From contig JBBTWE010000001.1 in assembly GCA_038062955.1 (NCBI GenBank), forward strand, positions 101,411-165,410: a DNA stretch of 64,000 nucleotides. The letters run 5' to 3'. The notes beneath the pieces are model-generated. The model did no database searches, had not been told where the DNA came from, and worked only from the letters and a program-made list of their open reading frames with translations. The DNA comes from Patescibacteria group bacterium. Its GTDB lineage: Bacteria; Patescibacteriota; Minisyncoccia; Phycocordibacterales; BOKC01. Numbering within the stretch: position 1 is the stretch's first letter; each line of letters opens with the position of its first letter. Of this stretch, positions 1-64,000 are shown piece by piece. The position numbers were made by a program, and so were the translations under genes.

Positions 1-60
1 GAGAGTATTTCCTACAAAACGTATTCAAATCCCACAGAATTACTACTTTCAAGCCCTTCG

Positions 61-261
61 ATGCTTCTTACTATCATCTATATCGCGCTGATCGTCGTTG
101 TAATATTTCTAGTTTTGACCGCTCTATTCTTTGAGTTGCGACACCATCATTACTTGCATATTTTGTGTGGCTTTGGTCTTCTTGTCTTAATTTTGATAAT
201 GTACTTTGTCTATAAGTCATTCTTTGGAGGAACTCTGGAAATTGCCTCTGTGGAGTCATAA
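61..261 (+). CDS. hypothetical small membrane protein
   Basis: 66-aa ORF with two hydrophobic helices; no family recognised. Confidence 0.25.
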   Translation: MLLTIIYIALIVVVIFLVLTALFFELRHHHYLHILCGFGLLVLILIMYFVYKSFFGGTLEIASVES

Positions 262-357
262 ATTTTTTTCTTATAATTTAATAAATCAAAAAAGTATTGC
301 TAAATGGCAATACTTTTTTGATTTCATTTCATACTGTTTCGGATAGAACTTTCAGAT

Positions 358-377
358 TCCTGCCTGCCGGCAGGCAG
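358..377. repeat. 20-bp perfect palindrome CCTGCCTGCCGGCAGGCAGG (family R1)
   Basis: Read directly; GC-rich palindrome in AT-rich DNA. Related copies at 4979, 7944 and 61990, all at gene ends. Confidence 0.85.
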
Positions 378-400
378 GTGAGACAAGTTTGTTGGAAAAA

Positions 401-516
401 CCGTGTCAGAAATTTTATATAGCACCTCATTTTTATTTTGCTCACGCAAAACAAAACATGAGGCGTAATTTTTGAAGGGCAAAAATTAACTTCGTGATAA
501 AAAATCTTCTGACATG
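401..516 (-). repeat. 115-bp repeat element (family R2), inverted copy of 6378..6492
   Basis: Reverse complement matches 6378..6492 with about 3 mismatches in 112 nt. Contains internal hairpin CCTCAT...ATGAGG and ATTTTTGCCCTTCAAAAAT core. Confidence 0.85.
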
Positions 517-535
517 ATTTTTGAAGAGCAAAAAT

Positions 536-620
536 CAGAACCGTACCGAAATGTACTCCTTTGTACATTGAGGGAGGCTCGGAGCGAAGTAACGATGAGA
601 TGTGTCGGATATGAGAGTTC
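536..620 (+). repeat. structured repeat / candidate ncRNA family R3, copy C
   Basis: Shares ACCGTACCGA, hairpin, TTGAGGGAGGCTCGGAGCGAAG, AACGA, CGGATATGAGAGTT with copies at 24911, 48941 and 62486. Hairpin stem differs (TGTAC/GTACA versus CGTATT/AATACG) with compensation. Confidence 0.5.
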
Positions 621-623
621 TAC

Positions 624-1544
624 CTATTTGGCGTGCAAGTACATATATATATCTTCCAATGCCTTCACCCCATCTCCCGCAGCAATATTGTTTTGGTGAT
701 ATAAAATATCAGTGCAATCTCCAGCCGCCCAAACTCCTTTTACACTTGTTTGCTGATTTTTAGTATCGATTGGAATTCTTTTGTATTGGTCTAGTTTAAC
801 TAAATTTGCCACATAATCTGTATTAGGAACTAAACCGATTTCTACGAATATTCCTTCAGTGGGGAGCTCGGTAATTTTTCCAGTATTTGCATCCTTGATA
901 ACAATCGATTTCACAAACTTATCACCCTTAACTTCCAAAGTCTCGATATTCTTCAGAGCTTTCATTTTAGGATTCTTGAGGACTTTTTCAACAGTAACAG
1001 GATCAGCTCTAAACTCCGCGCTTCTATGAATCAATGTAACGCTTTTGGCATACGCTAAAAGCTGGGCGGCAGTTTCAAAACCGGCATTGCCCCCTCCAAT
1101 TACAACAGTGTCTTTGTCAGCAAAAAGAGGACCATCGCACGAAGCGCAGTAAGTAATGCCTTTGTTTTCAAACACGTCGGCCCCCTTGGCTTCTAATTGC
1201 CTACGCTTGCTACCTGTCGCAATAAGGACAGTTTTTGCGCTATATTCTCCTTTGTCGGTCTTTACTGCAAAATTTTCTCCAGCTTTGATAATTGATATTG
1301 CTTTTTCTCCTTCTTTTATGAAGACGGTATCTGCAGAGTAGGCCTTGAGGTGTTTTTTTAAATTCTCGGCTAGTTCTAGGCCTGATAGAGAAACTGTTCC
1401 AATCCAATTTTGGACATCTAAAGAAACAGAGCTTTGGCTATTAAAATCAAAGGTTATAAAAACAGTCTTAAGTTTTTTTCTAGCGGCGTAAACTCCAGCG
1501 GCAACACCCGCTGGGCCACCACCAATAATAGCTAAGTCGTACAT
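624..1544 (-). CDS. trxB: thioredoxin-disulfide reductase
   Basis: GGGPAG FAD motif, redox CxxC (CASCDG), second GGGN NADPH motif; 306 aa. Confidence 0.9.
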   Translation of the reverse strand: MYDLAIIGGGPAGVAAGVYAARKKLKTVFITFDFNSQSSVSLDVQNWIGTVSLSGLELAENLKKHLKAYSADTVFIKEGEKAISIIKAGENFAVKTDKGEYSAKTVLIATGSKRRQLEAKGADVFENKGITYCASCDGPLFADKDTVVIGGGNAGFETAAQLLAYAKSVTLIHRSAEFRADPVTVEKVLKNPKMKALKNIETLEVKGDKFVKSIVIKDANTGKITELPTEGIFVEIGLVPNTDYVANLVKLDQYKRIPIDTKNQQTSVKGVWAAGDCTDILYHQNNIAAGDGVKALEDIYMYLHAK

Positions 1545-1559
1545 ATGTATTAGTCTTGA

Positions 1560-2711
1560 TTATTTTTTATTGCGTCTTAAAAACGCTGGTACTACACCCC
1601 AATCATCTTCCTCATCAGCTCCTAGAGGGGTTTTTTTCTCTTCACCTGCTTCTATCACTTCTTTCTTGAATTCAGGTAGAGTGTTGTATATTTTTCCTTT
1701 TTCTACTACGCTCTCTTTCTTTTCCACATTTTGGAACAAAGATTTTTTCAGAACATTTTCAGGAAATCCTGTCGCAATTACTGTGATTTTTATTTCATTT
1801 TTCTTCAACTTTTCATCTCTTACTGTACCGAAAATAATTTTTGCATTTGGATCAACAGATTCTGTAATAATCTTGGCTGCTTCTTGAATTTCATGCATTG
1901 TCAGGTCGTTTCCACCAGCAATCGAGAAGAGAACACCTTTGGCGCCATTTACGGAAAGTTCTAGAAGTGGGGAATTGATGGCCGCCTTCGCCGCTTCTTC
2001 CGCTCTTTTTTCACCAGTTGCTGAACCTGTTCCCATGAGAGCAGGGCCCGCATTTTCCATAATAGCCTTGATGTCGGCAAAGTCCACGTTGATGACTCCG
2101 GGGGTGGTTATAAGATCAGAGATACCTTCCACGGCTTGTTTCAAAACGTCATCACACATAGCGAAAGCATCTTTAGCTGTCGTTTCTTTGCTGACGGTAA
2201 CGAGTAGACGATCGTTTGGAATGACAATTATTGCGTCCACCGCATTGCGTAACTCTGCGAGTCCAAGCTCGGCCAATTTATTTCTTTGTTGTCCTTCGAA
2301 AAAGAACGGTCTGGTTACAACTCCAACAGTGAGTGCTCCAAGCTCACGGGCAATTTGAGCAACACGAGGAGCGGCACCTGTGCAAGTTCCGCCTCCCATT
2401 CCACCAGCGATGAATACCATGTCGGCGCCCTTGATTGCTTCCTGAATTTCTTCTTGAGTTTCTTCCACCGCTTTTTTACCAAGTTCCGGATTCATGCCGG
2501 TTCCCAAGCCTCGGGTCAAGTTCTTTCCTATATGAATTTTTCGCTTAGCTAGTGTGTTGTGAAGGTCTTGCGCGTCTGTATTGATACCAATGAATTCAAC
2601 CCCCTTAACTTTGGAGTTAATCATATGATTTATAGCGTTTTTACCGGATCCTCCCACGCCCAATACTTTTATTCTGGCGAATGCTTCTACTTCAGGTTTT
2701 ATTTGAGGCAT
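1560..2711 (-). CDS. ftsZ: cell division GTPase FtsZ
   Basis: Tubulin signature GGGTGTGAAP, GVGGSGKNAINHM N-terminus; 383 aa. Confidence 0.95.
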   Translation of the reverse strand: MPQIKPEVEAFARIKVLGVGGSGKNAINHMINSKVKGVEFIGINTDAQDLHNTLAKRKIHIGKNLTRGLGTGMNPELGKKAVEETQEEIQEAIKGADMVFIAGGMGGGTCTGAAPRVAQIARELGALTVGVVTRPFFFEGQQRNKLAELGLAELRNAVDAIIVIPNDRLLVTVSKETTAKDAFAMCDDVLKQAVEGISDLITTPGVINVDFADIKAIMENAGPALMGTGSATGEKRAEEAAKAAINSPLLELSVNGAKGVLFSIAGGNDLTMHEIQEAAKIITESVDPNAKIIFGTVRDEKLKKNEIKITVIATGFPENVLKKSLFQNVEKKESVVEKGKIYNTLPEFKKEVIEAGEEKKTPLGADEEDDWGVVPAFLRRNKK

Positions 2712-2912
2712 ATATTTTAATGCTATATGTTTTTAAAAATTAAAAAAGAGTTCGATCAAGAGAAGAACATGCGTGTGTCTACACTAATATATCAAAAAAA
2801 GTTTTAAAAACAAGCCCCAACGGAAACTTTTTTCCCCGCATCTAATATAATCACGGTAGTGCCTTGCTAGCTTCAATGCTGAATAACACTAGCGAAATAG
2901 TCTCATTTTGAA

Positions 2913-4091
2913 TTAAGGCCAAAATTGTTTAAAAAATATCCTTATTTTTCCAGTGGTTTTTTTTACAAAATACTTTAAATATGGCTCTTGGTCTTGAGCC
3001 CCTAAACCTAATAAGCAAAGTCCATAAACTGCTGACCAAGAAGAATCCTTGATTACATTATTTTTTGTATTTTCATTGGAGATCGTTCCAATTTTTGCCG
3101 GAAGTTTTAAGAATGTTTTGGCAAAATTTTCAATATCAACGATGCCGCTTCCTCCGCCAGTAAAGATAATTCCGGCTGGCAGTATGCCGTTCCTCCCAAT
3201 TTTTTTCAGATGAGATTCTATGGTATCGAATATGTCTTCGAGTCTGGCTTCAATAATTTCTTCAACTTTTTTTCTTGGATAAGTCGCAATGGTTAATGCG
3301 CCAAGTTTTACGTGTTCAGCTTCGTCTAAGGAAATTTTAAGTCCCAAAGCAATATCGTTTGTTATGTTGTTTGAACCAGTAGGGAAGACTTCGACGGAAA
3401 TTGGAATATTGTTTTCGTAAATCACAGTAGAGAGAGTTTCTCCGCCTATATTGATTAGAATACAACCCGCTCTTTTTTGTTGTTTGGAAAGCAAAATCAA
3501 ACTTGAAGCTATCGGATTTGCCACAGCGTCTATGACGTCAACACCTAATTCTTCCAATACTTTCATCAAATCATTCAAATGTTTTTCTAAAACAGTCACG
3601 AAAAGACACTTCATTTCAAGCTTACTCCCTTTCATACCTATAGGACTTCCGATAACAGTTTTGCCATCCAATTTATAAGAGATTGGAATTGTGTGTAAGA
3701 TTTCTCTGTTTAAAGAAGCAGAGCTAGGTATATTGTTTTGGCACTCCGTGATTAATTTTTCTAAATCTATCTCACCCACTTCAAGATCGGCGCGAGATAT
3801 TATGACTTCTGCAGAGGAAGAAACACTGCCTAACCCCGTGCTACCGACAGAGAGCATGACTTCTTTTATTTTTGAGCCTATACTTTTTTCTGCCGCTCGG
3901 AGCGCTTTTCCTACACATTTTGAAACGGCCTCTTTTTCTGTTATGCAACCATGTCGAAGACCTCTGGATTCAGAGAGCCCAAAACCGATCATCTTTGGTA
4001 CAGGACGTTCACCTTCAATCAAGGATTCAGCAACGCCTACTCGAATAAATTGAGTACCAATATCGATGCTAGCAACAAAATTCCTGCTCAT
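2913..4091 (-). CDS. ftsA: cell division protein FtsA (actin-like ATPase)
   Basis: N-terminal IDIGT actin-fold motif, 392 aa, immediately upstream of ftsZ on the same strand. Confidence 0.9.
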   Translation of the reverse strand: MSRNFVASIDIGTQFIRVGVAESLIEGERPVPKMIGFGLSESRGLRHGCITEKEAVSKCVGKALRAAEKSIGSKIKEVMLSVGSTGLGSVSSSAEVIISRADLEVGEIDLEKLITECQNNIPSSASLNREILHTIPISYKLDGKTVIGSPIGMKGSKLEMKCLFVTVLEKHLNDLMKVLEELGVDVIDAVANPIASSLILLSKQQKRAGCILINIGGETLSTVIYENNIPISVEVFPTGSNNITNDIALGLKISLDEAEHVKLGALTIATYPRKKVEEIIEARLEDIFDTIESHLKKIGRNGILPAGIIFTGGGSGIVDIENFAKTFLKLPAKIGTISNENTKNNVIKDSSWSAVYGLCLLGLGAQDQEPYLKYFVKKTTGKIRIFFKQFWP

Positions 4092-4213
4092 AGAGCATAA
4101 ATTATATCATGAAAAAATTGATTCAAGATATAAGATTCACGATTCAAGAAAGAAATTTGAGATTTCCTGTTGTTATTTTTTTTCCTATCGCCTAATGCCT
4201 GGTTTCCCAAAGC

Positions 4214-4630
4214 CTAATTCTTAAAGAATTGCTCAAGTTCTGGAGGGATTTTAATATCAAAATCTTCCAAGAATTTTTTTTCCTGGTCCGACATTCCTTT
4301 TCCATGATCCAAACCTTTTAGATGTAAAAGTCCATGAATAAATATAAAAACAAAATAGGATTGATAGCTTAATTTAATATTTTTCGCTTCTTCCTCGATC
4401 TTTGAGAGATCCATAAAGATTTCACCGGCTGTTTCTCCAAGCGGAAAACTCAAAACATTTGTTGGATGGTTTTTGTTGCGATATTTATTATTTAAATCTT
4501 GAGATAGCGTATTTTCAGCAAAAACCACACTTAATTCATAATCTTGTCCGACAATTTTATTTTTAATTTTTTTAAGGAATAAGCCGCTAGCAGGCGGCTT
4601 AACCTCGGTTTTATTTACAATATCAAACAT
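4214..4630 (-). CDS. ybeY: rRNA maturation endoribonuclease YbeY
   Basis: HGLLHLKGLDH zinc-binding motif (H3xH5xH); 138 aa. Confidence 0.85.
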   Translation of the reverse strand: MFDIVNKTEVKPPASGLFLKKIKNKIVGQDYELSVVFAENTLSQDLNNKYRNKNHPTNVLSFPLGETAGEIFMDLSKIEEEAKNIKLSYQSYFVFIFIHGLLHLKGLDHGKGMSDQEKKFLEDFDIKIPPELEQFFKN

Positions 4631-4641
4631 GTGTTAGTTTT

Positions 4642-4890
4642 CTACTTCGAGGAGTCGTTTCTTTTGTCCTGCATTTTGCCGAGCTTTATCAATCTGCTGA
4701 CTTCCTTTTTTCTTTCAATAACTTTCAAAGCTCGATTTTTCTTAGCTGGTTCCGATTTGTCTCTTTTAGTGTACCTCTCGGCGCGAGCTTTAGGCAAAAT
4801 ACCTGATCCTTGGACCCTTCTGGTAAACCTTTTTATGAGGCTGACATTGTTTTCAGAGCCTGTTTTTTGAACTTCAACGTTTACTGACAT
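4642..4890 (-). CDS. rpsU: 30S ribosomal protein S21
   Basis: Basic 82-aa protein with S21 N-terminal signature NNVSLIKRFTRRVQGSGI. Confidence 0.85.
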   Translation of the reverse strand: MSVNVEVQKTGSENNVSLIKRFTRRVQGSGILPKARAERYTKRDKSEPAKKNRALKVIERKKEVSRLIKLGKMQDKRNDSSK

Positions 4891-4978
4891 AGGCTAATAG
4901 ACTAACATATATTGTTTAAACGTACAAATTTATTTCAACTTCTAATTAGGGTGTGGAAAAATATAGATTCAAGAAACA

Positions 4979-4997
4979 ATCTGCCTGCCGGCAGGGA
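4979..4997. repeat. R1 palindrome, truncated copy (CTGCCTGCCGGCAGGGA)
   Basis: Direct read; intergenic between hisS-like and rpsU. Confidence 0.6.
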
Positions 4998-5092
4998 TTC
5001 ATGATTTCATGGCTTCGCCAGATCCTGAGCAGCATGGACAAGAATAATTTTTTTTAATCTTGATTCCTGAATCTTGAATCATGCTTCTACTC

Positions 5093-6313
5093 TTATATCT
5101 TAAGTTTTCTCAAGTAGTTCACCAAATCACAAGAAGAAACCGTTTCTTGGACCCGAGTCTCGGTATTTCGGACAACAACTGATTGCTCCAACGCCTCTTT
5201 TTCTCCAATTATCAGGATATAAGGGAAATTCAAGTTTTCAGCTGTGGTGAGTTGTCCCATGAGTTTATCTTTTGTAAGAGAATGATAAATCGGAATTCGC
5301 GCTTTTCGGAGGGACTCGATGAGTGCAAGACATTTAGCTTTAGCCTTATTGCCAAACTGCACCAAAAAATACTTCGGTTTTATTTTTCTTATGTTTGTTT
5401 TTTTGACCTTAGCTATATTGTCTTTGATTGAAACGCTTAAGTACGGGATTTCTTTTCGGATGTGTAGTTTTCTTACAATATTGTGATGTCGGACACCCAC
5501 GGCTACGACGGCTTCGTCGGCCTTGATCTGAAAGATTGTCTGTGAGCAATATTGTTTGTTTGGAATCAAAGAATGATTTAAATCATAAGGAGTTTCGAAA
5601 AATTCCAAATATTCCAAAACTTCTTTAAAATGTTTTATTGCTTGTGGCGTCAAAAAATTCAAAGGTTTTGGCATGTTTGCCATCATTTCTTTATTCTCGT
5701 CTTCCAGATCTTTCTTTAAGATATCATTTGGTTCTTTCTTGATTATTTCGATAATGTCCTTGGGCAAGACTTCGGCATTTTTTTTGACGAAATTTGATAA
5801 TTCTTTTTCGAATTTTCCGAAAGATTCTTTGTCTCCAACGCTGTTTATCTCTATTTTTAAATTTTTTACTTCCTGATCTCTCAATATCGCTAGACTGGTC
5901 TTCAAAGCCAGAGCTTCAGCAACACTGCTTCCTGATCCAAGAATAGACAGATTTAAAAATGATTCGGAGTCATTTTTTTTATATTCTTCTTTGTCTCTGT
6001 AGCAAATTGAGAGGGGAAAAGGAAATGATCGGAAACCGCCTTCAATATAAGTTCGGAGCAGATATATTTTATTATTCATGCTATGTGAACGTTCAAGACC
6101 TTGATTTATTTTTTGGAGACATAAACCATTTTCAAAACTTTTAGACTGGAGGCAATCATCTTTGGAGGCTTGGGGTGTTTTTATTGGAATAAAACCGTAA
6201 AAAAAAGCGGTTTCTAAGGCCTTATCAATATTATAGAGGGAGAGATTATTAAGATTTTTATTCAAAGAAGATGATTTGTCTTTTGTAAGCATTGGAGATA
6301 GATAATCACTCAC
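5093..6313 (-). CDS. histidyl-tRNA synthetase-like protein (class II aaRS core plus HisRS-type anticodon-binding domain; catalytic motifs appear degenerate)
   Basis: C-terminal FPYILIIGEKEALEQSVVVRNTETR anticodon-binding domain. N-terminal and core are colinear with HisRS, but motif 2/3 positions read CYRDKEE...SESFLNL and AVGVRHHNIV instead of FRYERPQ..GRYRQF and AGGRYD. Confidence 0.55.
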   Translation of the reverse strand: MSDYLSPMLTKDKSSSLNKNLNNLSLYNIDKALETAFFYGFIPIKTPQASKDDCLQSKSFENGLCLQKINQGLERSHSMNNKIYLLRTYIEGGFRSFPFPLSICYRDKEEYKKNDSESFLNLSILGSGSSVAEALALKTSLAILRDQEVKNLKIEINSVGDKESFGKFEKELSNFVKKNAEVLPKDIIEIIKKEPNDILKKDLEDENKEMMANMPKPLNFLTPQAIKHFKEVLEYLEFFETPYDLNHSLIPNKQYCSQTIFQIKADEAVVAVGVRHHNIVRKLHIRKEIPYLSVSIKDNIAKVKKTNIRKIKPKYFLVQFGNKAKAKCLALIESLRKARIPIYHSLTKDKLMGQLTTAENLNFPYILIIGEKEALEQSVVVRNTETRVQETVSSCDLVNYLRKLKI

Positions 6314-6377
6314 ATGTTCTTTTTAAAAACGCGCATATTCGCGAGCTCACGGATGGCTGATTTCTGTACCACAGAAA

Positions 6378-6492
6378 TCATGTCGGAAGATTTTTTATCA
6401 CGAAGTTAATTTTTGCCCTTCAAAAATTACGCCTCATGTTTTGTTTTGTGTGAGCAAAATAAAAATGAGGTGCTATATAAAATTTCTGACTC
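6378..6492 (+). repeat. 115-bp repeat element (family R2), inverted partner of 401..516
   Basis: See 401..516; the ORF-track entry 6413..6697 overlaps it and is judged spurious. Confidence 0.85.
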
Positions 6493-6495
6493 GAC

Positions 6496-7077
6496 CTATT
6501 CCTCGTATCTACCAGGGAAAACTTTCAAACGGGAAAAGGGAATAAGCCTGACTAGCGGTCTTCCGACAATCAAATCTTCTTTGAGTGGTCCCCAAACGCG
6601 TGAATCTGAACTTGAGGCTCGGTTGTCGCCCATAACAAAGTACTCATCGTCTTCCAATGTAACCTCCATCGAATCATTTTTCGGATACAAGATGTAATCC
6701 TCCTTAAGTTTCAATCCCTTTGGATTTGCTTCGTTTATAATAGTAATTTCAGTGCCGTTTATCCTAACTGTCTCGCTTGGTAGGCCTATTATTCTTTTAA
6801 TAAAGTATTTTGAGCGATCTTTTGGGTAGTGGAAGATAATAATCTCGCCACGTTCTGGGTCTTTCAGTGTTTTATAGCTTATTTGGTCAACAATTAAATA
6901 TTCGCCAGGCAAAAACGTTGGAGTCATCGAGGCGCCGTTTACAATAAAGGGCTGCGCGACAAAATATCTAAATGGCACTACAACCAAGAAAGCAATTAAA
7001 ATAAATTTTAGGAGTTCTTTGAAAAATCCACCACTTTTTTTCTCCCCATTATCTAAATATTCATCTGTCATTGCCAT
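6496..7077 (-). CDS. lepB: signal peptidase I
   Basis: N-terminal TM, GASMTPT (Ser box), GDNRASSSDSRVWGP box; 193 aa. Confidence 0.85.
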   Translation of the reverse strand: MAMTDEYLDNGEKKSGGFFKELLKFILIAFLVVVPFRYFVAQPFIVNGASMTPTFLPGEYLIVDQISYKTLKDPERGEIIIFHYPKDRSKYFIKRIIGLPSETVRINGTEITIINEANPKGLKLKEDYILYPKNDSMEVTLEDDEYFVMGDNRASSSDSRVWGPLKEDLIVGRPLVRLIPFSRLKVFPGRYEE

Positions 7078-7336
7078 TTTCCAAGTATTTTATACAATTA
7101 GAATATCAATAGCAAGAGCAACCACTTATTTTGTTTGTTTTGTCACAAGATTAATGATTTTTTTGAATAAAATAAGTAAAATTTTCAATTCACAATGACC
7201 AATTCCCAATGAATTATCAAATTTCAATTGTTTGATAATTGAGATATGTAGCTTGATTGATAATTGTGCATTGATAATTGATAATTAGATTCTAAATATA
7301 AGTATAAGATTATAAATATATAAGATATCTGTAAAA

Positions 7337-7933
7337 ATGACATACTACATCGTTGGTCTAGGCAACCCGGGAGATGAATACAAAGAGAGTCGACACAATG
7401 TTGGACGCGATATTGTCGATTTTTTTAGAAAAAAGAACGGATTTTCAGAGTGGAAGTTGAACAACAAAGCCAAGGCTCTTACTTCAGAGGGGAAAATCGG
7501 TAAAAATGATGTAGATTTGATTCTTCCTGATGCTTATATGAATAAATCCGGAGTGAGCCTACGGGGGTTTATAACATCTGTGAAAGCGGCCCATAGTGCA
7601 GTTGTAGTTTATGATGATTTGGATTTGCCGATCGGTAAAATGAAAATTTCTTTTAACAGAAGTTCGGGCGGGCACAGGGGAGTTCTATCAATCGAAAAGA
7701 ATTTAAAAACTCGTGAGTTTATAAGGCTTCGAGTCGGGGTAACCCCGGCAACTGCAAGCGGCAAGCTTAAAAAACCGCATGGAGAAAAAGAAGTAGTAGA
7801 TTTTATTTTAGGGAAATTCAAGAAGTCAGAGTCGGAAGAATTAAAGAAGGTTTATAAAAGGGCATCGGAAGCTTTGGAGGATGTTGTAAAGGACGGTTTA
7901 GAAAAAGCAATGGGGAAGTGGAATAGTAATTAA
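7337..7933 (+). CDS. pth: peptidyl-tRNA hydrolase
   Basis: YIVGLGNPG..Y..SRHNVG N-terminal signature; 198 aa. Confidence 0.9.
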   Translation: MTYYIVGLGNPGDEYKESRHNVGRDIVDFFRKKNGFSEWKLNNKAKALTSEGKIGKNDVDLILPDAYMNKSGVSLRGFITSVKAAHSAVVVYDDLDLPIGKMKISFNRSSGGHRGVLSIEKNLKTREFIRLRVGVTPATASGKLKKPHGEKEVVDFILGKFKKSESEELKKVYKRASEALEDVVKDGLEKAMGKWNSN

Positions 7934-7943
7934 TAGATTCAAC

Positions 7944-7964
7944 CTGCCTGCCGGCAGGCAAGGA
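7944..7964. repeat. R1 palindrome copy (CCTGCCTGCCGGCAGGCAAGG)
   Basis: Direct read; lies between convergent pth and rpsA. Confidence 0.8.
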
Positions 7965-7984
7965 GGCAAGATTCAAGATAAAAA

Positions 7985-8030
7985 TTAAATTAAACAAAAA
8001 CACAAACCTTAAGGTTTGTGTTTTTGTTTA
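7985..8030. terminator. bidirectional hairpin terminator between convergent pth and rpsA
   Basis: Perfect inverted repeat AAACAAAAACACAAACC-TTAA-GGTTTGTGTTTTTGTTT. Confidence 0.7.
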
Positions 8031-8053
8031 ATCTCTTTGTAAGAAAGTCGTTT

Positions 8054-9268
8054 TTACTTTGTTTCTTCCTTTGCTTCCTCTTTTTTAGCGTTTGGATCAA
8101 TGAAAGATAGGGTCATTTTTTGATCTTTTGGTTCAAAAAGGGTGATTTTCAGATCGTAACTATTTCCAAGACTCAATTTCTCTCTTAGTTTGGCTTCATT
8201 GCCGAATTCAGATACGTGCACAAGTCCTGCGATTCCTTCTTCGATGCTGACAAGCGCGCCGTGTTTGTTGAATTTAATAACCACGCCTTTAACAGAATCT
8301 CCCTTCTTGTATCTTTTCTCAACATTGTTCCAAGGGTTTTCTTTTAGAGCTTTGATAGAGAGTGAAATCTTCTCTTCTTTAATTTCGATAATTTTAACTT
8401 CGATCTTGTCTCCTACTTTGTACATGCCTTTTGGGTTTTCCACGAGTCCCCAGTCCATTTCTGAAATATGAACTAATCCTTCAAGTCCTTCTTCGACTTT
8501 AACGAAGACACCAAAATCAACTACTCCGGTAACTTCTCCCATAACTTTGTCGCCAACAGAATATTTCTCAATAATTTTTGCTTTTTTCTTTAATTCAGGA
8601 TTCTTCTCGGAGAAAATCAATTTATTTTCTTTAGGAGTTGCAACAATAATAGAGACAGACAATTTTTGTCCCAATAATTTTCGAAGTTCTTCCAAAATTT
8701 TATCCTTATCGCCGTCTGCGACTCTTGGATAGTGTTCAGTGTTGAGTTGAGAAGCTGGTAAGAAACCAGTGATGCCTTGCCAGTTAAGCATAAGACCACC
8801 CTTATTGGCCTCGTGCGGAGAAAGCTCGAATACAGTTTTGTTTTTTATTGCTGTTTCTGCTTCACTCCAAACTTTTGCTTGACGAGCTTCTTTGAGTGAA
8901 ATTTCAAAGTAACCTTCTTTTTCTTCAATATCAATAATTTTTCCACTAACGCTGTCGCCCGGGCTAACATTTTTTATTATATCTTTTGCAACTGTATATT
9001 CTCGGCCGTAGATAATTCCGGTACCAAATGGCTGCATATCAACAAAAACAGTGCTTTTCTCTATTCTAAGAACTTTTCCCTCGATTAAATCTCCAACCAT
9101 AGGTGGAGGAGTCGCTTCATTCAATAATTTGCCCATTAAAGTTGGCTTTTCCAACTTCACCTCTTTTTCAGCTTCTTCTTTTGTGCTTTCAGTTTGCGTT
9201 TCTTTAATTTCTTCCTCCTTTTTTACTTTTTTTGTTTTTTTCAAATCTTGAGTTGTTTCTTTTACCAT
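8054..9268 (-). CDS. rpsA: 30S ribosomal protein S1
   Basis: Multiple S1 OB-fold repeats (GDKVMGEVTGVVDFGVFVKVEEGLEGLVHISE...); 404 aa. Confidence 0.85.
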   Translation of the reverse strand: MVKETTQDLKKTKKVKKEEEIKETQTESTKEEAEKEVKLEKPTLMGKLLNEATPPPMVGDLIEGKVLRIEKSTVFVDMQPFGTGIIYGREYTVAKDIIKNVSPGDSVSGKIIDIEEKEGYFEISLKEARQAKVWSEAETAIKNKTVFELSPHEANKGGLMLNWQGITGFLPASQLNTEHYPRVADGDKDKILEELRKLLGQKLSVSIIVATPKENKLIFSEKNPELKKKAKIIEKYSVGDKVMGEVTGVVDFGVFVKVEEGLEGLVHISEMDWGLVENPKGMYKVGDKIEVKIIEIKEEKISLSIKALKENPWNNVEKRYKKGDSVKGVVIKFNKHGALVSIEEGIAGLVHVSEFGNEAKLREKLSLGNSYDLKITLFEPKDQKMTLSFIDPNAKKEEAKEETK

Positions 9269-9504
9269 ACAAAGTCTGATTTAACAGGGGATTAATTAAT
9301 AAATGCTATGCCTTAAATTAAAACACCCATTTAAGGGCAGGCGAGTATTAGTATACGTATTTTGATTAAAATGTCTACTAGAGTAGTCCAAAGTTATGTA
9401 AAGTAAAAAACTAGACGGTATTTGACTTTTATTGGCTTTGGATGTATATTTTATATAGATAGCTCTTTTCCCATCTTACTATTTTCACAGGGTAGACAGA
9501 GAAC

Positions 9505-9687
9505 ATGACCATCCCAGACAAGGACAAGAAAGACAAGCATGTGAAGCTGGAGACGGACCAAGGAAGCCCAGTCTTTCAAGCTACGACACAGAAAGCAAAC
9601 GATCCACCCAAGAGTGATACCCATTCCTCCCCCAAAGTTGGGCGTGGTATCATGACCCCGGACGAGATGGCCGAGATCACGAGATAG
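9505..9687 (+). CDS. hypothetical small charged protein (GC-rich)
   Basis: 60-aa ORF with TTGACT-17bp-TATATT promoter at about 9422-9455 and a T-run hairpin at about 9715-9750. Weak resemblance of GRGIMTPDEMAEITR to KGG-type stress peptides. Confidence 0.3.
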   Translation: MTIPDKDKKDKHVKLETDQGSPVFQATTQKANDPPKSDTHSSPKVGRGIMTPDEMAEITR

Positions 9688-9841
9688 ATCTGGACCACAC
9701 TAGTGTCCCCACCCACCCTGCACAGTTTGACTGTTGCGGGGTGTTTTTTTATAAATATAATCATGAATCGTGTGTCTTGAATCTACTTTCGTGCTAGAAT
9801 AGTCGTAATTCTTTAATTAAAAACCTAGATTTTCCAATATT

Positions 9842-10477
9842 ATGGTTATTACTTACCACGGTTTAGAATTTTTTAAAGTGACTTTTGGCGACACAACGGT
9901 CGCTTTTAATCCGATTTCTAAATCTTCGAAATATAAATCAACTTCATTCGGCGCAGACATCGTTCTCTCTACTTTAAACGATGAAGATTTTAATGGCTCA
10001 AAAACTGCCGCAAGGGGAGATAAGGAACCATTTGTTATTTCTGGGCCCGGTGAATATGAATATAAAAATATTTTTATACAAGGGTATCCTTCTGAATCAA
10101 ATTATAAAAACAAAAAAAGAATAAATACTTTCTATAAGGTTTTACTTGAAGACACATCTCTGTGTTTTCTTGGGGCACTTAGCGGAGAGAAACTTACCGA
10201 TTACATGAAAGCCTTTGAAGGGGAAGTCGATGTGTTGTTTTTGCCAATCGGTGGTTCTGGAGTTTTAAATCCAGAAGAGGCTTATAAGCTCGCAGTCAGT
10301 TTAGAACCAAAAATCATTATTCCAATGCATTATGGTGAAGTTTCCGATAAAAATAGCCTAAAAACTTTTCTTAAAGAGTCTGGTAAAGAGAATTTAAAGA
10401 GCGTTGATAAATTGATGCTCAAAAAGAAAGATTTAATAGGTAAAGAAGGCGAAGTGGTTTTGTTGGCAGAAATTTAA
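9842..10477 (+). CDS. metallo-beta-lactamase-fold metal-dependent hydrolase
   Basis: MVITYHGLEFFKV N-terminus and C-terminal PMHYGE, typical of small MBL-fold (UPF0173-like) hydrolases. Confidence 0.65.
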   Translation: MVITYHGLEFFKVTFGDTTVAFNPISKSSKYKSTSFGADIVLSTLNDEDFNGSKTAARGDKEPFVISGPGEYEYKNIFIQGYPSESNYKNKKRINTFYKVLLEDTSLCFLGALSGEKLTDYMKAFEGEVDVLFLPIGGSGVLNPEEAYKLAVSLEPKIIIPMHYGEVSDKNSLKTFLKESGKENLKSVDKLMLKKKDLIGKEGEVVLLAEI

Positions 10478-10607
10478 TAAATCAATAATTTATTTTGTGA
10501 GTTTATTGGGAATAGAATTTTCAATTTTCAATGACCAATTTTCATTTGATAATTGGGGTTTGAATCTTGATTGATAATTGGACATTGGTAATTGATAATT
10601 TGATCTT

Positions 10608-10955
10608 TTGTATCATATGTTTGATTTTTTTGAGAGACTTCGAAAAAAAACAAGACGTGAGAGGCAAATTTTTGCTTTGGTCTCTTCCTTGAGTGTTACC
10701 TTATTTATTTTTGGTCTCTGGGCTTTTTTGACGCTTCCAGAAAATTTAAGCAGTGTAACGGAAGAGAAGAAAAGTTCGGTAACCCCGATTGCTAATATAA
10801 AGAAAGGATTTGAGGGGGCATTTAAGTCGATTTCAAAAGAATTTTCTGATTTAAAAGAGAAATTATCGTCTTCTTTTGACCAAGAATTTGTTGCCCCAGA
10901 CACAGAAAAAAAAGACTTCAAAAACACTGTGGAAAATGATAAGCTAGAGAACTAA
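10608..10955 (+). CDS. hypothetical membrane protein
   Basis: 115 aa, single TM after basic N-terminus. Confidence 0.4.
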   Translation: MYHMFDFFERLRKKTRRERQIFALVSSLSVTLFIFGLWAFLTLPENLSSVTEEKKSSVTPIANIKKGFEGAFKSISKEFSDLKEKLSSSFDQEFVAPDTEKKDFKNTVENDKLEN

Positions 10956-10979
10956 GTTCTGAAGAAACTACCCAAATAT

Positions 10980-13436
10980 ATGCCAAAAAATAAAGACGAA
11001 GATAAACAAGTTGTCCGCGGAAGCAGCATAATTGCAAGAGATATAGTCTCCGAAATGAAGGAGTCTTATTTGGATTACGCGATGTCTGTCATCGCTTCCC
11101 GAGCCCTGCCGGATGTGCGTGACGGTCTTAAACCTGTGCACAGAAGAATTCTTTTTTCTATGCATGAAATTGGTCTCACCTCGAGCGCCAAAACCAGAAA
11201 ATGCGCCAAAATCACTGGAGACGTTACTGGTAATTATCATCCGCACGGAAGTGTTGCTGTTTATGAAGCGTTGGTAAAAATGGCCCAGGATTTTTCCATG
11301 AGATATCCCCTCGTTATTGGACAAGGAAATTTCGGATCAATCGACGGAGATAATGCGGCGGCAGAAAGGTATACAGAAGCAAAAATGTCCAAGGTGGCAA
11401 GCGAACTTCTCCGAGATCTTGATAAAGACACTGTGGGATGGAGACCTAATTACGAAGCTACCAGAGAAGAGCCAGTTGTTCTTCCAACCGCTGTTCCAAA
11501 TCTGCTTTTAAACGGTACTTTGGGAATTGCTGTCGGAATGGCAACTAATATTCCACCGCACAACTTGCGAGAAGTGACTGAAGCCGCTTCATATTTGATT
11601 GATAATAAAGAAGCTACGACCGAAGATTTGCTTAAATTTGTTAAAGGCCCAGATTTTCCTACTGGCGGAATAGCTTTTAACGACAAAGATATTCATCATG
11701 CTTATGCAACAGGTCGTGGCGGAGTAGTGGTGCGAGGCGAGGCAGAAATTGTTGAAAATAAAGCAGGACAATCACAGATTATTATTTCTTCCATTCCTTA
11801 TCGCGTTAATAAGTCGGATTTAATAGTCAAAATTGCTGATCTGGTCAGAGATAAAAAAATCGAGGGCATAAAAGGTCTTCGCGACGAATCGACCAAAGAC
11901 ATACGGGTTGTTATCGATCTTAAAACATCGGCCTATCCGGAAAATGTTCTGAATTATCTTTACAAACATACTCCTCTCGAGGAAACTTTTCATTACAATA
12001 CTGTTGCTCTGGTTGATGGCGCGCCACAAACACTTTCTCTAAAGGGATTGCTTGAAGAGTTCATCAAACATCGAAAAATAATTGTTCGCCGCAGGACAGA
12101 ATTTGATCTCCGAAAAGCGGAAGAAAGAGAACATATCTTGCTAGGCCTCAAAAAGGCTCTTGACCATATTGATAAGATCATAAAACTCATTAGAGCGGCT
12201 AAAGATGTTCAAGCGGCTAAAGCGAGTTTAATAAAAGAATTCAAATTCTCTGATATTCAAGCTACTGCTATTTTGGAAATGAAACTCCAAAAGTTGGCAG
12301 GTTTGGAACGCCAGAAAGTTGAAGATGATTTGCGTGACACCCAAAGCTTGATCAAAAAACTAAAAATCATTCTTGGAAGTCCAAAGATGATTTTAGATAT
12401 TATCAAAACAGAACTTCAAGAAATTGCCGCAAAATATGGTGATGATAGAAGAACAAAAATCATAAAAGGCGGAGTTAAAAACATGTCTCTTGAGGATTTA
12501 ATTCCGAATGAAGAGAATGCTCTTGTTCTAACTGCCGGCGGATACATCAAAAGGACAAAGCCTGATGAATTTAAAAAACAAAAAAGAGGGGGAGTAGGTG
12601 TTGTTGATTTGGATACTAAGGAAGAAGATTTTGTGACGAATCTACTCCGAGCAAATACTCACAGTGATATTCTTTTCTTTACTGATAAGGGTAAGGTCTA
12701 TCAGACCAAGATGTACGAATTGCCGGAAGGGAAGAGGGCAACTCGTGGTAAATCAATCATGAATTTTATTGCTCTCGCCGCGACTGACAAAATCACATCT
12801 ATTTTACCAGTGGAAGGATCTGCGATTGATCCAAACATGTCGGTTTTGATGATTACTCAAAATGGTATTGGGAAAAGAGTTAAAGCGGGAAGCTTCCAAG
12901 ACGTGAGACGAAGCGGAATTTTGGCTATAAACTTAAGCGAGGGTGATAGTCTGGTTTCGGTTGAACTCATAAGTCCAAAAGATGAAGCGGTGGTTGTAAC
13001 GGAGGGTGGACAGTCAATTCGATTTAAAGCGGGGGATCTGCGTGATATGGGACGTATTGCAGGCGGAGTTCGAGCAATAAAACTTTCTAAAGGAGATAAG
13101 GTAATCAGTGCTCAAGTTATAAAGAAAGAATACGAAAATCCTGAACTTTTGGTTATAAGCAGTAATGGTTATGGTAAGAAATCCCTGTTAAAAGAATATA
13201 AAAATCAAAAAAGAGGAGGTACTGGAATAAAAACCGCAAAGGTAACAGAAAAAACTGGCAATTTAATTTCAGCTAAGGTTATCAGTGATGAGGAAGAAAT
13301 TGTGGCAATTTCTCAAAAAAGTCAGGTGATAAGGGTGTCTTTGAGCGAAATTCCAGTTTTGGGACGTCAAACTCAAGGAGTCAGAATCATGAAGCTTAGA
13401 GAGAAAGATAAGATAGCCTCTTTGGTTTGCCTCTAG
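10980..13436 (+). CDS. gyrA: DNA gyrase subunit A
   Basis: Active-site region [26 protein letters not shown], GyrA box, C-terminal beta-pinwheel repeats; 818 aa. Confidence 0.95.
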
Positions 13437-13514
13437 TAAACAAATAAGAAATAGTCTGTTCTTATGCCCAGACAGCTCTTTGCTGTATTGTAAATACATC
13501 TTATAATAGAAGGC

Positions 13515-14048
13515 ATGTTCACTAACCCTCAAAAAAATGTAGAACGATTTGAAATCATGCCTGGATATAAAGTGGCTGATTTGGGATCCGGTGCTGGTTT
13601 CTATGTCTTGAGCGCGGCTCGGTTGGTTGGTGATAGCGGTAGGGTTTACGCAGTAGATATTCAGAAAGAACTTTTATCAAAAACTAAAACAGACGCGACA
13701 AGCAAACATCTCACGAATGTGGAGGTGATTTGGGGCGATGTGGAAAAAATCGGAGGCACCAGACTCGCTGATTCTTCTATAGACACAGTTATTGCTTCAA
13801 ATATTTTATTTCAATTAGAAGACAAAGATTCATTTATAAAAGAAGTGAATAGAATCTTGAAACCAAAAAAGGGCAAAGCATATATCATCGATTGGGCTGA
13901 TTCTTTTGGTGGATTAGGTCCAGAAAATTCAGCTGTTGTAAGTCTCGCCTCTTCCAAAGAGATGTTTTTAAAAAATGGTTTTGAAGTTTATAAAGAATTA
14001 AAAGATGTTGGCGACCATCATTATGGGATTTCGTTTAAGAAAATTTAA
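13515..14048 (+). CDS. class I SAM-dependent methyltransferase
   Basis: Motif I VADLGSGAGFY; 177 aa. Confidence 0.75.
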   Translation: MFTNPQKNVERFEIMPGYKVADLGSGAGFYVLSAARLVGDSGRVYAVDIQKELLSKTKTDATSKHLTNVEVIWGDVEKIGGTRLADSSIDTVIASNILFQLEDKDSFIKEVNRILKPKKGKAYIIDWADSFGGLGPENSAVVSLASSKEMFLKNGFEVYKELKDVGDHHYGISFKKI

Positions 14049-14053
14049 TGAAT

Positions 14054-14191
14054 CCCGTAGTAGAAAATGACATAACTCTTGTTTGTGAGAAATAATATCT
14101 TAGAAACAAGATTAAATCTGTATTATAATATAAGTGGTATTACAAATTAACCTAAAAATGGCGAGCAAATGATGTCATTTTTCACTACGGG
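14054..14191. repeat. MITE-like element, family R4 (20-bp terminal inverted repeats CCCGTAGTAGAAAATGACAT / ATGTCATTTTTCACTACGGG)
   Basis: Direct read; right end fused to ATG of next gene (CACTACGGG-ATG). Confidence 0.75.
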
Positions 14192-15487
14192 ATGAAAAAT
14201 ATCTCTAAATTTCAAATCGCAGTTCTAGGAATTTTTGGAGTTTTTATTATAGTGGGTATTTTAATTTTTGCGCTCGGAAAGACTGGAGGCGGAGGTTCCG
14301 TGGTCCCTCTTTTGGTTTGGGGAACAATGCCAAACACAGAGTTTTCAGAAGTTATTTCCAAGACTGGTCTAGATAAAAATGAAACCTTAAAAATAGATTA
14401 CGTTCAAAAAAGTAAGGACAATTTTGACATCGAATTCTTGGAGGCTCTGGCAAGCGGGATTGGCCCAGACTTGTTTTTTCTTAGTTCCGATTCTCTTTTA
14501 AAATATAAAGATCGAGTATTTGTTGTGCCATTTAGCAGTTTTTCGGAGGGGGATTTTACAAAATCTTTTATAGAAGGAGCAGAAGTTTTTCTTGTGGACG
14601 AGGGAGTCTCTGGTTTTCCTGTTTTGGTTGATCCTCTCGTGATGTATTGGAATAGAGACATTTTTAATTCAGAAGGTTTGGTCGCGCCGCCTCGTTTTTG
14701 GGATGAGATTTATAATTTAGCCACTAACCTCACTCACAGAGACTCTTCCTCTGAATTAACAAGAAGCGGTGTGGCTTTGGGTGAATACGGAAACGTGAGC
14801 AATGCCTTTGAAATTCTAAGCACTCTCATAATGCAAGCTGGAAACCCGATTACCAAACGAGTTTCAGGAGGAGTGCAAGTTGTGTTAAACCAAAAATTCA
14901 ATTTACCAACTTCACCAGCAGAACAATCTTTAAGTTTCTATACAGGATTTTCTAATTCAGATAAAACTTTTTATTCATGGAACCGATCTTTGCCTCGTTC
15001 AAGAGATTATTTCTTGTCCGGAGATTTGGGTGTTTATTTTGGTTTAGCTTCAGAACTTTTCGAATTGCGGGATAAAAATCCAAATTTGAACTTTGATGTT
15101 GCGATGATTCCACAAACAAAAGAAGTCGGTAAATCCGTTGTTTATGGCAGGGTAGAGGCTATAATGATAAACAAACAATCGCGCAATATCCCTTCAGCCT
15201 TTCTTCTAGCTAGAGCGCTTTCAGGTGATTTCGCAGTTTCGGCTTTAAGTAAAATCAAGTCTTTGCCCGGGACTCGCAGAGATTTGCTTTCCGAGAAGCC
15301 GGAACGGGCTTATATGGAAGTATTTTTTGCGAGCGCAATTATAGCTAAGCCTTGGCTAAGCCCTGATATGTCCGCAACCCGACTCATATTTAAAGATATG
15401 ATAGAATCTGTTACAGGAGGCAGAGCGCGCACAAGCGAAGCAGTGAACCGAGCTTATGTTGAATTAAACTCACTTTTAAGTTTTTAG
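14192..15487 (+). CDS. membrane-anchored extracellular solute-binding protein (ABC SBP family 1-like)
   Basis: N-terminal TM, then LLVWGTMP..., ASGIGPDLFF, VLVDPLVMYWNRDIF pattern typical of sugar-type SBPs; no permease adjacent. Confidence 0.55.
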   Translation: MKNISKFQIAVLGIFGVFIIVGILIFALGKTGGGGSVVPLLVWGTMPNTEFSEVISKTGLDKNETLKIDYVQKSKDNFDIEFLEALASGIGPDLFFLSSDSLLKYKDRVFVVPFSSFSEGDFTKSFIEGAEVFLVDEGVSGFPVLVDPLVMYWNRDIFNSEGLVAPPRFWDEIYNLATNLTHRDSSSELTRSGVALGEYGNVSNAFEILSTLIMQAGNPITKRVSGGVQVVLNQKFNLPTSPAEQSLSFYTGFSNSDKTFYSWNRSLPRSRDYFLSGDLGVYFGLASELFELRDKNPNLNFDVAMIPQTKEVGKSVVYGRVEAIMINKQSRNIPSAFLLARALSGDFAVSALSKIKSLPGTRRDLLSEKPERAYMEVFFASAIIAKPWLSPDMSATRLIFKDMIESVTGGRARTSEAVNRAYVELNSLLSF

Positions 15488-15494
15488 TTGGAAT

Positions 15495-15899
15495 ATGTAT
15501 TTATTACATAAAGAACACTATAAAATTATCACTGGCTTTTTTTTGTTGGCCATAATTTTTCTTTTACCACAATTATTATTCGCTCAAAGTCCAAGGGACA
15601 CTGGTTTATTGCCAGATTGCGGAGCAAATTGTGATTTCAACCATTTAATGGAACTGGCGAATAATATAATGCGTTTTATCATTATGGTTTCTATTCCGCT
15701 TACTGCCATCATTTTTTCTTATGCAGGCTTCCTTTATATAACGGCCGCTGGAAATGAGAGCCAAATCCATCATGCTCATGATATTTTTATAAAAGTTGCA
15801 ATCGGTTTCTTTTTTATTTTAGCCGCATGGCTTATTGTTTATCTCATTACCTCGACTTTGTTGGATCCAACATACACAACTATTTTGCAGAGTCGTTAA
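15495..15899 (+). CDS. VirB2/TrbC-pilin-like small membrane protein, paralog 1
   Basis: Signal peptide ending FAQSPRD, then two hydrophobic helices around a short loop; 134 aa. Confidence 0.5.
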   Translation: MYLLHKEHYKIITGFFLLAIIFLLPQLLFAQSPRDTGLLPDCGANCDFNHLMELANNIMRFIIMVSIPLTAIIFSYAGFLYITAAGNESQIHHAHDIFIKVAIGFFFILAAWLIVYLITSTLLDPTYTTILQSR

Positions 15900-15920
15900 A
15901 ATTTTAATCAAGACAAAAAA

Positions 15921-16334
15921 ATGATTACTTTCAAAAAAATTAAATCCTTTCCTTTCCTTTTTTCTTTTCTGATGTTGAGTTTTTTAATAATTATTCCGTT
16001 TGTGACCGTTTCTGCTCAAAGTCCAAGAGATCCTTGTCCTCCGGGAATAATTTGCTCTCCTTATCCACAGGATTTTACAATCGTATCTTTTCTAAACTTC
16101 ATCTTGGAAAATATTGTCTTACCAATTGGAGGTGTAATCGCTGTATTATTTTTGGTCTACGCTGGATTCCTTTTTGTGACTGCAAGGGGTAATGAAGAAC
16201 AACTCGAGCATGCCAAATCTACTTTAAAGTGGACAATTATAGGAATCGCTATTCTTTTTGGGTCTCTAGTAATTTCAAATGGCATAAAGGATACTATTTG
16301 CCAAATTGCAAATATTCCTAGTTTTTGTAGATGA
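15921..16334 (+). CDS. VirB2/TrbC-pilin-like small membrane protein, paralog 2
   Basis: Signal peptide ending SAQSPRD (same motif as paralog 1), two helices; 137 aa. Confidence 0.5.
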   Translation: MITFKKIKSFPFLFSFLMLSFLIIIPFVTVSAQSPRDPCPPGIICSPYPQDFTIVSFLNFILENIVLPIGGVIAVLFLVYAGFLFVTARGNEEQLEHAKSTLKWTIIGIAILFGSLVISNGIKDTICQIANIPSFCR

Positions 16335-16354
16335 TAATGGCTTTAAAATAACAA

Positions 16355-16750
16355 ATGACCAAAACAAAAAAAATAATCAGTTTGGTGTTTAAAATGAAAG
16401 GTCTTCTAGCACACGCCATGGTTTTTATATTTCCTCTTTTTGCGATGGCCCAACTTTCTCCTGGAACTCCCAGATCCCCATCAGATTTTGGAGATTTTAT
16501 AAGCATGATTTTGGGATTCATTTCCTATTTGATTCCCCTTCTTATAGCTATCGGACTCTTGGTATTTCTTTGGGGAATGGCTAAATTTATTTTACACGCC
16601 GAAGAAGACGAAAAAAGGGAAGAGGGTCGGCAGTTAATGATGTGGGGGGCAATTGGTCTTTTTGTCATGGTTTCTTTTTGGGGTCTAACGAAGATTCTGC
16701 TCGGAACTTTTGGCTTTGAATTCAGGTTTCCTAGATTGCGAACAAGTTAA
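16355..16750 (+). CDS. VirB2/TrbC-pilin-like small membrane protein, paralog 3
   Basis: Signal peptide ...AMAQLSPGTPRSPSD; core FLWGMAKFILHAEEDEKREEGRQLMMWGAIGLFVMV. Confidence 0.55.
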   Translation: MTKTKKIISLVFKMKGLLAHAMVFIFPLFAMAQLSPGTPRSPSDFGDFISMILGFISYLIPLLIAIGLLVFLWGMAKFILHAEEDEKREEGRQLMMWGAIGLFVMVSFWGLTKILLGTFGFEFRFPRLRTS

Positions 16751-16754
16751 AATA

Positions 16755-17108
16755 ATGAAAAACTTTCTAAAAGCAACCCAATACTTTATTTTTTCCATGC
16801 TGTTTTTCCCTATGCTGGTTGGAGCGCAGTCAGGCGGAATTACCAGTTTACAACGTCTACTTCAAGTTGGAATGAGTTACATTTCTGTTCTTACAAGAAT
16901 AGTTGTGATTTTTGGTATCATATTTTTCTTTTGGGGTATGGCTTTATTTATTCTGCACGCTGAAGAAGAAGATAAAGAAGAAGATAAAAAAAAGATGCTC
17001 TGGAGCATCATTGCGATAACTGTAATGTTTGCTATCTGGGGCATTATAAAATTTTTTCAAATAGCTTTTTTCGGTAGCATATTCCCAGGTGCTCCGTCAG
17101 GCCTTTAA
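16755..17108 (+). CDS. VirB2/TrbC-pilin-like small membrane protein, paralog 4
   Basis: Start trimmed to MKNFLK; core FFWGMALFILHAEEEDKEEDKKKMLWSIIAITVMF. Confidence 0.55.
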   Translation: MKNFLKATQYFIFSMLFFPMLVGAQSGGITSLQRLLQVGMSYISVLTRIVVIFGIIFFFWGMALFILHAEEEDKEEDKKKMLWSIIAITVMFAIWGIIKFFQIAFFGSIFPGAPSGL

Positions 17109-17125
17109 TTAAATAAAAAAATATT

Positions 17126-17446
17126 ATGAATGGTCCTTTACCTGATGTTGGTTATGTATCACTACTTAATTTTGAGGAATTTCTTGGAAATTTAGTTCCA
17201 GTAATTTTTGTTTTGGCCTTTGTCTTTTTTTTGTGGGGATTAGCTAAATTTATCCTTCATTCAGGAGAAGAAGAAGCAAAAGAAGAAGGAAAGAGAATTA
17301 TGTTTTGGGGTATCGTAGGCCTAGTCATTATGTTTGGAATTTGGGGGATAGTATATTTTTTACTTGATGTATTGTTTGGATCCGGCCCCTTCCAAGGTTC
17401 TAATCAAACTATTGAGATTCCTAATTTTCCCACACGAGTACCTTAA
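17126..17446 (+). CDS. VirB2/TrbC-pilin-like small membrane protein, paralog 5 (no signal peptide)
   Basis: Core FFLWGLAKFILHSGEEEAKEEGKRIMFWGIVGLVIMF, but the N-terminus is a short hydrophilic stretch followed directly by helix 1 rather than a signal peptide. Confidence 0.55.
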   Translation: MNGPLPDVGYVSLLNFEEFLGNLVPVIFVLAFVFFLWGLAKFILHSGEEEAKEEGKRIMFWGIVGLVIMFGIWGIVYFLLDVLFGSGPFQGSNQTIEIPNFPTRVP

Positions 17447-17615
17447 AAATTAAAAACCAGTGACTTGTAACAAGTAACTTGTGACTGATTGGTTGGTTTC
17501 TTTATGCACAGGAGAAACATTGATTATTTAACGTTTACGTAGTATCATTTTGATTATTAAATATAAGGTCGCATTATAAGTTTATAAAGCATTATTATTA
17601 AAAAATAACTAAATT

Positions 17616-17978
17616 ATGAGTAAAAGATTTGTATTTTTATCAAGCGCGCTAGCTTTGGTTGCCACATCGCCATTTTTTGCTTCGGCCCAATTAAATTTTG
17701 GAACATTAACAACCACTCTAGACCGTTTCAAGGATGTTCTTGGCACACTAACAACAGTTATCATAGCTTTGGCTTTGATATTCTTTTTCTGGGGTCTTGC
17801 AAAATTTATTCTTGCTGCTGGTGAAGAAGAAGCAAAAGAAGAAGGAAAGAGAATTATGTTTTGGGGTATTCTTGCTTTCGTTATAATGATCGGTATTTGG
17901 GGAATTGTTAATTTCCTTATAGGCGCCTTCGGTATAACAGGTACTACAGCTCCTAATCTCCCTCAAGTTCCAAGATAA
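17616..17978 (+). CDS. VirB2/TrbC-pilin-like small membrane protein, paralog 6
   Basis: Signal peptide ...FFASAQLNFG; core FFFWGLAKFILAAGEEEAKEEGKRIMFWGILAFVIM. A 45-nt stretch is identical to paralog 5 DNA. Confidence 0.55.
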   Translation: MSKRFVFLSSALALVATSPFFASAQLNFGTLTTTLDRFKDVLGTLTTVIIALALIFFFWGLAKFILAAGEEEAKEEGKRIMFWGILAFVIMIGIWGIVNFLIGAFGITGTTAPNLPQVPR

Positions 17979-17999
17979 TATAATTTACGATAAATCTAA

Positions 18000-18260
18000 G
18001 TGTTGCCAATAATCTACAAGATAAACGAGTTTATAGTGAACCCTATTATCTATCTTATGATAGGGGTGTCTGTGGTCGTTTTTCTGTGGGGGATTGTTGA
18101 GTTTATCGCCAAGTTCGATAGTGAAGAAGTTAAAGAACGTGGTAAAAGAAATATGTTTTGGGGTCTTATCGGAATGTTTATAATGTTTGGAGTTTTCGGA
18201 ATCATCAGGCTAATTTTAGGAACATTTGCTATCACTCCGATCGAACTCCTGACCCAATAG
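18000..18260 (+). CDS. VirB2/TrbC-pilin-like small membrane protein, paralog 7 (short, no signal peptide)
   Basis: Core VFLWGIVEFIAKFDSEEVKERGKRNMFWGLIGMFIMF; 86 aa. Confidence 0.5.
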   Translation: MLPIIYKINEFIVNPIIYLMIGVSVVVFLWGIVEFIAKFDSEEVKERGKRNMFWGLIGMFIMFGVFGIIRLILGTFAITPIELLTQ

Positions 18261-18285
18261 AACTAAAAAATTGAAATTAAAATTA

Positions 18286-18316
18286 AAAACCACCACGTCA
18301 GACGTGGTGGTTTTTA
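18286..18316 (+). terminator. rho-independent terminator of the pilin-like array
   Basis: AAAAACCACCACGTC-AGA-CGTGGTGGTTTTT hairpin plus T-run. Confidence 0.8.
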
Positions 18317-18335
18317 ATTTGTTGGGTAAATAAAA

Positions 18336-18401
18336 CCCCGTAGTGAATTTTGGCATAGCAACTTCGTTGCGGGAGCAATAATGTCAAAATCTACTACGGG
18401 G
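18336..18401. repeat. R4 short hairpin element (CCCCGTAGTGAATTTTGGCAT...ATGTCAAAATCTACTACGGGG)
   Basis: Direct read; left boundary of the GC-rich islet. Confidence 0.75.
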
Positions 18402-18439
18402 TAAAAAAAGCGGCAGAGAATTGAATCCTCCGCCGCTCG

Positions 18440-19582
18440 CTACCTCTCCACAAAGAACTTCACTGGTACCTTGAGCTTTTCACCCTTCTTTACGAAGAAA
18501 CACCATCCTTCGTACTCGTCTGGTGGACCAGTTGGTGTTAGGAGCCATTCTCCTTTTTCAGTGGGGAATTGAAGGCAGTAAGTTCCTTTTTTGGTGTACT
18601 TACTCCAACGGAACTCTCCACACTTTCCGATTCTCTCGTCCCAGATGTCGAATTGAGCTGGTAGCCCGAACTCATCGATGACGACGTTTCTGGCTTCGAG
18701 GATGTGTTCCTCTGGCCACCCCGTCTTCTCTATGAGGTTCGGCTCTCTTCCAGCCTCCATCATGAGTGTACCTCTCGGAAGCTCTACTTTGGCTACCACC
18801 ACTGTCGCACTTGCAACAGGAGTCGGGTTAGAAGCTCTCCATTCCTTGTACAGCAGTGTTTGTTGGACTTGTGTGAAGAGTCCTAATCCAACAACCGCTG
18901 CGAGAACGGTGGCTACCCACTTTCCCCATTTTTTGCCATGGAAAGCGATGGCGAACCAAAGAACAAAGAGGAGTCCTAGAGTGAAACCCCAAAAAATCTT
19001 TGGCTTACCTCGTATGTTATCCCATGCCTCCGGAAGGAGGAACATCATCGGTACATACACGACGGTAAAGATGAGGAGGGCGGTGATCCACAGATACCTA
19101 ATCTCCGGGATCCACAAGAATCCCCAGATTGGTGCACCACGTATCCCGTTCCACATTCTGGAATACAACGGTTTTTTGTTCGTTGTTGTCGGAGTATTTC
19201 CTTCAGGTTTATCTTCTGCGTGTCCCAGATCTTCTTCTTGTACTCTTGATCTGAACATCTCATAGAGACGAGTGAGGCCGAATACTACCGCCGCCAAACC
19301 CAGAAGCATCATGAACTCGTTATTGCTCGTGGATACTGTCGTGGGTGTGTGGTTTAAGAACTCAAGGCCAAACAACACCAAACTCATAGCGCCCACAACG
19401 CACAATGGGATCCAAATAGCCCAAGATTGGTGCGTCCAGATCACTTTGCGAAGTCTGGGAGCATTCTCTCCCAGATATTTCCAAGACTTTTTTCTCCAGC
19501 TAGGAACAGCAAGACACAGGATAACAGTGAGGACAAAAACGCCCCCCACAATCCACAACAGTGTTACGATGAAATTGAGCAT
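18440..19582 (-). CDS. polytopic membrane protein (about 7 TM) with C-terminal soluble Cys/Trp-rich domain; GC-rich
   Basis: 380 aa; hydrophobic segments through residue 260, then roughly 120-aa hydrophilic tail. Codon usage and GC (about 50%) unlike neighbours. Confidence 0.5.
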   Translation of the reverse strand: MLNFIVTLLWIVGGVFVLTVILCLAVPSWRKKSWKYLGENAPRLRKVIWTHQSWAIWIPLCVVGAMSLVLFGLEFLNHTPTTVSTSNNEFMMLLGLAAVVFGLTRLYEMFRSRVQEEDLGHAEDKPEGNTPTTTNKKPLYSRMWNGIRGAPIWGFLWIPEIRYLWITALLIFTVVYVPMMFLLPEAWDNIRGKPKIFWGFTLGLLFVLWFAIAFHGKKWGKWVATVLAAVVGLGLFTQVQQTLLYKEWRASNPTPVASATVVVAKVELPRGTLMMEAGREPNLIEKTGWPEEHILEARNVVIDEFGLPAQFDIWDERIGKCGEFRWSKYTKKGTYCLQFPTEKGEWLLTPTGPPDEYEGWCFFVKKGEKLKVPVKFFVER

Positions 19583-19744
19583 TAGTAGACTCCTTTCGTA
19601 AAGGGTTAAGTGGTTTGCTGGTATAAATCAAAGAACATTGCCAGCTACATATATATCATGGTTTATTTTATAAGTCAAATAATAAAAAGACCCCATTGAG
19701 TTTTCACTCGTTGGGGTCCTGCGCGTGAGAAAATCAGTTCGATT

Positions 19745-21112
19745 TCACTCCTTGTGGTCTTCACCGTCTTCTTCTTTCTGAGGTTTCTTTTCAGGAGAAG
19801 ACGACCTCTTTGGCTCGACTCCCGAGGGCGGGGAAGAAAGCCGAGGTGGATGCACTGGTGAAGTTTTGCCAGCTAGTATGGTGCCCATGACAGCAGTGGT
19901 TAGATCTCCACCGGTCATAAACACCTGGGCAGCTGGGTTGACGGTTTTTTGGAGGGTGTCCATTTGTATTGATAACTCCCCCCCTGGGCTACTGACTGCC
20001 TTTGCCATTTTCTGAAGACCAGCGGCTCGACCAGTAAGGAAAGCTTTCTCTTTTGCGCCGAGCCCTTCTCCTTGAAGTTTGAGATTCTTCCTATTGAAGC
20101 TCGCCTCCCTTAATGCAGCCATAGCCACATTGACTGTTCTTGAGATCCCGTGCCTGTCAACGTAACCGGCATTAAAGTTGATACCCCAAGGGTCATCTTT
20201 CTTTCCGGTTTCAGGATTCTTCTCTTCTCCGATAAGGATCTCTACTCTCCTGTGAATCAATGCGTTTACTTGGGGGATTCGACAGAGAAGCATGAGTGGC
20301 GTCAGCTTAGCAAATTCCGCTTGCGCTGCAGCCACGATCGTGGCTGCAATATCGCGTACGGCTTCTGCTATGGTGCCGCCAGTCTGCACGAACCTCATCG
20401 GACTCCAAATAGTGAATCGGCCGATGAACTCGGGCTCAATTGTCAGCTGATCGTGAAGGGGATTATCCGTTCCCTTCAGGCGTCCAACTAAGTTATCGTA
20501 CGTCTTTTTGTCTTCGGCTGCCATTTTCTCCCAAGCCTCTTGCTCTTCAGTCGTCTGATCGGGCTTGAAATCTGGCTTTGGTGGCAGAGTGTAGACCATA
20601 GTGTTACGGTCGGCAGTTATGATGCGAACCACAACCACATCGTCTTCTCCCTTGTCATCCTTGCTCGTGTAGATCTTTCTGAGCAATTCGTGTTTCGGTA
20701 TTGCAAACTGGATCCTTTTTGTTGGAAACCGTTTGATACTACAGAGAAGCCATGGTACAAACACAGGGCCGGATGATAAGTCTCGAATTGGTTTACCGAG
20801 AAGGAGCAGGGCTGCCTGCTCGTCTGGTCCAATTATTCGCATACTCTTGATGGCAAAAAATACCATTATCAGTGTGACAAAAGAGAATGAGTCTACACTG
20901 AGGCCAGCAAAGTTCTTCAGACCAATCCATAGCCCCACCGTAGCGATAAACAGGATCGCAAAATACGGTACGGGCATGACATAATAGGCAATGCTAGCCC
21001 CCTTCTTATTTCTTGCCCACCAATTGAGTCTAGACTCCTTTTCGTTTGCTTCGTTGTTTGCGGCTGTGTTGTTGGTGTCTGGATCCAGGGGAGGTGTCGT
21101 ATTCGAGGTCAT
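19745..21112 (-). CDS. SPFH/band-7 (stomatin/HflKC/flotillin-like) domain membrane protein; GC-rich
   Basis: N-terminal TM, then SMRIIGPDEQAALLLLGKPIRDLSSGPVFVPWLL...RIQF (SPFH core), later WGINFNAGYVDRHGISRTVNVAMA and AEKEAFLTGRAAG coiled region; 455 aa. Confidence 0.6.
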   Translation of the reverse strand: MTSNTTPPLDPDTNNTAANNEANEKESRLNWWARNKKGASIAYYVMPVPYFAILFIATVGLWIGLKNFAGLSVDSFSFVTLIMVFFAIKSMRIIGPDEQAALLLLGKPIRDLSSGPVFVPWLLCSIKRFPTKRIQFAIPKHELLRKIYTSKDDKGEDDVVVVRIITADRNTMVYTLPPKPDFKPDQTTEEQEAWEKMAAEDKKTYDNLVGRLKGTDNPLHDQLTIEPEFIGRFTIWSPMRFVQTGGTIAEAVRDIAATIVAAAQAEFAKLTPLMLLCRIPQVNALIHRRVEILIGEEKNPETGKKDDPWGINFNAGYVDRHGISRTVNVAMAALREASFNRKNLKLQGEGLGAKEKAFLTGRAAGLQKMAKAVSSPGGELSIQMDTLQKTVNPAAQVFMTGGDLTTAVMGTILAGKTSPVHPPRLSSPPSGVEPKRSSSPEKKPQKEEDGEDHKE

Positions 21113-21230
21113 TTGAGAGTCTCCTTGTTTTGTATTTCGAACTGATTTTCACGTCAAAGAGCATTGTTTCCTACAACGAGTAGGGAACGGTTCTAGTTGC
21201 TACTATATATTCTTTCTATAAAAAAGTCAA

Positions 21231-21297
21231 CCCCGTAGTAGATTTTGGCATAGCAACCTCGGTTGCGAATAAAATAATGCCAAAATTCACTACGGGG
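21231..21297. repeat. R4 short hairpin element (CCCCGTAGTAGATTTTGGCAT...ATGCCAAAATTCACTACGGGG)
   Basis: Direct read; right boundary of the GC-rich islet. Confidence 0.75.
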
Positions 21298-21423
21298 TCA
21301 ACCTGCGTAATGCATCATGACCTTCGCAACACTCCATCGTAATATTTCAATTTTTATGGATCTTAATAGACCTTGACTCAAATGTATTAAAGCATAGAGT
21401 AATTGAAGAGAAATTTTTAATTT

Positions 21424-21495
21424 GGCCTAGTGGCGAAGGGGTAACGCGGCTCTCTGCAAAAGAGTTATGCGCCGGTTCGAGTCCGGCCTAGGCCT
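21424..21495 (+). tRNA. tRNA-Cys (GCA)
   Basis: Acceptor GGCCTAG/CTAGGCC, anticodon loop CTGCAAA, T-loop TTCGAGT, discriminator U; no encoded CCA. Confidence 0.85.
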
Positions 21496-21550
21496 CAATA
21501 TTCATTTCACAAATCACTTAATTTCTTGTATCCTAAAAAGCTAAGAGTTT

Positions 21551-21632
21551 GCCCGGGTGGCGTAATTGGTAGCCGCACTTGACTTAAGATCAAGCGCCGT
21601 AAGGCTTGCGAGTTCGAGTCTCGCCCCGGGCA
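21551..21632 (+). tRNA. tRNA-Leu (TAA)
   Basis: Acceptor GCCCGGG/CCCGGGC, anticodon stem CTTGA/TCAAG, loop CTTAAGA, long variable arm, discriminator A. Confidence 0.85.
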
Positions 21633-21662
21633 CAAGTCATTTTATATAAAAATAAATAATAT

Positions 21663-21735
21663 CCGCCTGTAGCTCAGTTGGTAGAGCAGATCCCTCTTAA
21701 GGATAAGGTCGAAGGTTCGAATCCTTCCAGGCGGA
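21663..21735 (+). tRNA. tRNA-Lys (CTT)
   Basis: Acceptor CCGCCTG/CAGGCGG, D-arm GCTCAGTTGGTAGAGC, anticodon loop CTCTTAA, T-loop TTCGAAT. Confidence 0.85.
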
Positions 21736-21847
21736 CAAGAAAGCGTTATATGCTTTCGGGAAGGATTCGAAGCCCGATTGAGCTTATTTTATGATCCTGA
21801 TTTTATCGAAGGAGAAATAAAATAACCAATCGGGGTACTGAAACTGT

Positions 21848-21866
21848 AAGTTTCGAATCCTTCCAG
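21848..21866 (+). repeat. partial duplicate of tRNA-Lys 3' end (TTCGAATCCTTCCAGGCGGA)
   Basis: 19-20 nt identical to 21717..21736, located 110 bp downstream. Confidence 0.7.
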
Positions 21867-21907
21867 GCGGACCCGCAATTGAGAGATCGCGGAGCCATTC
21901 TAAATTT

Positions 21908-21991
21908 GCTGGGATGGTGAAATTGGTAGACACACCAGCCTTAGGAGCTGGTGCCTTAATCGGCATGGAGGTTCGAGTCCTCTTCCCAGCA
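21908..21991 (+). tRNA. tRNA-Leu (TAG)
   Basis: Acceptor GCTGGGA/TCCCAGC, anticodon stem CCAGC/GCTGG, loop CTTAGGA, long variable arm, discriminator A. Confidence 0.85.
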
Positions 21992-22149
21992 CAACAAAAG
22001 AAAAGCCGGCTTCAAGTCGGTATTTTCTTTTGTTGTAATCTGGATAAAAGACGAGAAGGCCGGATCGAAGTAGCTATATGAGCGAAGCGAAAAGCTACGA
22101 GTGAGGCGGGGTCGAGCAAAATTTTTTTTAAAAAATTTATGTGTGACCG

Positions 22150-22168
22150 AGTCCTCTTCCCAGCACAA
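22150..22168 (+). repeat. duplicate of tRNA-Leu(TAG) 3' end (GAGTCCTCTTCCCAGCACA) followed by perfect hairpin
   Basis: 19 nt identical to 21976..21994; then ATAATAAAAATCCTGCA-CAAA-CTGCAGGATTTTTATTAT hairpin. Confidence 0.7.
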
Positions 22169-22245
22169 TAATAAAAATCCTGCACAAACTGCAGGATTTT
22201 TATTATTGTGCTGGAAGAAGGTAAGCTTCTTTACTTTATTTTTCT

Positions 22246-22527
22246 TTAAATTTTATCCAACTTAAATTCAGTGAAGGGGACTGAAGAAAGGCGACTGTTG
22301 TCTCTTAAATATTCTTTGAATTCATTTACTTTTCGAGAAAGAAATTGCATCACCACTTCTTCTTTATCTTTAGGCATTACATTCAAGTAAATTGTTGCAG
22401 TTCGCTCTCGGTTTCTGGTTTCAACGCGAGTTACTGTAATCAAAGATTGGGGACCAGACTCCTTTTCAATAAAAGTCGCCGCCAATTCGCGGATTATTTT
22501 TTCAGTTCTTTCTTTTCTATATGGCAT
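22246..22527 (-). CDS. rbfA: ribosome-binding factor A
   Basis: 93 aa, RbfA-like R..RI...I, LITVTRVE...ATIYL pattern; immediately downstream of infB. Confidence 0.8.
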   Translation of the reverse strand: MPYRKERTEKIIRELAATFIEKESGPQSLITVTRVETRNRERTATIYLNVMPKDKEEVVMQFLSRKVNEFKEYLRDNSRLSSVPFTEFKLDKI

Positions 22528-22621
22528 GATAAAAAATTTAAGATATAAGATTTATGATTTCAGATTTATTTTGTTTTAATGCTTTTGGATTTTTTCAATC
22601 TTACATCTTAAATCATAAATC

Positions 22622-24154
22622 TCAAATCTTTACTGGTTGTTTGGTGACTTTAAAAAACTCCAACGTATCGGCAGCAGTAACCGTTATCTTACCTTCAACT
22701 AAAGCGCCAAATTCATTTCCTGAACTGACTTCTTTGGTTTCAGCTTTTTTTTGTTGCAAACCTCTTATTTTCCCAGTGCCGATGATGTTTCCTCGTCTAT
22801 TTATTCTGAAGAGACCACCGGTTTCAATAAGACCCTCTATAACTTTGCCTCCAATTATCTGCTTTTCTTTTTGCATTCCAAAAACTTTTATAATGACAGC
22901 TTTTCCTGTAATTTCTTCAACATCAATCTTTGGCAAAAGGGTGGCCAAATCAGTCTTGAGCCATTCGGTGATTTTGTAAATCACATCAAATATTTTTATT
23001 GTTACTTCCTCGCGCAAAGCCAGGGATTTTGCGGAATTATCTATTTTGGTGTTGAAAGCAATAATAATCGGTTTTTTCTCTAGGTTTGCGTTTTTTATAT
23101 CACCTTCGCCAATTTGGCCGATACTTGAATTTATAATTTTAAATTCTATTTTTCCCGTATTGAGTTTAGTTATTTCGTGTTTTATGGCCTCCAAACTTCC
23201 TTCGGTGTCAGCTTTTAGCATTATAGGGATAGTCAACATGTCAGAATTAACGACGGTGTTTGCTTTCTGTTTTTTAACAATTGTAGGTTCTTTAAAATTA
23301 ATCACCGCACTCTCGGCTTCTTTTCTTGTTTCGAATGTTTTAAAAGAGGAACCGACTTTTGGAATTTCATTCCAACCGATAATTTTAATTGGGCTTGAGA
23401 AGCTCGCTTCGTCTATTTTTTCACCCAAAAAATTTTCCATCATCCTAACTGGCGTATAAGCTTTGTCAGCTGTTACAAAAAGTCCGGTTCGAAGTGAACC
23501 ATTTTTTATCAGAAGACTTACGGAAATCCCACATTTAGGATCGAGATGGCTTTCTAAGACAAATCCTTCCGCAAGTGTTTCTTTATCACCTTTCAGTTCT
23601 TCCAATTCAGCAACTAGACTGATAAGTTCTAGTAATTCCGGAATATTTTTTCCGAGCTTAGCTGAAATTTCAACTCCCGGTACATCCCCGCCATATCCTT
23701 CCAAGAAAATTCCGTGTTCACTTAAACTGTTTCGAGTTTTTTCCAAATTGGCGCCCGGTTTATCAATTTTATTTATAGCAACAATGTACGGCATCTTTTC
23801 TTCTTGTATGCATTTTAGCGCTTCGAGAGTTTGCGGTTTTACTCCGTCATCTGCGGCTACAACAAGAATCGCGATATCTGCCACTTTGGCGCCGCGTGAT
23901 CTTATGGCTTTAAATGCTTCGTGTCCTGGCGTGTCAAGAAAAGTTATTTTAACTGCAGAAGATTTTGCAGATGGGATTTTAACTTCATACGCCGACATTT
24001 TTTGGGTGATGCCTCCGGCTTCTTTTTCGGCTACGTTTGATTTTCTTATAAAATCAAGCAGAGTGGATTTCCCATGATCAATATGACCCATCACAACCAC
24101 AATTGGAGGACGAGCCACTAGACCAGTATTTTTTTGTTTTTGAATTTTCTGCAT
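22622..24154 (-). CDS. infB: translation initiation factor IF-2 (short form lacking long N-terminal region)
   Basis: G-domain VVVMGHIDHGKSTLLD, DTPGHEAF, NKIDK; 510 aa. Confidence 0.9.
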   Translation of the reverse strand: MQKIQKQKNTGLVARPPIVVVMGHIDHGKSTLLDFIRKSNVAEKEAGGITQKMSAYEVKIPSAKSSAVKITFLDTPGHEAFKAIRSRGAKVADIAILVVAADDGVKPQTLEALKCIQEEKMPYIVAINKIDKPGANLEKTRNSLSEHGIFLEGYGGDVPGVEISAKLGKNIPELLELISLVAELEELKGDKETLAEGFVLESHLDPKCGISVSLLIKNGSLRTGLFVTADKAYTPVRMMENFLGEKIDEASFSSPIKIIGWNEIPKVGSSFKTFETRKEAESAVINFKEPTIVKKQKANTVVNSDMLTIPIMLKADTEGSLEAIKHEITKLNTGKIEFKIINSSIGQIGEGDIKNANLEKKPIIIAFNTKIDNSAKSLALREEVTIKIFDVIYKITEWLKTDLATLLPKIDVEEITGKAVIIKVFGMQKEKQIIGGKVIEGLIETGGLFRINRRGNIIGTGKIRGLQQKKAETKEVSSGNEFGALVEGKITVTAADTLEFFKVTKQPVKI

Positions 24155-24291
24155 ATATCAAAAAAAGGACAATGTAAAACGTGGAAATGTGAAATGACCG
24201 CTTAAATTCAAATATGACTCGGCGGGTCTACGTATCAATTAGACCACCATATCACACAATTCTCTATTTCGCGATTACTTAACGCGTGTTT

Positions 24292-24780
24292 TTAATTTCC
24301 ACTCCTGATTGATTCCATGGCCTCATCTGCCGCCTCTTTTTCTTCACTCGCTAATTCAAACGGACTCTTGTTTTGGTTTAACGGCTTTGCGAAGACAGAA
24401 ATTCTTTCTCTATGATAAAGGCCGGTTAAAATCACGCCGTCGCCGTCTTCGTTTAGAAAAGCGGAGGAAAAACTTTGGTTTCCACCTTCACCGCTCCCTT
24501 TAAATGGATTAAAACGGACGGTTTTTATGGCACGAACGCTCTTCTTTAGTTTCTTTTCAACAATGTTTAAAGCGGACTCTGTTTCTTTACGGAAATCTTC
24601 CAAACTTTCAAGTCTTTTATAATTCTCAAGCAAAGCATCTTCCAAATTTATTTTTTTCCCTCCTACCAAATTTTTAAGTCTTCTTTGTAAAACAAAGTTC
24701 CAGATTATTAAAACAAGAATAAAAAAAGCTAAAATTGAAACTATAAAAAGAATAGGATTTTGCTCTATAAGAGTTCGCAT
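24292..24780 (-). CDS. DUF4446-family membrane-anchored protein
   Basis: TM followed by RFNPFKGSGEGGNQSFSSAFLNEDGDGVIL pattern; start trimmed to MRTLIEQ. Confidence 0.55.
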   Translation of the reverse strand: MRTLIEQNPILFIVSILAFFILVLIIWNFVLQRRLKNLVGGKKINLEDALLENYKRLESLEDFRKETESALNIVEKKLKKSVRAIKTVRFNPFKGSGEGGNQSFSSAFLNEDGDGVILTGLYHRERISVFAKPLNQNKSPFELASEEKEAADEAMESIRSGN

Positions 24781-24910
24781 ATAAATGATTGAAATATTAT
24801 ACCCCAGATTAGTAAATACTACTTGGTAGTTTAGTAACATGGGGGAATTGAAATTAATTTCCTAGCATATACACATTGTGATATTATTTACTCAACTTAA
24901 AAATTTAGAA

Positions 24911-25020
24911 TTTTCAGATTCGGATGCAGATCAAGGCGCAAGCGAGAACCGTACCGAGACGTATTTAATAATACGTTGAGGGAGGCTCGGAGTGAAGCAA
25001 CGCAGAGATGCGCCGAATAT
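24911..25020 (+). repeat. structured repeat / candidate ncRNA family R3, copy A
   Basis: TGCAGATCAAGGCGCAAG...ACCGAGACGTATT-TAAT-AATACGTTGAGGGAGGCTCGGAGTGAAGCAACGCAGAGATGCGCCGAATATGG; GAGA tetraloop hairpin CGCA-GAGA-TGCG. Confidence 0.55.
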
Positions 25021-25831
25021 GGAAGTTCTTTATATACTTATGGAAGATTTAAGCAAAACCCAAATAATACTTTTAGGACTCCTCGTGAGCTTTGTAAGCT
25101 CTGTTGCTATTAGCATAATGACCTATTCGCTCTTAAGTGAAGCGCCCGCAACTATTACTCAAACAATAAATAGAGTGGTAGAGAGGACCATTGAGACAGT
25201 TGTGCCAGCAGAAAATAAGCCAGAAGTTATCACCAAGGAAGTTACTGTTGTTGTTAAAGAAGAAGATTTGGTTATAGACGCTATTAAGAAAAATGAAGGC
25301 AGTCTTGTCAGAATTCAAGAAATCATTAAAGGGGTTCCACCAAAATTTTCAGCCTTTGGTTTGGTTTTACATAAAGGAGGCCTGATTGCCACTTCAAAAA
25401 CTAATTTTCTGCCTAACGCGACATTTGAGGCAGTCTTGCCAGATAATTCAAAAGTAACTTTGAAAAAAATGTTTGCTCCCACTAAAAACTTTTCATTTTT
25501 TACCGTTGAGAATTCTGCCCAAAAAGAATTTGTAGGCGCATCGATGGGGGATTCTGATACTTTACAGCTTGGACAGACAGTTATTTCTATACGAGGGGTT
25601 GAACGCAACACTGTATCAATTGGCAGAATAAACGGACTCTTGCTGACTCCAGAAAATAGTGAAAATGCCACATCTTCCAGATATTCTCTTATTGAGAGTG
25701 ATGTCTTAAATGGGGAAGTTGGCAGTCCGGCTCTAAACCTAAACGGAGAACTCATTGGAATGAGTTCCGGCCAGCTCGGAAATTTTATTCCGATAAATCT
25801 TCTGAAATTAGAAATGCAAAATCTAATCTAG
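25019..25831 (+). CDS. membrane-anchored trypsin-like (S1C/HtrA-like) domain protein with substituted catalytic triad (likely pseudo-protease)
   Basis: [17 protein letters not shown] and [28 protein letters not shown] are colinear with HtrA ADSDALRVGD... and [26 protein letters not shown], but the GNSGG Ser box reads GEVGS and the His/Asp positions are also substituted. Confidence 0.5.
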   Translation: [270 protein letters not shown]

Positions 25832-25887
25832 GCACTATAAGCTTGCTTTTTTCATAGAAATCGTTTATAATACTGCTCTCTGAAATT

Positions 25888-25957
25888 GTTGATTTTTGCC
25901 CTTCAAAAATCACGTCGTAAGATTTTCTACAATGTAATTGTGGAAAATTTACGACGC
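25888..25957 (+). repeat. R2-related element (ATTTTTGCCCTTCAAAAATCACG plus 45-nt hairpin CGTCGTAAGATTTTCTACAA...TTGTGGAAAATTTACGACG)
   Basis: Shares core with 401..516 / 6378..6492; near-identical copy at 41083..41147 with compensatory loop change. Confidence 0.7.
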
Positions 25958-25991
25958 GGGTGTCGCTAAATATAAAAGTTCGAACACTTCA

Positions 25992-28685
25992 ATGCCTCCA
26001 TTTAACAACTTCACAACTAAAGCAAAAGAAGCGATTCGTAAAGCTCACGAACTTGCGATTGAGCGGGGACAGAACCATGTAAATCCTCTGCACCTTTTGG
26101 CTGCTCTAATTTTACAAGAGGAAAGCATGGTTGCGTCTATTCTCGATCGATTAGAAGTCGATACTATATTACTGACAGATTCGATTTTGGATTCCATAGA
26201 AACTCCGGAAGCTTCTTCAACTGTTGCTCCTTCATATCAGATATATATCACTCCAGAACTTGCTCAAACAATTGAGATGAGCGCTAAAATCGCTACAAGT
26301 TTAAATGACGAATTTGTTTCAACCGAACACTTATTTATCGCGAGCTCCGAAGTGCCTGCTACTGCCAAAGACATTCTGCTTCGCTTCAAAATAGACAAAG
26401 AAAGAATACTTGCTGTATTAGAGGAGCTTAAAACTGGGAAAATTACCGATGTTCATCCTCCCAAAAAACATAAATTTTTGGCCAAATATACTCGTAGTCT
26501 CACAAAGCTCGCTGCCGAAAATAAACTCGACCCAGTAATTGGCCGAGATGTTGAGATCTCGAGAATTATTCAAATCCTTTCTCGTCGAAAGAAAAATAAT
26601 CCGATTCTTATCGGAGAAGCAGGAGTAGGTAAAACTGCTATCGCCGAAGGCCTTGCTATCAAGATGTCTAAAGGTGATGTGCCGGAATCTTTGAAAGACA
26701 AAGAATTGGTTTCGCTAGACTTGGGACTTTTAATTGCTGGCACAAAATACCGAGGAGAATTCGAAGAAAGACTTAAGAAGATTTTAAAAGAAATTGAAAG
26801 GTCTGAAGGCAAGATCGTTCTTTTCATAGACGAAATTCATACGATTGTCGGAGCCGGAGCCGCCGAAGGTTCGATTGATGCTTCAAATATGTTGAAGCCT
26901 GCGTTAGCTCAAGGTGATCTTCGGGCAATCGGTGCGACTACTCTAAGGGAGTATCAAAAATATATTGAAAAGGACCCAGCCCTCACCCGACGTTTTCAGC
27001 CGGTCTTTATAAACGAACCAAATACCGAGGATGCGGTAACGATTTTGCGAGGTCTTAAAGAAAAATACGAGTTGTATCACGGTGTTAGAATCACAGACGA
27101 TGCTATTTTGGCCGCGGTAAATTTAAGTAGCAGATACATTACTGATAGATTCTTGCCGGATAAGGCAGTTGATTTAATTGATGAATCAGCTTCACAACTT
27201 AAAATTTCTCTCGAAAATATGCCGCCGATTTTGGAAGAGACCCATTCAAAACTTATGAAGCTCGAAATAGAGCGACAAGCTTTATCTCAAGAATTGAAAG
27301 TGTCCAAGACCAACACAAAGGTCAAGACTAGAATAAAAGAAATTGAAAAAGAAATCGCAGACCTCAAAGAAAAAACTAGCGAAATTGAACTCAAATGGAA
27401 AAACGAAAAAGAAATTGTTTCTGAAATAAAATCTATTAAAAAAGAAGCTGAATCTTTAAGAATGGAAGCAGAAAAAGCAGAAAGCCGAAGCGATCTCACT
27501 TTGGTTGCGGAAATTAGATATGGAAAGATTCCTGCGTTGCAAAAAGATTTAGAGACTAAAACCAAAAAATTAAAAAAACTTCAGAGTTCGAGAAGAATTC
27601 TTCGTGAAGAAATTACCGAAGCCGATATTGCTGACGTGGTTTCTCGCTGGACTGGCATTCCAATGTCAAAAATGCTCGAATCCGAACTTCAGAAACTCGA
27701 TAGAATGGAAGACGTCCTTAAAAAGAGAATTGTCGGCCAAGATGAAGCTGTTAGAAAAATCAGTGAAACTGTGAAGAGATCACGCGCTGGAATTGCTGAT
27801 CCAAATAAGCCGATTGGTTCGTTTATTTTCCTAGGTCCTACTGGAGTGGGTAAAACAGAGCTCACCAAGGCGCTCGCAGAATTTATGTTTGATGATGAGA
27901 ATGCGCTCATCCGAGTAGACATGTCGGAATACATGGAAAAACATTCTGTCTCTAAAATTATTGGTGCGCCTCCTGGGTATGTTGGATATGACGAAGGTGG
28001 AAGCTTTACCGAAAAAATAAGACATAGACCATACGCAGTTATTCTTTTTGATGAAATTGAAAAAGCTCATCCTGAAGTTTTCAACTTGCTTCTCCAAGTT
28101 TTGGATAACGGCCGCTTAACTGACGCCAAAGGGAGAACTATCAATTTCAAGAATTCGATCATCGTTCTTACTTCAAACGTTGGCGCTCAATACATAGATA
28201 GGATGCAAAAAATCGGCTTTGGAGGTTCAGAAGGAGATGACAGCTACAAAGAAATGAAAGACAAAGTGATGAATAGTCTCAAAGATCATTTCAAACCAGA
28301 ATTCTTAAACAGGTTGGATGATATTATTGTCTTTGATTCGCTCTCAAAGCCGGCCATCGAAGAAATCGCTAAGCTTCAGGTGGAAGCGGTTGTAGAGAGA
28401 TTACTCCAGAAAGAAATTACACTTTTGGTTTCTCCTGAAGTGATTTCATACTTGGGTCAAATTGGTTTTGACCCGCAATATGGCGCAAGACCACTGAAGA
28501 GAATTATTCAAAATAAAATTTTGACTCCGGTTGCGTCTCTCATGATTTCTAGGGGTTTGCTTAAAGGTGGAACAGTTTCGGTTAAATTAGGCCCCGACAA
28601 AGAATTTAAATTTGAGGTAAAGAAAGGTAGAAAGGGGAGTGTTATGAGTGAAGAGATATTCGAGAATTCTGCGGTGACTAAATAA
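25992..28685 (+). CDS. clpB: ATP-dependent chaperone ClpB
   Basis: Clp_N repeats, two AAA+ modules ([10 protein letters not shown]; [10 protein letters not shown]) about 400 aa apart with a long coiled-coil M-domain. Start trimmed to MPPFNNF because the upstream ATG lies inside the repeat hairpin. Confidence 0.9.
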
Positions 28686-28699
28686 AATTAAATTTTTTT

Positions 28700-28740
28700 T
28701 AGTTCTACACAAATAGCCACATCTGTGGCTATTTGTGTAA
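28700..28740 (+). terminator. hairpin terminator after clpB
   Basis: ACACAAATAGCCACA-TCT-GTGGCTATTTGTGT preceded by T-run. Confidence 0.6.
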
Positions 28741-28858
28741 TGACCTAGTTGATATTGAAAGAAAATATATATTAATTTTATAACTATTTAGTCAATCTAG
28801 TATCTACCTGTGTATAATTCTGTTTGACCTCATTATAGATTCTTTTATAATTAATAAT

Positions 28859-29485
28859 ATGGGGAAGATTCCACATTCAAAACTTGAGATGTTAAAGCAT
28901 CTCTATTATGAGAAAAAATTAAGCATGCGTAGTATCGCGGATTTATTGGGGGTTTCTCTAGACGCTGTTATTTATTTTATGCGACATTTTGAACTGAAAA
29001 GGAGAACTTTCAGTGAAATAAGCAAGATAAAATTTGAAAATAAGAAACCTTCCTTTAAAGAAAAAAAGATAAATTCTATTTATGAAAAAGAGTTAAGAGC
29101 AATAGGAGTAATGTTATATTGGGGAGAAGGATATAAAACTAATAAAAGCACCTGTGTGGATTTTGCTAACAGTGATCCTGAGATGATAGACATGTTTGTT
29201 AAATATCTAAACAACACTTATGAATTACAGAAAAGTAAATTTAGAGTTTTGTTGTATTGCTACTCAGATCAAAATATAAAGGACCTTATTGATTTTTGGA
29301 GTAAATTGACGAAAATTCCAAAAAATCAATTTACTAAACCATATGTTAGAAAAGATTTTAGACAAGACGGTAGAAAAATGAAGCACGGTTTAGTGCACAT
29401 TAGATACCATGATAAGAAACTATTATTGAATATAAAAAATTATATAGACTTTTACAAAAATAAGTTTTTGGGAATTAAACGCTGA
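28859..29485 (+). CDS. HTH-domain protein of unknown function
   Basis: N-terminal helix-turn-helix (LSMRSIADLLGVSLDAVIYFM); remainder unassigned; directly upstream of tRNA-Tyr. Confidence 0.45.
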   Translation: MGKIPHSKLEMLKHLYYEKKLSMRSIADLLGVSLDAVIYFMRHFELKRRTFSEISKIKFENKKPSFKEKKINSIYEKELRAIGVMLYWGEGYKTNKSTCVDFANSDPEMIDMFVKYLNNTYELQKSKFRVLLYCYSDQNIKDLIDFWSKLTKIPKNQFTKPYVRKDFRQDGRKMKHGLVHIRYHDKKLLLNIKNYIDFYKNKFLGIKR

Positions 29486-29538
29486 TCAGAGGTTGCCCTT
29501 TAGGTCTTTTTAAGGTAATTTTTATGTGTATGTAAATT

Positions 29539-29621
29539 GCGTCGGTCGTATAGTGGCAATTACACCACGCTGTAAACGTGGCGCCCTCTGGGCTACGGGG
29601 GTTCGAGTCCCTCCCGACGCA
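29539..29621 (+). tRNA. tRNA-Tyr (GTA)
   Basis: Acceptor GCGTCGG/CCGACGC, anticodon stem CCACG/CGTGG, loop CTGTAAA, long variable arm, T-loop TTCGAGT. Confidence 0.85.
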
Positions 29622-29745
29622 CAGCATAATTTTCGATCTTATTTTTCCTTGATGACTGTTATATTACGTGCTAAATTCATACTCGGATTCGAGCTTCAAG
29701 CTCATTGTGTTCATTTTACAACTAACCTGTCTAAGGAGCAGAACA

Positions 29746-30312
29746 ATGCAAGAAGTTCAACCTGGTTTGTTTGCGGTCGAAGGGGAGATGCCGTGTAATC
29801 CGGAAGCTATTCACACCAAACCTTACTCGCTAGTCTCGACCGAAGGTACGCCGAGACATGGTGAAGAAATAGCAGTGCGTATTCTCACTTTTTCTCAAAG
29901 GCTTGGCCGATGGGTTGGGGTGAGCTGGATCTGTTTGCGCGACATGGCAATCGAAGACCACAAGACGGCGTTTCGTATTAGAGAAGCCGAAACGCGATAT
30001 GGGAGAGCTGTCCGTCGGCACGACTTTCTGTGCGGGGTTACTCGCGGTTTCTTCTCTCGACTTGTGAAGAGCCCGAGGATTCGCAAGAAAGATTTTTTCC
30101 CGGAAAAGTTGCCTGCCACTGGAATCTTCCAATTCCCTCATTGCATCGATGCTGGCCTCGGTGAGCTTACAAGAGGGGAGATGTTGGTCGTGAAAAGGGG
30201 TGAAAAATCCATGAGGCAGGACATATTTTTTCCGACTCCCGCTCTTGTTTCGTTCATTCTAGAGAGGCAGAAGAAAGCTTCGACTGAAGACACGAGAGTC
30301 ATGACGAGGTAG
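29746..30312 (+). CDS. hypothetical protein, GC-rich islet downstream of tRNA-Tyr
   Basis: 189 aa from MQEVQPG; GC about 52%. Antisense ORFs in the same tract judged spurious. Hairpin plus T-run terminator at about 30308-30350. Confidence 0.4.
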   Translation: MQEVQPGLFAVEGEMPCNPEAIHTKPYSLVSTEGTPRHGEEIAVRILTFSQRLGRWVGVSWICLRDMAIEDHKTAFRIREAETRYGRAVRRHDFLCGVTRGFFSRLVKSPRIRKKDFFPEKLPATGIFQFPHCIDAGLGELTRGEMLVVKRGEKSMRQDIFFPTPALVSFILERQKKASTEDTRVMTR

Positions 30313-30480
30313 TTGTGGTCATAAACGCAGATCAGAGATGATCCGCGTTTTTTTTATTCTGCTCAACGTGAATTTGCATTATTTATAGTATTATGGTAGA
30401 GTGTTGCCAGATTCGGTCCCATCCGAAAAACGTGCCATGACGTGTTTCGTGGTTTGTTCTAATCACACGAGGAGAGCAAG

Positions 30481-30717
30481 ATGGCGAGAAACAAGACAGC
30501 GCCGAAGTCCCGTCGATTGAATTGTCGAGTCAATTCTCATTTTTTGGAAACAATAGAGGGAATTCGAGTAAGAACTCGCAGTGACAATGCTTCTGACGTG
30601 GTACGCCGTGCGATATATGTGTACGAAATGCTACTTGCTTCCCAGAAAGAAGGAGCGGAATTGATTCTTCGACAAAAGGACGGCACTGAAAAGCAGCTTC
30701 TTTCATTGGAGTTCTAG
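30481..30717 (+). CDS. ribbon-helix-helix (CopG/ParD-like) DNA-binding protein
   Basis: 78 aa; RLNCRVNSHFLETIEGIRVRTRSDNASDVVRRAI fits RHH beta-strand plus two helices. AGGAG RBS; upstream ACGTG direct repeats. Confidence 0.45.
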   Translation: MARNKTAPKSRRLNCRVNSHFLETIEGIRVRTRSDNASDVVRRAIYVYEMLLASQKEGAELILRQKDGTEKQLLSLEF

Positions 30718-30814
30718 TTCTGTGCATAGCTGTAAGGGGCCTTTGCTGGATAACACGCAGGGCCTTTTTTTATTGTATTGCTCCAGACATTTAAATCTGT
30801 TAATTTTAGGACAA

Positions 30815-31963
30815 ATGAATTTCGGAGAAAAAAATGGATTGCGGACTTGGATTGAGATAGATAAAAAAGCTATAAAGCATAACTACCAAGTTTTGCGTAA
30901 ATCCATGTCTCCAAAGTGTCTTCTTATGGCGGTTGTAAAGTCGAACGCTTACGGCCATAGTCTTTTGGATTTTTCAAAAAATATTAGCGCTTTGGGGGTT
31001 GATTGGTTCGGGGTGGACTCGGTTACAGAAGCGATTCCTCTTCGAAAAGCCGGCACAAAAAAACCAATTTTAATTTTAGGATATACATTGCCAGCGATGA
31101 TGCAAAAAGCAGTTTCTAATGATATTAGTCTCACAATATCTTCGTTCGAATCTCTTAAGGTTCTGGAGAAAATAAACGGCAAGTTAAAAATAAAAATCCA
31201 TATCAAGGTGGATACAGGAATGCATAGACAAGGTTTTTTGCAGAAAGATTTGATTCAAGTAATCGAAATTTTAAAAAAACTTTCAAAGAAAAAAAGTAAT
31301 TTAGTGGTTGAAGGTTTATTTACCCATTTTGCTTCTGGTAAAGATCCAAAAAATCCAACATTTACCATTGATCAACTTAAGGAATTTGAAAAATGGAGAA
31401 TCGCTTTTAAGGACGCTGGGTGGAAGCCAATTGTGCATGCCTCCGCGAGTGCTGGAACACTACTTTTTCCAGAGGCACATTTTGATATGGTTCGTCTAGG
31501 AATATCGCTTTATGGAATCTGGCCTTCGGAAGAAGTTCGTTTGGGAGTTGAGAGTAAGATTTCTCTTAAACCGATCCTTTCTTGGAAAACGTTAATAAGC
31601 GAAATTAAAACTGTTCCCGCAGGTTCAAAAATCGGCTACGACTGCACTGAAACTTTGGACAAAGAGACGCAAATTGCTAATTGCCCGATAGGTTATTGGC
31701 ATGGTTTTCCTCGTGCGCTTTCATCTGTCGGCTATGTTTTGGTGAAGGGTAAAAAATGCAAAGTTTTGGGCAGGGTGTCCATGGATATGATTACAATTGA
31801 CGTCGGAGATGTTCAAAATCTCAAAGTGGGGGAGGAAGTGGTTGTGTTGGGTAAACAAGGCAGAGAAGATGTTACAGCTCACGATATGGCCATTCTCGCT
31901 GGTACTAGTAGTTATGAAATCATAACCCGTATCAATCCATTGATTAAACGCTCTTATATTTAA
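30815..31963 (+). CDS. alr: alanine racemase
   Basis: PLP-site AVVKSNAYGHS (Lys-Tyr), C-terminal barrel; start trimmed to MNFGEKNG. Confidence 0.85.
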   Translation: MNFGEKNGLRTWIEIDKKAIKHNYQVLRKSMSPKCLLMAVVKSNAYGHSLLDFSKNISALGVDWFGVDSVTEAIPLRKAGTKKPILILGYTLPAMMQKAVSNDISLTISSFESLKVLEKINGKLKIKIHIKVDTGMHRQGFLQKDLIQVIEILKKLSKKKSNLVVEGLFTHFASGKDPKNPTFTIDQLKEFEKWRIAFKDAGWKPIVHASASAGTLLFPEAHFDMVRLGISLYGIWPSEEVRLGVESKISLKPILSWKTLISEIKTVPAGSKIGYDCTETLDKETQIANCPIGYWHGFPRALSSVGYVLVKGKKCKVLGRVSMDMITIDVGDVQNLKVGEEVVVLGKQGREDVTAHDMAILAGTSSYEIITRINPLIKRSYI

Positions 31964-32061
31964 GTCTAAGATTTGCCTTTTTTGGTGTTTTCTATTATTC
32001 TATAGACCTTGTCAGTTTAAAGAAATCTGGCCCAAATTCTAACTATTAATATCAAACATTT

Positions 32062-32218
32062 ATGTCACAAGATAGACTCATAAAACTAGCCTGCAAGAAA
32101 TGCAAGAATATCAACTACTATTCATCCAAGAATAAAAAATTGGTTGAGAGGAAAATTGAGCTAAATAAATATTGCAAATTCTGCCGAAAAACCCAAGTTC
32201 ATAAAGAAGTGAAGAAAT
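32062..32218 (+). CDS. rpmG: 50S ribosomal protein L33
   Basis: 52-aa ORF MSQDRLIKLACKKCKNINYYSSKNKKLVERKIELNKYCKFCRKTQVHKEVKK with CxxC...CxxC zinc ribbon; below the ORF-track length cutoff. Confidence 0.8.
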
Positions 32219-32298
32219 AAGACACGATCCGAAGGTTAGAAAAAAACGATGGAAAATCATCGTTTTTTTTGTTACCATTGGAAAGTCATACAAATTAA

Positions 32299-32369
32299 GG
32301 GCGATTAGTTAAGTGGTATAACTGCGGTCTCCAAAACCGCCGTCGGAGGTCCGATTCCTCCATCGCCCG
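32299..32369 (+). tRNA. tRNA-Trp (CCA)
   Basis: Acceptor GGGCGAT/ATCGCCC, anticodon stem GCGGT/ACCGC, loop CTCCAAA, discriminator G. Confidence 0.85.
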
Positions 32370-32541
32370 CAATGATCAATAAGAAAGTCTAAACGACTTT
32401 CGAATTGAATATCATTTCGAGAAAGATGGGGAATCGGAAGTCGGAGCGCGACGGCGCGAGGCGGGGTCGCGAAATTTTTCAGCAGAAAAATATTTGTGAT
32501 CTATTCCTCCATTGCGTGCATTTGGTGGATTTTAAAGTAAA

Positions 32542-32581
32542 AATAACATACTCACATACTTGGTAATGTGAAAATGTTATT
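32542..32581. repeat. 40-nt hairpin element R5 (AATAACATACTCACATACTTGGTAATGTGAAAATGTTATT)
   Basis: Direct read; near-identical copy at 37119..37164; the pair brackets 32597..37019. Confidence 0.8.
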
Positions 32582-32596
32582 GTAGGATTTGATTAA

Positions 32597-35050
32597 TTGA
32601 ATTATATGGAGTTGATAAGGAATTTCGATAAAATAAGCAAAAATGACGCTGGAATTGCTGGTGGAAAAGGGGCGTCTCTTGGAGAAATGAGCCAAGCTGG
32701 GCTTCCTGTGCCACCTGGTTTTGTAATTCTCTCGGGATGTTTTGAACAGTTTCTCAAAGAAACTGATCTCTATCAGGAAATTGATTCTATTCTCCATAAG
32801 GTTAATCATAAAGAAATTCATACTGTCGAAGGAGCTTCTGAACAGATTCGAGAGCTTATTTTGAACGCAGAAATGCCAAAGGATATTTCCGTTGATATTC
32901 AAAAGAAATTTAAGAAACTTGATGCAAAATATGTAGCAGTGCGCTCGAGCGCAACAGCGGAGGACGGCAAGGATCATGCTTGGGCGGGACAACTCGAATC
33001 ATATTTGAATACGAGAGAAGCCGAGGTACTGGCAAAAGTAAAACTTTGTTGGTCTTCACTTTTTACCCCTCGGGCAATTTTCTACCGTTTCGAAAAAGGC
33101 TTACACTCAACAAAAATATCGGTGGCAGTTGTCATCCAAAAAATGGTGGAATCAGAATTTTCTGGCATTGCTTTCTCGGTCCATCCTGTTACTGAAGACT
33201 ATAATCAACTTATCATTGAAGCTGGTTTTGGTTTGGGAGAAGCGATTGTATCGGGCTCTGTTACACCAGACTCATATGTGGTAGAAAAGGAACCAAGAAA
33301 TATTTTGGATATAAACGTTTCAACTCAAGATCGTGCATTGTATCGATCAGAGAAATCTTTGGCCGAGCATGGTAATAATGAATGGAGAGATATTTCAGAA
33401 CCTCAAGCTTCATCTCAAGTTCTGACAACAGAACAGATTCTTGAACTTTCAGAAATTATTCTCAAAATCGAAAATCATTACGGTTTTCCGTGTGACATTG
33501 AATGGGCTTTTGAGAAAGGGAAGTTTTATATAACCCAAAGCAGACCGATTACGACACTTTCAAGTAATAAATCTTTAAAGAAAAAAATTCTTGCTGAAAA
33601 ATTCATTGAAGAGATTGGTAATCAAGAGCTTCGTCCACCTATCTACAATTCTTCTATGTTGGTGCATCAAAGTGGGTGGAATACATCTAAATATTTTGGA
33701 AAATACTATAAGTCACAAATTCCTTCTCCACTCTTTTTTCACACCAAAGGAAGTAGTGGGGTATTATATGCATCAACGGGGAAGGAGAAAGATCTTGTAA
33801 GTGAAGTTTTTCGCGAGTATTGGAAAAACGAGTCATATATTCATAATCGGTACGACATATTTAAAGATTTAACCAAAAAAATTGATGATATTTTTTTCAA
33901 GAAACTTACCTATAGCAATCTTTCGCGTTTAGCTGAAAAGCAGATCAATTCAATTGTTACCGAACTCGATGAAGTTACATGGAGCATGAATGCTGTGGCG
34001 TTCTATTCGATTTACTTTGATAAAAAAATTTGTGAGGAACTCGTGCAAGAGTTAGGTATTGGTATTTCCCAAGAACGTCTAGATTTTATCTGGGAAAAGG
34101 CTATTGTGGCGCCCGGTATTTCTTTTGAAAAACGAAGAAATCTTTATCTTTTGGAACTTATAGATCAGGGTAAGTCTTGGTCTGAGATAGGTGAATTATG
34201 CCAGTATTTTGATACCGGATATGACAAAATATTTTCTCCCACAGTTATCGAGGAAAAACTTCGCGAAAAATATTCTAGCTATACACCACAGAAAGCTTCT
34301 TCTGAAATTAATCTTGAAGATTTACAGACCGAGAAGAGATTAAAAGAAAACAAGAAATGGCTAGATTCGCTTTCAGATTCTGAGCGACGAATCGCACACT
34401 TCACACAATTTATAATTGAGTTACGTGATGAGCGAAAAGATTTCATTATGAAGGCAGTAACAGGATTCTATAAGATTGCGGAGCGTCTTTTTAAGGATGC
34501 TGGTATTCAAGAAGAATTCATGGTGTTTACAAGTATTCAAGAGCTCAAGAATGGTACGCAATATCTTAAGAAACATAAGGAAGAAATAATTTCTCGAGCC
34601 GAGAAAGGCGTTGTGTTGCTCGTACATTATAATAATGAACAGGAGTTGGAATATGGAACAGTCGAAGAAAATGAAAAATGTGTAAACGAATTTTTTCGCT
34701 CCCAGCAAGTTCACGATTTGAAATCCAACGAACTTCAAGGGCAGAGGGGATCATTTGGTACTGTCAAAGGCATTGCTCGAATTATTAAAGATTTATACGT
34801 AGATCGGGGAAGACTAAACCCTGGAGAAATACTTGTTACTGGTATGACACGGCCAGAATTTGTCCCTCTCATGAAAATTGCGGGTGGTATTGTTACAGAT
34901 GAAGGAGGTATTACATGCCATGCTGCTATAGTTTCTCGTGAACTTGGCATTCCTTGTGTGATTGGAACAAAAATTGCTACCCAAGTCTTGAAGGACGGAG
35001 ATATGGTGGAGATGGATGCCGATAATGGAATTGTAAAAATAATTAAATAA
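32597..35050 (+). CDS. PEP-utilising enzyme family protein: N-terminal PPDK_N ATP-grasp plus central domain plus C-terminal His-swivel mobile domain (PEP synthase / rifampin-phosphotransferase-like architecture, no TIM-barrel domain)
   Basis: [28 protein letters not shown] (PPDK_N); C-terminal [21 protein letters not shown] phospho-His swivel; 817 aa. Confidence 0.75.
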
Positions 35051-35058
35051 ATCTAAAC

Positions 35059-36381
35059 ATGTTAAAACCATCAGAATATACAAAAACAGTAAGAAGACCG
35101 TACCCACCACTACTTAGATCATTGATTTTGGCCGGGACTTCTAATCATAAACACCACAAACATTTTATGGAGGAAGTCTTTGTTTTTGAAGATTTTATTT
35201 CGGTTGATCATATCCTGTATTATGCTAAATCGACCCTTGAACGAAAGGCTAAAAACGTTCCATTTTATTGGATGAAGCCCGGAGTTTTAGAAAGAGTAAA
35301 AAATGAATTAGAGAAAAGAGAGAAAAAACTTATATCCGCTACTTCTCTAGAATTTAATGATTTTGCCAATGCTTATGAGGCCTATGTACCTGCCCTTGTA
35401 CTTATATTCTGTTGTGACGCGCCAGTAGCAAATGAGGTTCGAAAAAGATTATCAAAGAAAATTTCCGCAGAAGAGACAGAACACTTAATGAACGCTTTGA
35501 ATATTCCGCTACAAGATAATTACTATAAAAAAATTGACCACGATCTTTTAATGGCTGAAGATATTGATTCACACGTCAAAGAATATGAATGGATTAAATC
35601 TAGATATGGAGAAAAACATCCCTATACTAAAGAAGAAGCGTTGAAGAAATTAGAGGCATTAGACAAAGCTAGTTTCCTTGCTAAGTGGAATCATGAAAAA
35701 TCAGAATTAAAAGAGGTTATAAAAAAAGCAAAAGAAATTCTTGGCGGTGAAGATGCTGACATAATTGATTTTATGCAGTTTATAATTTTTTACCGCACTC
35801 AAAGAACTGATGTCTTAAACAGAGCTTCTTATCTTTTTATTCCAAAATTTGAAAAAATGGCGAAAGAGAGGGGCTTAAGTTATGTTGAATTATTACATTG
35901 CACTAAGGATGAAGTTGTTAATGATAATTTACCTTCACGAGAAGTTCTTAAGGAACGTATAAATGATTTCGTGATGTTGTTAGACAATGGAGTCGTTAGA
36001 TGTCTCTCGGGAGTTGCGACAGAGAAAATTAAGAAAATGTTTGCAGTTGAGACTTCTGAAATAAAAGAATTTAAGGGTGTTATTGCGTGTAAAGGTCAAG
36101 CGAAAGGAGTTGTAAGGGTTGTTCGAAACAGAAATGATTTTTCCAAAGTTCTTCCGGGTGATATTCTAGTTGCCAGCATGACTACACCAGACATGGTTCC
36201 GATAATGAATATTGCTTCTAGTTTTGTTACTGACGAAGGTGGTATTACTTGCCATGCGGCAATTGTATCCCGCGAACTCAAAAAACCTTGTATTATTGGT
36301 ACCAAAATCGCGACTCAGGTTTTAAAAGATGGGGACCTGGTGGAAGTAGATGCGAATAATGGAATTGTGAGAAAAATATAA
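35059..36381 (+). CDS. N-terminally truncated PEP-utilising enzyme paralog (central domain plus His-swivel, no ATP-grasp)
   Basis: C-terminal [44 protein letters not shown] nearly identical to upstream gene. [14 protein letters not shown] aligns with [14 protein letters not shown] of the 817-aa protein; 440 aa. Confidence 0.65.
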
Positions 36382-36388
36382 AAAAAAG

Positions 36389-36441
36389 AAGCCTTAGCCC
36401 ACTGTGTAGGGGCTAAGGCTTCGTGCCGGTGACTTCACCGG
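36389..36441. terminator. tandem hairpins between convergent genes
   Basis: AAGCCTTAGCCC-ACTGTGTA-GGGGCTAAGGCTT, then CCGGTGA-CT-TCACCGG. Confidence 0.6.
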
Positions 36442-37019
36442 ATAGAGGTGACCAAGAGGCGTCCGCGACGGATCATGTTGATCTGGAAACCTTCGCATTC
36501 ACCGATATTGGCTTCGAGAAAGATGCGCTTCTCCACTTCATCGGCGCCTTCTGTGAATGCAAGGCAGGAAGCGGGGAGAAGTACCGCATGTCCGACAACC
36601 AGCATTCTGGTTGGCGCATCGGATTCGATCAGTTCATCGATCCTCTCGGCCGCAATGCAAGCCAATGTTGCAATTGGCCCGCTCACCCCCGGGCCTTCTC
36701 TGTAGTAGGCATCGAGAGTGGCATAGCCAAGCTTCTTGAAGGCCGCATCCAACGCTTGTGCTCCCGGAAAGGCGGCATCGTAGAAGAGCCCGTCTACTTC
36801 CACTGTGGGTTCTTCTGCGGCGAGCCCCGCGACAATACGAGCGGTCTCCTCCGTCCGAGCAAGACCAGAATGGCAGATCAGATCGAACTGTGGATTGCCG
36901 AGTTGTTCTCGCCGCGCCATCGCTTGAGCTCGACCAGTGTCCGACAGAACGTGGGTCCTGTGGTCACCAGCCGTCTTCACCGTGTTCCCGTGACGCAGAA
37001 AAGTGATTCGAAGGCTCAT
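36435..37019 (-). CDS. histidine phosphatase superfamily protein (PGAM/SixA-like), GC-rich
   Basis: LRHGNT catalytic RHG motif, SGLARTEETA, VVGHAVLL second His; GC about 58% versus 35% surroundings; antisense + ORF 36423..37064 rejected. Confidence 0.75.
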   Translation of the reverse strand: MSLRITFLRHGNTVKTAGDHRTHVLSDTGRAQAMARREQLGNPQFDLICHSGLARTEETARIVAGLAAEEPTVEVDGLFYDAAFPGAQALDAAFKKLGYATLDAYYREGPGVSGPIATLACIAAERIDELIESDAPTRMLVVGHAVLLPASCLAFTEGADEVEKRIFLEANIGECEGFQINMIRRGRLLVTSIR

Positions 37020-37118
37020 CGCCCCCTCCGTATGGTTGTTGGTTTGAAAAGAACAGTACTATAAGAGTATAGCATAAGCTGTCATTATTGTCAACTAAAA
37101 GCCAAGATTTTGATATGC

Positions 37119-37164
37119 AAATAACATTCTCACATACTTGAGAATGTGAGAATGTTATTTTTTA
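37119..37164. repeat. 40-nt hairpin element R5, second copy (AATAACATTCTCACATACTTGAGAATGTGAGAATGTTATT plus T-run)
   Basis: Direct read; overlaps 3' end of miaA. Confidence 0.8.
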
Positions 37165-38114
37165 GGTATGACAAAATCTTTCACCAACTTTTCTATCTTT
37201 TTTAATTCTGAAGGCTCAAACCAATTTATTCTTTTATCTCTCTTAAACCAGGTTCTCTGTCTTTTTACGAAATGCCATATTTCTATTTGAAGACTACTTA
37301 CCATTTCTTTTTCTGTAATTTCTCCTTTCAAATATTTAGCTAAAAATTTATATTCGAGTCCCAACTCAATCATTCGTTTAAAAGACAATCCTTGTTCATG
37401 TAGAGTTCTGGCTTCTTCAATCATTCCGATTTTTATCCTCTCCATTAAACGAGTTCCAATTTTTTGTTTGAGAATTTCATCAGGCAAATCAAGTCCGATA
37501 AATAGGGGACTATACTTGAGAGAATCCTTTTTTAACACTGGGACACTTCCAATTTCTTTTGCTATTTCGATTGCTCTTATGAGGCGTCTCGGGTTTTGTC
37601 TCTCGATCGAATCAGCTCTTTTCGGATCTAATTTTTTTAGAATTTCAAAAAGCTCGGCGGGAGTTTTCTTGTCCAATTTCTTTCGCAGACTAATATTGGG
37701 GGAGACTTCAGGTAAAACTAAATTATCAACCAAGGCTTGAATATAAAATCCAGTACCTCCACAAATAATTGGAAGCTGACCTCTCTTTAAAATGTCCTCA
37801 ATTGCTTTTTCTGCTTTTTCCTTAAAATCTGTAACACTAAATTTTCGTTTCGGATTTGCAATATCTAAAAGATGGTGGGGAACACCCATCATCTCTTTTT
37901 CCGTGATTTTCCCTGAACCAATATCAAGACCTTTATACACTTGTCTCGAATCAGCCGAGATTATTTCTCCGTTAAATTTTTTGGCAATTTGCACAGCCAA
38001 ACTACTCTTTCCGGTTGCGGTCGGACCTAGTATCACTATTATTTTAGGTTTTAATTCATTATTCATTTTATAAAAAAAAGCTCCTGAAGTCGTAAAACTG
38101 TTAGGAGCTCTCAT
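37155..38114 (-). CDS. miaA: tRNA dimethylallyltransferase
   Basis: P-loop GPTATGKS, SADSRQVYKGLDIGSGK; 319 aa. Confidence 0.9.
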   Translation of the reverse strand: MRAPNSFTTSGAFFYKMNNELKPKIIVILGPTATGKSSLAVQIAKKFNGEIISADSRQVYKGLDIGSGKITEKEMMGVPHHLLDIANPKRKFSVTDFKEKAEKAIEDILKRGQLPIICGGTGFYIQALVDNLVLPEVSPNISLRKKLDKKTPAELFEILKKLDPKRADSIERQNPRRLIRAIEIAKEIGSVPVLKKDSLKYSPLFIGLDLPDEILKQKIGTRLMERIKIGMIEEARTLHEQGLSFKRMIELGLEYKFLAKYLKGEITEKEMVSSLQIEIWHFVKRQRTWFKRDKRINWFEPSELKKIEKLVKDFVIPKK

Positions 38115-38445
38115 GGATTGTAGGTCTTGGCACTCTACCTCTCAAGTTTTGCAACATCAGATTCTTCATTATCTGCCTTTTTTTCAGTTTGTAATGAAAA
38201 AACTGAAAAATGATAATCGAACCAAGACCGATTCCTGGCACTGCAGACCATAACAATACGTTGTTTTGGTGGATCCATCCGTATACACCCATAGACACAA
38301 GAGAACATGCTCCAAGAAAGTAGAGGAGTGGATGAATCGCTTCTGTGCTCTTTGGATCGCGATAATTCTTCCACACTTGCGCTGAGAACCCGACAAGATA
38401 GAGAAGAATGGTTGAAACAACGACAAACACTTCTGAAGTATCCAT
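38101..38445 (-). CDS. hypothetical small membrane protein (3-4 TM)
   Basis: 114-aa hydrophobic ORF at the edge of the GC-rich tract. Confidence 0.35.
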   Translation of the reverse strand: MDTSEVFVVVSTILLYLVGFSAQVWKNYRDPKSTEAIHPLLYFLGACSLVSMGVYGWIHQNNVLLWSAVPGIGLGSIIIFQFFHYKLKKRQIMKNLMLQNLRGRVPRPTIHESS

Positions 38446-38589
38446 ACCAATCCTAATGGTAATTTGTTTCTGAAGAACTTATCATCGGAACGTCCGATAA
38501 TTTCTGCCATTCAGGTTGTATTATTTGCCCACAAAAGTCAACGCATAAAAAAAGCGCGCATACCACTAGGGTTGCGCGCCGGGGAACTC

Positions 38590-39513
38590 TCATGGACCAG
38601 TTCCAAAGTACTCTCCAAAGCCGCTAGAGTTCATCTCGATGATTCCCACAGTGGAGAGTAGGAACATCAATGGTCCACTGACCACAAGCATGAGACCAAA
38701 CCCGTAAAATAGCAGTCCGGCAATCCAGATTGCCACTGCAGGCAGGAAGACTCTCATGACATTCTGAACGTGACTCTTCGAGCCTAGGAGTCTCATCGTT
38801 TCTGGGTCACGGACATGCTCTACCAAGGAAGGCTTCCACTTGGCTTCTGCCACTATTTGGCCCAAGACTTCGCAGATGATACGGCAGTCGAGATTTATCC
38901 GCGGACGACCACCATCGTTTCGTAGTCGCGGGTTTGTAATCTCGAACCGGTATTGGTAGGTATCTCCCAAACGGAGTGGGGCGAAGTATTTTACCTCACC
39001 GTAGCCACGCGTGATGATCTCCACAGGTGTTTCGAGCAGTCTCGGTAGTAGTTCGACAAACTGTCCTTCTGCTCGTGCCAAAACACCTACTCCATGAGAC
39101 ACGGTCCCTTGGAAGAACGATTTTTTGGAAAAAGCAGATTGGCAGTGGGCGGGATTCCAATCTCCTCCTGCTAGCGAATGAAGAAGAATGTGCCATCTTC
39201 CTAAACGCTTTGGTTTCGAAGTGAACACAAGCGATTGTGGTTTTTGAAGCCACTCACACAAATGTCCGACAGACTTGAAACGGTGCACTAGGTCTCCTTT
39301 TGAAGGTTCAGGTCTTGGTTTTACTGGTTGTCCAGTTCTAATGTCCAAAATAACACATCTTAATAAAAAAGTAAAGCCTTGTATCAAGGCGGCACACATT
39401 GATCTTGTAAATTTAAATAGAAGAAAACCACCAGAGGTCTTGCGACGTGGTGGTTTTTGACCGAGTGCGAAGCTCGGTGGTCGAGGTTGTCTCAGCGAGG
39501 TCCGACACGCCAA
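38590..39513 (-). CDS. MaoC-like hotdog-fold protein with C-terminal membrane anchor (start uncertain, possibly near 39399)
   Basis: GDWNPAH...SHGVGVL (MaoC/hotdog GDxNPxH signature); C-terminal helices VFLPAVAIWIAGLLFYGFGLMLVVSGPLMFLL; GC about 50%. Confidence 0.45.
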   Translation of the reverse strand: MACRTSLRQPRPPSFALGQKPPRRKTSGGFLLFKFTRSMCAALIQGFTFLLRCVILDIRTGQPVKPRPEPSKGDLVHRFKSVGHLCEWLQKPQSLVFTSKPKRLGRWHILLHSLAGGDWNPAHCQSAFSKKSFFQGTVSHGVGVLARAEGQFVELLPRLLETPVEIITRGYGEVKYFAPLRLGDTYQYRFEITNPRLRNDGGRPRINLDCRIICEVLGQIVAEAKWKPSLVEHVRDPETMRLLGSKSHVQNVMRVFLPAVAIWIAGLLFYGFGLMLVVSGPLMFLLSTVGIIEMNSSGFGEYFGTGP

Positions 39514-39743
39514 CCGAGCATACCCTCGACTTGGACCGGCTCGACCAGGCTAGCGGTGGTGAACTTGAGCCCACCAAGACTGCGGAATGAGCTGATCCGC
39601 ATCGTGGCGCCGGATTGGATGTCTTCCACGAAGATCTCGCTCATGTGGTTCCTGTAAACCCGCACGAGACCATTCTCGAAAAGAACAGGGAACATCTCGC
39701 TGTCGTGCTCGTGCCTCGCTGTCGTCGTGGTCTGTTGTGTCAT
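39492..39743 (-). CDS. hypothetical protein (GC-rich)
   Basis: 83-aa ORF in the high-GC tract; no family recognised. Confidence 0.25.
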   Translation of the reverse strand: MTQQTTTTARHEHDSEMFPVLFENGLVRVYRNHMSEIFVEDIQSGATMRISSFRSLGGLKFTTASLVEPVQVEGMLGWRVGPR

Positions 39744-39832
39744 GCGGTACCTCCTTGGTTGGGTTTGTGGTCTTGCTAGAGGATACTACAACTGGTCAAA
39801 AAAGTCAAGGGCTATATTTTGGACATCAAAAA

Positions 39833-39919
39833 TGGTGCCGCTGGTCGGACTCGAACCGACACGGGGTTTCCCCCTCAACATTTTGAGTGTTGCGTGTATA
39901 CCAATTTCACCACAGCGGC
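39833..39919 (-). tRNA. tRNA-Leu (CAA) with encoded CCA
   Basis: Reverse complement: acceptor GCCGCTG/CAGCGGC, anticodon stem CAACA/TGTTG, loop CTCAAAA, variable arm AGGGGGAAACCCCGT, T-loop TTCGAGT, then ACCA. Confidence 0.85.
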
Positions 39920-40050
39920 GTGAATATGACTATTCTACCCTAAAAAAACCGAAAATCAATTTAATTTGTCCCGCAATAAGTCTTCAGAAGACTTTTTGAT
40001 TTTTGTATGATCATGATAAAATAAAGAGAACTAAATCTTGAAAATCAGCC

Positions 40051-41043
40051 ATGGCATCTCAATTTTATAACAATTCAGTTTTTTGGATAGAAGTTGATAA
40101 GATCAAACCAAATCCTCATCAGCCACGAAAAGAGTTTGATGAAGGACAGCTTCGAGGTCTCGCGGACTCTATAAGGCAATATGGCGTGCTTCAGGCACTT
40201 GTCGTTACTCGCCAAGAAATTCCAAAAGAGGATGGTGGTCTTGCTGTTGAATATGAATTAGTTGCAGGAGAGAGAAGACTCCGAGCCTCAAAACTCGCAG
40301 GGCTTTCCCAAGTGCCGGTTTTAATTCGAGTTGTTGAAGATTCGGATTTGATGAAACTCGAGCTTGCGATTATCGAAAATATTCAAAGGGAAGACTTAAA
40401 TTCAGTCGACCGCGCTCGGGCATTTGCTCGTCTCGCAGAAGAATTCAAATTCAAACATCACCAGATTGCTGACAAGGTGGGAAAGAGTAGGGAATACGTT
40501 TCTAACAGTCTTCGAATTTTGTCCCTGCCAGAAGCGATTCTACAAGCCTTAAGCGAAGGAAAAATCACAGAAGGTCATACTAGACCTCTTCTCATGCTAA
40601 TCGATAGGCCGGCGGAACAAGACACATTGTTTAAAGAAATCGTGGCGAGACAACTTACAGTGCGTGAAGCTGAAGCAATTTCTCGTCGTATTGCTTTTGA
40701 TAAGATTCGCAAAAAAGATATAGATCCTTTGACTCAAGCGATTGAACAAGAGTTAAGTAGTACTTTAGGAACCAGAGTCCACATTGAGAGAGGGGAGAAT
40801 GGCGGCAAAATTTCCATTGATTTCTTTTCTGAAGATGAGCTTGATGGAATTTTAAATGTGATTCAGAAAGAAAAAAGCGAGAAAGTTAAAAGTTTAGAAC
40901 AAGCTAGAGACGCGCAGAAAGCAGAGCTTTCCGATGCGCCAGTGATTCTTACTTCCGAAACAGCTCTATTAGACGATCGCTCAAAAGAAGAGAAAGAGGA
41001 GAGTGATGAGGAGTTGTATTCTATAAAAAACTTTTCCATATAG
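40051..41043 (+). CDS. parB: chromosome partitioning protein ParB/Spo0J
   Basis: ParB box GERRLRAS, HTH region, 330 aa with acidic C-terminus. Confidence 0.9.
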   Translation: MASQFYNNSVFWIEVDKIKPNPHQPRKEFDEGQLRGLADSIRQYGVLQALVVTRQEIPKEDGGLAVEYELVAGERRLRASKLAGLSQVPVLIRVVEDSDLMKLELAIIENIQREDLNSVDRARAFARLAEEFKFKHHQIADKVGKSREYVSNSLRILSLPEAILQALSEGKITEGHTRPLLMLIDRPAEQDTLFKEIVARQLTVREAEAISRRIAFDKIRKKDIDPLTQAIEQELSSTLGTRVHIERGENGGKISIDFFSEDELDGILNVIQKEKSEKVKSLEQARDAQKAELSDAPVILTSETALLDDRSKEEKEESDEELYSIKNFSI

Positions 41044-41082
41044 AACTTCCAAATTCAGCGCATCCCATCGTTGCTCGCGCCT

Positions 41083-41147
41083 GATTTTTGCCATTCAAAA
41101 ATCATGTCGTAAGATTTTCTACAACATAGTTGTGGAAAATTTACGAC
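41083..41147 (+). repeat. R2-related element (copy of 25888..25957)
   Basis: GATTTTTGCCATTCAAAAATCATGTCGTAAGATTTTCTACAACATAGTTGTGGAAAATTTACGAC. Confidence 0.7.
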
Positions 41148-41394
41148 TGATCTGCATCCAAATTTGAAAGTTCTAATAAAAAAAGAGCCTTGTGAAATGA
41201 ATCTCACAAAAGGCTCTGTTACTCTATCTCTTTGGGTTCATTGAGTACGGTTAGAACCCCGAAGATAACCGCCAAAAAGACCAATAAGGTCATCCTTGTC
41301 ATGTTGTTGTCGTTAGCCGACACTATGGCGGAAGCGCCGCACAAAATGCATAGACCAAAGGAAATATTGGCCGAGAGATTGGATGGCACAGATC

Positions 41395-41607
41395 TCATTT
41401 TTCTGATGGGTTAGGGGTGTCGATTGGCACTACCATGGCCAATACCATAATGACGCCGAAGCCGGAGATGATTGTCCAAAATATGCCAGTGTCTATCATT
41501 TCCTTATCACCACCGAGCATCAGTTCCATAAGACAAAAACTCGCACTTCCGGCGAATCCGATGACGAACAGCGAAAGCAGATAGAAGTTTATCTTTCCCC
41601 AGCTCAT
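41395..41607 (-). CDS. hypothetical small membrane protein
   Basis: 70 aa, two TM helices. Confidence 0.3.
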   Translation of the reverse strand: MSWGKINFYLLSLFVIGFAGSASFCLMELMLGGDKEMIDTGIFWTIISGFGVIMVLAMVVPIDTPNPSEK

Positions 41608-41650
41608 GGTTCTTCTCGGTGGTTAGGGTTTGACGAGGGGGTACGCGATT

Positions 41651-41884
41651 TCATGCTCTATCGCTTTGTTTCGGTCTTATAACGACGAGCACAGCAACTA
41701 CTACCAAAACAGCCATAAGCACCGAGCTTACTGTTGTTCCGGTCCAATCTTGTTTCGTTATATAATTGAACGCTAAACAAAGCATAGAAACACAGGCGAT
41801 GACACACAAAACAGACAGTGTTGTCCTGCACTTCTTACCCATGGTTTTTTCCAAAGAGCTGTTACCACGATCCCGTCGTGGCAC
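41651..41884 (-). CDS. hypothetical small membrane protein
   Basis: 77 aa, two TM helices. Confidence 0.3.
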   Translation of the reverse strand: MPRRDRGNSSLEKTMGKKCRTTLSVLCVIACVSMLCLAFNYITKQDWTGTTVSSVLMAVLVVVAVLVVIRPKQSDRA

Positions 41885-41984
41885 GGATTCCTGAAGACTT
41901 CAGAAATTCTTTAAGCATGCTACAACTTGTATTTTCTGTGTCAAGAAAGATGTGTCTTTAATGTCTCTAAATTTCCTTAATCCT

Positions 41985-43508
41985 CTACTTCTGTTTATCC
42001 AGTGCCATTTTTATCTGCTTTTGAGCGAAGCTGGTTTTGGCAACCTGAAGCCATTTTTCTGAAGGGTGACTATTAGGTTTTGTTTGTATTTCTATAACAT
42101 CGCCATTTTGAAGTTTGGTATCAAGCGCAACAAATTTAGCATTTACTTTCGCTCCAAAAATATGATTGCCGATATCAGAGTGAATAGCATAGGCAAAATC
42201 TATCGGGGTTGATTCTATTGGAATATCAAGCACGTCTCCTTTTGGTGTGAAAACAAAAATTCTTTCTTTGAAGAAATCCGCTTTTAAATTTTCAATAAAT
42301 TTTTCACCGTGTGAAGATAACTGAAATTCTGCCAATTCTTTAACCCATCTGGGAACATCTTCCACTCCATTTTTTTCTTTATCTTTATTTCCTCTAAAAA
42401 AATCCAATCTAAAAGGCAGGAGTTTAAAAACCCATGCTAACCCAGAGTTTTCCTTATCCGCTTTTTCTTTGTAAGAAAGATGAGAAGCAACTCCAAATTC
42501 CGCCTCTTTGTGCATTTGAAGAGTTCTAATTTGAATTTCTACAATTCCTGTTTCACCAGTAAAAACGGTGGTGTGGATACTTTGATAACCATTTGGTTTT
42601 TTTGAAGCTATATAGTCTTTTATCCTTCCAGGAAGCGGTTTCCATAAGCTGTGAATAATTCCCAAAACTTTATAGCAATCTATTACTTCTCCCACAATAA
42701 TTCGGAGAGCCGAAATGTCATAGATTTTTTCAATATCCATGTCATGTTTCTTGAGTTTATTGTAAAGACTATAAAGCCCCTTTAGGCGGTAATCTGTTTT
42801 CAGAACTTTAATATTTTCTTCTCCAAATTTTTTCTGCAGGGTACGATAAACTTTCTCCAGTTTTTTTTGGGTATCGCTCCCTCTGTGTTTCATGAGCTCT
42901 TTTACTTTTTTGTAGTCTTCTGGAAAAACAAAAGGGAAGGCTGAATCTTCAAGTTGTTTTTTTAGATAGCCGATACCCAATCGATTTGCAATTGGCGCGA
43001 AAATTTCCAAAGTTTCTTCCGCGATTTCCTTTCGCTCACTTTCGGTATGGGAACCCAGCAATGCCATTTGAGCCAGCCTTAGGGCGAGCTTTATGATAAT
43101 CACTCTAATATCTTGCGACATTGCTACAAAGAGCTTGCGGAGCCCTTCCTGATGCTTTTTAACCCCATGGTATTTTAATTTTCGAAGCTTGTTTACTCCT
43201 TCAATAAGAAAAACCATTTCTTCTCCAAATTCTTTTTTTAAAATATCACTTGTTACTTTGGGGTTTTCTAGGACGGCATGAAGAAGTCCTGCGGCGATAG
43301 TTTGGCTACTGCCGTCGATGGACGCTAAGATTTTAGCTGTTTCGTACGAATGAATAAAATGTGGTTCACCAGAAATTTGTAGAATTTCTTCGTGGGTTTC
43401 TTTTGCAAATTCAAAAGCGTGAACTACAAGATCGATATCTTGCTTTTCTCGTTTATTCATTAGGTCGATAATATCTTGGGGAGAGATTTTATCTATTTCA
43501 ATCTTCAT
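41985..43508 (-). CDS. rel: bifunctional (p)ppGpp synthetase/hydrolase (RelA/SpoT homolog, short form with TGS, no ACT)
   Basis: HD domain (HSYETAKILA...LLHAVLE), synthetase domain (ALRIIV, NGYQSIHTTV), TGS (IFVFTPKGDVLDIP). Confidence 0.85.
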   Translation of the reverse strand: MKIEIDKISPQDIIDLMNKREKQDIDLVVHAFEFAKETHEEILQISGEPHFIHSYETAKILASIDGSSQTIAAGLLHAVLENPKVTSDILKKEFGEEMVFLIEGVNKLRKLKYHGVKKHQEGLRKLFVAMSQDIRVIIIKLALRLAQMALLGSHTESERKEIAEETLEIFAPIANRLGIGYLKKQLEDSAFPFVFPEDYKKVKELMKHRGSDTQKKLEKVYRTLQKKFGEENIKVLKTDYRLKGLYSLYNKLKKHDMDIEKIYDISALRIIVGEVIDCYKVLGIIHSLWKPLPGRIKDYIASKKPNGYQSIHTTVFTGETGIVEIQIRTLQMHKEAEFGVASHLSYKEKADKENSGLAWVFKLLPFRLDFFRGNKDKEKNGVEDVPRWVKELAEFQLSSHGEKFIENLKADFFKERIFVFTPKGDVLDIPIESTPIDFAYAIHSDIGNHIFGAKVNAKFVALDTKLQNGDVIEIQTKPNSHPSEKWLQVAKTSFAQKQIKMALDKQK

Positions 43509-43522
43509 TATAAATTTTGAAT

Positions 43523-45694
43523 TTAGTCTTTGTTTAGTTTATGCGGATTATGGTTAGGGCAGGTTTTGTCGCTGCAACGTTCGGGAATGGTTTTTGTGCC
43601 AGCCATCATTAGAGCTCCGCACATAGAACATTTTGCTCCAGTCGGTTTTGCTTTGATGGTAAATTTACACTTAGGATAATTGGTGCATGCGTAGAAGATA
43701 CCAAACCTACCTTTTTTTTCTGTTAATACTCCATCACTACATTGTGTACATTTAACTCCCGTAGAATTCTTTCTTTCTTGTTCGGGATCTTTTTTTATAT
43801 ATTTGCACTTTGGGTATTTGTTGCATGAGATGAATCTGCCGAACTTACCATCTCTTTCAATCAGTTTTCCATCTTTACATTCCGGGCACGCTTCGCCTGT
43901 TTCCTTCGGTCCCTCAAGTTCCTTTCCGTCAATTGTTCTTGCACCATTACAATCAGGAAATTTCTTACAACTTAAAAACTTGCCAGCCTTGCCCAGCTTT
44001 ATAATCATGGCTTCACCGCAAACTGGGCATTTAAATTCTGCCGGCGCGTCTCCCAAGTTGGTAGCTTTTTCTAATTTTTGTTTTTCTTTTATTTCTTTCG
44101 AAAAAGGTTTGTAGAAATCTTTTAAAGTTTTTTCATACCCGCGTTTGCCTTCCGCGATAAGGTCGAGACTATCTTCCATTTCGGCAGTGAAAGAATCGCT
44201 GATATAGCTCCCAAAATTTGTTTCAAGAAATGAACTTACCACATCTCCAGTGTCGGTAGGATGCAGACTTTTGTTTATTTTTTCCACATAACCGCGATCT
44301 TCAATGGTTTTAATGATGGAGGCGTAAGTAGAAGGTCGGCCGATGCCTCTTTTTTCAAGTTCCTTAACCAAACCGGCTTCTGTATACCTTGGTAATGGTT
44401 CAGTTTCTTTTTCTTCTGAATTTATTTCAACAAGTTTCAACTCCTCGTCCTTTTTAAGCTCTGGTAAAATAACATCTTCTCCTTTTGCTTCCGGATCTCC
44501 ACGAAGCCATCCGTCAAAAAGAATTCTAGAACCATTTATGAAAAAATCAGGAATTTGTCCTTCATTTATTTTAGTTGTGACTTTAGTTCGAAGAATTTTA
44601 GCATCGCTCATTTGAGAAGCGATTGTTCTTTGCCAGATAAGTCTATACAACCTATTTTGTTCTTCGTTATTTCCAGCGTTTTCCACTCCAATATTTGTAG
44701 GTCGGACTGCCTCATGAGCTTCCTGGGCACTCTTGCTTTTTTTGGTGTAGATTCTTGGAGAGTTGTATTCTTTGCCAAATTTTTTATCGATTATGTCGCT
44801 AATCTGACTTTTTGCCCCAGCGCTTAAAGTGGTGCTATCAGTTCTCATGTATGTAATGAATCCTGCCTCATATAATTTTTGAGCAACTCCCATTGTTTTG
44901 GAAGGCGAAAATCCTAGGCGAGAACTGGCTGATTGTTGAAGGGTTGAGGTGATGAATGGCGCTTTGGGAGATCTTTTTGCTTCTGTTTCTTTAATTTCTG
45001 AAATAATCCATTTTCCTTTTTTCCCAACTTCTAAAATTTTTAATACTTCAGCGTGGTCGGTTGGTTCTTCAGAACAAGTCAAAATAAAACCAACATTTTT
45101 TTTATTTTGGACGGAGGCCGTGATCACCCAAAACTTATTGCTTTTAAAAGCTCGAATTTCACGCTCTCGTTCCATTATTATTCGGAGAGCGGGGGATTGA
45201 ACGCGTCCAGCCGAAAGGCCGTATCTAACTTTTTTCCAGATAAGTCCGGAGAGATCATAGCCCACGAGCCTATCAAGAACACGCCTAGCTTCTTGAGCAA
45301 TACGTAAATTTTGATCTATGAGGCGAGGGTTTTTAATTGCTTCTAGAATCGCTTCTTTGGTGATTTCGTGATAAACAACTCTTTTGGGGTTTTTAATATT
45401 TGCGGCTTCTGCAATATGCCATGCGATTGCTTCGCCTTCGCGGTCGGGGTCGGTTGCAAGATAGACGATTTCACTTTTTTTTGCAGCTTCTTTTATCTCG
45501 TCGATTATTTTTTCTTTTCCTTTTACAGTTTCGTAATGGGGAATAAAACCACCCTCGATGTCGATGGCTTTTTTGTTGCTTTTAGGTAGATCTCGAATGT
45601 GTCCCACAGAAGACGTTACAATAAAATCTTTTCCAAGATATTTTGAAATTGTTTTTGCTTTGGCGGGGGATTCAACAATAAATAAATTAGGCAT
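43523..45694 (-). CDS. topA: DNA topoisomerase I
   Basis: Toprim N-terminus LFIVESPAKAKTI, catalytic core, four C-terminal C4 zinc ribbons; 723 aa. Confidence 0.95.
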   Translation of the reverse strand: MPNLFIVESPAKAKTISKYLGKDFIVTSSVGHIRDLPKSNKKAIDIEGGFIPHYETVKGKEKIIDEIKEAAKKSEIVYLATDPDREGEAIAWHIAEAANIKNPKRVVYHEITKEAILEAIKNPRLIDQNLRIAQEARRVLDRLVGYDLSGLIWKKVRYGLSAGRVQSPALRIIMEREREIRAFKSNKFWVITASVQNKKNVGFILTCSEEPTDHAEVLKILEVGKKGKWIISEIKETEAKRSPKAPFITSTLQQSASSRLGFSPSKTMGVAQKLYEAGFITYMRTDSTTLSAGAKSQISDIIDKKFGKEYNSPRIYTKKSKSAQEAHEAVRPTNIGVENAGNNEEQNRLYRLIWQRTIASQMSDAKILRTKVTTKINEGQIPDFFINGSRILFDGWLRGDPEAKGEDVILPELKKDEELKLVEINSEEKETEPLPRYTEAGLVKELEKRGIGRPSTYASIIKTIEDRGYVEKINKSLHPTDTGDVVSSFLETNFGSYISDSFTAEMEDSLDLIAEGKRGYEKTLKDFYKPFSKEIKEKQKLEKATNLGDAPAEFKCPVCGEAMIIKLGKAGKFLSCKKFPDCNGARTIDGKELEGPKETGEACPECKDGKLIERDGKFGRFISCNKYPKCKYIKKDPEQERKNSTGVKCTQCSDGVLTEKKGRFGIFYACTNYPKCKFTIKAKPTGAKCSMCGALMMAGTKTIPERCSDKTCPNHNPHKLNKD

Positions 45695-45991
45695 TTGTAT
45701 TCATTACTACTATAGAGGAAGTTAAAAGTCAAAAAAGAAATACAATTTATAAAGAAATTTTTTAGATAAAAAATTAGCCCCCGACCAGCAAGCTGGCCAG
45801 GGACTTAAGAGGAATCGCTAATTTCTTTGTAGCTTCATACAGAGTATGACCACCAAACAGGAAGAAAGAATGCCATGAGGAGGTTTTGGTTTTCACCACC
45901 CTCCCTACTGCCCCCTCCGAAGAGAGAGCCAGAATCATCCCTAAAACTGTTTGGATTTCTGCGACTCCTATACGTGACATGATAGCATACC

Positions 45992-46969
45992 TATAATTTT
46001 TGTCAATAGGAAATTTGCACACTTATCCCTTGACAACAAAACAGCCATTTGCTAAGATGGATGTATGGCAAAAGAAACCAAATATTCAATAAGAGATTTA
46101 AAGAGGGATTTCCCTACAGACGAAGCCTGTTTAGCCTTGATATTTGATACCCTACATAGCCGTAAATGCTCATGTGGAGGCGAATACAAGCAAGTTAAAG
46201 GCCGTAAGCAGTTCTACTGCTCTAATTGCCGTTATCAAATAGCCCCTACTGCAAATACAATCTTCAATAAGTCAGATACTCCACTATCTTTGTGGTTTCA
46301 TGCAATCTTTATATTCTCAAACGCTAAGAGCGGTATTTCCGCAAAAGAAATGGAAAGACAGCTCGGTGTTACCTACAAGTGTGCTTGGAGGATTCTTTCT
46401 ATGATTAGAAAGTCCTTAAAGCAAGACAACACCAAACTTAAAGGCGAAGTCGAGATAGATACTGGTTTCTTTGGGGGTAAAGGATATGGTGGAGAAAACA
46501 ACGAACGATTAAGTCATGTCATGACGAAGAAATCTATTGTTAACGTAGCCGTAGAAAGAGGTGGAAAGATTAAGGCAGAAATCATACCCGTAGCTTCTGC
46601 TCAAATCATGGAATCTTTTATCAAAAGAAACATTGAATCAAAAGCTACAAAGATATTCACTGATACCAGTGCTGTGTATGTGAGGAGCGATATAGTTTAC
46701 AAACGAGAATCTGTAAATCACTCTAAGAAAGAATACGTTAGAGGCAAAGCCCACGTTAATACTGTGGAGACATTTTTCTCGCATTTAAAGCGAAGTATAA
46801 AAGGTACATTCAAAGCTATTTCGAAACAGCATTTACAGTCTTACTTGGATGCTTTTGTCTTTCATTACAACAACCGAGGCAACGACAATCAGCGTTTCGG
46901 GGTTTTATTGAATACTTTATTGCGTGCTTAAGGATGGAGAGGAATTTGGATTTAGTCATAATTTTGTAT
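45992..46969 (+). mobile_element. IS1595-family insertion sequence (boundaries approximate; possible 8-bp direct repeat ATAATTTT)
   Basis: Single transposase ORF with its own TTGACA-17-TAAGAT promoter. ATAATTTT occurs just outside both ends. Terminal inverted repeats not confidently resolved. Confidence 0.55.
46065..46931 (+). CDS. IS1595-family (ISXO2-like) transposase
   Basis: N-terminal transposase zinc-ribbon (C..C...C..C), DDE_Tnp_IS1595-like core; 288 aa. Confidence 0.8.
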   Translation: MAKETKYSIRDLKRDFPTDEACLALIFDTLHSRKCSCGGEYKQVKGRKQFYCSNCRYQIAPTANTIFNKSDTPLSLWFHAIFIFSNAKSGISAKEMERQLGVTYKCAWRILSMIRKSLKQDNTKLKGEVEIDTGFFGGKGYGGENNERLSHVMTKKSIVNVAVERGGKIKAEIIPVASAQIMESFIKRNIESKATKIFTDTSAVYVRSDIVYKRESVNHSKKEYVRGKAHVNTVETFFSHLKRSIKGTFKAISKQHLQSYLDAFVFHYNNRGNDNQRFGVLLNTLLRA

Positions 46970-46987
46970 ATAATGGCATAAAAATCT

Positions 46988-47200
46988 ATGGATGATAAGG
47001 ATAACAACTTCAATATTACATTTAAGAATGGTGCCTTAAAAAAGCTAAAAAAAGTAGCGAATGATTTGAATATATCAGAAGATCGACTTGGTGAAGTTTT
47101 AACTAAAGGAATTAATTTAATTGATCTAGCCAAAGAAGGTTCCATAGTTACTATTAAAAAAGGAAAAGAAGAATACGCCATTGATCTCCGCCTGTTGTAA
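46988..47200 (+). CDS. hypothetical small protein
   Basis: 70-aa ORF immediately after the IS. Confidence 0.3.
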   Translation: MDDKDNNFNITFKNGALKKLKKVANDLNISEDRLGEVLTKGINLIDLAKEGSIVTIKKGKEEYAIDLRLL

Positions 47201-47210
47201 GTAAATATTT

Positions 47211-47528
47211 ATGGCTACCAAGAAAAATACTATTGATGATATCCGCTCTACTGAACTCCCTGCGTTTAGGCGAATCCAATGGTTTGAAACTGCAAAAACT
47301 ACTATACAAATTTTCTTAATGTGTATTCTTGCTTTATCTCTTCTTGCATTTCTTATTCTCCTAATAATTGCTGGTGTTACACAAGATGTATTACCAGATA
47401 TTGCTGGTGTTCGTGCTTTATCACAGCTTTTTGTAGAAATAGCCTTAAATGCAAAGGCTGTTGCTTTATTTGCACTAGGTTTTTTCTTTCGTGAATATTT
47501 AAATAATTCAAAAATTGCTGTCAAATAA
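47211..47528 (+). CDS. hypothetical membrane protein
   Basis: 105 aa, two TM helices. Confidence 0.35.
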   Translation: MATKKNTIDDIRSTELPAFRRIQWFETAKTTIQIFLMCILALSLLAFLILLIIAGVTQDVLPDIAGVRALSQLFVEIALNAKAVALFALGFFFREYLNNSKIAVK

Positions 47529-48302
47529 TAGTTTGACTAAAAAATTGATTTTTATCCACAGTTTTGCTAGGATAGCGAGCTAATAAGTTGTAGAATTAAA
47601 TAAAGCAAAACATCCCCTTTTCGGGAATGCTTTGCCAAGTCAACTTCTAGGAAGACTTTGAAACCGCTACTTTAACGAGGGCGGTTTTCAATTGGCCTCG
47701 TCTGTCTTCATTGGCTGGAAATACGATCCAACTACCATTATGGTGTTGGCAAACCATATTTCCATCACGACCAAGAAAACAGAATGCGAATCTTGAACTC
47801 ATTTTGTTTGTCGTTTACTCCGATCCGCTGTTACAGACCAACGGCGTGGAATGATTTTACATCGACCATCAAATCACTCAAAAAATATACATGGAGATAC
47901 TTATTGAGAGATATAAATGACAAACAAAAAAGCCCCAATGACCGAGGCTTGTAGGTTGCAATAGTTACCCATTGCTACCCTGCACTCGCAGGGCTTTTGA
48001 CCCCGCAAGCACCCGTCATTAGAGCTTTTACTTTTTTAGTGTACCGCATAGCACTTTCAAAGTCAAAAATCCCTATAACAAAATCCTCGGTCGCTTTTCA
48101 TTAAAACTTAGTCTCCGAAAAGCTAAAGACCTATAAATAATAACAAGTACAAAATTCGTGTCAACTACTTTTTCCCCAAGTTTGTTGTGAAGGGAGATAT
48201 GTGGAAATTTGATGAAATAAATAATAAGCCTATATATAAGGCTTTTTAAGCTTTTTATTTGAGAGAAGTTGCTTTACTTTTTGATTATATCCACAGTCAC
48301 CT

Positions 48303-48920
48303 TTAGTGTCTTCCTTGAAGAGCATTTTTGATTGTTTCTGGATCAGAGTATTCAAGTTCTGTTCCAAGTGACAGTCCCTTACCTAAAGATGAAATATTAA
48401 ATTTATATTTTTCACTTAAGGCAGATAATTCTCTCTTCACAATTATTGTTGTATTTTCTCCTTCTGGGTTAAAATCCATAGCGATAATAATTTCTTTTAA
48501 TTCTCCAGCTTGACCAGCCTTATCAACCTTTTCCAGAAGTTTGTTCATCCTTAATTTTTTGAATGGCGGTTTATCAAGAATCGGTATGGTGCCACCCAAG
48601 ACAAAATATTTACCACTAAAAATTCCAGATTTTTCAATATTTTCGAGATCAATTTCTCGGCTTACAATCATTAGGGTATTTTCGCGTTTAGTATCTCGGC
48701 AAATTTTGCATAATTTCTCTTCTTTCTGTTGCCCGAAAAAAAATCGAAAACAATTTCCGCAAGTGCTGGCGGTTTTTTTTAGATTAGACATTTGTCTGGC
48801 CAAATCTTCAACGAATCCTTGATCTTGAGACAACAAAAAAAAGACAAATCTTTTTGCTTGTCTTTGACCGATTCCTGGGAAACGGGAGAATAGTTCTGCT
48901 AATTTATTAGTATGTTCCAT
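48303..48920 (-). CDS. recR: recombination protein RecR
   Basis: HhH N-terminus FPGIGQRQAKRF, C4 zinc finger CGNC...CKIC, Toprim; 205 aa. Confidence 0.9.
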   Translation of the reverse strand: MEHTNKLAELFSRFPGIGQRQAKRFVFFLLSQDQGFVEDLARQMSNLKKTASTCGNCFRFFFGQQKEEKLCKICRDTKRENTLMIVSREIDLENIEKSGIFSGKYFVLGGTIPILDKPPFKKLRMNKLLEKVDKAGQAGELKEIIIAMDFNPEGENTTIIVKRELSALSEKYKFNISSLGKGLSLGTELEYSDPETIKNALQGRH

Positions 48921-48940
48921 AAATAGATTCTTTTATTACT

Positions 48941-49045
48941 AGAAATTTTGGTTGCAGATCAAGGCGCAAGTGAGGAGCGAACCGAGGCGTATTAGACAAT
49001 ACGACGAGGGAGCACCGGAGCGAAGCAACGCAGAGATGCGCCAAA
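48941..49045 (+). repeat. structured repeat / candidate ncRNA family R3, copy B
   Basis: TGCAGATCAAGGCGCAAGTGAGGAGCGAACCGAGGCGTATT-AGAC-AATACGACGAGGGAGCACCGGAGCGAAGCAACGCAGAGATGCGCC; about 85% identical to copy A with loop-only changes in hairpin 1. Confidence 0.55.
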
Positions 49046-49059
49046 AGGACTAGTAATAA

Positions 49060-50433
49060 TTAGAATTCTTCGAATTCTTTCTCTGATCCGCCAAAATTTC
49101 CTTTAGCAATAGTTTGGAAGGTCGCTTTTTTATCGTTGAAGAAAAGATCAACTTTGCCGGTCTCACCATTACGATGTTTCTCGATTAGAATTTCTGCGAT
49201 ATTTGTCCGATCAGAATCTTCTTTATATTTATCTTCACGATGAATAAACATAACGACGTCTGCGTCTTGTTCTATTGAGCCCGAATCACGAAGATCAGAA
49301 AGTCTTGGGCGTCCTCCACGGCTTTCGACAGCTCTTGAAAGTTGGGATAGCGCCAAAACAGGAACATCCAGCTCGCGTGCTAAATTTTTAAGTGAACGGG
49401 AAATTTCCGTTACTTGCTGAACGAGATTTTCATTGTGTCGACTTCCTGTGGGAAGCATCAGTTGTAGATAATCAACGATGATAAGTTTTAAATCTTTTTC
49501 GGCTTTAAGCCTTCTCGCTGTCGCTCTCATCTTGATAATATTATTTCCCGGTTGGTCGTCTATGTAAATCGGGGCAGTTGAGAGTTTATCAAGAGATTGC
49601 CTAATCGAAGTAAAATCTTCTTCTCGGGATAATTTTCCAGTTCGGAGTTTCCACGCGTCAACATTGGCTTGAGCGGCAAGCATTCTATCAACCAACTGTT
49701 GAGAACTCATTTCCAGAGAGAATATGCCGACTGAATTATTGTGCATGACCGCTGTTTGTCTAGCGATATCGAGAGCCAGAGAAGTTTTTCCCATCGATGG
49801 TCGTGCCGCCAGAATAATCAAATCTGATTTTTGAAGTCCCGCCAATTTGTGATCAATGTCAGGAAAACCTGTGGCGATACCTCTCATTTCACCTTTGGAG
49901 TTGTGCAACTTATCTAATCTTTCCCACGCTTCCTCCAATTCATCTTTTATTTCTGTAAATTTAAATGTGCCTCCGCTTGATGTGACATCAAAAATTTTCT
50001 TTTCTGCTCTGTCTAAAATTTCTTCCAAATCGCTCTCTTCCTCATAGCCTAGATTTGCGATATGTTCAGACGCTTCAATAAGGCGTCTCATGACGTGTTT
50101 TGTTTTAACAATTTCGCCGTAGTGACGGACGTTTACAGCTGTCGGGACGCTATTTAAAAGTTCGGCAAGAAAGCTCGATCCTCCTATTTCATCCAAACTG
50201 TTTTTTTCTTTGAGACGAGCAGACACAGAAAGCAAATCAATCGGGTTATTTTTCTTGAATAAATCTTGGACTGCATCGTAAATCAACTTATGTTTTTTTG
50301 AGTAAAAGGAATTTCCATTAATTATGTCCACAATTTCATATATTGCTTCGGCACGAAGCATCAAAGAACCGAGGAGCGCCATTTCAGCTTCCAGGTTTTG
50401 TGGTGGAATTTTTAATCGAGTGTTTGTTGCCAT
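49060..50433 (-). CDS. dnaB: replicative DNA helicase DnaB
   Basis: N-terminal DnaB domain (NLEAEMALLGS), Walker A ARPSMGKTSLAL; 457 aa. Confidence 0.95.
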   Translation of the reverse strand: MATNTRLKIPPQNLEAEMALLGSLMLRAEAIYEIVDIINGNSFYSKKHKLIYDAVQDLFKKNNPIDLLSVSARLKEKNSLDEIGGSSFLAELLNSVPTAVNVRHYGEIVKTKHVMRRLIEASEHIANLGYEEESDLEEILDRAEKKIFDVTSSGGTFKFTEIKDELEEAWERLDKLHNSKGEMRGIATGFPDIDHKLAGLQKSDLIILAARPSMGKTSLALDIARQTAVMHNNSVGIFSLEMSSQQLVDRMLAAQANVDAWKLRTGKLSREEDFTSIRQSLDKLSTAPIYIDDQPGNNIIKMRATARRLKAEKDLKLIIVDYLQLMLPTGSRHNENLVQQVTEISRSLKNLARELDVPVLALSQLSRAVESRGGRPRLSDLRDSGSIEQDADVVMFIHREDKYKEDSDRTNIAEILIEKHRNGETGKVDLFFNDKKATFQTIAKGNFGGSEKEFEEF

Positions 50434-50658
50434 GATTTATAACGCAATCATATCACCAAAGATAAGCGTTGCTCAAACGTGCGTATAATGTTGGTAAATT
50501 GGGGACAATGGAAGGACAAATTTCTTCTTATAATAGCGTCCTGCGCACTCGCATGTTAAATGTACCTTTTTGACTTGTCAGTGTATCTGTAGTATTTTGC
50601 TAGTTAGAAAACTCGTCAATTTCGACTTGTTTGCTACCATACAAAAAAAGGGGGCTGT

Positions 50659-50913
50659 ATGCGGAGCCTGTTCCTGTGTCTCATCACTGTGTTGTTCTCT
50701 AGCTGTTCCGGGTTGTTCATCTCTGAACACGAAGAGAGGATGATGAATCTTCCCTCCAACAACAGATCCGAACTCGAAGAGTTGGCGTTTCTCAACAAGG
50801 AGTTTGCTCGAATGAACGCCGCTCTCTACGGCCTCAACCGGCAAATGGAAGCTCTGCTCAATCGTCTCAAGGAGAGGGATGATAGGGATGAACTTGTCGG
50901 AAAAGGAAAGTAG
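50659..50913 (+). CDS. small lipoprotein (GC-rich islet)
   Basis: Signal peptide with lipobox LFSSC; 84 aa; followed by CTTGCAAG-based hairpin plus T-run at 50913-50950. Confidence 0.45.
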   Translation: MRSLFLCLITVLFSSCSGLFISEHEERMMNLPSNNRSELEELAFLNKEFARMNAALYGLNRQMEALLNRLKERDDRDELVGKGK

Positions 50914-51047
50914 AACTTGCAATTAGCTTCGGCAACTTGCAAGTTTTTTTAATTTCAAAAATTAATTAAAATCTATTTGACTCATATATTTTTAAATTCT
51001 ATTATATTTATCGGCTTAGTTCATTCCAAAGACCAAGGAGGAATCTT

Positions 51048-51338
51048 ATGGAGCGCGGAACAGATTGCACAAAGTGTTGTCTCGCGTCTGCTTTGTCCGT
51101 GATAGAGCTTCTGGAACAGGAGAGGAGGTCTTCTTCTTTTACCGCGATCAGATTGACACTGGTCGGGGCGATTCAGAAGATCTGTCACTCAATTGACGTG
51201 GTGACTCCAGGGCGAGATTTCACCGAATTGCTTGCAAGGCTCGAAAACGTCGAGAAATCGACGGATTCCAGTCACGTTAGGCAGAGTGTCAGAGACCTCG
51301 TGGTCGTATTGGGGCGTGGAAGTGAGGTCGAAGCGTGA
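51048..51338 (+). CDS. hypothetical protein (GC-rich islet)
   Basis: 96-aa ORF with a GGAGG-like RBS upstream. Confidence 0.3.
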   Translation: MERGTDCTKCCLASALSVIELLEQERRSSSFTAIRLTLVGAIQKICHSIDVVTPGRDFTELLARLENVEKSTDSSHVRQSVRDLVVVLGRGSEVEA

Positions 51339-51404
51339 GATCGTTCTCTCGGTGACGATCCTACGGTCAAAGGAGGTCGTACAGACGGCTTCCTTTTTTA
51401 TTTA

Positions 51405-52784
51405 CTACATTGATGAGATTGACGAAGGTCCGTCATTATCATTTACATTGAAACCTTCTTTTTTAATTAAATCTCGAAGTTCGTCTGCTTTTTTAAAATC
51501 TTTTTCTTTGCGAGCATTTTCTCTCTGTGTCATCAGATCTTTAATATTTTGTGGAATTTCAAGCAGGGGAGATTTATAGTTTTTAAGATTTAAGCCAAAA
51601 ACTTTATCAAATTCTAAAATTGTCGCTTTTCTCACGTCTTTACCTAGGGAGTCATCTTTCATGACTTCCCACAATAGAGCTAAAGCTTTTGGGGTGTCTA
51701 AATCATTCCCGATAATGGTTTTAAACTCCGAAACATATTTTGCATTCGGCTTCTTTTCATTCAGAATTTCTTCAGCAACAAAATGTCTTATTTTAGAAAG
51801 AGCCGTTTCCGAAGCTTCGAGGGCGTCCCAGGAAAATATTTGAGGTGATCGGTAGTGAGCTTGAAGAAAAAGTAATCGCAAAGATATTGGATCAAGATTC
51901 TTTTCCTCCAATTCTTTTAGTGTAATAGAATTGCCGGCAGACTTAGCCATTTTTCCACTCTGAAGAATTAAATGTTCGTTATGCATCCAGAAATGAGCCA
52001 TCGGCTTTTCTGTGGCGGATTCACTTTGAGCTATTTCATTTGTGTGATGTATGGGCTTATGTTCAATTCCTCCTGTATGAATATCAAAAGTCTCGCCTAG
52101 ATATTTCTTTGACATAACCGAACATTCTACATGCCAACCAGGGAAGCCAGATCCCCAAGGACTCATCCAACCAATTTTTTCATCACTTGCGAATTTCCAA
52201 AGAGCGAAATCGCGATCTTCTTTCTTTTCTGGGTTTTTTCCAATTCTGGATTCTCTATTTTCTTCTGGGTTACCAAATTTTATGTAATTTTTAATTTTTG
52301 ACGTATCAAAATATATTCCATCACTTGTCTTGTAAGTCAGATTTTTTTCTTCTAATTTTTTTATAAGTTCAATACTTTCTTTTATATGATCACTTGCGAA
52401 AGGTAAATGAGTTGGCTTAAGACAGTTCAGTTTATTTCTATCTTCAACATAAATTGCCGCATATTTTTGCGCTAACGTTTTCATGGCTTCCAAAGTAAAA
52501 GGCAGATTCTCCCGTCTAAGTCCTTTGGCCATTTTGTCTTCACCTTCGTCTTGGTCGGAAGTGAGGTGACCAAAATCAGTGAGATTTATAACTTGGTTTG
52601 TTTCGTATCCACTTAATTCAAAAAATCTTCGCAACAGATCCCAAATGACAGCTGAACGAAGATTGCCTAGATGTTGTCTGTCATAAACTGTCGGTCCACA
52701 GTGATACATGGAAACTTCACCTGTTTTTATCGGTTTAAATTTTTCTTTTTTATTCTTAAGAGAATTGAAAAGAGTGATAGTCAT
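51405..52784 (-). CDS. cysS: cysteinyl-tRNA synthetase
   Basis: HIGH region [18 protein letters not shown] variant KMAKSAGN, zinc ligands; 459 aa. Confidence 0.95.
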
Positions 52785-53076
52785 GTTGTAAAAATCATAT
52801 CTTTTTTCTGCTATCTTTACAAACTCACGCGATTTTGGGCGAAGTTGGTGTTTTTTTAAAAAGGGTATAAAATTTAAGCAGAAGGGGACACAAGCACGAG
52901 AGACAGGAGGCCAGTGAAGCTTCGGTTGTGGTGGCCGCCTCGAGCCATGACGAGAAAGTAGGCATAAAAATAAGTTATGGCAGGGCTGGATTCCTTTTGG
53001 GGTCCAGCCCTATTTTAATCATCGAACTATTACGTCATCGTTGACCTGTCTATTTTTTTTTGAGATACTGGTATCA

Positions 53077-54315
53077 ATGGAAAACTCATCCGATCAAAAG
53101 AAATCCAGCAATCTCAAAATTTTTGTAATTACTGCGGTGATATTTTTTTCTGCTGGAACGTTTATTGGTTTTGGAAATCGTCCGGAAGTCTCAAAGGTTT
53201 ATGGTTTAGAGAATAAAGAAAATCCTTTAGAGGAAAAAATTGATTTTTCACATTTTTGGAAAGTTTGGAATTTGATTGAAGAGAAATATGTAATGCCGAA
53301 CCCTAAGTTAGAAACGAAACCGGCAACTCCTCAAGATAAGGTTTATGGAGCGATAAAAGGATTGGTTGATTCTTTAAAAGATCCAAATTCTGTTTTCTTT
53401 TTGCCGCCGGAAGCTGAAATCTTCGAAAATGAAATTAGCGGAAATTTTGAAGGTGTTGGAATGGAAGTTGGCATTCGTGATGAAGTTTTAATTGTCATTT
53501 CTCCACTTAAGGGCACTCCAGCAGAACTTGCTGGCGTGAAAGCAGAAGATAAGATTTTTCAGATTGATGAACAATTGACTGCCGGGATGAGTGTCGATGA
53601 AGCGGTGTCTCTAATACGCGGTAAACAAGGAACGAGCGTGACACTGACTTTGATTAGGGAAGGAGTTGAAGATCCAATAAAGATAAAGATTACCAGGGGG
53701 TCCATTGCGATTCCAACCATAGATTCAAAATGGATTGAGGATACGTTTGTTATAAGTTTGTATAATTTCTCTGCTAATGCCACTGATCTTTTTAGGGGCG
53801 AAATCAGAAAATTTATAGAGCAAAAGAAAAAGAATTCTAAATTAATTTTGGATCTTCGAGGTAACCCCGGCGGTTTTCTTGAGGCGTCCGTGGAGATTGC
53901 TTCATGGTTTTTGCCAGCTGGAAAAGTCATTGTTACAGAGGACTTTGCGGGAAAACGCGAAGAAATAATTCATCGCAGTAAGGGTTACGACGCATTTCCA
54001 AAGAATCTAAAGATGGCCATTCTTATCAATGGCGGATCAGCTTCAGCTTCGGAAATTGTTGCTGGCGCCTTGCAAGATCATAAAATTGCCAAACTTGTTG
54101 GCAGTCAATCATTCGGAAAAGGTTCGGTGCAAGAATTAATCCAAGTTTCTTCAGATACATCTGTTAAAATCACAGTAGCAAGATGGCTCACGCCTTTGGG
54201 GCACTCAATTTCTGTTGAGGGTCTGACGCCTGACTACAAGGTGGAAGTAAAAGAGGAAGATATTAAAGAAGAGAAAGATATTGTACTTGAGAAAGCTCTT
54301 GAAGTGCTGAAGTAG
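53077..54315 (+). CDS. ctpA: carboxy-terminal processing peptidase (S41)
   Basis: N-terminal TM, PDZ domain, S41 core LDLRGNPGG, catalytic Ser/Lys region; start trimmed to MENSSDQ. Confidence 0.85.
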   Translation: MENSSDQKKSSNLKIFVITAVIFFSAGTFIGFGNRPEVSKVYGLENKENPLEEKIDFSHFWKVWNLIEEKYVMPNPKLETKPATPQDKVYGAIKGLVDSLKDPNSVFFLPPEAEIFENEISGNFEGVGMEVGIRDEVLIVISPLKGTPAELAGVKAEDKIFQIDEQLTAGMSVDEAVSLIRGKQGTSVTLTLIREGVEDPIKIKITRGSIAIPTIDSKWIEDTFVISLYNFSANATDLFRGEIRKFIEQKKKNSKLILDLRGNPGGFLEASVEIASWFLPAGKVIVTEDFAGKREEIIHRSKGYDAFPKNLKMAILINGGSASASEIVAGALQDHKIAKLVGSQSFGKGSVQELIQVSSDTSVKITVARWLTPLGHSISVEGLTPDYKVEVKEEDIKEEKDIVLEKALEVLK

Positions 54316-54356
54316 TTGGAAAGTTTAATAAGCTGTATAAGTTAAAAAATATGGAT

Positions 54357-54506
54357 CCCGTAGTAGAATTTCAGGTTGCAAATTTTGGGTAGATAGAATA
54401 TGTTGATAAAAACTGAATAATTTATAAAATTAATAAAAATATTCAGGATAGTCCCGTAGTAGAAGCGAAGCTTTCACTACGGGACGACCTGAAATTTCAC
54501 TACGGG
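54357..54506. repeat. MITE-like element family R4 (TIRs CCCGTAGTAGAATTTCAGGT / ACCTGAAATTTCACTACGGG) with inner mini-hairpin CCCGTAGTAGAAGCGAAGCTTTCACTACGGG
   Basis: Direct read; right end fused to rplI start codon (CACTACGGG-ATG), as at 14191/14192. Confidence 0.75.
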
Positions 54507-54956
54507 ATGGAAGTTATATTCTTAAAAGATGTTCCAAAATTAGGAAAGAAAGATCAAGTCAAAAAGGTGCCAGATGGATACGCTTTAAATTTTTTGATAC
54601 CCAAAGGTTTGGTGAAAAAATCTTCAGCAAGCGAAATAACAAAGATTACAGAACAGAAAAAGAATAAAGAGGCTAATAATGAGAAGCAAGTTAAGGAATT
54701 TAAGGAAAAACTTGAAATAATAAAAAATACCCCAGTTAAGATTGCAGAAAACGCAAACGAAAAAGGCCATTTATTTAAAGCTGTAAGTAAAGAAGAATTG
54801 ATTGCGGCTATAAAAAAATACACCGCGCTCGATTTAGAGCCAGAGTGTATCTTTTTGAAAAAGCCTATAAAAGAAACTGGTGAGCATCAAGTCGGAGTGG
54901 AAAAATTCGGACTTAAGGCCAATCTGAAAGTTATTATAGAAGCCAGAAAGGTTTAA
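54507..54956 (+). CDS. rplI: 50S ribosomal protein L9
   Basis: [33 protein letters not shown]-terminal domain; 149 aa. Confidence 0.9.
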
Positions 54957-55222
54957 ATCACATTTATTACTTTCTTGACCGATTCGGTATTGTCGAAGTT
55001 GACTTTTCTTTTCTTTTTAAATTCTATCAATCCTGCTTTTCCTGCGTAAAGAGTATGATCTTTTCCCATACCAACATTCTTACCAGGTAAAACATCTGTA
55101 CCACGTTGTCTAACTAAAACAGCGCCAGCAGATGCTTTTTCTCCCTGATTTACTTTAATTCCCAGGTATTGTGGACCTGAATCTCTATCGTTTTTTGTTG
55201 AGCCCCCTGCCTTTTTATGTGC
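54953..55222 (-). CDS. rpmA: 50S ribosomal protein L27
   Basis: [24 protein letters not shown]...VRQRGT...PG.NVG; start trimmed to MAHKK; short C-terminal basic extension. Confidence 0.85.
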
Positions 55223-55477
55223 CATAAAATAATGAGCGAAGCGAATATATTTTATGAGCACCCCGTTCTAACTTTGCCTTACGATATCTCCCGCGCAATG
55301 CGGTGGCTGAATAAGCCAATCCGGTTTTGAGCGAAGCGTTGCGCTTATAAAAATGGGGCAGTTCGTCAATAAATCACCTCACTTTTATTGCATTTTGCAA
55401 AGTTTAGAATTGGGGTAGCCAATATTCTTCTTCCTGCTTAATTTTTCTAAAACTTTGTTATTATTAAACCCAAATCA

Positions 55478-55918
55478 ATGGCTATGAGTATAAAGAATAT
55501 TACAACAAAAATCAAGGGGTTCTGGCAGTCGGATACTGGCTTAAAAGACAAAGCCCTAACCATTGTCGTAATAGTGCTTGTTGGTACGGCTTCGTTTGGT
55601 CTTGGCCGACTTTCGGCTTTTGAATCAAAAAAAGAGCCTGTTACGATTGAAATGCAAGAATTTAAGGACTCGGATTCAGAAGTATTACCTTCTGGAAGCA
55701 AACCTTCTAGCGCAAAATCAAATCCAACTGTTTTGGGAGAAAATATAAGTAAAGAGGGTGGGGAAGTGGTAGCTTCAAAGACTGGCGATAAATATCATTT
55801 TCCTTGGTGTTCCGGAGCTAAAAGAATCACAGAAGCCAATAAAGTTTATTTTAAATCGATAGAAGAAGCCAAGGCCGCAGGTCTTACTCCGGCCGGAAAT
55901 TGCAAAGGGTTAAAGTAG
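55478..55918 (+). CDS. membrane-anchored protein with C-terminal Ada-like metal-binding domain
   Basis: N-terminal TM; C-terminal YHFPWCSGAKRITEANKVYFKSIEEAKAAGLTPAGNC parallels the Ada Zn domain FCRPSCRAR..ENVSFYANASEALAAGFRPCKRC. Confidence 0.4.
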   Translation: MAMSIKNITTKIKGFWQSDTGLKDKALTIVVIVLVGTASFGLGRLSAFESKKEPVTIEMQEFKDSDSEVLPSGSKPSSAKSNPTVLGENISKEGGEVVASKTGDKYHFPWCSGAKRITEANKVYFKSIEEAKAAGLTPAGNCKGLK

Positions 55919-56223
55919 GAGCGGGAAAATATTCTCATTTTTTAGATAAAAAAAGGACTCGACGACGTGTGTCATCGAGTCCCAGTGTACCGAGGGAGGG
56001 CAGTTATGTTGAGACCGAGGCGTAGATTGCAAGAGGTGGTTAATGATCAGGTTGTAATGCCCGACTTTCACCATGTTGGTTCTGGACCCCGCTTTTTTAC
56101 CGCCGAGAACTCAGTACGCTCCTCATAGACTCTAGCAAACTGACATTTTTTGTCAAATTGTTATCGTCGCAAGATTTTTGTAGTGTAAAAATCAAAAGTG
56201 CAAAACTAAGATATAATAAATTC

Positions 56224-56814
56224 ATGATTATTCTAGATATCGAAGCGTCGGGACCAAATTGTTGGAAAAACGGTATTTTAAGTATTGGAGCGTTGGATTT
56301 CAATGACTCGTCTAGAGAGTTCTATGAAGAGTGTAGGCTTCGAGAAGGTGCGCATATAGACGATGAAGGTCTTGCTGTAAACGGTTTTACTCGCAAGGAT
56401 ATAGCAGATCCAAAAAAGAAAACAGAAAAAGAAATAGTACAGAGTTTTTTTGGTTGGTGTATGCAAAGCAAAGAGCACACCATCGGCGGGCATAATCCAT
56501 TTTTTGACGTTTTGTTTTTACAGTTTGCCTGCGAAGTTCACAAACTCAATTTCCCTTTAGCTCACAGAATGGTTGATCTTCATTCAATATGTTTCTATCA
56601 CATGATAAAAAAGGGGATTGAACCGCCGACAAACAAAGGAAGAAGCGCTTTAACATCGGACACAGTGATGAGCTATGTTGGAATTTCTCCCGAACCGAAG
56701 CCTCATAACGCTTTTAGGGGTGCAAAATGGGAGGCCGAAGCTTTCATGAGGTTGCTTCACGACAAGTCTCTGTATCCGGAGTTCAAATCCATGAAAATTC
56801 CATGGAAGATTTAG
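56224..56814 (+). CDS. DEDDh 3'-5' exonuclease (DnaQ-like)
   Basis: Exo I MIILDIEASG, Exo II GGHNPFFDVLFL, Exo III H....DA; start trimmed to MIILDIE. Confidence 0.7.
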   Translation: MIILDIEASGPNCWKNGILSIGALDFNDSSREFYEECRLREGAHIDDEGLAVNGFTRKDIADPKKKTEKEIVQSFFGWCMQSKEHTIGGHNPFFDVLFLQFACEVHKLNFPLAHRMVDLHSICFYHMIKKGIEPPTNKGRSALTSDTVMSYVGISPEPKPHNAFRGAKWEAEAFMRLLHDKSLYPEFKSMKIPWKI

Positions 56815-57073
56815 TCAAGATTTATATTAAAAAATGGCTCTATAGAGCCATTTTTTAGAACTATCACATAAGCAATTAAACAATAAAAATCGATTTTTGT
56901 CATTGACAAATAGACTAGACTGTGCTAGTCTTATTGCAACTCAGCTGAAAGGCTGGGTTTTCAATTTTAAACCGAGCTCTCACCAAATCATGTGATTTTA
57001 TGTGAGTTCGGCAAACCCGATTACTAACGAAACCAAGACAAGTAACCGGGCAAATTAAATAGAAAAATAACCT

Positions 57074-57532
57074 ATGACAAAAATGATTATACTGTTTTTG
57101 GCGACAAGCTTAACCGGTATAAACTCACCGGTTAGTCTGCTTACGCCAATGCATGAAGCTTCTGGTGAAAAAGTAACTATCGTTGATTCTGGGATTAAAG
57201 AGATAGAGAGTGAAAAAACTGTTCAATCGACTGAAGAAATAGTAAAAAACTATTTCGCCGATGCTCCCATCATGGTGGAAATCGCCAGATGTGAATCGAC
57301 CTTTAGACAAATCAACTCTAAAGGAGAAGTCTTGAGGGGTGTAGTTAACAGCCGTGACGTTGGTGTTATGCAAATTAACGAACGTTTTCACGGTGATACT
57401 GCAGAAAAGATGAATGTCGACATTTATTCTATAGATGGAAATCTGGAATATGCCAGACATCTATATGAGAAACAAGGTACAAAACCTTGGAAAGCTTCAG
57501 AAAAATGTTGGAAAGGTAAAGGAAACGTCTAA
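57074..57532 (+). CDS. secreted lysozyme-like / lytic transglycosylase-like domain protein
   Basis: Signal peptide; IARCESTFRQ...VGVMQIN resembles the catalytic Glu and MQ motif of SLT/lysozyme-like folds; rho-independent terminator at 57549-57575. Confidence 0.45.
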   Translation: MTKMIILFLATSLTGINSPVSLLTPMHEASGEKVTIVDSGIKEIESEKTVQSTEEIVKNYFADAPIMVEIARCESTFRQINSKGEVLRGVVNSRDVGVMQINERFHGDTAEKMNVDIYSIDGNLEYARHLYEKQGTKPWKASEKCWKGKGNV

Positions 57533-57730
57533 ATAAAGATAATTCCACAAAAACCCCGCGTAAGCGGGGTTTTTGTATTCATGAATCTTAAATCTTGAAT
57601 CCCGCTTGTTATTAACTTAATTGGTGGGGAGCGAGGAGAGAGGTATAATTAAACAAGATTATTCCGGCTAGCGAGCGGCATCGCGAGAATTTATTCTCAT
57701 GATGCGCGAGCGAAGACGGATCAAAGGGTT

Positions 57731-57970
57731 TTGATACCCTTTATTATTAACTTATATTTAAGATTGGTTCTTATGAAAGCTCATACATTTTTTACATTTG
57801 CGAGCGCCGTTTTTTCAATAGTAGCGATAGTACATTTACTTAGAGTTATCACAGGGTTTGGTCTTGTGATTGCGGGATGGTCAGTTCCTATCTGGGTAAA
57901 CACAGTCGCTTTTTTGATTGCTGCGATTTTGGGATATCACGGATTGAAATTAAGCCGAAAAACTAGGTAA
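57731..57970 (+). CDS. hypothetical small membrane protein
   Basis: 79 aa, two TM helices. Confidence 0.3.
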   Translation: MIPFIINLYLRLVLMKAHTFFTFASAVFSIVAIVHLLRVITGFGLVIAGWSVPIWVNTVAFLIAAILGYHGLKLSRKTR

Positions 57971-57980
57971 TCTTGAAACT

Positions 57981-58568
57981 ATGTTGAAGTCGAAATATTC
58001 CACCCTGCTTATAATCAGTGTGTTTATTGTCTTGGGTATTTTATTTGCCGTCAAAATTGGGTATGAAAAGACGTTGAATCCTGAAACTTATTCAGACAAA
58101 GAATATCCGTTATCTTTTTCGTACAATACGGGAATAGATACGTATGCTTTTTCTGATCGTAAATACTTTGAATTAGCTAAAAAGAGTGAACCAGATCTTC
58201 TTCGGATGCTGACTTTGGTTGAAGAAAGTGAAAATCAAAAACTTGTTGAAGATATAAAAAATGGTGTTGCGAGAGAAGGACCTCCTGGAATAACTGTTTT
58301 TATAATAAATAATAAAGAGAACCTGACCACAGAGAACTGGTTAAAGAAAAGTCCTCTTTCTAATTTCAAACAAATAATAGGAGAGGCGAAGGATATGACT
58401 TTGGGAAATAGGGAAGCACTAAGTTATCGATCAGATGGACTTTACAGGAATGAAACTGTAGTGAGTGTAAACGGCGATTTTATTTACGTGTTTAATGTCA
58501 CCTTTAATTCTCTAGAGGACAATATATATAAAGACTTTTATACATTGCTTGCTACTGTAAAATTGTAA
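57981..58568 (+). CDS. hypothetical secreted/membrane-anchored protein
   Basis: 195 aa with N-terminal signal-anchor. Confidence 0.4.
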   Translation: MLKSKYSTLLIISVFIVLGILFAVKIGYEKTLNPETYSDKEYPLSFSYNTGIDTYAFSDRKYFELAKKSEPDLLRMLTLVEESENQKLVEDIKNGVAREGPPGITVFIINNKENLTTENWLKKSPLSNFKQIIGEAKDMTLGNREALSYRSDGLYRNETVVSVNGDFIYVFNVTFNSLEDNIYKDFYTLLATVKL

Positions 58569-58628
58569 ATTTTAGAACTGTTTTTGCTATACTGTTTCAA
58601 TAAATTTAATATTTAAATATATAAGACT

Positions 58629-59030
58629 ATGAATAATCGAGTGGTACATTTTGAGATACATGCTGATGATTGTAACCGTGCAGTGAAGTTTTACAAGAAA
58701 GTTTTTGGTTGGGAGATTACCAAATGGGAAGGAGGTCAGATGGAATATTGGATGGTCATGACTGCCCCAAAAGACAGTAAAGAAATGGGAATAAATGGCG
58801 GACTTTTGCCTCGACCACAAAAATTAAAAGAAGGAATGTGCGGTTCAAATGCTTTTGTCTGCACCATGATGGTTTCTGACTTAGATAAAATTGGGTCAGA
58901 TATTGTAAAAGCTGGAGGGAAAGTTGCTATGCCTAAATTCGCACTCGTTGGTATGGCTTGGCAGGCTTATTATCTGGATACAGAAGGAAACACCTTTGGA
59001 ATACACCAACCGGATGTGAACGCTAAGTAA
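58629..59030 (+). CDS. VOC (glyoxalase/bleomycin-resistance/dioxygenase) family protein
   Basis: VHFEIHADDCNRAVKFYKKVFGWE N-terminal beta-alpha-beta module; 133 aa. Confidence 0.75.
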   Translation: MNNRVVHFEIHADDCNRAVKFYKKVFGWEITKWEGGQMEYWMVMTAPKDSKEMGINGGLLPRPQKLKEGMCGSNAFVCTMMVSDLDKIGSDIVKAGGKVAMPKFALVGMAWQAYYLDTEGNTFGIHQPDVNAK

Positions 59031-59031
59031 G

Positions 59032-59604
59032 ATGGAAAAGCGGATTATTTTGGAAAATAGGGAGATTAGTTATAAGTTGCAGAAAAGTCGTCGTTCAAGA
59101 CGTCTACGACTTTCTGTATATCATAATGGGTCTATCGCTGTGTCAGCACCTATTGCGGTAGGGGATGGCGTAATTGATCGATTTTTGCGTCTCAAAAGTC
59201 GTTGGATTTTTGAGAAAATTGCTTATTTTAAGAAGTTTAAATTTGAACCCATTAAACGGTGGGGAAGGAGAGATTATCAAAAATATAAAGGGATTACTTT
59301 GAATTTGGTAGAGCAGAGAATTTTACATTTTAATAAAATATATAATTATTCGGTAGGTAAGATCGCAATAAAAAATCAGAAGACTCGTTGGGGCAGCTGC
59401 TCTAAAAGAGGGAATTTAAACTTTAACTATAAAATCGCGCTTCTTCCAGAAAGATTGGCAGATTACGTTGTGGTCCATGAACTTTGTCACTTAAAAGAAT
59501 TTAATCATTCCAAGAAATTTTGGAGTTTAGTAGGGGAGACGGTTCCGAATTATCTTGAAATGAGAAAAGAATTAAAGAAAAATAGTCTAAGATTTTCAAA
59601 TTAA
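59032..59604 (+). CDS. YgjP-like (DUF45 / M48-family) zinc metallopeptidase
   Basis: WGSCSKRGNLNFNYKIALLP...YVVVHELCHLKEFNHSKKFW (HExxH in DUF45 context); 190 aa. Confidence 0.75.
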   Translation: MEKRIILENREISYKLQKSRRSRRLRLSVYHNGSIAVSAPIAVGDGVIDRFLRLKSRWIFEKIAYFKKFKFEPIKRWGRRDYQKYKGITLNLVEQRILHFNKIYNYSVGKIAIKNQKTRWGSCSKRGNLNFNYKIALLPERLADYVVVHELCHLKEFNHSKKFWSLVGETVPNYLEMRKELKKNSLRFSN

Positions 59605-59606
59605 AT

Positions 59607-60035
59607 ATGGTAGAAAATAATTTAAATAGACCAAAAGTGGGAATAGGGGTTTTTGTTTTTAAAGATGGAAAAGTTCTGTTAGGAAAGAGGAAGGGGTCCC
59701 ATGCACCGGGTATGTATGCTGGTCCGGGAGGACATTTGGAATACATGGAATCCATCGAAGACTGTGCTAAAAGAGAGGTAAAAGAAGAAGCTGGAATAGA
59801 AATAGAGAATATCAAGCTTTTGTGTGTTAGTAATTTAAAAACTTACGCTCCCAAGCATTATCTTGATATTGGACTTGTTGCAGATTGGAAAAGTGGAACT
59901 CCGAAGGTATTGGAGCCGGAAAAATGCGAAGGTTGGAATTGGTACAGTTTAGATAATTTACCCAAGCCGTTGTTTGCTACTTTAGCCAATTATATCGAAG
60001 CTCTGAAAACAGGTAGAAATTATTTTGATTCTTAA
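59607..60035 (+). CDS. NUDIX hydrolase
   Basis: Nudix box GPGGHLEYMESIEDCAKREVKEEAGI; 142 aa. Confidence 0.85.
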   Translation: MVENNLNRPKVGIGVFVFKDGKVLLGKRKGSHAPGMYAGPGGHLEYMESIEDCAKREVKEEAGIEIENIKLLCVSNLKTYAPKHYLDIGLVADWKSGTPKVLEPEKCEGWNWYSLDNLPKPLFATLANYIEALKTGRNYFDS

Positions 60036-60040
60036 AAATA

Positions 60041-60559
60041 ATGAAAAAAATATTAACAAAAGATTATCTAAAAGAGAGATATAAAAAAGTTGAGATCAGT
60101 CTTGATACCATATCAAAAGAAGAATTATATAGTTATTTAGCCCCAACGCTAAATTCTGAAGAATTAGAAACAATTACCTTTTCTTTTTTATTTGTCAGTA
60201 AGGTTGAGAATCTTATCACCAGAGTTTTAAATGGTATATTTAAAATTTTTATAAAAAATGACTTTAAAAATACTAAAGAAGTAAACCAGTTAATTGGGTT
60301 AACAATCAGCGAACTTCATTTTCGAGGAAAAATCAAAATCTTGAAGGAGAATTCGTTCCCAAGATATAAAAAATTTATAGCATTTAGTGACAAAATAAAT
60401 ACCTTAAGAAATGATTTAGCGCATGGTAAATTTAAGAATTTGATGTATGGTAAGGATAAAATACTTATGAGACAGACAAAACAAAAAATGATCGATGACC
60501 TTCATTCCACAGCAATGATTGCGTTAGATGGTGCAGAAGTAGAAGATAGAGACAAATGA
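60041..60559 (+). CDS. hypothetical protein with HEPN-like Rx4H motif
   Basis: LRNDLAHGKF near the C-terminus matches the HEPN/HepT RN...H signature; otherwise alpha-helical, 172 aa. Confidence 0.35.
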   Translation: MKKILTKDYLKERYKKVEISLDTISKEELYSYLAPTLNSEELETITFSFLFVSKVENLITRVLNGIFKIFIKNDFKNTKEVNQLIGLTISELHFRGKIKILKENSFPRYKKFIAFSDKINTLRNDLAHGKFKNLMYGKDKILMRQTKQKMIDDLHSTAMIALDGAEVEDRDK

Positions 60560-60571
60560 TATAATTATAAA

Positions 60572-60886
60572 ATGTTAAAAGATTTTTTATTACTTATTGC
60601 TGGAGGAACATTAACTTTCTTGGGAGGTGTGTTTCAATCATTTTTTGATGCAAAAAGAAGAAGGGAAGAATTGATTTTTGAATCTAAAAGGACCTGCTAT
60701 TCTAAATTACTGGGTGTATTACCCAGATTAGATACCCTGGATGTTAAAGAGGCGGGAATTATTGGTGAGGCTCTTTTATATTCTAATACAAAATTAGAAC
60801 AACAAATTAAAGATTTTATATCAAAGAAAAACAAAGATTTTTACAGCATTAAATCAACAATAAAAGAGGAATTGGGAATAAAATAA
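60572..60886 (+). CDS. hypothetical small membrane protein
   Basis: 104 aa, single N-terminal TM. Confidence 0.3.
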   Translation: MLKDFLLLIAGGTLTFLGGVFQSFFDAKRRREELIFESKRTCYSKLLGVLPRLDTLDVKEAGIIGEALLYSNTKLEQQIKDFISKKNKDFYSIKSTIKEELGIK

Positions 60887-60901
60887 ATTATTGAACAGTA
60901 T

Positions 60902-61867
60902 CTATTTGTTATTTTCACCTTTTTCACCGTGGAATTTTTCGTGGATGTCTCGTAGGCGTTTATTTGTAACGTGGGTGTAGACTTGGGTGGTGGAGACATT
61001 TTTGTGTCCCAAAAGCTCTTGGACGCTTCGGAGGTCCGCTCCATGAGTGAGAAGATCGGTTGCGTAGGAATGGCGGAGGGTGTGCGGAGTCACTTTTTTT
61101 GAAAGGCCAGCAAGCATTGCGGATTTTGAAACCATATTTTGAATATAACGTGGTGACAATCTTTTATTTTCCGGATCTTTAGAGCGAAAATTTATAAAAA
61201 GAGGTTTGAAAACATCTCGGCGGATTTTCAAATATTTTCGAAGCCACTCTGCCGCAGTTGGTGATATGAATATAGTACGGACATATTTTCCTTTACCGAT
61301 AATCGAAAGCTCGAATGTTCTGTTTGGATTCTTGTCTTGAAGAAAAGACATTTGATCGACGTTTAATGCCACCAGTTCCGAAATACGCATTCCAGAGGAG
61401 AAAAAAAGTTCCATGATGGTTCGGTCACGTAAACCGTTTGGAGTTTCTGTGTCAGGGATCTTTAGCATCTTTTCAACATCTCGCATCTCAAGAAAAGAAA
61501 TATTCTCATCTGTCTTTTGTTTGGCTAGTTTTATTTTTGATGAGGGGAGAGTTTCTATATCTTTTTCAGCAAGGTAGTCCAGCAAGGCTCTTAAAGCTAT
61601 AAGATAGTAGTTTTGAGATTTCTTACCTAAATTTTCATCACTAGGCGTTTTATAGGTTCGAGCCAAGTACAATCGATAATCCCAAATGTGTCTGGCATTT
61701 AATTCATGCGGCAAAAGATTTTCCATTCCCACGACTTTGAGCCAGCCGACAAAGAGAGAGAGGTATTGTTTGTAATTTCTTTGAGTATTGTCCGCGAGAC
61801 CTTTTTCAATTTCGCAGTAGTCGAGGAAGGGGAGGATTTGATCTTTGATGGGTTCTAGAGTCTTCAT
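60902..61867 (-). CDS. tyrosine site-specific recombinase (XerC/XerD family)
   Basis: C-terminal [39 protein letters not shown] with catalytic Tyr; 321 aa. Confidence 0.85.
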
Positions 61868-61989
61868 GCTTATATAATATCAAATTAACAGTCATTCGCA
61901 CAATATATGTAAAACGAATGAGTTGTGGAAAAACAACAATCTCAACTCAAAAAATAATTTGGTTCTCTGAGATCTTTTCCCTTGCCTGC

Positions 61990-62010
61990 CGGCAGGCAGG
62001 AAGGTATCTA
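61990..62010. repeat. R1 palindrome copy (CCTTGCCTGCCGGCAGGCAGG), reverse orientation of copy at 7944
   Basis: Direct read. Confidence 0.8.
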
Positions 62011-62212
62011 CATACCTCCAACTTACTCTCTCGAGGTTGTTTTGGAACTACTTATCCCCTTTGGATCCTTATACTCATTTAAGGAGAACTTTTTCCCTCT
62101 TAATCAGCTCTTAAAAATTTTTTATTTCGAGTAGGGGACTTCCCTCTTTAATTTAAGATTTACGATTCAAGATTTAAGATTTTTCTAAATACAAAATACT
62201 AGATACTACATA

Positions 62213-62425
62213 CTAATTTTTCGTGAATAGATTTGTCACAAATTCCCAAACCATTTTTAGAAAGCCCCACAGAGCTTCCCAGATCATTTTTACTTGAGGT
62301 TTATTTAGAAAATCAATAATATCGCTGATGTTTATATTCCAAACAAGTTTTAGAATAGCCAACCCGATAATTATTAAAATTATTAATTTTATAAATCCCC
62401 CCTTTCCACTTTTTTTAATTTTCAT
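62213..62425 (-). CDS. hypothetical small membrane protein
   Basis: 70 aa, one TM. Confidence 0.3.
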   Translation of the reverse strand: MKIKKSGKGGFIKLIILIIIGLAILKLVWNINISDIIDFLNKPQVKMIWEALWGFLKMVWEFVTNLFTKN

Positions 62426-62485
62426 ATTACTCTCATTTTAAACTTTTTTTTTAAAATTAAAAATACATCTTATATACAATTTTAG

Positions 62486-62610
62486 AACTTTCAGATTCGA
62501 GGCTAGTTCTAGGCGATCCGCGAGCGTTCTGACCAAGCTGTATATACTGATATAGTGCATGGAAGAAGCGGAGCGGTCAACGACGAAATAGACCGAATAT
62601 GAGAGTTATA
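62486..62610 (+). repeat. R3-related element, copy D (diverged)
   Basis: Begins GAACTTTCAGATTCG like copy A and the 340 region; ends GGAGCGGTC-AACGACGAAATA-GACCGAATATGAGAGTT, paralleling copies A and C. Confidence 0.35.
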
Positions 62611-63931
62611 AGGACGGAAGGAAGGCCATAGGGTCCAAATACGCCCTCTGATCGGCTAATGGCATATATGCCCCGTTGCAAGGCGTAGCCGAAGTGTATC
62701 TTTGAGGACGTAATCCTTCGGTAATATAGGCACCAAAATGCAGATGGGGGCCAGTGGAATACCCCGCGCCAAACATTCCAGGAGCTCCACCGCTAAAAGC
62801 GATTGTGGCTCCCCTTTCCACTTGTTGGCCGACGACTGATACCTGTGAAGCCGACAAATGCGAATATAGAGTGGATAAACCATTGTTATGCGCGATTAAA
62901 ATCCACCTACCAAAGGAATAACAACCCCGGACTTCGTCAGTATTTCCGAGCGCGCTAACGACTCCAGAATCAGCCGCCTTGACCCTTGTGCCGACCGCTG
63001 CGCGGAAATCGACTCCGTTGTGAGTGCCAGAAACATAAAGTCTGATAGAGTCTGCGGTGCGTCCGAAGAATTGACTAACTGATATATTATCGAGCGGCCA
63101 CGCAAGCACTCCAGAGCGCGCAGACGGGATTTTTGACGGATCAATGAAAATTTGGAGTCGGGATTCAAATTCGAATATTTCTCGTTCAACTTCAGCTTTA
63201 CGCGCCAAATTTCTAGCTAGAATTTTTTTATATTCGGACTCCGTATTTCTCGTTTCTTTTAAAAGTTGTTCTTTTTGTTTTTTATTTGCTTCGACTATTT
63301 TATGTTGTGAATTGTATTCAGCTTCAAGCCTTTCTAATTCATTCTTTTCTTCCTCCGTTTCTGTTTTTTGATCCTCGAGAACTTCTTTGGTGACTTTTAA
63401 GTCATTAACCTTTTGTTGAACACTTGTTTGGAAACGACTTAGCGTGTCCACTTCTTCCCAAGCAGATCCAAAATCGTCATATTTTAGAAAAATCTCAACC
63501 ATCGAATTTTCCGATGTTTCATTGATAAGTCTCAAAGTTTCCCCTAAACTTTCACTGTTTTTTTCTATTCGCTTTTCATTTTCTCCAATTTGAATATCCA
63601 ACTTTGAAAGGTTAAGGGTGGTCGATTCAACTTCGTTTTCTGTAACTTTGATATCTTTTAAAAGTTTGTTGCGAGTTAGATCGAGGGATTTAACAGCTCC
63701 TTGGAGAGTGTTAGCTGATTTGGAAACCTCAATAAGATCAGTTTGGTATTTATTTATCTCTTTATTTAATTCTGCTACCGCTTTATTTTTTTCCTCGATC
63801 TTTTTTTGAAGCTCAATTATTTCTGAATTGTTTTGCGCTAGTACTTCCCCTCCCGCAAGCAAAAATATCATGCCTAAGGTGGCAATTGTTCCGAATGCTA
63901 ATTTTCTAGAATTTCTTTTGCTTTTTTCCAT
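62606..63931 (-). CDS. M23 family metallopeptidase with N-terminal coiled-coil (EnvC-like)
   Basis: Signal peptide, long coiled coil, C-terminal M23 motifs GTHNGVDF...HLHF; 441 aa. Confidence 0.8.
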   Translation of the reverse strand: MEKSKRNSRKLAFGTIATLGMIFLLAGGEVLAQNNSEIIELQKKIEEKNKAVAELNKEINKYQTDLIEVSKSANTLQGAVKSLDLTRNKLLKDIKVTENEVESTTLNLSKLDIQIGENEKRIEKNSESLGETLRLINETSENSMVEIFLKYDDFGSAWEEVDTLSRFQTSVQQKVNDLKVTKEVLEDQKTETEEEKNELERLEAEYNSQHKIVEANKKQKEQLLKETRNTESEYKKILARNLARKAEVEREIFEFESRLQIFIDPSKIPSARSGVLAWPLDNISVSQFFGRTADSIRLYVSGTHNGVDFRAAVGTRVKAADSGVVSALGNTDEVRGCYSFGRWILIAHNNGLSTLYSHLSASQVSVVGQQVERGATIAFSGGAPGMFGAGYSTGPHLHFGAYITEGLRPQRYTSATPCNGAYMPLADQRAYLDPMAFLPSL

Positions 63932-64000
63932 CTGTGCAGAGTTTTGTTTTTGCCCAAAATTTCGATTAAAGCAAATGGATCCGGAGATTGTTCTTTGCCT

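Follow-up and report, generated by a model that had tools for sequence, protein, structure and literature searches.

Nested hairpin modules make up the inverted repeats around the ftsZ-hisS genes of a groundwater Patescibacteria genome

Comparison with described palindromic repeats

The ERIC (or IRU) elements of the Enterobacteriaceae are imperfect palindromes of ~127 bp, and their long forms were reportedly described by Sharples and Lloyd in 1990 and by Wilson and Sharp in 2006 as carrying inserts. We analyzed a 64,000-nucleotide stretch of a Patescibacteria genome (hereafter the window) containing rods of ~125-130 nt that likewise form a long imperfect hairpin and have long forms with a ~66-70-nt insert at fixed internal sites. 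Like ERIC elements, the rods are TA-flanked and occur in both orientations in intergenic spacers that are transcribed (PMC3184786). However, they come from another phylum and share no sequence similarity with ERIC, their terminal stems covary instead of being conserved, and their insert, which we label M, forms a repeat family in its own right, with copies outside rods and copies nested in other copies.

M resembles the elements of REP/REPIN-RAYT systems, which are short multi-copy extragenic hairpins with compensatory changes, probably act as folded single strands, and lie mostly downstream of genes, often paired or nested with other repeats (PMC3733652, PMC3116915). The M hairpins, of 23 and ~44 nt, compare well with REP palindromes of 20-40 nt in many extragenic copies. 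REPs carry an unpaired GTAG or CGTC tag (PMC3733652), whereas the YGTC of M is base-paired, and M joins two different hairpins in a fixed pair instead of doubling one REP. No RAYT was detected in the scanned window ORFs, in the annotated flanks or by tblastn. Nor was a Y1/HUH transposase found in the ~83 kb read from this genome, the largest known contig of which is 704 kb; the Pfam scan for transposases covered 40 of roughly 70 window ORFs and was complemented by annotation of further window genes and flanks.

With IS200/IS605-derived elements M shares strand-specific hairpins, one with an extrahelical base, orientation-specific insertion, and the lack of both terminal inverted repeats and an evident target duplication. 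It differs in that its hairpins are adjacent, not subterminal at two ends, and in that no conserved target tetranucleotide was found. A tblastn search of 669 kb of related loci with two Y1 transposases returned only one IS200-like gene (contig L127), which has its own end hairpins, unrelated to those of M. IS1397/ISKpn1, IS621-type elements and nested MITEs also insert at a defined loop or stem position of an existing palindromic repeat (references in PMC3184786), but IS1397/ISKpn1 and IS621-type elements are full transposase-encoding insertion sequences, whereas the insert here is non-coding and 66-68 nt long. The elements are MITE-like in being non-coding, shorter than ~400 bp, hairpin-forming over their length and polymorphic for insertion, but conserved terminal inverted repeats matching a parent insertion sequence are missing: the rod ends covary and M has none.

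Architecture of the inverted arms

A repeat search of the window detected two 137-nt inverted arms, at 402-538 and 6357-6493, which are 93% complementary and 5818 nt apart, in agreement with a sequence-only reading that had placed near-identical inverted repeats on either side of this gene block. They form the longest inverted repeat of the window by far, unrelated pairs being 30-40 nt long at 73-77%. Pairwise alignment defined a 113-nt core (405-513 against 6490-6382 and a few bases next to these) in which two substitutions occur, a G/A in a loop and a T/C in a stem, and BLAST aligned the arms over 119 nt at 97.5% or 134 nt at 94%. The adjacent 23-nt hairpin (515-537 and 6380-6358) differs between the arms at 6 positions and contains a compensatory pair (GATTTTTG..CAAAAATC versus GATTTCTG..CAGAAATC). 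The repeat is genuine and not an assembly artifact, because both arms are present in several independent Hainich assemblies and contigs in others break exactly at the arms (L004 ends at 6386 and L007 at 511, and L008 and L202 cover the stretch from arm to arm).

All genes in the enclosed 5.8 kb are on the minus strand. Pfam annotation identified a trxB-like gene (624-1544), ftsZ (1560-2711), ftsA (2913-4091), ybeY (4214-4630) and hisS (5093-6292); an 82-aa protein (4642-4890) had no match in the Pfam search and appears S21-like from our reading of its sequence only. The ORFs at 329-568 (minus strand) and 6413-6697 (plus strand) are spurious, as had been suggested, but are not mirror images of each other, since they run across the arms in different frames and their peptides are not similar.

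Each arm is a composite in which a ~70-nt M module holds a second M-like module of 68 nt, Mi, exactly in its triloop. Basic M consists of a 9-bp A/T hairpin, 1-3 nt, and then an 18-20-bp hairpin with a bulged G, which is usually closed by a C-GNA-G triloop. In the left arm, on the minus strand, the outer short hairpin TGATTTTTG-CTCTT-CAAAAATCA occupies 515..537 (positions 4-26 of covariance model R1), and the outer long hairpin GTCAGAAGATTTTTTATCAC ... ATATAAAATTTCTGAC, located by alignment and covariance model, extends over 405..513 and encloses the nested module. This Mi (422..489, minus strand; covariance model and BLAST) follows the CGAAG of the outer triloop, has its own short hairpin AATTTTTG-CCCTT-CAAAAATT and long hairpin CCTCATG...CATGAGG, and scored 50.2 bits as a complete M module. 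In the right arm, on the plus strand, the covariance model placed the outer short hairpin TGATTTCTG-TACCA-CAGAAATCA, whose differences from the left-arm hairpin include a compensatory T>C / A>G change, at 6358..6380. The outer long hairpin enclosing Mi (6382..6490; alignment and covariance model) reaches to within 5 nt of the stop codon of lepB (6496-6498), and Mi itself, located by BLAST at 6406..6473, has 1 mismatch to the left copy.

Mi was found only at this loop position, in the two window arms and in L135, L160, L177 and L142/L185, that is, at four further distinct loci carrying the M+Mi composite. The outer M modules around Mi differ from each other; the 68 nt of Mi are near-identical wherever present. 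The module-within-module build of the arms was missed by the sequence-only reading, as was the location of the left arm inside a larger palindromic element of ~290 bp.

The M and rod families

A junction-pattern scan gave 62 metagenome loci, with about 50 true M members (70-99 bits with the covariance model) from 21 assemblies, which bears out the earlier view of the arms as copies of a dispersed REP-like element. The search used an exact 23-nt pattern, and conservation of that stretch is therefore by construction. M appears to be a hitherto undescribed family of small repeats that form hairpins and seem to be mobile, and it is spread through the intergenic spacers of a Paceibacteria/Parcubacteria (CPR) clade of ultra-small groundwater bacteria.

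The hairpin cells of M are 98% paired, 9 pairs have changed on both sides, and slide controls collapse to 36-54% paired. The pairing is strand-specific, with 26 G·U against 3 A·C (binomial p about 1e-5 by our calculation). The loop is C-GNA-G in 23/32 sequences, and the YGTC at the base of the long hairpin, TGTC in most copies, pairs with GAC in 32/32. M sequences are 90-100% conserved between genomes whose proteins differ by >10%. The 5' flank usually ends in C (mostly TTC, TGC or GCC) and the 3' flank is usually TCG, but comparison of flanks revealed neither a strict 5' motif nor a duplication.

By our crude ORF calls, M is sense-oriented in 20/25 tandem-gene contexts; the arm composite and about 20% of M copies are antisense to the surrounding genes. 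Elements lie between a stop codon and a terminator-like hairpin (trxB, parB) or between a promoter-like site and a start codon (clpB). Neither M nor the rods carry their own promoter or terminator. The stems of M are rich in A/T and are followed by TCG, and canonical terminator-like hairpins occur downstream of the elements, at about 289-319 and at 41178-41220. Among the covariance models of Rfam 15 only tRNAs passed, and hits over the elements reached 10-19 bits, with thresholds at 35-204. Both the bias toward sense orientation and the transcribed positions would fit an RNA-level role equally well.

M modules often lie inside the ~125-nt ERIC-like rods, always in one fixed orientation and at three or more insertion positions. 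Rods with and without M differ by exactly a 66-nt unit, as in ...GATGC^TCGATTTTTCC versus ...GATGC[TGATTT..CTGAC]CCGGTTTTTCC. Most rods are bounded by TA/GAACTT...AAGTTC/TA. Their terminal stems pair and covary without a fixed terminal sequence; a single contig, L174, carries three rods with different, mutually compensating arms. The strand favored by the rod, with many G·U pairs, is opposite to that favored by M in every composite.

The ~83 kb of host genome read contains 4 M sites and 5 rods, counting remnants. The window contains three complete rods plus remnants, one of which lies under the left arm at 538..622 (plus strand; nhmmer rod profile, E 2.5e-13 and 8.9e-15, and flank comparison). 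It has a central hairpin ATGTAC..GTACAT and a terminal arm ending ..GAGAGTTCTA, which abuts the trxB stop codon (624-626). The other end of this rod, TAGAACTTTCAGATTC ... TGAGACAAGTTTGTTGGAAAAACCG at 344..404 (plus strand), is interrupted at 359..378 by CCTGCCTGCCGGCAGGCAGG, a perfect palindrome of 20 nt that is inserted in the tail of the rod and missing from homologous rods at other loci, as judged by flank comparison. Two supposed partial relatives of the arms, at 25888-25957 and 41083-41147, proved to be full basic modules (83.9 and 84.5 bits with the covariance model). The first, M1 (25887..25959, plus strand), follows a sigma-70-like TTGCTT-17-TATAAT in the 5' leader of clpB. The second, M2 (41079-41151), sits in a short rod frame (41041..41175, plus strand) whose inverted end arms are TAGAACTTCCAAATTC / GAATTTGAAAGTTCTA; on one side of this frame is the stop codon of parB and on the other a hairpin resembling an intrinsic terminator. 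The complete rods, all matched on the plus strand by the nhmmer rod profile, are at 24903..25031 (family D4, without M), 48930..49059 (between recR and dnaB) and 62479..62610 (a divergent subfamily).

A sister species (ClpB 97%, RelA 84%) has the same gene order and lacks M at the orthologous sites, and no M was found in its contigs L195-199 and L204-206 (126 kb including overlapping contigs). The M1 site is occupied there by other sequence and a rod, the recR-dnaB site by an unrelated palindromic element, and the rod at 24903-25031 is missing between conserved flanks. The absence of M and of one rod from the sister species shows that elements have been gained and lost. The one precise filled and empty rod pair, TTA/insert/TTA versus TTATTA, contains no unambiguous duplication, and no clean target-site signature emerged from it or from the flank comparison. 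The lepB-hisS spacer measures 203 nt here with the arm composite. In an 88% relative it consists of 150 nt of unrelated sequence, and the 56-57% relatives have a spacer of about 80 nt.

Relatives with a HisS identity of 56-57% keep the order lepB-hisS-82aa-ybeY-ftsA-ftsZ-trxB, with a convergent CAP gene after it; the contig of the 88% relative stops at ftsA and shows the same order up to there. The arrangement in the window is therefore ancestral. All assembled contigs that cross an arm (L001/L005, L002/L006, L003 and L007) have one orientation. Given this and the conserved order, no inversion of the enclosed segment, as had been proposed, is seen. The only tyrosine recombinase is Xer-like and 54 kb away (60902-61867). 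Homogenization of the arms by gene conversion, also proposed, is unneeded, as a conserved hairpin and a near-identical nested 68-nt unit account for their identity and the adjacent hairpin differs at 6/23 positions; two independent nested insertions fit the pattern at least as well.

Origin of the elements

We consider it probable, at about 60%, that the elements are non-autonomous, hairpin-dependent mobile repeats and that the two arms were inserted independently in opposite orientations. M would be a discrete module inserting in a fixed orientation into rods and into the triloop of another M, which is where Mi sits, exactly after CGAAG, in the arms. A trans-acting enzyme may recognize the folded single strand, as in REP/REPIN-RAYT or IS200/IS605-derived elements; the opposite strand preferences of rod and M find no simple explanation in a single-strand model. 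The left arm would have inserted into the rod in the trxB 3' spacer and the right arm into the lepB-hisS spacer, apparently in a rod-arm remnant by our reading of its flank, and their opposite orientation may be chance. The arms are long enough for occasional RecA-mediated inversion, with none seen or fixed.

Somewhat unlikely, in our view, is that M, Mi and the rods are structured RNA modules selected for a host function in mRNAs, with spread secondary; candidate roles are 3'/5'-UTR stabilizers, RNase III/E processing sites and protein-binding platforms. Action at the RNA level has been published for ERIC and Correia elements (PMC3184786). The strong covariation with G·U tolerance on one strand, the location within transcription units, the 20:5 sense bias of M, its conservation across diverged proteomes and the covarying rod stems are all consistent with such modules. 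They fit less well with the antisense copies, including the arm composite, with the favoring of opposite strands by rod and M in the same composite, with a sister species that lacks these elements at the same sites, and with the lack of an own promoter, terminator or Rfam family. In addition, C-GNA-G triloops typify stable mini-hairpins of DNA, not RNA.

We think it unlikely that M and Mi are units targeted to hairpin loops, inserted precisely as folded single strands by an undescribed enzyme or RNA-guided mechanism into the C-GNA-G triloop or defined palindrome positions, or that rods and M are two new functional RNA classes on opposite strands. Hairpin-loop-targeting insertion, if true, would build nested structured elements in streamlined CPR genomes, and these would not be ordinary selfish DNA.

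An origin as classical cut-and-paste MITEs of a DDE transposon, either IS630/Tc1-like with TA duplication or the IS1595-like element of the window, is improbable. Most rods are indeed TA-bounded and ~125 nt, as reported for ERIC-type MITEs (PMC3184786), and the Pfam scan found an IS1595-family transposase at 46065-46931. However, the terminal repeats of that element (46011-46040 and 48181-48210) are unrelated to the repeats, rod terminal arms vary in sequence even among the three rods of L174, the empty site shows no clear TA duplication, M has no terminal inverted repeats, and strand-specific G·U pairs are unexpected for recognition of double-stranded DNA.

It is very improbable that gene conversion keeps the arms identical and that the 5.8-kb ftsZ-hisS block repeatedly inverts by homologous recombination between them. 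The 113 inverted nucleotides with 2 mismatches exceed the minimal length for RecA-dependent exchange, and short-read assemblers break at both arms, so that minority isomers would stay invisible. But every arm-crossing contig has the same orientation, three more distant relatives show the same gene order and orientation, a conserved hairpin and the same nested unit account for the sharp drop in identity at the short hairpin, and inversion would uncouple six essential genes from lepB-side transcription.

The inverted pair is probably a by-product of repeat spread and does not point to an invertible cell-division locus. The genomes of CPR/Patescibacteria are small and tightly packed and are regarded as repeat-poor. 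This clade nevertheless has about one structured palindromic element per 9-10 kb (over the ~83 kb read), from at least three interacting families. Members of these families nest inside one another at fixed positions, and they are gained and lost between sister species. The elements break metagenome assemblies exactly at their sites and create spurious ORFs. They lie in untranslated regions of the essential genes trxB, hisS, clpB, parB and dnaB and could affect mRNA fate. The covariance model and profile from this analysis enable a census of the family, and an enzyme recognizing the folded M strand, if found, would define how elements move in an uncultured phylum.

Anatomy of the inverted repeat pair

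No further inverted repeat found in a repeat search of the whole window rivals the pair at 402-538 and 6357-6493. The arms are 137 nt long and 93% complementary, which bears out the inverted repeat of the sequence-only reading at slightly greater length. They enclose minus-strand genes for a thioredoxin-reductase-like protein, FtsZ, FtsA, YbeY, an 82-aa protein and HisS, and lepB lies immediately beyond the right arm. The 82-aa protein had no match in a Pfam search; judged by eye from its sequence, it looks S21-like. When the left arm was aligned to the reverse complement of the right arm, the core contained two substitutions and the 23-nt hairpin beside it differed at six positions, two of which form a compensatory pair (GATTTTTG/CAAAAATC versus GATTTCTG/CAGAAATC). 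The two spurious ORFs over the arms had been described as mirror images, but comparison rejected a common peptide.

Either strand of an arm is predicted to fold well. Two proposed partial relatives, at 25888-25957 and 41083-41147, do fold alike, each as a 9-bp A/T hairpin followed directly by a hairpin of ~20 bp. We call this two-hairpin module M. Comparison with these copies showed that each arm is an M whose long hairpin holds a second two-hairpin module of 68 nt, Mi, in its loop. Scored as a complete M by the covariance model, Mi reaches 50 bits. In M the 7-bp basal stem is followed by a bulged G; as read by eye, so is the 6-7-bp basal stem of Mi, which lies outside the search pattern used to collect M copies. 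The composite is not unique to this genome, being present also in metagenome loci L135, L160, L177 and L142/L185, where Mi is 93-94% identical to the window copies. In every case CGAAG in the outer triloop precedes the inserted Mi. The outer M varies among composites in having the T or the C form of the short hairpin, GTCAG or GTCGG, and ATCAC or ATAAC. No free-standing Mi was found in 450 kb of loci that had been selected for M.

The 113 identical nucleotides of the arms are explained as a hairpin conserved across the family plus a nested unit that barely varies, and identity falls where the variable short hairpin starts. Gene conversion, to which the identity had been attributed, is thus not needed; two independent insertions, each nested in an M copy already in place, would fit the sequences at least as well.

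The window covers bases 49657-113656 of a contig of 277 kb assembled from groundwater of Hainich well H43 (ENA ERZ1292632), and the named homologues of its proteins come from Paceibacterota/Parcubacteria. In assemblies of the same population, contigs stop exactly within the arms or span just the inter-arm stretch (L004, L007, L008, L202); contig breaks at repeats are the usual behavior of short-read assemblers. All arm-crossing contigs have the orientation of the window. Relatives whose HisS is 56-57% identical share the order lepB-hisS-82aa-ybeY-ftsA-ftsZ-trxB with a convergent CAP-domain gene next, and in a relative with 88% HisS identity the order is kept up to ftsA, where the contig ends. 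This conservation shows that the block has not undergone inversion. The suggestion that the arms drive inversion of the segment therefore found no support, and no trace of inversion was seen in the assemblies or related genomes. Homologous inversion could in principle occur; its detection would require read-level data. The placing of the repeats in inverted orientation on either side of the cell-division genes looks incidental.

Two families of folded repeats

Scanning genome contigs with the 19-mer short hairpin of M (ATTTTTGAAKRGCAAAAAT) gave over 117 isolated chance matches across unrelated phyla; on its own, the short hairpin is generic sequence. The hairpin junction (CARAAATCAYGTCNNAAGATTTT) retrieved 62 loci from metagenome contigs, about 50 of them clear members from 21 assemblies, the 23 nt of this pattern being conserved by construction in the retrieved copies. 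In a 32-sequence alignment, pairing in the M helices is 98%, with two-sided changes at nine pairs; in a control with the partners slid, pairing dropped to 36-54%. The helices contain 26 G·U pairs versus three A·C mismatches, indicating selection of the structure on one strand, that reading the short hairpin first. C-GAA-G, C-GTA-G or C-GGA-G closes 23 of the 32 long hairpins. A scan of viral contigs with the junction pattern gave one chance match, inside a coding region, and a BLAST search of phage records with the left composite gave none. Rfam searches at gathering and permissive thresholds, of the whole window and of isolated elements, returned nothing relevant, and no description of interspersed repeats of this kind in CPR/Patescibacteria was found in the literature.

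The left element and the M at 41079-41151, next to parB, are each flanked by a stop codon and a terminator-like hairpin, and the M at 25887-25959 lies between a promoter-like TTGCTT-17-TATAAT and the clpB start codon. These positions suggest that the elements are probably transcribed. According to simple ORF calls made in this analysis, M is sense to both tandem neighbors in 20 cases and antisense in five (two-sided binomial p about 0.004), the right arm being among the antisense minority. A T-box-like motif (GGTGGAACCGCG/GGTGGTACCGCG) and a terminator hairpin precede M in L127 (2001-2060) and in the upstream flank in L141; in L127, M lies within a putative T-box leader and the thrS start codon comes next.

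The second family was detected by the repeat search at 24919-25017, 48947-49045 and part of 511-609, and proved to be a rod-shaped palindrome of ~125 nt, here called a rod. Complete rods occupy 24903-25031, 48930-49059 and 62479-62610, the last being a fourth copy in the window; further sites of the family are 538-622 and 41041-41175. Rods have purine-rich internal loops (GCGCAAGCGAG/GGAGCGAAGCAACG). In about 83 kb of this genome, M occurs at four sites and the rod as five copies or remnants. A profile search of the fetched loci yielded about 19 near-complete rods, with up to four per 11-14 kb contig, and of the 33 pairs in an alignment of 18 sequences, 24 show compensatory changes. Most rods have the boundaries TA-GAACTT…AAGTTC-TA. 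The terminal arms are not fixed in sequence, three rods on contig L174 having different, mutually compensating arms, and this covariation rules against rod ends as fixed transposase-binding repeats.

M often lies within rods, at three or more positions and in one relative orientation throughout, and exactly the 66-nt unit TGATTT…CTGAC distinguishes rods that carry M from those that lack it. The left arm sits in a rod, the whole element running from about 344 to 622 and starting two bases past the trxB stop codon. The lepB stop codon adjoins the right arm, whose other flank (…GCGCATATTCGCGAGCTCAC), on a reading of the sequence, resembles a rod-arm remnant. Rods show no significant orientation bias (4:10). 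Their G·U pairs are concentrated on the strand opposite to that favored by M, and these opposite preferences are the remaining puzzle.

Other repeats and genes were noticed in the window. A perfect 20-nt G+C-rich palindrome (CCTGCCTGCCGGCAGGCAGG) constitutes a third mini-repeat, present in three intergenic spacers at 359-378 (within the left element), 7943-7962 and 61981-62000; no T run follows it, and a canonical terminator-like hairpin lies downstream of the 7943 copy. A Xer-like tyrosine recombinase gene (60902-61867; Phage_int_SAM_1 and Phage_integrase) is 0.1 kb from one copy of this palindrome and 0.6 kb from a rod. Direct repeats of reiterated TTGATAATTG at 7177-7290 and 10513-10604, in spacers upstream of pth and near a 112-aa ORF/gyrA operon, may be operator or binding-site arrays. 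A common palindrome of ~54 nt (AACATTCTCACATACTTGAGAATGTGAGAATGTT) at 32528-32581 and 37106-37159, upstream of a PPDK-like gene and beside miaA, looks operator-like. A PPDK_N/PEP-utilizers gene precedes a second gene in which the PEP-utilizers mobile domain is repeated (32606-36381), giving a 71% direct repeat (34820-35051/36154-36385). Small T4SS-pilin-like (PF18895) paralogues, seven or eight in tandem, lie at 15495-18260; their C-terminal transmembrane segments are repeated, and the array is conserved in relatives. Within 21424-22221, a four-tRNA cluster (Cys, Leu, Lys, Leu) is followed by a 30-nt segment present twice (21974-22003/22148-22177), overlapping the tRNA-Leu 3' end, and by a palindrome with 32-nt arms (22153-22221).

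Nature of the elements

Most economically, the elements are read as interacting families of mobile repeats that are non-autonomous and hairpin-dependent. The nearest functional analogues are ERIC-type palindromes for the rods, and REP/REPIN or IS200/IS605-type single-strand elements for M and Mi. A putative mobilizing enzyme would recognize the folded single strand, a mode favored by the strand-specific pairing, the orientation-specific nesting and the C-GNA-G triloops; such triloops form very stable DNA mini-hairpins. A serious rival is a role of the elements at the RNA level, as is known for ERIC and Correia elements (PMC3184786); such a role would be compatible with mobility.

M is not a canonical REP because its YGTC is base-paired, whereas the REP hallmark is an unpaired tag (PMC3733652). 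A classical MITE was rejected since the terminal repeats are neither fixed nor IS-matched and a clear duplication is absent. Integron attC sites are imperfect hairpins with a bulged base; an attC-like reading was dropped given the housekeeping flanks, copies that do not form a one-orientation array, and the lack of an integron integrase. Terminators were rejected on account of the A/T-rich stems, the lack of a following T run and the canonical terminators further downstream.

The window carries an IS1595-family (ISXO2-like) element at 46011-48210, with a DDE transposase gene (46065-46931), extra small ORFs and 30-nt terminal inverted repeats (46011-46040/48181-48210). It was rejected as the mobilizer, its terminal repeats being unrelated. 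The element is missing from a sister species (ClpB 97%, RelA 84%), where only 41 nt separate recR and topA, indicating recent insertion. A tblastn search for Y1/HUH transposases over 669 kb of related loci, with the L127 TnpA and an approximate IS608 TnpA sequence, matched solely the IS200-like gene of L127, which is 0.3 kb from an M and has hairpins of its own unlike M.

Gain and loss among relatives

Syntenic loci were fetched via homologues of HisS, ClpB and RelA. Between lepB and hisS there are 203 nt here, right arm included; this spacer consists of 150 nt of G+C-rich, unrelated sequence in the 88% relative and measures about 80 nt in more distant relatives. Downstream of trxB, no element is present in one relative, whose genes overlap there, and another has sequence that is rod-like by eye, with a profile E of only 0.14-0.23.

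M is absent from all fetched loci of the sister species, which contain a single rod. The orthologous site of the rod at 24903-25031 is a precise empty site with conserved flanks, …CTCAACTTA directly joining TTATGGAAG…, and no clear target duplication is seen there; a TA target-duplication model of rods is thus unsupported by the one clean empty site. The clpB leader holds M in the window and other sequence plus a rod in the sister species, and the dnaB-recR spacer holds a rod in the window and an unrelated palindrome in the sister species. The unrelated palindromic or G+C-rich elements that sister genomes carry in such spacers are a GCGAAAGGCG/GTGAAG-hairpin element between lepB and hisS (L188, 7932-8083) and a GAATATACGAATTATACTAATA inverted-repeat element between dnaB and recR (L204, 2925-3089).

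These filled, empty and replaced sites show that the spacers are colonized repeatedly and that turnover of the elements outpaces gene divergence. Each lineage seems to possess a distinct set of repeats.

Follow-up and report, generated by a model that had tools for sequence, protein, structure and literature searches.

A GC-rich SPFH and membrane protein gene pair in Patescibacteria as a candidate resident hypervariable locus with separate flanking elements

Two adjacent genes, here termed A and B, stand apart from their surroundings in a 64-kb stretch of Patescibacteria DNA (the window), and the question they raise is whether they were brought in from elsewhere or belong to the place where they are found. 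Gene B has a GC content of 0.485 and a GC3 of 0.533, gene A values of 0.494 and 0.511. Against the window's remaining 51 ORFs (mean GC3 0.310, standard deviation 0.046, maximum 0.401) these correspond to z-scores of 4.8 and 4.3, which confirms the roughly 50% GC and deviant composition noted in an earlier, sequence-only reading; the background, given there as 35% GC, is 38.6% for the whole window. That reading held the pair to be a recently acquired foreign islet at a tRNA cluster, with two R4 hairpins as its boundaries and duplicated tRNA 3' ends as att scars. In its favour are the composition, hairpins that flank the pair exactly, direct repeats of tRNA 3' ends close by, and further GC-rich ORFs of the window that also adjoin tRNAs. 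The explanation preferred here, which is considered somewhat better than an even bet, is a resident, operon-like A-B pair forming a replacement-type hypervariable envelope locus, with flanking elements that arrived separately. The features of the locus are collected in Table 1.

Table 1. Features of the A-B locus and its neighbourhood (window coordinates).
Feature	Coordinates	Strand	Basis or remark
Array of seven VirB2-like T4SS pilin paralogues	15495..18260	+	PF18895 T4SS_pilin match in 7/7 ORFs
Hairpin terminator 3' of pilin array, perfect 20-bp	18280..18320	.	Inverted repeat I2/I24; kept in relatives
R4 hairpin copy E1	18336..18401	+	Arm search; target-site duplication TAAAA at 18331-18335 and 18402-18406
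Gene B intrinsic terminator	18408..18438	-	GAGCGGCGGAGGATTCAATTCTCTGCCGCTT then T run; near-identical in all alleles
Gene B	18440..19582	-	380 aa, polytopic membrane protein, orphan family (ORF, hydropathy, searches)
A-B intergenic linker	19583..19744	-	AT-rich, GC 0.36
Gene A	19745..21112	-	455 aa, divergent stomatin-like SPFH/Band-7 protein (ORF, homologues, profile search)
Gene A 5' UTR and promoter	21113..21230	-	-35 TTGACT 21230-21225, -10 TATAGT 21207-21202
R4 hairpin copy E2	21231..21297	-	Arms inverted relative to E1; target-site duplication TCAA at 21227-21230 and 21298-21301
tRNA cluster Cys(gca), Leu(taa), Lys(ctt), Leu(tag)	21424..21992	+	ARAGORN and Rfam
tRNA-Cys	21424-21496	+	ARAGORN, Rfam
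tRNA-Leu(taa)	21551-21633	+	ARAGORN, Rfam
tRNA-Lys(ctt)	21663-21736	+	ARAGORN, Rfam
tRNA-Lys-linked structured module	21746..21880	+	Repeat D16, fold z-score -7.0, covariance model
tRNA-Leu(tag)	21908-21992	+	ARAGORN, Rfam
Second tRNA-Leu(tag) 3'-end copy in 32-bp hairpin	22148..22221	+	Fold z-score -10.1

Five related Patescibacteria contigs hold the pair at the equivalent position, in the common order solute-binding protein (SBP) gene, VirB2-like pilin array, gene B, gene A and tRNA cluster. In L001/L004, L002/L003, L116 and L117 the pair has this pilin array, these tRNAs and the terminator as its neighbours, and in the distant relative L005 (24% identity to A) an A-like gene is accompanied by a pilin gene and a membrane partner. 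The pilin array, also present in L001, L002 and L004, is a conserved left neighbour of the pair, context rather than a component of an islet. The regulatory sequences are likewise retained: the promoter region of gene A is 82-87% conserved in relatives, the A-B linker is 80-81% conserved where the flanking coding regions are not, and the B-terminator hairpin also lies 3' of the B genes in L001, L002, L116 and L117. This shared position and conservation tells against a foreign islet, as does the absence of an integrase ORF from the window. No donor clade was found either; an exhaustive HMMER search of 1.84 billion representative proteins gave a B family of five members, all within this clade. 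The siblings in which the sequence-only reading had proposed to look for presence or absence of an inserted cargo thus hold the pair at the same position.

The hairpins do not bound a cargo. The R4 arm pattern occurs four times in the 64 kb, making two complete hairpins, where 100 shuffles predict 0 occurrences, and these are the two hairpins of about 66 bp previously noticed on either side of the pair. E1 sits cleanly in the T-tract 3' of the gene B terminator, and L002 and L001 have an empty site there. E2, whose duplication, TTGA on the minus strand, makes up the first four positions of the -35 box of gene A, has empty sites in the same two relatives. In a family sample of 75 complete copies from 69 CPR loci, the arms are abutted by an exact direct repeat of 4 bp or more in 50/75 copies and in 0/75 controls. 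Because relatives have empty sites and each copy has its own target duplication, the two hairpins arose by separate insertion of a miniature palindromic mobile element that occurs across Patescibacteria.

E1 and E2 have outer arms that are inverted repeats of each other without a mismatch over 22 bp, and inner arms that agree at 21/22 positions (I14, I21), as would suit a composite transposon, R4-A-B-R4, that moved as a unit or is now able to. The outer flanks, however, share no duplication (TAAAA and TCAA), the genes sit at their ancestral locus, no transposase-bearing parent was found among 113 fetched loci, and elsewhere R4 copies do not enclose islands of deviant composition (GC steps coincide with 14% of them and with 9% of random positions). 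As a past event the composite transposon is refuted, and the reading as a whole is scarcely credible.

Correia, RUP, ERIC and REPIN elements are bacterial MITEs or palindromic repeats, and R4 resembles such elements in being short (62-93 bp), non-coding and bounded by terminal inverted repeats and target-site duplications, in its many scattered intergenic copies with empty sites in relatives, and in its insertion beside promoters and terminators. Unlike them, it has 21-22-bp arms that are near-invariant across distant Patescibacteria classes, a fixed two-base asymmetry between the arms (GA in one, AG in the other), and an interior that usually comprises two unrelated mini-hairpins, which occur in either orientation with respect to the arms and produce a T-shaped fold; the lack of a parent transposase in the fetched loci is a further difference.

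The four-tRNA cluster was correctly recognised from the outset. The clusters of relatives contain the same tRNAs, rearranged, with an HNH gene inserted in L001 and an inversion in L002. The duplicated 3' ends are also real: that of tRNA-Lys recurs at 21848-21872 (24/25 bases, 21 of them exact from 21852) and that of tRNA-Leu(tag) at 22148-22167 (20 exact bases), and neither copy belongs to an additional tRNA gene, a possibility that had been raised. Each copy had been described as followed by a perfect hairpin. Hairpins are indeed associated with both, but the Lys copy itself pairs, as 3' strand, with an antisense copy at 21759-21771, the 5' strand, in a long imperfect hairpin, whilst the Leu copy lies within the 32-bp stem (22153-22221) of a hairpin that is the terminator between the tRNA cluster and rbfA. 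The Lys-linked module comprises, in order, the antisense T-arm, the long hairpin, a GUACUG motif, a small UGUAA-loop hairpin and the displaced tRNA-Lys 3' end. It is missing between tRNA-Lys and tRNA-Leu(tag) in L002; a covariance model search gave eight instances in CPR loci, with covariation at 24/35 pairs.

The repeats look like separate small tRNA-targeted insertion or integration remnants, and to that extent the footprint suggested earlier survives; the intervals they enclose measure only 111 and 155 bp and lie on the far side of tRNA-Cys and tRNA-Leu(taa), leaving the genes outside. As in tRNA-targeting integrative elements, T-arm and acceptor 3' strand are directly repeated downstream of an intact tRNA gene, the repeat is absent from a relative, and in L095 an encoded CCA, missing from the live gene, is preserved in the displaced copy. 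They differ from such elements in the short distance between the repeats and the absence of an integrase, and in that the Lys-linked segment has a conserved structured core which recurs in other genomes, sometimes away from tRNA. With syntenic relatives that lack the hairpins, no common outer duplication and tRNA repeats that exclude the genes, the foreign-islet model is already largely refuted, and recent import is a very improbable origin for the pair.

What distinguishes the pair among relatives is its divergence. The flanks are 78-85% identical in DNA, and the flanking proteins also show high identity (GyrA 96%, methyltransferase 93%, SBP 83%, pilin-7 88-92%). The A and B proteins, in contrast, share 23-54% identity; by region the values are 38-45% for A, 23-46% for the membrane part of B and 39-79% for its C-terminal domain. 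DNA homology breaks off and resumes at the promoter, at the A-B spacer and at the 3' end of B. The flanks and gene A of the window are nearest to L001 and its gene B to L002, and L117 has two B genes in tandem. In the proposed explanation, the position and the regulatory linkers (promoter, A-B spacer, and B C-terminus with terminator) stay conserved, and the coding bodies would be alleles far apart in sequence, with homologous recombination through these linkers as the most likely route of exchange. We infer such exchange from the incongruent similarity among four to five alleles; divergence that begins and ends sharply at start and stop codons would fit diversifying selection in situ equally well.

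The composition bears on the same choice. GC3 is 0.48-0.57 in all alleles of the pair, with A3, C3, G3 and T3 each at about 0.25, whilst native genes, the fast-evolving pilins included, have a GC3 of 0.22-0.36. All of the relatives' pairs are GC-rich too. The sequence-only reading had considered that siblings might carry the genes at native composition; siblings do carry them, at a composition equally non-native. GC-rich, flat third positions are thus a property common to the whole allele family and not a mark of recent import. Rapid divergence in place, by locus-specific mutation or by strong diversifying selection driving third positions towards equality, with no recombinational replacement and one cause behind both the high divergence and the GC3 of about 0.5, would agree with the flat third positions in every allele, with boundaries that match the coding limits while AT-rich linkers stay 80-87% identical, and with the restriction of the family to this clade; since the fast-evolving pilins are not GC-rich, its cause would have to be specific to the locus. 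The window, however, holds no mutator element (reverse transcriptase, template repeat or silent cassettes), tblastn detected no paralogous fragments, and the near-identical contigs L001 and L004, which come from different samples, are separated by 1 SNP in 8 kb, so that for the replacement model too there is no direct sign of ongoing turnover. The incongruent allele similarity suggests exchange, and a GC content of about 50% would also be expected of a gene from a 50% GC background. Divergence in place is accordingly judged unlikely, if still the most serious competitor. The replacement model, for its part, leaves a GC3 of about 0.5 in an AT-rich genome unaccounted for. GC-biased gene conversion was considered as a cause and is argued against by the AT-rich recombination linkers.

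Replacement flexible genomic islands of aquatic bacteria encode exposed structures and are exchanged through homologous recombination (PMC4033161). The A-B locus resembles these islands in its fixed chromosomal position, conserved flanks and very divergent genes of the same kind, and in its presumably exposed envelope products, atypical composition and nearby tRNA genes (PMC4033161). It differs in being tiny (two genes, 2.8 kb) where the islands are multi-gene glycosylation clusters, in having a higher rather than a lower GC content than the genome, and in its internal conserved linkers, with recombination here a matter of interpretation (PMC4033161).

Judged from its homologues and from profile searches, A is a divergent stomatin-like SPFH protein, as had been supposed. 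The window's own protein falls below every threshold in a Pfam search, but Band_7 is matched by 3/4 members of the A family, the orthologue P0002 scores 26.8 bits against it (cut-off 23.6) over profile positions 2-175 of 176, and all nine PDB matches of the family profile are stomatins. The SPFH domain bears an insertion; hydropathy places two hydrophobic segments near the N-terminus, at 45-63 and 70-91, and the C-terminal part is helical and Ala/Gly-rich. B is polytopic, as described earlier, the count of seven helices given there being approximate: hydropathy shows five clear segments and one or two weaker ones, hence 5-7 membrane helices. The Cys/Trp-rich C-terminal domain reported before is present as a conserved region of about 120 aa, predicted to be all-beta. 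A marginal AF2 model gives this domain eight strands (pLDDT 60-71) with weak lipocalin-like structural matches at low confidence. B has no match in Pfam, NCBIfam, PADLOC, PHROG or PDB, in keeping with the earlier description of an unrecognised partner.

A two-gene membrane module for anti-phage defence, abortive infection or exclusion, its variability and composition arising from defence-island turnover, might be expected to look like this hypervariable membrane unit at a plastic locus beside tRNAs, where relatives have homing-endonuclease (HNH) and other small mobile insertions at the same place. Set against this, six family members have no PADLOC or PHROG match, 2.9 million viral contigs contain no homologue, the site is fixed in all relatives rather than present or absent, and a literature search on SPFH proteins and anti-phage defence returned nothing relevant. 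A defence role of this kind is decidedly improbable.

A closer likeness is to stomatin-NfeD operons, such as PH1511/PH1510 of P. horikoshii, floT/yuaF of B. subtilis and qmcA/ybbJ of E. coli. In these, as here, an SPFH gene has a neighbour on the same strand whose product is a membrane protein that combines helices at the N-terminus with a small beta domain at the C-terminus, and the restriction of the A-family PDB matches to stomatins points the same way. The differences lie in B, an orphan family of five proteins with no NfeD domain detectable in Pfam (E up to 1), no PDB sequence relative and, at low confidence, an eight-strand meander in place of the five-strand OB fold; in A, with its domain insertion and two hydrophobic segments; and in the hypervariable, compositionally deviant pair itself. 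HflK/HflC-FtsH cages may share the presumed principle of an SPFH oligomer that encloses or regulates a membrane client, although here there is one SPFH gene, B is neither an SPFH paralogue nor a protease, and the neighbouring genes include nothing FtsH-like.

As the predicted structure of A has a pLDDT of 37 and that of B is marginal, the idea of a scaffold and its client draws on family analogy: by comparison with stomatin-NfeD and HflK/C-FtsH, A may oligomerise on the membrane and corral or regulate B. The positive-inside pattern predicts an outward-facing C-terminal beta domain for B, and selection at the cell surface, through phage or host interaction, could maintain the diversity of alleles. 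VirB2-like pilin arrays are already known in Patescibacteria (PMC12102498), and A and B, linked to the pilins by adjacency in two lineages, may act in the cell envelope beside such an array.

Gene A, which encodes a candidate stomatin-like SPFH protein, and gene B, which encodes its polytopic membrane partner, constitute a resident hypervariable locus beside an array of VirB2-like pilin genes. In NCBI records both products (AAB534_00605 and AAB534_00600) are hypothetical proteins, encoded on a 703,865-bp contig of a Patescibacteria (CPR) metagenome-assembled genome. The sequence-only reading had taken the pair for a foreign islet bounded by hairpin elements, termed R4, and integrated at tRNA genes. 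The features it described, a GC-rich two-gene stretch, R4 hairpins, four tRNA genes and duplicated tRNA 3' ends, were all confirmed with minor corrections. The pair is not, however, an insertion at tRNA genes: relatives carry it at the same place, the tRNA repeats bracket other DNA, and there is no integrase or recombinase gene in 18336-22170, where A and B are the only credible ORFs among those of at least 50 aa, the others overlapping A or B in other frames or the tRNA genes.

A search of 5.8 billion proteins returned just two or three relatives for each of the two proteins. The contigs of close relatives (L001/L004, L002/L003, L116 and L117), which come from different metagenomes, share one gene order with the window: a solute-binding protein, six to seven T4SS-pilin paralogues, B, A and tRNA genes. 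Each of the five related contigs that span the locus carries the pair, and none shows an empty site. The adjacency of A and B is kept in L001, L002 and L116 and also in L005, a distant relative whose A-like gene (24% identity) has a membrane-protein gene and then a pilin gene after it. VirB2-like pilin arrays are on record for 383 Patescibacteria assemblies, and in one cultivated epibiont such an array is reported to be essential (PMC12102498). The locus is a cautionary case for island detection, in that GC content, repeats and proximity to tRNA genes suggested a fresh insertion, whereas the relatives reveal a resident locus.

Coordinates of features at the gene pair and elsewhere (window coordinates unless a contig is named)
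Feature	Coordinates	Strand	Remarks
Gene A	19745-21112	-	ORF, 455 aa, GC 0.494, GC3 0.511
Gene B	18440-19582	-	ORF, 380 aa, GC 0.485, GC3 0.533
Seven tandem VirB2-like T4SS pilin paralogues	15495-18260		directly upstream of pair; PF18895
Tandem B-like genes	L117:1-228; L117:229-1098
R4 copy E1	18336-18401		left of gene B
R4 copy E2	21231-21297		right of gene A
R4 copies elsewhere	L008-L113; e.g. L032:2801-2867, L049:2576-2637, L102:2798-2865 and 3022-3089
Gene A promoter and 5' UTR	21143-21230
Second promoter-like site at E2	21301-21274	-	TTGACC, 16 nt, CATTAT with TG extension
Four tRNA genes	21424-21992
Copy of tRNA-Lys 3' end	21848-21872		24/25 bases
Copy of tRNA-Leu(tag) 3' end	22148-22167		20 exact bases
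DNA enclosed by tRNA 3'-end repeats	21737-21847; 21994-22147
Structured module (covariance model)	21746-21880; L002:85-205; L091:2525-2646; L095:5708-5809
Structured module, further instances (covariance model)	L085:6166-6290; L038:1038-1142; L104:6196-6302; L103:2978-3074
HNH endonuclease gene	L001:172-663; L004:213-704		163 aa, GC 0.34
Window site matching HNH gene	21497-21550		54-nt spacer only
Inverted tRNA-Lys/tRNA-Leu(tag) block and 101-aa ORF	L002:351-656; L002:838-1034		block inverted relative to gene A
GC-rich ORF	29746-30312	+	no Pfam match; adjoins tRNA-Tyr (29539-29622)
GC-rich ORF	36435-37019	-	histidine phosphatase
GC-rich ORFs	38101-38445; 38590-39399	-	SWEET/PQ-loop-like and MaoC-like proteins; near tRNA-Leu(caa) (39833-39919)
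GC-rich ORF	51048-51338	+	96 aa
GC-rich intergenic repeat, ~99 nt	511-609; 24919-25017; 48947-49045
Intergenic repeat with GATTTTTGCCCTTCAAAAATC, ~95-137 nt	402-538 / 6357-6493; 25888-25984; 41080-41176		both orientations
Intergenic palindrome TGCCTGCCGGCAGGCA	361-382; 4982-5003; 7945-7966; 61983-62004
Direct repeat, 232 nt	34820-35051; 36154-36385		71% identity

Divergence between these genomes is concentrated in the pair. Between the window and its relatives, protein identity is 96% for GyrA, 93% for a methyltransferase, 83% for the solute-binding protein and 88-92% for the last pilin, and the flanking genes are 78-85% identical at the DNA level. For protein A, identity is 38-45%; for B it is 23-46% in the membrane part and 39-79% in the C-terminal domain, and blastn aligns just ~300 nt of each gene, at 66%. 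The non-coding linkers are conserved, with 82-87% identity across relatives in the promoter and 5' UTR of gene A and 80-81% in the A-B spacer, while the gene B terminator is near-identical in all alleles, those of L116 and L117 included. In L117, two B-like genes stand in tandem with the common terminator hairpin after each, which shows that gene B has been duplicated or behaves like a cassette. The closest allele also differs along the locus: by similarity, the flanks and A are nearest to L001, and B is nearest to L002 (79% versus 53% in the C-terminal domain). This incongruence, together with the tandem B genes and the conserved linkers, fits a model in which divergent A and B alleles would be exchanged by homologous recombination. 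The same exchange pattern has been described for replacement flexible genomic islands, which encode exposed structures (PMC4033161). That the pair instead diversifies in situ under a local mutational bias, with no need for allele exchange, seems less likely: the window shows neither a mutator nor a silent cassette, a search of it for paralogous or silent versions of the two genes was negative, and two near-identical contigs differ by one SNP, a count that is in itself uninformative.

The window as a whole has a GC content of 38.6%, and in 51 other ORFs of the window GC3 averages 0.310 (sd 0.046, maximum 0.401), which places A 4.3 sd and B 4.8 sd out. The siblings carry the pair at the same locus, yet its composition is non-native in every one, GC being 0.47-0.51 and GC3 0.48-0.57 in all close-relative alleles, amid AT-rich surroundings. 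The L005 pair, with surroundings likewise AT-rich, has a GC of 0.55-0.56 and a GC3 of 0.57-0.66. Third positions of the alleles are almost flat, with A, C, G and T each at ~0.25, whereas native genes have A3/T3 of 0.30-0.39 and C3/G3 of 0.14-0.17. Speed of evolution alone does not explain this, since the pilin paralogues are also fast-evolving (some at 52-65% identity), yet retain a native GC3 of 0.22-0.36. GC-biased gene conversion was considered as a source of the high GC and judged unlikely, because the conserved linkers within the islet, which are the possible crossover sites, are AT-rich (0.31-0.36). Five further ORFs of the window are GC-rich (Table), with GC3 of 0.43-0.59.

The compositional anomaly of the pair is the most interesting point left over from the finding, and the model of allele exchange does not explain its cause. 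The persistence of a GC3 of ~0.5 in a fast-evolving, clade-restricted pair, within a genome whose GC3 is 0.31, is a small but real puzzle of compositional evolution. A mechanism specific to the locus could be imagined, though it must be counted very improbable: either targeted diversification that randomises the coding sequence, or tuning to a different translational context, for instance if the cargo were expressed in, or exchanged with, the host of the episymbiont through the adjacent type IV secretion/pilin system. Targeted diversification would explain both the flat third positions and the extreme divergence between genomes that are otherwise 80-85% identical. Under either mechanism, if true, the pair would count as a variable envelope or host-interface module of a new kind for Patescibacteria.

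Protein A is probably a divergent stomatin-like SPFH protein. The window protein itself gives no Pfam match at E-values up to 1, but Band_7 (PF01145) is matched by three of the four alleles: P0002, the L001 allele (39-45% identical), reaches 26.8 bits against a cut-off of 23.6 over profile positions 2-175 of 176, P0003 scores 20.9 bits, and L002 and P0007 are sub-threshold. A profile built from the four alleles has nine matches in the PDB, all of them stomatins (E 0.0017-0.66), and the alignment covers a membrane anchor, an 'EYERA..RLG'-like start of the SPFH domain and a 'WGI...v.i.d' domain end. The architecture of protein A agrees with that of SPFH proteins (an N-terminal anchor, an SPFH domain and a helical or coiled-coil region): it contains two N-terminal hydrophobic segments (residues 45-63 and 70-91) and an Ala/Gly-rich, helical C-terminal region in which long helices are predicted at 320-391 with low confidence. 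It is on the passing Band_7 score of the L001 allele, the stomatin-only PDB matches and this architecture that the assignment rests. An AF2 model from the four-sequence alignment has a pLDDT of 37 and is unusable for the fold, and a search of a word-indexed database with the A profile added one further protein only.

In protein B, five hydrophobic helices are clear and one or two more are weaker; they are followed by a conserved C-terminal domain of ~120 residues ending in KFFVER. No match was found in Pfam, NCBIfam, PADLOC, PHROGs or the sequences of the PDB, and PADLOC and PHROGs returned nothing for six family members. The AF2 model of B is marginal, with a mean pLDDT of 52, rising to 60-71 in the C-terminal domain, which is modelled as eight antiparallel strands. 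Foldseek searches of the PDB and BFVD gave weak beta-barrel matches only, the best PDB matches being lipocalins (E 3e-3, TM 0.3-0.45); the model hints that the domain may be a meander barrel. As in stomatin-NfeD pairs, a membrane-protein partner is encoded beside the SPFH gene on the same strand. Unlike NfeD, B has no recognisable C-terminal OB-fold, although its eight-stranded domain is modelled at a confidence of only 60-71, and the NfeD domain (PF01957) is not matched in Pfam or NCBIfam at E-values up to 1. Since the NfeD feature looked for in B was not found, the pair is not classed as stomatin-NfeD. The description of B as an unrecognised SPFH partner is borne out by Pfam, NCBIfam and the PDB, where its sequence has no match. 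By analogy with stomatin-NfeD, A may serve as a scaffold and B as its membrane client. Given the low model confidence, B may still have a very remote kinship with NfeD.

The donor clade that a foreign origin would imply was not found by protein searches. When a B profile was run exhaustively with HMMER against 1.84 billion representative proteins, it recovered five members, all within the sibling group, and no candidate donor of the pair. A metagenome scan for B returned just the two known contigs again, both families are absent from 2.9 million viral contigs, and hhalign detects no kinship between B and the partner in L005. The pair is a variation on the known SPFH-plus-partner theme and on replacement-type variable loci. 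Patescibacteria spend their lives attached to other cells, and few of the envelope proteins responsible are known. The locus adjoins a VirB2-like pilin array and differs radically between similar genomes, which makes it a candidate for setting host or phage specificity, as well as a candidate strain-typing marker.

The R4 hairpins, which had been read as the bounds of the islet, are two independent insertions of a MITE-like element. The arm pattern occurs four times in the window, where none is expected by chance, and forms two complete hairpins. E1 is a clean insertion in the T-tract past the gene B terminator, with a TAAAA target duplication. E2 sits at the TTGA of the -35 box of gene A; its duplication is TCAA (plus strand), and the promoter is left intact. 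These separate duplications, together with the empty sites of both copies visible in L001 and L002, argue for independent insertion. A composite transposon, in which the pair would have moved in as a unit between two R4 copies, was rejected: the outer flanks have no common duplication, so the unit did not arrive in this way. Both copies probably flank the pair because the intergenic edges of the operon are permissive. The outer copy of the E2 target duplication and the E2 arm together form a second promoter-like site, which points into the hairpin, toward gene A.

In GTDB species representatives, a pattern scan found R4 in at least 108 stretches, nearly all from Patescibacteria and spanning many classes. 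Among the matches listed, the fetched DNA yielded 75 complete copies in 69 loci, with four to nine copies per genome in several genomes. The element is non-coding and 62-93 bp long, with near-invariant arms of 21-22 bp that all carry a fixed GA/AG asymmetry, so that the stem has a tandem G.T/A.C mismatch. The interior of 22-53 nt usually holds two unrelated mini-hairpins, producing a T-shaped fold; two hairpins are present in 43 of 74 loops, and the fold z-score is below -2 in 55 of 74. Both orientations of the interior with respect to the arms are found, as in the two L102 copies. An exact direct repeat of 4-7 bp abuts the arms in 50 of the 75 copies, most often as TCAA/TTGA or T...A; in a control with displaced flanks the count is 0 of 75. 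R4 thus has the terminal inverted repeats, lack of coding sequence, dispersed copies, target duplications and empty sites of a MITE. No arm pair enclosing an ORF, as in a transposase-bearing parent, was found in 113 fetched loci, and R4 is absent as a hairpin from viral contigs, where three matches are chance coding matches. Copies lie at GC steps slightly more often than random positions (14% versus 9%).

An integron attC reading of R4 was rejected, as the arm ends (CCCCGTAG...CTACGGGG) and the flanks (TCAA or TAAAA) lack RYYYAAC/GTTRRRY core sites; no integron integrase was found in the window region. An analogy with Xer/dif modules was likewise rejected, there being no core sites or recombinases. 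Rfam 15, searched at gathering thresholds and at E-values up to 10, holds no family for R4, and neither the arm sequence nor MITEs in Saccharibacteria turned up in a literature search. R4, a miniature palindromic element with a T-shaped fold that occurs across Patescibacteria, may be useful to annotators of these genomes.

The tRNA 3'-end repeats are likewise separate from the pair. ARAGORN and Rfam agree on the four tRNA genes and on nothing else in their stretch, and the repeats enclose only two short segments (Table), the pair lying on the far side of tRNA-Cys and tRNA-Leu(taa). The view of the repeats as an integration footprint is reasonable for these segments of 111-155 bp; for the pair, from which two intact tRNA genes separate them, it fails. 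The distance from tRNA-Lys to tRNA-Leu(tag) is 40 nt in L002 versus 171 nt in the window, where it includes the repeat and a structured module (fold z-score -7.0 against shuffles). Homologues of the module occur in L002 and in L091, an unrelated Patescibacteria genome, and a covariance model finds eight strong instances in ~700 kb of fetched CPR DNA. Covariation is strong: in the model-fitted alignment, 24 of 35 pairs have double changes, and paired cells make up 94%, against 72% when shuffled and 31-56% with partners slid. The core comprises a long hairpin, the motif GUACUG and a second, small hairpin whose loop is UGUAA. Three instances, at tRNA-Lys in the window, tRNA-Ile in L091 and tRNA-Ser in L095, share the order tRNA, terminator hairpin, antisense T-arm, conserved core and displaced copy of the tRNA 3' end. 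The displaced copy in L095 retains an encoded CCA that is missing from the live gene. Rfam 15 (gathering thresholds and E up to 10) has no family for this module, a by-product linked to tRNA 3' ends that may be useful to annotators.

The tRNA array is plastic in the relatives as well as in the window. In L001 and L004 an HNH endonuclease gene lies between tRNA-Cys and tRNA-Leu(taa), where the window has no such gene. The L002 contig, in which the tRNA-Lys/tRNA-Leu(tag) block is inverted, lacks tRNA-Cys and tRNA-Leu(taa) and has a 101-aa ORF (GC 0.60, GC3 0.82; no Pfam match) between the Lys-type module and tRNA-Lys. The window also contains two longer intergenic repeats, present in three or more copies, and a short palindrome present in four (Table); sequence related to the GATTTTTGCCCTTCAAAAATC-bearing repeat is found at the start of contig L002. 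The two copies of the 232-nt direct repeat lie at the 3' ends of the adjacent genes 32606-35050 and 35059-36381, which appear to share a C-terminal domain.

Follow-up and report, generated by a model that had tools for sequence, protein, structure and literature searches.

The 64-kb stretch of DNA analyzed here, which we call the window, carries a repeated element of roughly 100 nt between its genes, and the copy near position 24911 raised the question of whether this element is a small RNA gene or something else. A preliminary description had grouped four copies into a family, R3, all in the + orientation, and had proposed a candidate small RNA or RNA-level repeat. The four named copies are real: their block pattern had 0 expected matches in shuffled sequence, and an independent direct-repeat search recovered the family. 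The blocks that were said to be shared by all of them are common only in part, as copy B does not have CGAATATGRGAG and copy D has neither GAGGGAGG nor GGAGCGAAG. The positions of the copies held up but their sizes did not. Canonical copies are 127 to 130 nt long, and a 17-bp closing stem had been overlooked.

We built a covariance model, R1, from 36 copies (alignment A3). When the window was scanned with this model, there were exactly five matches, which we refer to as copies A, B, C, D, and G. Copy A is a canonical copy of 127 nt at 24905-25031 on the + strand (130 bits with R1; E, 2.5e-31). The arms of its closing stem, P1, lie at 24907-24923 and 25013-25029, with a bulged A at 24924. Within them are a 5' core, TCAAGGCGCAAGCGAG, at 24931-24946, the apical hairpin at 24960-24975, and a 3' core, CGGAGTGAAGCAACGCAGAGAT, at 24988-25009. 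By fold computation, the + strand of copy A reaches -45.3 kcal/mol (z, -5.0), compared with -31.5 for the minus strand. Copy B, also canonical and on the + strand, lies at 48933-49059 (123.6 bits; fold of -42.4 kcal/mol; z, -4.6). Its P1 differs in sequence (TTATTACTAG.../...CTAGTAATAA) yet remains paired. Copy D, at 62482-62611 on the + strand, is a diverged canonical copy (90.1 bits; E, 6e-21) whose interior helices are fully Watson-Crick.

The remaining two matches are mosaics. Copy C had been placed at 536-620. We found instead that it is a 289-nt mosaic at 335-623 on the + strand, with hairpin modules inserted after its 5' arm; the R1 match covers 498-623 (50.4 bits). The 5' arm, TAGAACTTTCAGATTCC, occupies 335-351, and the canonical 3' two-thirds occupies 536-623. 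Between them, at 352-535, are a small GC hairpin, a stretch resembling the 5' part of a low-GC subfamily, and hairpin modules of the TGATTTTTGAAG.GCAAAAATCA type. The region 333-625 folds at -95.7 kcal/mol (z, -6.4), and its two ends pair together. Copy G, at 41040-41176 (38.6 bits; E, 1.6e-7), retains P1, P1b, and the 3' core (GCGAGCAACGATGGGATGCGC) and has two hairpin modules in place of the middle. Its minus strand folds at -52.5, compared with -44.1 for the plus strand. This fifth copy is on the minus strand, and thus the statement that all copies share the + orientation is false. A probable truncated relative, of uncertain assignment, was recognized on the minus strand at 25868-25985 through sequence comparison with 41040-41176. 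It has an R3-type 5' arm (TTCGAACTTTTATATTTAG) and hairpin modules like those of copy G without the R3 3' half, and the covariance model scan of the window missed it. Copies in the window are approximately 8 to 25 kb apart and lie between housekeeping genes.

The fold was predicted as a rod by RNAalifold and extended by hand, and its pairs were counted on 36 sequences. Standard pairs were formed in 84.8% of cells, compared with 31 to 38% when the partners were slid, and double-sided changes occurred in 31 of the 45 pairs. There were 207 cells changed on both sides, compared with 61 in shuffles, and none of 500 shuffles reached any of the observed pairing measures. R3 is therefore a structured element under compensatory change, as had been proposed. 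The element forms an interrupted rod of approximately 55 bp. Outermost is the 17-bp P1, followed by one bulged base and a second helix whose last two pairs are G·A and either A·G or U-A. There is a conserved asymmetric internal loop (5' WAGGY, 3' YAACGNN), and an inner short helix has tandem G·A/A·G pairs in most copies and Watson-Crick pairs in copy D and in L064. The top of the rod consists of a GA/GGA loop, a third helix, and a variable apical hairpin. On the 5' side the conserved purine-rich loops read WAGGYG...GYGAG, and on the 3' side they read CGGAGYG..YAACGNNGARAU. The termini, TAGRACTT.../...AAGTYCTA, vary with covariation, and the interior is better conserved than they are. Two compensatory swaps in P1 account for almost all the differences between copy A and the nearly identical copy in L130.

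Two hairpins had been singled out in the preliminary description. The paired changes quoted for the apical hairpin are correct (CGTATT/AATACG in copies A and B and TGTAC/GTACA in copy C), and pairs 57-63/71-77 covary. The second hairpin, CGCA-GAGA-TGCG with a "GNRA" loop, was 66% paired, a level that shuffles also reach. Instead, its UGCG half forms covarying long-range pairs with a 5' UGCA; two positions there have 13 and 7 double changes.

Which strand carries the fold could be read from the pairs themselves. In the aligned orientation, G·U and U·G pairs numbered 111 and A·C and C·A pairs 25, and the noncanonical positions were purine-purine. The sense strand was 7 to 14 kcal/mol more stable than its complement. 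The G·U excess and the stability of the sense strand indicate selection on one single strand, which may be RNA or single-stranded DNA. The same bias agrees with the earlier claim that a single-stranded fold is under selection.

R3 is not confined to the window, which belongs to a Patescibacteria genome obtained from groundwater at Hainich. We collected approximately 55 further copies, which came from Patescibacteria/groundwater contigs. The pattern CGGAGYGN{2,3}YAACGNNGARAT proved too loose for reference genomes and gave mostly chance matches in GC-rich genomes; among the matches listed, true copies were found only in L019 (Minisyncoccia) and L064 (Magasanikbacteria). A tighter pattern applied to metagenome contigs gave approximately 37 additional true copies. 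The R1 scan gave 68 matches in 45 loci, on both strands and with up to 4 copies per 12 kb. Across 35 copies the length was 123 to 130 nt, and the low-GC subfamily had the same ends and the same length. In Patescibacteria genomes there is approximately one copy per 3 to 13 kb, and L147 has three copies in the same orientation spaced 0.8 to 0.9 kb apart. No R3-like sequences were found in plasmid and phage collections. Two pattern matches on viral contigs were due to chance. A literature search for such repeats in the candidate phyla radiation (CPR) found no description.

The element has moved, as is evident from filled and empty orthologous sites, in-frame insertions, and mosaic copies. L125 is syntenic with the window at 51.4 to 54.5 kb (78 to 82% nucleotide identity), and its cysS gene carries a 126-nt R3 copy, in frame and in the sense direction, that the window ortholog at 51405-52784 does not have. 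The cysS open reading frame (ORF) is 506 amino acids long in L125 and 459 in the window. Copies in L133 and L138 likewise lie deep within long ORFs, in the same frame. The dnaK start of L183 is preceded, at a distance of 10 nt, by a copy that is missing from the orthologous site in L132. At the empty site, TATAAAAAT and the ATG come directly after AACTC; in the filled site, AACTC is followed by the element (TTAGAATC...GATTCTAA) and then by TATAAACAAT and the ATG. Other orthologous pairs, with flanks 72 to 86% identical, retain their copies. The internal insertions in copies C and G and in the 184-nt copy of L131 are nested hairpin modules, and such mosaics point to repeated insertion or recombination. 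R3 thus has the generic traits of a MITE: it is small, noncoding, and multicopy, with paired termini and presence/absence polymorphism. Its ends read TA...TA, yet these bases also belong to the palindrome, and the filled/empty pairs are either too diverged or show no extra duplication. The sole transposase in the window, of the IS1595 family (46065-46931), was rejected as the mobilizer of R3, as its flanks are unrelated and no R3-like ends were seen on inspection.

The copies are placed at genes in a polar manner. Copies B, C, and D end at minus-strand stop codons, and 8 nt separate the end of copy A from the ATG (25040) of a gene for a trypsin-like peptidase (Trypsin_2), so the flanks had been described correctly. 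Copy B separates dnaB (stop at 49060) from recR (start at 48920) and is antisense to both. Copy C abuts the stop codon (624) of a thioredoxin-reductase-like gene (Pyr_redox_2) on the minus strand, and copy D overlaps the stop codon of an M23 peptidase gene (62606-63931, minus strand). Copy G overlaps the stop codon of parB (41043), and the truncated relative lies just upstream of clpB. The flanking genes, which include DUF4446, the trypsin-like peptidase, dnaB/recR, the thioredoxin-reductase-like gene, the M23 peptidase, parB, clpB, dnaK, and cysS, are unrelated, and this excludes a common regulon.

A convergent stop codon lies -6 to +2 nt from the 3' end of the folding strand in 26 of the 60 copies, including B, C, D, and G, and the stop is usually the terminal CTA/TTA of R3 read on the opposite strand. 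The mirror case, a co-oriented gene that stops at the 5' end of R3, was seen in none of the 60 copies, for which the minimum distance was 7 nt. Since the termini are palindromic, insertion into the TA of a stop codon cannot alone explain this polarity, which points to orientation-dependent selection or an asymmetric mechanism. An AT-rich gap always precedes the 5' end of R3, and none is present at the 3' end. Co-directional downstream genes appear to have an ATG 2 to 10 nt past the element, as in copy A; these ATGs were read from the sequence past the element because the ORF caller uses the most upstream start. With respect to both neighbors, R3 is antisense in 26 of 60 copies and sense in 15 of 60. 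Orientation relative to GC skew or replication strand was 32:19, which is not significant and is confounded by gene strand. In the commonest arrangement, the neighbors transcribe the weaker-folding strand, so the selected strand would either need transcription of its own or act as single-stranded DNA.

Transcription of its own would be provided if each copy were an independently transcribed small RNA gene of approximately 125 nt, often antisense to the 3' end of a neighbor and regulating in trans or as a cis-antisense RNA. The constant length of 123 to 130 nt fits such a gene, as do the covariation and G·U bias in favor of one strand and the AT-rich gap that is always upstream of the 5' end and never at the 3' end. 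There is also a precedent, since AS5 of Vibrio cholerae, which derives from an ERIC-type repeat, is a Northern-positive RNA of 133 nt (PMC2665243), and a promoter-like TTAAAA-18-TACAAT ends 2 nt before copy D. However, consensus scans of the R3 copies for promoters and terminators gave matches at chance level, none of them consistent, and no conserved motif or 5' extension was found upstream. The overlap with the antisense gene is limited to the stop codon. The presence/absence sites, in-frame copies within coding sequences, and mosaics of nested modules suit a mobile element better, and the small RNA gene that had been proposed is a poorer description of R3 than a mobile, mosaic, MITE-like repeat. 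We regard an independent small RNA gene as quite unlikely. A cis-regulatory leader or riboswitch for the downstream gene is extremely improbable. It would account for copy A and several metagenomic copies ending 2 to 10 nt before a co-directional ATG, but the flanking genes are functionally unrelated, 26 of 60 copies are antisense to both neighbors, and Rfam gave no match.

If instead the fold matters as single-stranded DNA, the hairpin would be a substrate for transposition or recombination, like the ends of IS200/IS605, REP/RAYT, or the bottom strands of integron attC sites, and any RNA would be a by-product. This reading is compatible with an ERIC-like mobile element and differs in the target of selection. 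In its favor, extrahelical and unpaired bases are conserved in the strand-specific fold of R3, and the folding strand is usually the nontranscribed one relative to the abutting gene, as it is for the attC bottom strand. The clean filled/empty pair at dnaK, without a clear target duplication, and the closely spaced, same-orientation copies in L147 point the same way. So does the greater conservation of the interior relative to the termini, which would be unusual for terminal repeats bound by a transposase. On the other hand, no HUH/Y1 transposase or integrase was seen beside copies among the subset of window genes scanned, the copies are scattered among housekeeping genes with no cassette arrays, and orientation is not significantly associated with GC skew or replication strand. 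Sheared G·A pairs and G·T pairs contribute less stability to DNA, and RNA from the equivalent strand of a Vibrio ERIC does accumulate (PMC2665243). We consider selection on single-stranded DNA rather improbable.

In our judgment, R3 is probably a nonautonomous, MITE-like family of palindromic interspersed repeats of Patescibacteria (CPR) that measure approximately 127 nt and are the same sort of element as ERIC/IRU and Correia. Such an element would use TA-containing sites at the boundaries of genes for insertion and would now and then land in frame inside a gene, and it would be transcribed with, or antisense to, the neighboring genes. By analogy with ERIC and Correia, the hairpin in the transcript probably modulates mRNA processing, and it may do so by changing how the flanking mRNAs are processed or degraded. 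The polarity of R3 would then result from selection on its orientation at stop codons.

The MITE-like reading makes R3 an ERIC/Correia-type element newly recognized in Patescibacteria, and its large and diverse alignment indicates that the interior fold, and not the termini alone, is under selection. R3 supplies stop codons to its neighbors, sits directly upstream of start codons, and adds 42-residue segments to essential proteins such as CysS. It is liable to confuse gene calling and searches for noncoding RNA in CPR genomes. More than 30 years have passed since ERIC and Correia elements became known; they serve in strain typing and influence both mRNA decay and the activity of promoters. We know of no explanation for their origin, their mode of mobility, or the cause of their sequence conservation. 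Reviews treat the two as unrelated, lineage-specific families and make no link between them (PMC3184786, PMC10969869).

We compared R3 with several known systems. In Rfam, no family matched at gathering score across the window or at E values up to 10 around copy A. V_AS5 (RF02818) gave no match on the window at gathering score, on copy A at an E value of 10 or less, or on L135, which has two copies, at an E value of 1 or less. SRP RNA, 6S RNA, Y RNA, the hairpin, twister, and hammerhead ribozymes, the T-box, and the K-turn were considered by eye and rejected, as there was no model match or motif fit.

Rickettsia palindromic elements are palindromes of approximately 100 to 150 nt that lie in frame within protein genes and are tolerated as extra peptide segments. 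They offer an analogy to R3 as in-frame palindromic repeats in a small genome, but most R3 copies, unlike these, are intergenic. Integron attC sites resemble R3 in being imperfect palindromes of about its size: only one strand folds in this way, some bases are left unpaired, and the apex varies. They too follow stop codons directly, and the strand that folds is opposite the coding one. However, attC sites form cassette arrays, whereas R3 is scattered among housekeeping genes, and the R3 ends (TAGRAC.../...GTYCTA) do not fit the attC core RYYYAAC / GTTRRRY.

Correia elements are closer. Like R3, they are TA-flanked palindromic MITEs, approximately 106 to 156 bp long, and they have the blocks CAAGGCG ... 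GTAC-loop-GTAC ... GGCAACGC in the same order and on the same strand. The Correia sequence used as the query had a 99% match in Neisseria gonorrhoeae. In 150 kb of N. gonorrhoeae, two Correia elements were the only R1 matches with E values below 1e-3. Short Correia copies scored 25.8 to 32.6 bits with R1 (E, 1e-5 to 8e-4 for 150 kb), a range to be read against generic palindromes, which reach 26 bits unfiltered. The match was asymmetric between strands (31.6 compared with 15.4 bits), the opposite strand ranging from 6 to 15. A Correia-related repeat on the megaplasmid of Cupriavidus metallidurans CH34 scored 27.8 bits. Pairwise similarity between Correia and R3 was marginal (z, 2.4; about 3%). 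Unlike R3, Correia has a conserved 26-bp terminal inverted repeat (TATAGTGGATTAA...), with which the R3 termini showed no match, and it has no P2/P3 segment. Correia elements also carry known promoters and an IHF site. These have no demonstrated counterpart in R3, whose promoter scans were at chance level. RNA from Correia elements is processed by RNase III (PMC10969869). Kinship between R3 and Correia is possible, and R3 falls outside the Correia family as formally defined.

The likeness to ERIC extends further. ERIC is an imperfect palindrome of approximately 127 nt with TA at both ends. Its rod-shaped fold has a long closing stem and internal loops rich in purines, and one strand of the 127-nt Escherichia coli ERIC folds better by approximately 10 kcal/mol. 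The ERIC blocks TGCAG..AAGGCG(A)CAAGCGAG ... GAGCGAA(C)GCA(G)ACGCAG..ATGCA correspond to TGCAGATCAAGGCGCAAGCGAG ... GAGYGAAGCAACGCAGAGATGCG in copies A and B, in the same order and on the same strand. E. coli ERIC aligns to copy B over approximately 105 nt, through TGCAG, AAGGCG, and CAAGCGAG on the 5' side and GAGCGAA, GCA, ACGCAG, and ATGC on the 3' side. The local alignment score of ERIC with R3 was 38 to 42, compared with 26.4 ± 3.6 for palindrome-preserving shuffles (z, 3.2 to 4.5; 0 to 10 of 1,000 shuffles equal), and the reverse complement of ERIC scored 19 to 20, below the shuffle null. R1, a model built from CPR sequences only, detected all three E. coli ERIC loci tested, on one strand throughout, although weakly (approximately 15 to 20.2 bits). 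With filters off, these 15 to 20 bits are within the background of 15 to 26 bits given by unrelated Neisseria palindromes, and the model E values therefore overstate kinship. A sequence-only nhmmer profile of R3 found nothing significant in ERIC, Correia, or the Cupriavidus repeat, and a second model, R2, built from 60 copies, did not raise the ERIC and Correia scores.

ERIC resembles R3 in its genomic behavior as well. It has longer variants that arise through internal insertions, and it lies at gene ends with the same end against a convergent stop codon. The stop codon of E. coli ybhI is 1 nt from the 3' end of an ERIC, in the convergent arrangement seen for R3, and in pgk-ERIC-fbaA of E. 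coli the gap is 61 nt on the 5' side and 26 nt on the 3' side. In Yersinia, ERICs beside stop codons reportedly favor one orientation. The V_AS5 model matches E. coli ERIC on the same strand at 46.9 bits, below its threshold of 96; it originates from AS5, the multicopy antisense RNA of V. cholerae (PMC2665243). The effect of ERIC RNA on mRNA depends on orientation and involves RNase E (PMC2229807). ERIC differs from R3 in its hosts, which are Enterobacterales and Vibrionales and not Patescibacteria, and in an unrelated closing-stem sequence, and in-frame intragenic copies seem more prominent for R3, although the sample is small. Kinship of R3 with ERIC is probable, and by the V_AS5 model threshold R3 falls outside ERIC in the formal sense.

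It is conceivable, though we think it doubtful, that a common internal core in R3, ERIC, Correia, and a Burkholderiales repeat marks a single ancient class of structured mobile elements spread across bacteria. In such a class the conserved, strand-specific internal loops, and not the terminal repeats, would be the functional module, perhaps an RNA or single-stranded DNA motif for a universal host factor that mobilizes or processes the element. To our knowledge, a transposase has never been found for ERIC or Correia, and a universal host factor acting on the internal-loop module would, if real, explain why it is missing. R3 shares with these families its size, rod architecture, strand asymmetry, stop-codon polarity, and core blocks, and this suggests either an older and wider superfamily or strong convergence.

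Two hairpin modules, TGATTTTTGCCCTTCAAAAATCA and CGTCGTAAGATTTTCTACAA..TTGTGGAAAATTTACGACG, make up a second repeat family in the window, with members at 6357-6442, 25888-25984, 41080-41150, and, in reverse orientation, 455-535. These modules were found within C (335-623, + strand) and G (41040-41176, - strand), the mosaic copies of the R3 palindromic repeat, and also away from any complete R3 copy. Therefore, this genome harbors small repeats that are mosaic and nested.

R3 itself was also found inside coding sequences. Three copies in comparison loci outside the window (L125:3078-3203, L133:2246-2371, and L138:9395-9520) lie within long ORFs, in frame and in the sense orientation, and each adds approximately 42 hydrophilic residues to its host ORF. 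The L125 copy lies in cysS, whose ortholog in the window (51405-52784) is without the insert. In a further locus, L147, three R3 copies share one orientation (3201-3327, 4021-4147, and 4929-5054); two belong to the low-GC subfamily and one is canonical. They are only 0.8 to 0.9 kb apart, a cassette-like spacing. The window also contains a gene for an IS1595-family (ISXO2-like) DDE transposase (46065-46931), and no R3-like termini were found by inspection of its flanks.

Our repeat search of the window returned two further sets. A motif of approximately 30 to 40 nt, ..AATAATGYCAAAATYCACTACGGGGT.. (families D8 and D11), is present at 14167-14196, 18376-18405, 21272-21301, and 54482-54511, on the + strand in all four copies. 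Four paralogous repeats of 80 to 190 nt (GAAGAAG..AAAGAAGAAGG...ATGTTTTGGGG...; D2/D3/D7) lie at 16965-18202 among a run of small + strand ORFs and look like tandemly duplicated genes for small membrane proteins. Between small ORFs on one side and recR on the other, approximately 770 nt (47530-48300) contain no ORF of at least 60 amino acids; GC-rich hairpins are present there, and the region had no Rfam match at E values up to 0.1.

Among known repeats, E. coli ERIC in the ybhI-ybhJ spacer (L185:259-382) was matched end to end by the Rfam family V_AS5 (RF02818), at 46.9 bits, which is below the gathering score of 96. Rfam describes this family as "Vibrio RNA AS5" and types it as an antisense RNA gene; it is in effect an ERIC-type repeat. 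The Neisseria background for the R3 comparison was provided by two N. gonorrhoeae "plasmid" records in PLSDB (L188-L190, NZ_CP119140.1), which at 2.17 Mb are evidently whole chromosomes. A 116-nt palindromic repeat (L187) lies on the Cupriavidus metallidurans CH34 megaplasmid (NC_007974.2, 1609808-1609923). This Correia-like repeat occurs at five places on the megaplasmid, with a similar match in Ralstonia, and its core is approximately 85% identical to that of the Neisseria Correia repeat (GCAGACAGTACAAGTAGTACGGCAAGG).

Follow-up and report, generated by a model that had tools for sequence, protein, structure and literature searches.

A putative small-molecule dikinase pair with a convergent histidine phosphatase between palindromic candidate operators in a Patescibacteria genome

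The window analyzed here is a 64-kb stretch of DNA from a candidate-phyla bacterium (Patescibacteria group) of groundwater. Three genes occupy positions 32597–37019 of the window and are bordered by a palindrome on each side (32542–32581 and 37120–37159). The near-identical hairpins that the initial annotation placed on both flanks are present, the second being slightly shorter than the range of 37119–37164 given there. Genes A and B lie in tandem, the phosphatase gene is convergent on B, and its promoter sits between its start codon and palindrome copy 2. A tRNA-Trp gene abuts the segment. The features are as follows:

32542–32581, no strand: palindrome copy 1 (32-nt core 32546–32577), a degenerate family member
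32597–35050, plus strand: gene A, rifampin phosphotransferase (RPH)-type dikinase with ATP-grasp, helical acceptor and His-swivel
32654–33583, plus strand: ATP-grasp domain (PPDK_N) of A, residues 20–329, E 2e-95
33617–34816, plus strand: helical acceptor (second-substrate) domain and linker of A, residues ~341–740
34817–35029, plus strand: phospho-His swivel domain of A, residues 741–811, motif GGITCH
35059–36381, plus strand: gene B, acceptor and swivel, 440 aa, without ATP-grasp
36154–36363, plus strand: swivel domain of B, residues 366–435
36388–36422, no strand: GC-rich hairpin between the convergent units, −32 to −33 kcal/mol
36435–37019, minus strand: phosphatase, His_Phos_1, 194 aa, RHG 9–11, His144, 57% GC
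37066–37094, minus strand: sigma-70-like phosphatase promoter, TTGACA, 17-nt spacer, TG-TATACT, 11 of 12 matches
37120–37159, no strand: palindrome copy 2 (32-nt core 37124–37155), one mismatch to the cross-phylum consensus

The hairpin at 36388–36422 has the G+C-rich stem and the U-tract of an intrinsic terminator. The A8 beside it becomes a U8 3′ of the stem when read on the minus strand, which is why it is assigned to the phosphatase transcript. It probably terminates the A-B transcript as well.

The two palindrome copies are identical at 36 of 40 nt, and a degenerate 40-nt pattern has no other matches in the window and none in 100 shuffles. The folding energy of copy 2 is −23.6 kcal/mol (z −7.1). 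The imperfect copy 1 reaches −13.7 kcal/mol (z −2.5), with five mismatches to the consensus and a stem that is mismatched internally. Copy 1 ends 16 to 25 nt 5′ of the start codon of A, and copy 2 overlaps the miaA stop codon and precedes the −35 box of the phosphatase promoter by 26 nt. With one copy before A and the other before the phosphatase promoter, both transcription units would come under one control.

The core is a nearly invariant 32-base palindrome with the consensus ACATTCTCACATTCT-NN-AGAATGTGAGAATGT, and at least 120 stretches from other genomes (GTDB) contain it, at gene boundaries with unrelated neighbors. Between 28 and 30 positions are invariant across phyla, and all 15 outer pairs are intact in 147 of 178 copies, including variants in which both arms have changed together. 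G-U-type mismatches show no strand bias (11 versus 10), which argues for a role at the DNA level rather than at the RNA level. A gene for an ArsR-type winged helix-turn-helix (wHTH) protein of ~90 aa stands beside the palindrome in 28 of the 120 loci. It is often bracketed by two copies, one of them often 10 to 50 nt before its start codon. The family overall is therefore placed as ArsR/SmtB operators are, as an inverted repeat next to and upstream of the gene of its putative regulator; no homolog of the ArsR-type gene lies within the 64-kb window. From sequence and placement, the palindrome is probably bound by a small regulator of the ArsR/SmtB type.

ArsR/SmtB operators are 12-2-12 inverted repeats, and the CIRCE/HrcA operator is an example of an inverted repeat that is conserved across phyla. 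The palindrome is likewise a long perfect inverted repeat before an ArsR-type wHTH gene, and its sequence is likewise kept across phyla. It differs from ArsR/SmtB operators in its 15-nt arms, which consist of two heptads each (ACATTCT-C-ACATTCT), and in copies that also lie 3′ of genes and between convergent genes (26 cases). Its neighbors are of very mixed function and form no coherent regulon. Together, the convergent-gene sites and the mixed neighbors make a poor fit to a simple regulon.

This distribution also bears on the proposal of the initial annotation that the hairpin pair marks the ends of a possible mobile cassette specific to its cargo. In its broader form, the palindromes would be recombination or mobility sites, and the genes bracketed by them, A-B-phosphatase included, would be cassettes moving between genomes. 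The palindromes do bracket mixed accessory-type genes closely (RhuM-Fic, AbiEii, PIF1 helicase, EVE, PhnA, wHTH), with RhuM-Fic enclosed in this way in one Verrucomicrobiota and one Nomurabacteria metagenome-assembled genome. They occur at every type of gene boundary, and the identical 32-mer spans phyla in which the cargo proteins are only ~45 to 50% identical. The position of the A-B-phosphatase segment next to the tRNA-Trp gene and the presence or absence of the dikinase segment beside the phosphatase (locus L129 versus L131) would suit mobility as well. REP/RAYT elements and integron attC sites are similarly intergenic, bracket a small gene, and separate cassette-like genes. We nevertheless regard mobility as unlikely. 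No recombinase, transposase, or integrase recurs among the neighbors of the palindromes, the sole recurrent neighbor being the 90-aa DNA-binding protein, and no HUH transposase is found near them. Direct target-site duplications are missing at the palindromes; the flanks are mutually complementary and just lengthen the stem by 0 to 9 nt. On these grounds, an assignment to transposon, MITE, or integron ends was rejected. The perfect symmetry gives no choice of strand or orientation, unlike that of attC or IS200-type hairpins, and the copies are few per locus and identical in sequence across phyla. Moreover, phage and plasmid collections contain no copy of the palindrome, viral contigs almost none, and 85 other dikinase loci (~1 Mb of arrays) again none. 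Cargo-specific cassette ends are thus not supported. The occurrence in at least 120 other stretches comes close to what the initial annotation itself named as speaking against its reading, a ubiquitous terminator motif unrelated to this locus, but within this window the hairpin is confined to the one locus.

It is rather improbable that the palindromes act as 5′ or 3′ RNA stem-loops that terminate, insulate, or stabilize transcripts, with the conservation of sequence being secondary. The predicted stems are strong (copy 2, −22 to −24 kcal/mol on either strand), the median distance of the palindromes is 30 nt from the end of a preceding gene and 49 nt from the start of a following one, and copy 2, with its overlap of the miaA stop codon, has a T6 behind it on the plus strand. 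Against this, the invariance across phyla goes far beyond the needs of a stem, and the balance of G-U-type mismatches reveals no preference for a transcribed strand. The stems are AT-rich, the flanks in other genomes are generally not T-rich, and most copies have no U-tract. The palindromes also went uncalled in the terminator scan and were therefore rejected as intrinsic terminators. No Rfam family describes them, the one match being a sub-threshold one to mir-5583 at copy 2 (31.4 bits; gathering score 80). The A-B and phosphatase units, furthermore, already have a common, separate GC-rich terminator.

Gene A encodes a protein of 817 aa from TTG 32597, or of 814 aa from ATG 32606 as in the public gene call. 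Pfam profiles match its N-terminal ATP-grasp (PF01326, residues 20–329, E 2e-95) and its swivel (PF00391, PEP-utilizers, residues 741–811, E 2e-25), the latter forming the C-terminal end. The PEP/pyruvate TIM barrel (PF02896, PEP-utilizers_C) has no Pfam match in A or B; as a detection control, it was picked up in a protein of locus L042. The order of ATP-grasp, central domain, and swivel without a TIM barrel, as well as the quoted swivel motif, had been read correctly in the initial annotation, and complete PEP synthase domains in both paralogs, which would have spoken against it, are not found. Two ATP-grasp motifs, one of them QSRPIT, are invariant across 36 A orthologs, and the catalytic-His motif G-G-x-T-x-H takes the form GGITCH in both A and B. 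PEP synthase/PPDK provides the closest sequence match to the ATP-grasp and swivel of A (8a8e, E 1e-93), with the differences that A lacks the TIM barrel and that its swivel is C-terminal instead of central.

Structural comparison agrees with the RPH-like architecture. The best Foldseek matches of the A model (pLDDT 88) are to full-length RPH-Lm (E 1e-36), the only entry that aligns past the swivel and ATP-grasp domains, and the modeled ATP-grasp matches HpeI and the ATP-binding domain of RPH with an rmsd of 3.4 to 3.9. The acceptor site of RPH-Lm includes Arg666, Glu667, and Lys670, on which the second transfer step depends (PMC4844700). The LRDERKD motif of A aligns with R666-E667-x-x-K670 of RPH-Lm (HMMER alignment to 5fbs); R-D-x-R-K-D is a motif of the A family, and its R-D-x-x-K part is conserved. 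A therefore shares three-domain order, fold, and the R-[D/E]-x-x-K acceptor motif with RPH and related small-molecule dikinases (PRK06241-type; Stogios et al. 2016, PMC4844700), and B corresponds to their RIF-binding and swivel part. The differences are an identity of about 21%, an extra acceptor module that is a separate gene here, a B acceptor pocket lined by invariant arginines in place of the hydrophobic pocket of RPH, and the Patescibacteria/DPANN lineage. A scores far below the curated RPH equivalog cut-offs (346 versus 999 for NF041857; 239 versus 1700 for NF000283) and was therefore rejected as an RPH ortholog. In long relatives, A is naturally fused to extra acceptor and swivel modules. 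Sequence and model together predict that A is a complete small-molecule dikinase belonging to the RPH architecture family.

In B, the swivel is the sole Pfam domain (PF00391, residues 366–435, E about 1e-25). B is 39% identical to residues 586–816 of A (BLASTP), and in a profile-profile alignment its residues 13–440 align with 341–814 of A (probability 100%, E 4e-72), to which the homology is restricted. B is thus a paralog of the central and swivel domains of A without the ATP-grasp, as initially annotated. The alternative offered there, a pseudo-enzyme, does not fit: B belongs to a conserved family of ~440 aa in Patescibacteria and DPANN archaea with full-length relatives at 42 to 67% identity, by which a remnant was rejected. 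The acceptor domain of this family is conserved to the same degree as the swivel, and R13, R182, Y189, Q240, R246, R249, D251, E285, and R300 are invariant. RPH-Lm is the only PDB entry that the B model (pLDDT 94.7) matches past its swivel (E 8e-14). The RPH acceptor triad, present in A, is kept only in part: R246 retains the arginine, and T247 and T250 replace Glu667 and Lys670. The chemistry of B may therefore differ, or B may be a phospho-carrier only. As far as sequence can tell, the acceptor site of B is distinct from that of A and highly conserved.

The survey of arrays covered 86 loci with 194 swivel ORFs. The ATP-grasp is fused to the swivel in 13 of these ORFs, and a further 20 ATP-grasp genes stand alone, among them genes of 311 to 334 aa in L007, L134, L182, and others that resemble HpeI. 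A locus has at most one ATP-grasp for one to eight divergent acceptor and swivel genes, which argues for charging in trans. Within one array, the swivel domains are conserved, while the acceptor domains can hardly be aligned. Two-component dikinases of this kind (HpeHI, CreHI, and PpsAB) have been established by experiment (PMC12167813), and here too the component without an ATP-grasp, B, is encoded directly downstream of the ATP-grasp gene A. Phosphorylation in trans, already raised in the initial annotation, is accordingly the natural way to read the alignment, the locus counts, and this precedent, and B is most likely charged by the ATP-grasp of A.

The phosphatase matches His_Phos_1 (PF00300, E 4.6e-11), and R9-H10-G11, R55, and H144 are invariant in its subfamily alignment. 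The RHG...R...H core and the small size are shared with SixA and other small His_Phos_1 proteins. SixA dephosphorylates the His~P of a PTS protein, in a chain that begins with a PEP-utilizing enzyme. The protein at this locus falls below the SixA and CobC model cut-offs; its score of 23.8 against the SixA equivalog (TIGR00249, cut-off 74.5) led to the rejection of SixA proper, and SixA entries of the PDB align to its N-terminal third only. It belongs to a subfamily of its own (75 cluster representatives at E < 1e-30), which is further set apart by an unusual and lasting GC excess. The gene has 57.1% GC and a GC3 of 0.59, against 34 to 39% and 0.27 to 0.35 in alr, A, B, and miaA, with abrupt steps at ~36400 and ~37000. 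The high-GC phosphatase with RHG and second His, convergent on B, is hence as first described, but its "clearly" horizontal acquisition is not supported: 10 of the 13 homologous genes that were scored share the excess (seven other loci and a divergent His_Phos-like gene in L004). These include syntenic orthologs that are ~50% identical as judged by eye, and recent transfer is therefore no explanation.

The functional link between phosphatase and dikinase is backed by a conserved neighborhood. The closest relatives of the phosphatase adjoin dikinase genes in L128 and L129/L130, and genes matching the His_Phos profile flank dikinase arrays in 10 loci. Nine of 12 such genes are convergent, with gaps of 20 to 726 nt to the array that are below 200 nt in seven of the nine. 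Most arrays have no phosphatase, and homologs without an adjacent dikinase occur in L131, the P0131 contig, and the eukaryotic L132. Overall, the phosphatase recurs beside dikinase arrays and is usually convergent on them.

That B is a non-enzymatic carrier, sink, or regulator competing for the ATP-grasp of A, with the phosphatase an unrelated, horizontally acquired passenger, is distinctly doubtful: the missing Glu667 and Lys670 equivalents, the sharply deviating composition, the own promoter and terminator, and the solitary homologs would agree with it, but the nine invariant residues and confidently modeled RPH-like fold of the B acceptor, the convergent array neighborhood, and a GC excess kept in vertically inherited orthologs do not.

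With moderate confidence, we favor a split dikinase for a small molecule, opposed by a phosphatase, with a probable operator at both transcription units. This reading draws on the observed domain anatomy, homologies, conserved neighborhoods, and palindrome distribution. The ATP-grasp of A would use ATP to phosphorylate the histidine of the C-terminal swivel, which would then carry the phosphate to the helical acceptor domain for phosphorylation of a small-molecule substrate. As a second acceptor and swivel unit, B would most likely draw on the same ATP-grasp, and one charging domain would supply two substrate-specific modules at this locus and as many as eight in relatives. The phosphatase, expressed from its own promoter, most likely reverses the reaction and may dephosphorylate either the product or, SixA-like, the His~P intermediate. 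The flanking hairpins would not belong to the enzyme module and would not be transposon ends, and the two palindromes are probably operator copies for an ArsR/SmtB-type regulator.

As in HpeHI, CreHI, and PpsAB (PMC12167813), an acceptor and swivel protein would be charged by an ATP-grasp on another polypeptide, B being comparable to the "H/A" component. In contrast to these systems, in which the ATP-grasp is a free subunit, it is embedded here within the complete dikinase A. The acceptor component is ~50 kDa instead of 70 kDa, relatives of A-B have up to eight acceptor genes per ATP-grasp instead of a 1:1 pair, and the context of aromatic catabolism is missing at this locus. Phosphotransfer modules of the A-B-phosphatase kind are common in Patescibacteria and DPANN archaea.

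The window comes from Hainich groundwater (0.1-µm fraction), where it is part of a contig of 277 kb (ENA ERZ1292632); proteins identical to A and the phosphatase, described below, are also encoded by an NCBI MAG named "Patescibacteria group bacterium", on a contig of 704 kb. Its GC content is 38.6%. The open reading frames, domain content, motifs, GC jump, and two hairpins described in the initial annotation were recovered, and the locus is composed of the following features:

32299-32370, tRNA-Trp, which together with the alanine racemase gene alr forms one flank
32542-32581, palindrome copy 1 (32-nt core 32546-32577, five mismatches to the consensus)
32597-35050, plus strand, gene A, dikinase of the rifampin phosphotransferase (RPH) type
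35059-36381, plus strand, gene B, acceptor and phospho-His swivel domains
36435-37019, minus strand, His_Phos_1 phosphatase
37120-37159, palindrome copy 2 (32-nt core 37124-37155, one mismatch to the consensus)
37155-38114, minus strand, miaA, the other flank

The protein encoded by gene A comprises a PPDK_N ATP-grasp domain (residues 20-329) and a swivel domain (741-811), where it stops. The TIM barrel, already reported as missing, is indeed absent: TIM-barrel models gave no match, and the same model detected the control protein at locus L042. The ATP-grasp and swivel domains are closest in sequence to those of PEP synthases. The AlphaFold model (pLDDT 88) has full-length RPH as its best structural match (E 1e-36) and also matches the ATP-grasp subunit HpeI. 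In a HMMER alignment, the A-family motif R-D-x-R-K-D falls on R666-E667-x-x-K670 of the RPH reference structure protein RPH-Lm; mutagenesis of R666, E667, and K670 in RPH shows their role in the second phosphotransfer (PMC4844700). The score of A is far under the RPH ortholog cut-offs, so A appears to work like RPH without being RPH itself. Relatives of A with 1100-1400 aa hold two or three swivel domains each, so they combine A with additional acceptor modules in natural fusions. P0283, P0285, P0299, P0317, and P0361, all of this size, are A-type dikinases fused to one or two more acceptor and swivel modules. An "Epimerase_2" fusion as a substrate clue in the long relatives proved spurious, resting on sub-threshold hits that lie on the swivel domain in P0302 and near the C terminus in P0293 and P0317.

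At the Pfam level, the swivel domain alone is found in B. In a profile-profile comparison, B 13-440 pairs with A 341-814 (probability 100%, E 4e-72, 27% identity), which makes B a paralog of everything in A other than the ATP-grasp. The best-conserved stretch between both genes in the window is their swivel parts (71% DNA identity over 232 nt). The model of B (pLDDT 94.7) matches RPH beyond the swivel domain, the sole PDB entry to do so. The B family (~440 aa, 42-67% identity) occurs in Patescibacteria, Woesearchaeota, and Nanoarchaeota and keeps many invariant residues, including five acceptor-domain arginines and the motif Y-R-T-Q-R-T-D, which argues for selection and against a decaying copy. 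The Arg-rich acceptor site hints that the substrate may be anionic or polar.

The neighborhoods of B homologs contain tandem arrays of swivel-only genes. An HMM search of 80 further metagenome loci and six others yielded 194 swivel ORFs, 13 of them fused to an ATP-grasp, together with 20 stand-alone ATP-grasp genes (311-334 aa) and one protein with a TIM barrel. Among array loci of 15 kb or more, each carries one to eight swivel genes, and the ATP-grasp count never exceeds one. Inside one array, the acceptor domains are hard to align (at most 20-29% identity, often non-significant), and the swivel domains remain similar to one another. In the two-component dikinases HpeHI, CreHI, and PpsAB, which have been established experimentally, the H/A subunit consists of acceptor and swivel, with the I/B subunit supplying the ATP-grasp (PMC12167813). 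From this precedent, the array counts, the divergent acceptors with conserved swivels, and the fusions of A, we infer as the most economical mechanism that one ATP-grasp would charge several swivel domains in trans, with every acceptor domain serving its own substrate. In the ultra-small symbionts of the Patescibacteria and DPANN, a single ATP-grasp may load the conserved swivels of up to eight divergent acceptors, and each acceptor protein of an array may phosphorylate a different metabolite. In the archaeal or DPANN-like loci L006 and L007, TrmB-family regulators and an EamA-flavokinase fusion lie within or beside swivel-only arrays, as does a form III-like RuBisCO in L007; these neighbors may point to substrates related to sugars or nucleotides.

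Neither the RPH-like architecture nor two-component dikinases are new. RPH-like dikinases are a large family with few assigned substrates, and the two-component type was recognised only recently, all cases so far being 1:1 pairs that act in aromatic catabolism. As far as our searches reach, the literature contains no description of single-ATP-grasp, multi-acceptor dikinase arrays in Patescibacteria and DPANN or of their recurrent convergent phosphatase. The arrays with a shared ATP-grasp occur mainly in organisms of minimal metabolism and point to a compact phosphorylation of many scavenged or toxic molecules. Any one array is a directly testable enzyme set.

The phosphatase, of the His_Phos_1 family, retains the RHG, Arg, and His of the catalytic site; it scores under the SixA and CobC cut-offs and belongs to a distinct subfamily (75 cluster representatives, E < 1e-30). 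Its nearest relatives with usable contigs adjoin dikinase genes. The order in L128 is that of the window (A-like gene, B-like gene, converging phosphatase), and in L129/L130 the phosphatase gene is divergent from the A-like gene. A systematic scan found His_Phos-profile genes beside arrays in 10 loci, nine of the 12 genes being convergent at gaps of 20-726 nt (under 200 nt in seven of the nine). The association is non-obligatory, as the phosphatase also occurs without an adjacent dikinase in L131, on the P0131 contig, and on one eukaryotic-looking contig. In the window, a strong promoter-like site for the phosphatase lies at 37094-37066 (11/12 matches, extended -10 box), and a GC-rich bidirectional hairpin is common to the phosphatase and A-B units. 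Expressed separately, the phosphatase would counteract the dikinase, with either the reaction product or His~P as its target. We read it as a putative antagonist, and a dedicated GC-rich phosphatase may be the eraser of array phosphorylation. In two related genomes (L129:1838-6615 and L131:5166-6680), the phosphatase gene lies between secY and adk in the conserved ribosomal-protein (spc) cluster; in one of them an A-like dikinase gene and another His_Phos-like gene are also found between secY and adk, an indel polymorphism that affects the dikinase.

The composition of the phosphatase gene had been taken as clear evidence of horizontal acquisition, a claim that the comparison with other loci does not support. 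The gene has 57% GC and a GC3 of 0.59, compared to 0.27-0.35 in its neighbors A, B, miaA, and alr. An equal excess exists elsewhere, with phosphatase GC3 of 0.59-0.74 versus 0.29-0.55 in the adjoining genes (weakly so in L207); two phosphatase genes, in L179 and L203, are AT-rich exceptions. The loci with the excess are as follows:

Array-adjacent His_Phos_1 genes with GC3 of 0.59-0.74
L004:9393-9935
L128:6001-6564
L129:6001-6615
L131:6001-6612
L134:13222-13857
L153:12632-13917 (two genes)
L169:1993-2487
L173:991-1647

GC profiles at 100-nt resolution, made for four loci (window, L128, L129, and L131), place the excess within the ORF only. The orthologs of L129 and L131, at the same site (secY, phosphatase, adk), are ~50% identical in protein sequence by eye and both have a GC3 of ~0.68, and a recent, un-ameliorated transfer therefore offers no explanation; these syntenic genes and seven other loci rule it out as the cause. 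Antisense or dual coding was rejected as well, the antisense frames being no longer than in codon shuffles and not conserved. A donor lineage could not be identified (the word-indexed search returned only four matches); one long-form relative sits on a eukaryotic-looking contig. The persistent excess in a single small gene of AT-rich genomes, undescribed in the literature as far as our searches reach, is an oddity of population-genetic interest. GC is also raised (45-49%) elsewhere in the window, at 38000-40000 and 18000-22000; one stretch covers a MaoC-like dehydratase gene (38590-39513, 48.5% GC) and one a tRNA cluster region, so the phosphatase is not the sole compositional outlier.

The two hairpins of the locus are identical at 36/40 positions, and the motif has just these two occurrences in the window, with 0 expected. 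A degenerate pattern searched against GTDB species genomes matched at least 120 stretches (L008-L127, for example L118:202-555, L084:758-5906, and L008:1821-3704) with very mixed neighboring genes. The matches listed carry a near-invariant perfect 32-bp palindrome, ACATTCTCACATTCT-NN-AGAATGTGAGAATGT, in which nine positions left free by the pattern are, centre excepted, also nearly constant. Hosts among these matches span many Patescibacteria classes and MAGs labelled Verrucomicrobiota, Planctomycetota, Bacteroidales, Gammaproteobacteria, and Pacearchaeota, with a GC content of 31-69% over all hosts. Variants alter both arms together (ACATTCCAACATTCT..., ACATTCTGGTATTCT...), and among the matches listed all 15 outer pairs are intact in 147 of 178 copies; the flanks are unrelated, yet the stem is lengthened by at least 1 nt in 97/127 cases. 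Most copies in the same set are intergenic, and every kind of gene junction is represented (tandem 78, convergent 26, divergent 11); 32 copies were scored within called ORFs, and 22 sit at locus edges.

The only recurrent neighbor among the matches listed is an ArsR/SmtB-type winged-helix gene of 88-95 aa (28/120 loci), whose product has CadC, HlyU, and ArsR as best PDB matches; in ~20 cases, two palindromes 275-330 nt apart bracket it. Other bracketed or adjacent genes encode RhuM-Fic, AbiEii, PIF1 helicase, EVE, PhnA, MsrB, NUDIX, MazG, PurL, and a true PEP synthase. No ArsR-type gene was detected in the 64-kb window by tblastn or HMM search. The distribution, the paired-arm variants, the ArsR-type neighbor, and stem mismatches free of G-U bias on the transcribed strand favor a DNA-level protein-binding site, which would probably be the operator of the ArsR-type protein.

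Less favored is a role as cassette boundary or mobility site, for which the mixed functions of the neighbors and the copies between convergent genes speak. Mobile-element ends specific to the dikinase, as had been proposed, are at odds with the near-absence of the palindrome from other array loci: none was found in L004, L006, L007, or L128-L130, and ~1 Mb of further array loci gave one distant relative. This also excludes the hairpin as a constituent of the dikinase module; the sole other "PPDK_N" gene behind a palindrome among the matches listed, in L042, encodes the true PEP synthase with a TIM barrel. The missing strand bias of wobble-type mismatches argues against RNA-level selection, and no known RNA family matched (Rfam at gathering threshold; one sub-threshold hit, mir-5583, at copy 2). 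A phage or plasmid origin is dismissed, as the phage and plasmid collections held no full match and IMG/VR two shorter ones only.

Copy 1 lies 16-25 nt before A, and copy 2, which covers the miaA stop codon, precedes the phosphatase promoter by 26 nt. As operators, the palindromes would co-regulate the two convergent units (A-B and phosphatase), which fits their conserved functional pairing. Palindrome and 90-aa ArsR-type protein may constitute a putative system of gene punctuation or regulation, with accessory genes bracketed by it. No paper containing the 15-mer arms or linking ArsR or palindromes to Patescibacteria was found, and a cross-phylum palindrome with an ArsR-type companion is undescribed within the reach of our searches. 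The pair would represent a conserved DNA signal in lineages with hardly any understood transcriptional regulation; its sequence is defined and the ArsR-type protein is a candidate binder, which makes it testable in vitro. The combined picture of one charger serving many acceptors, an eraser phosphatase, and a separate palindrome/ArsR-type punctuation or regulatory system is put forward as a tentative, rather doubtful reading.

A second, unrelated family of intergenic repeats (100-140 nt, with internal hairpins) adjoins housekeeping genes in the window, its neighbors encoding an HtrA-like protease, ClpB, ParB, RecR/DnaB, and a XerC/D-type integrase. No Rfam family matches these repeats, which occur at the following positions:

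402-622
6357-6493
24898-25033
25888-25984
41038-41176
48926-49045
62475-62610

Four tandem coding repeats of ~80 nt (GAAGAAG...ATGTTTTGGGG...TGGGG), spaced by 297-556 nt, lie at 16965-18202 and suggest a cluster of small paralogous membrane-protein genes.
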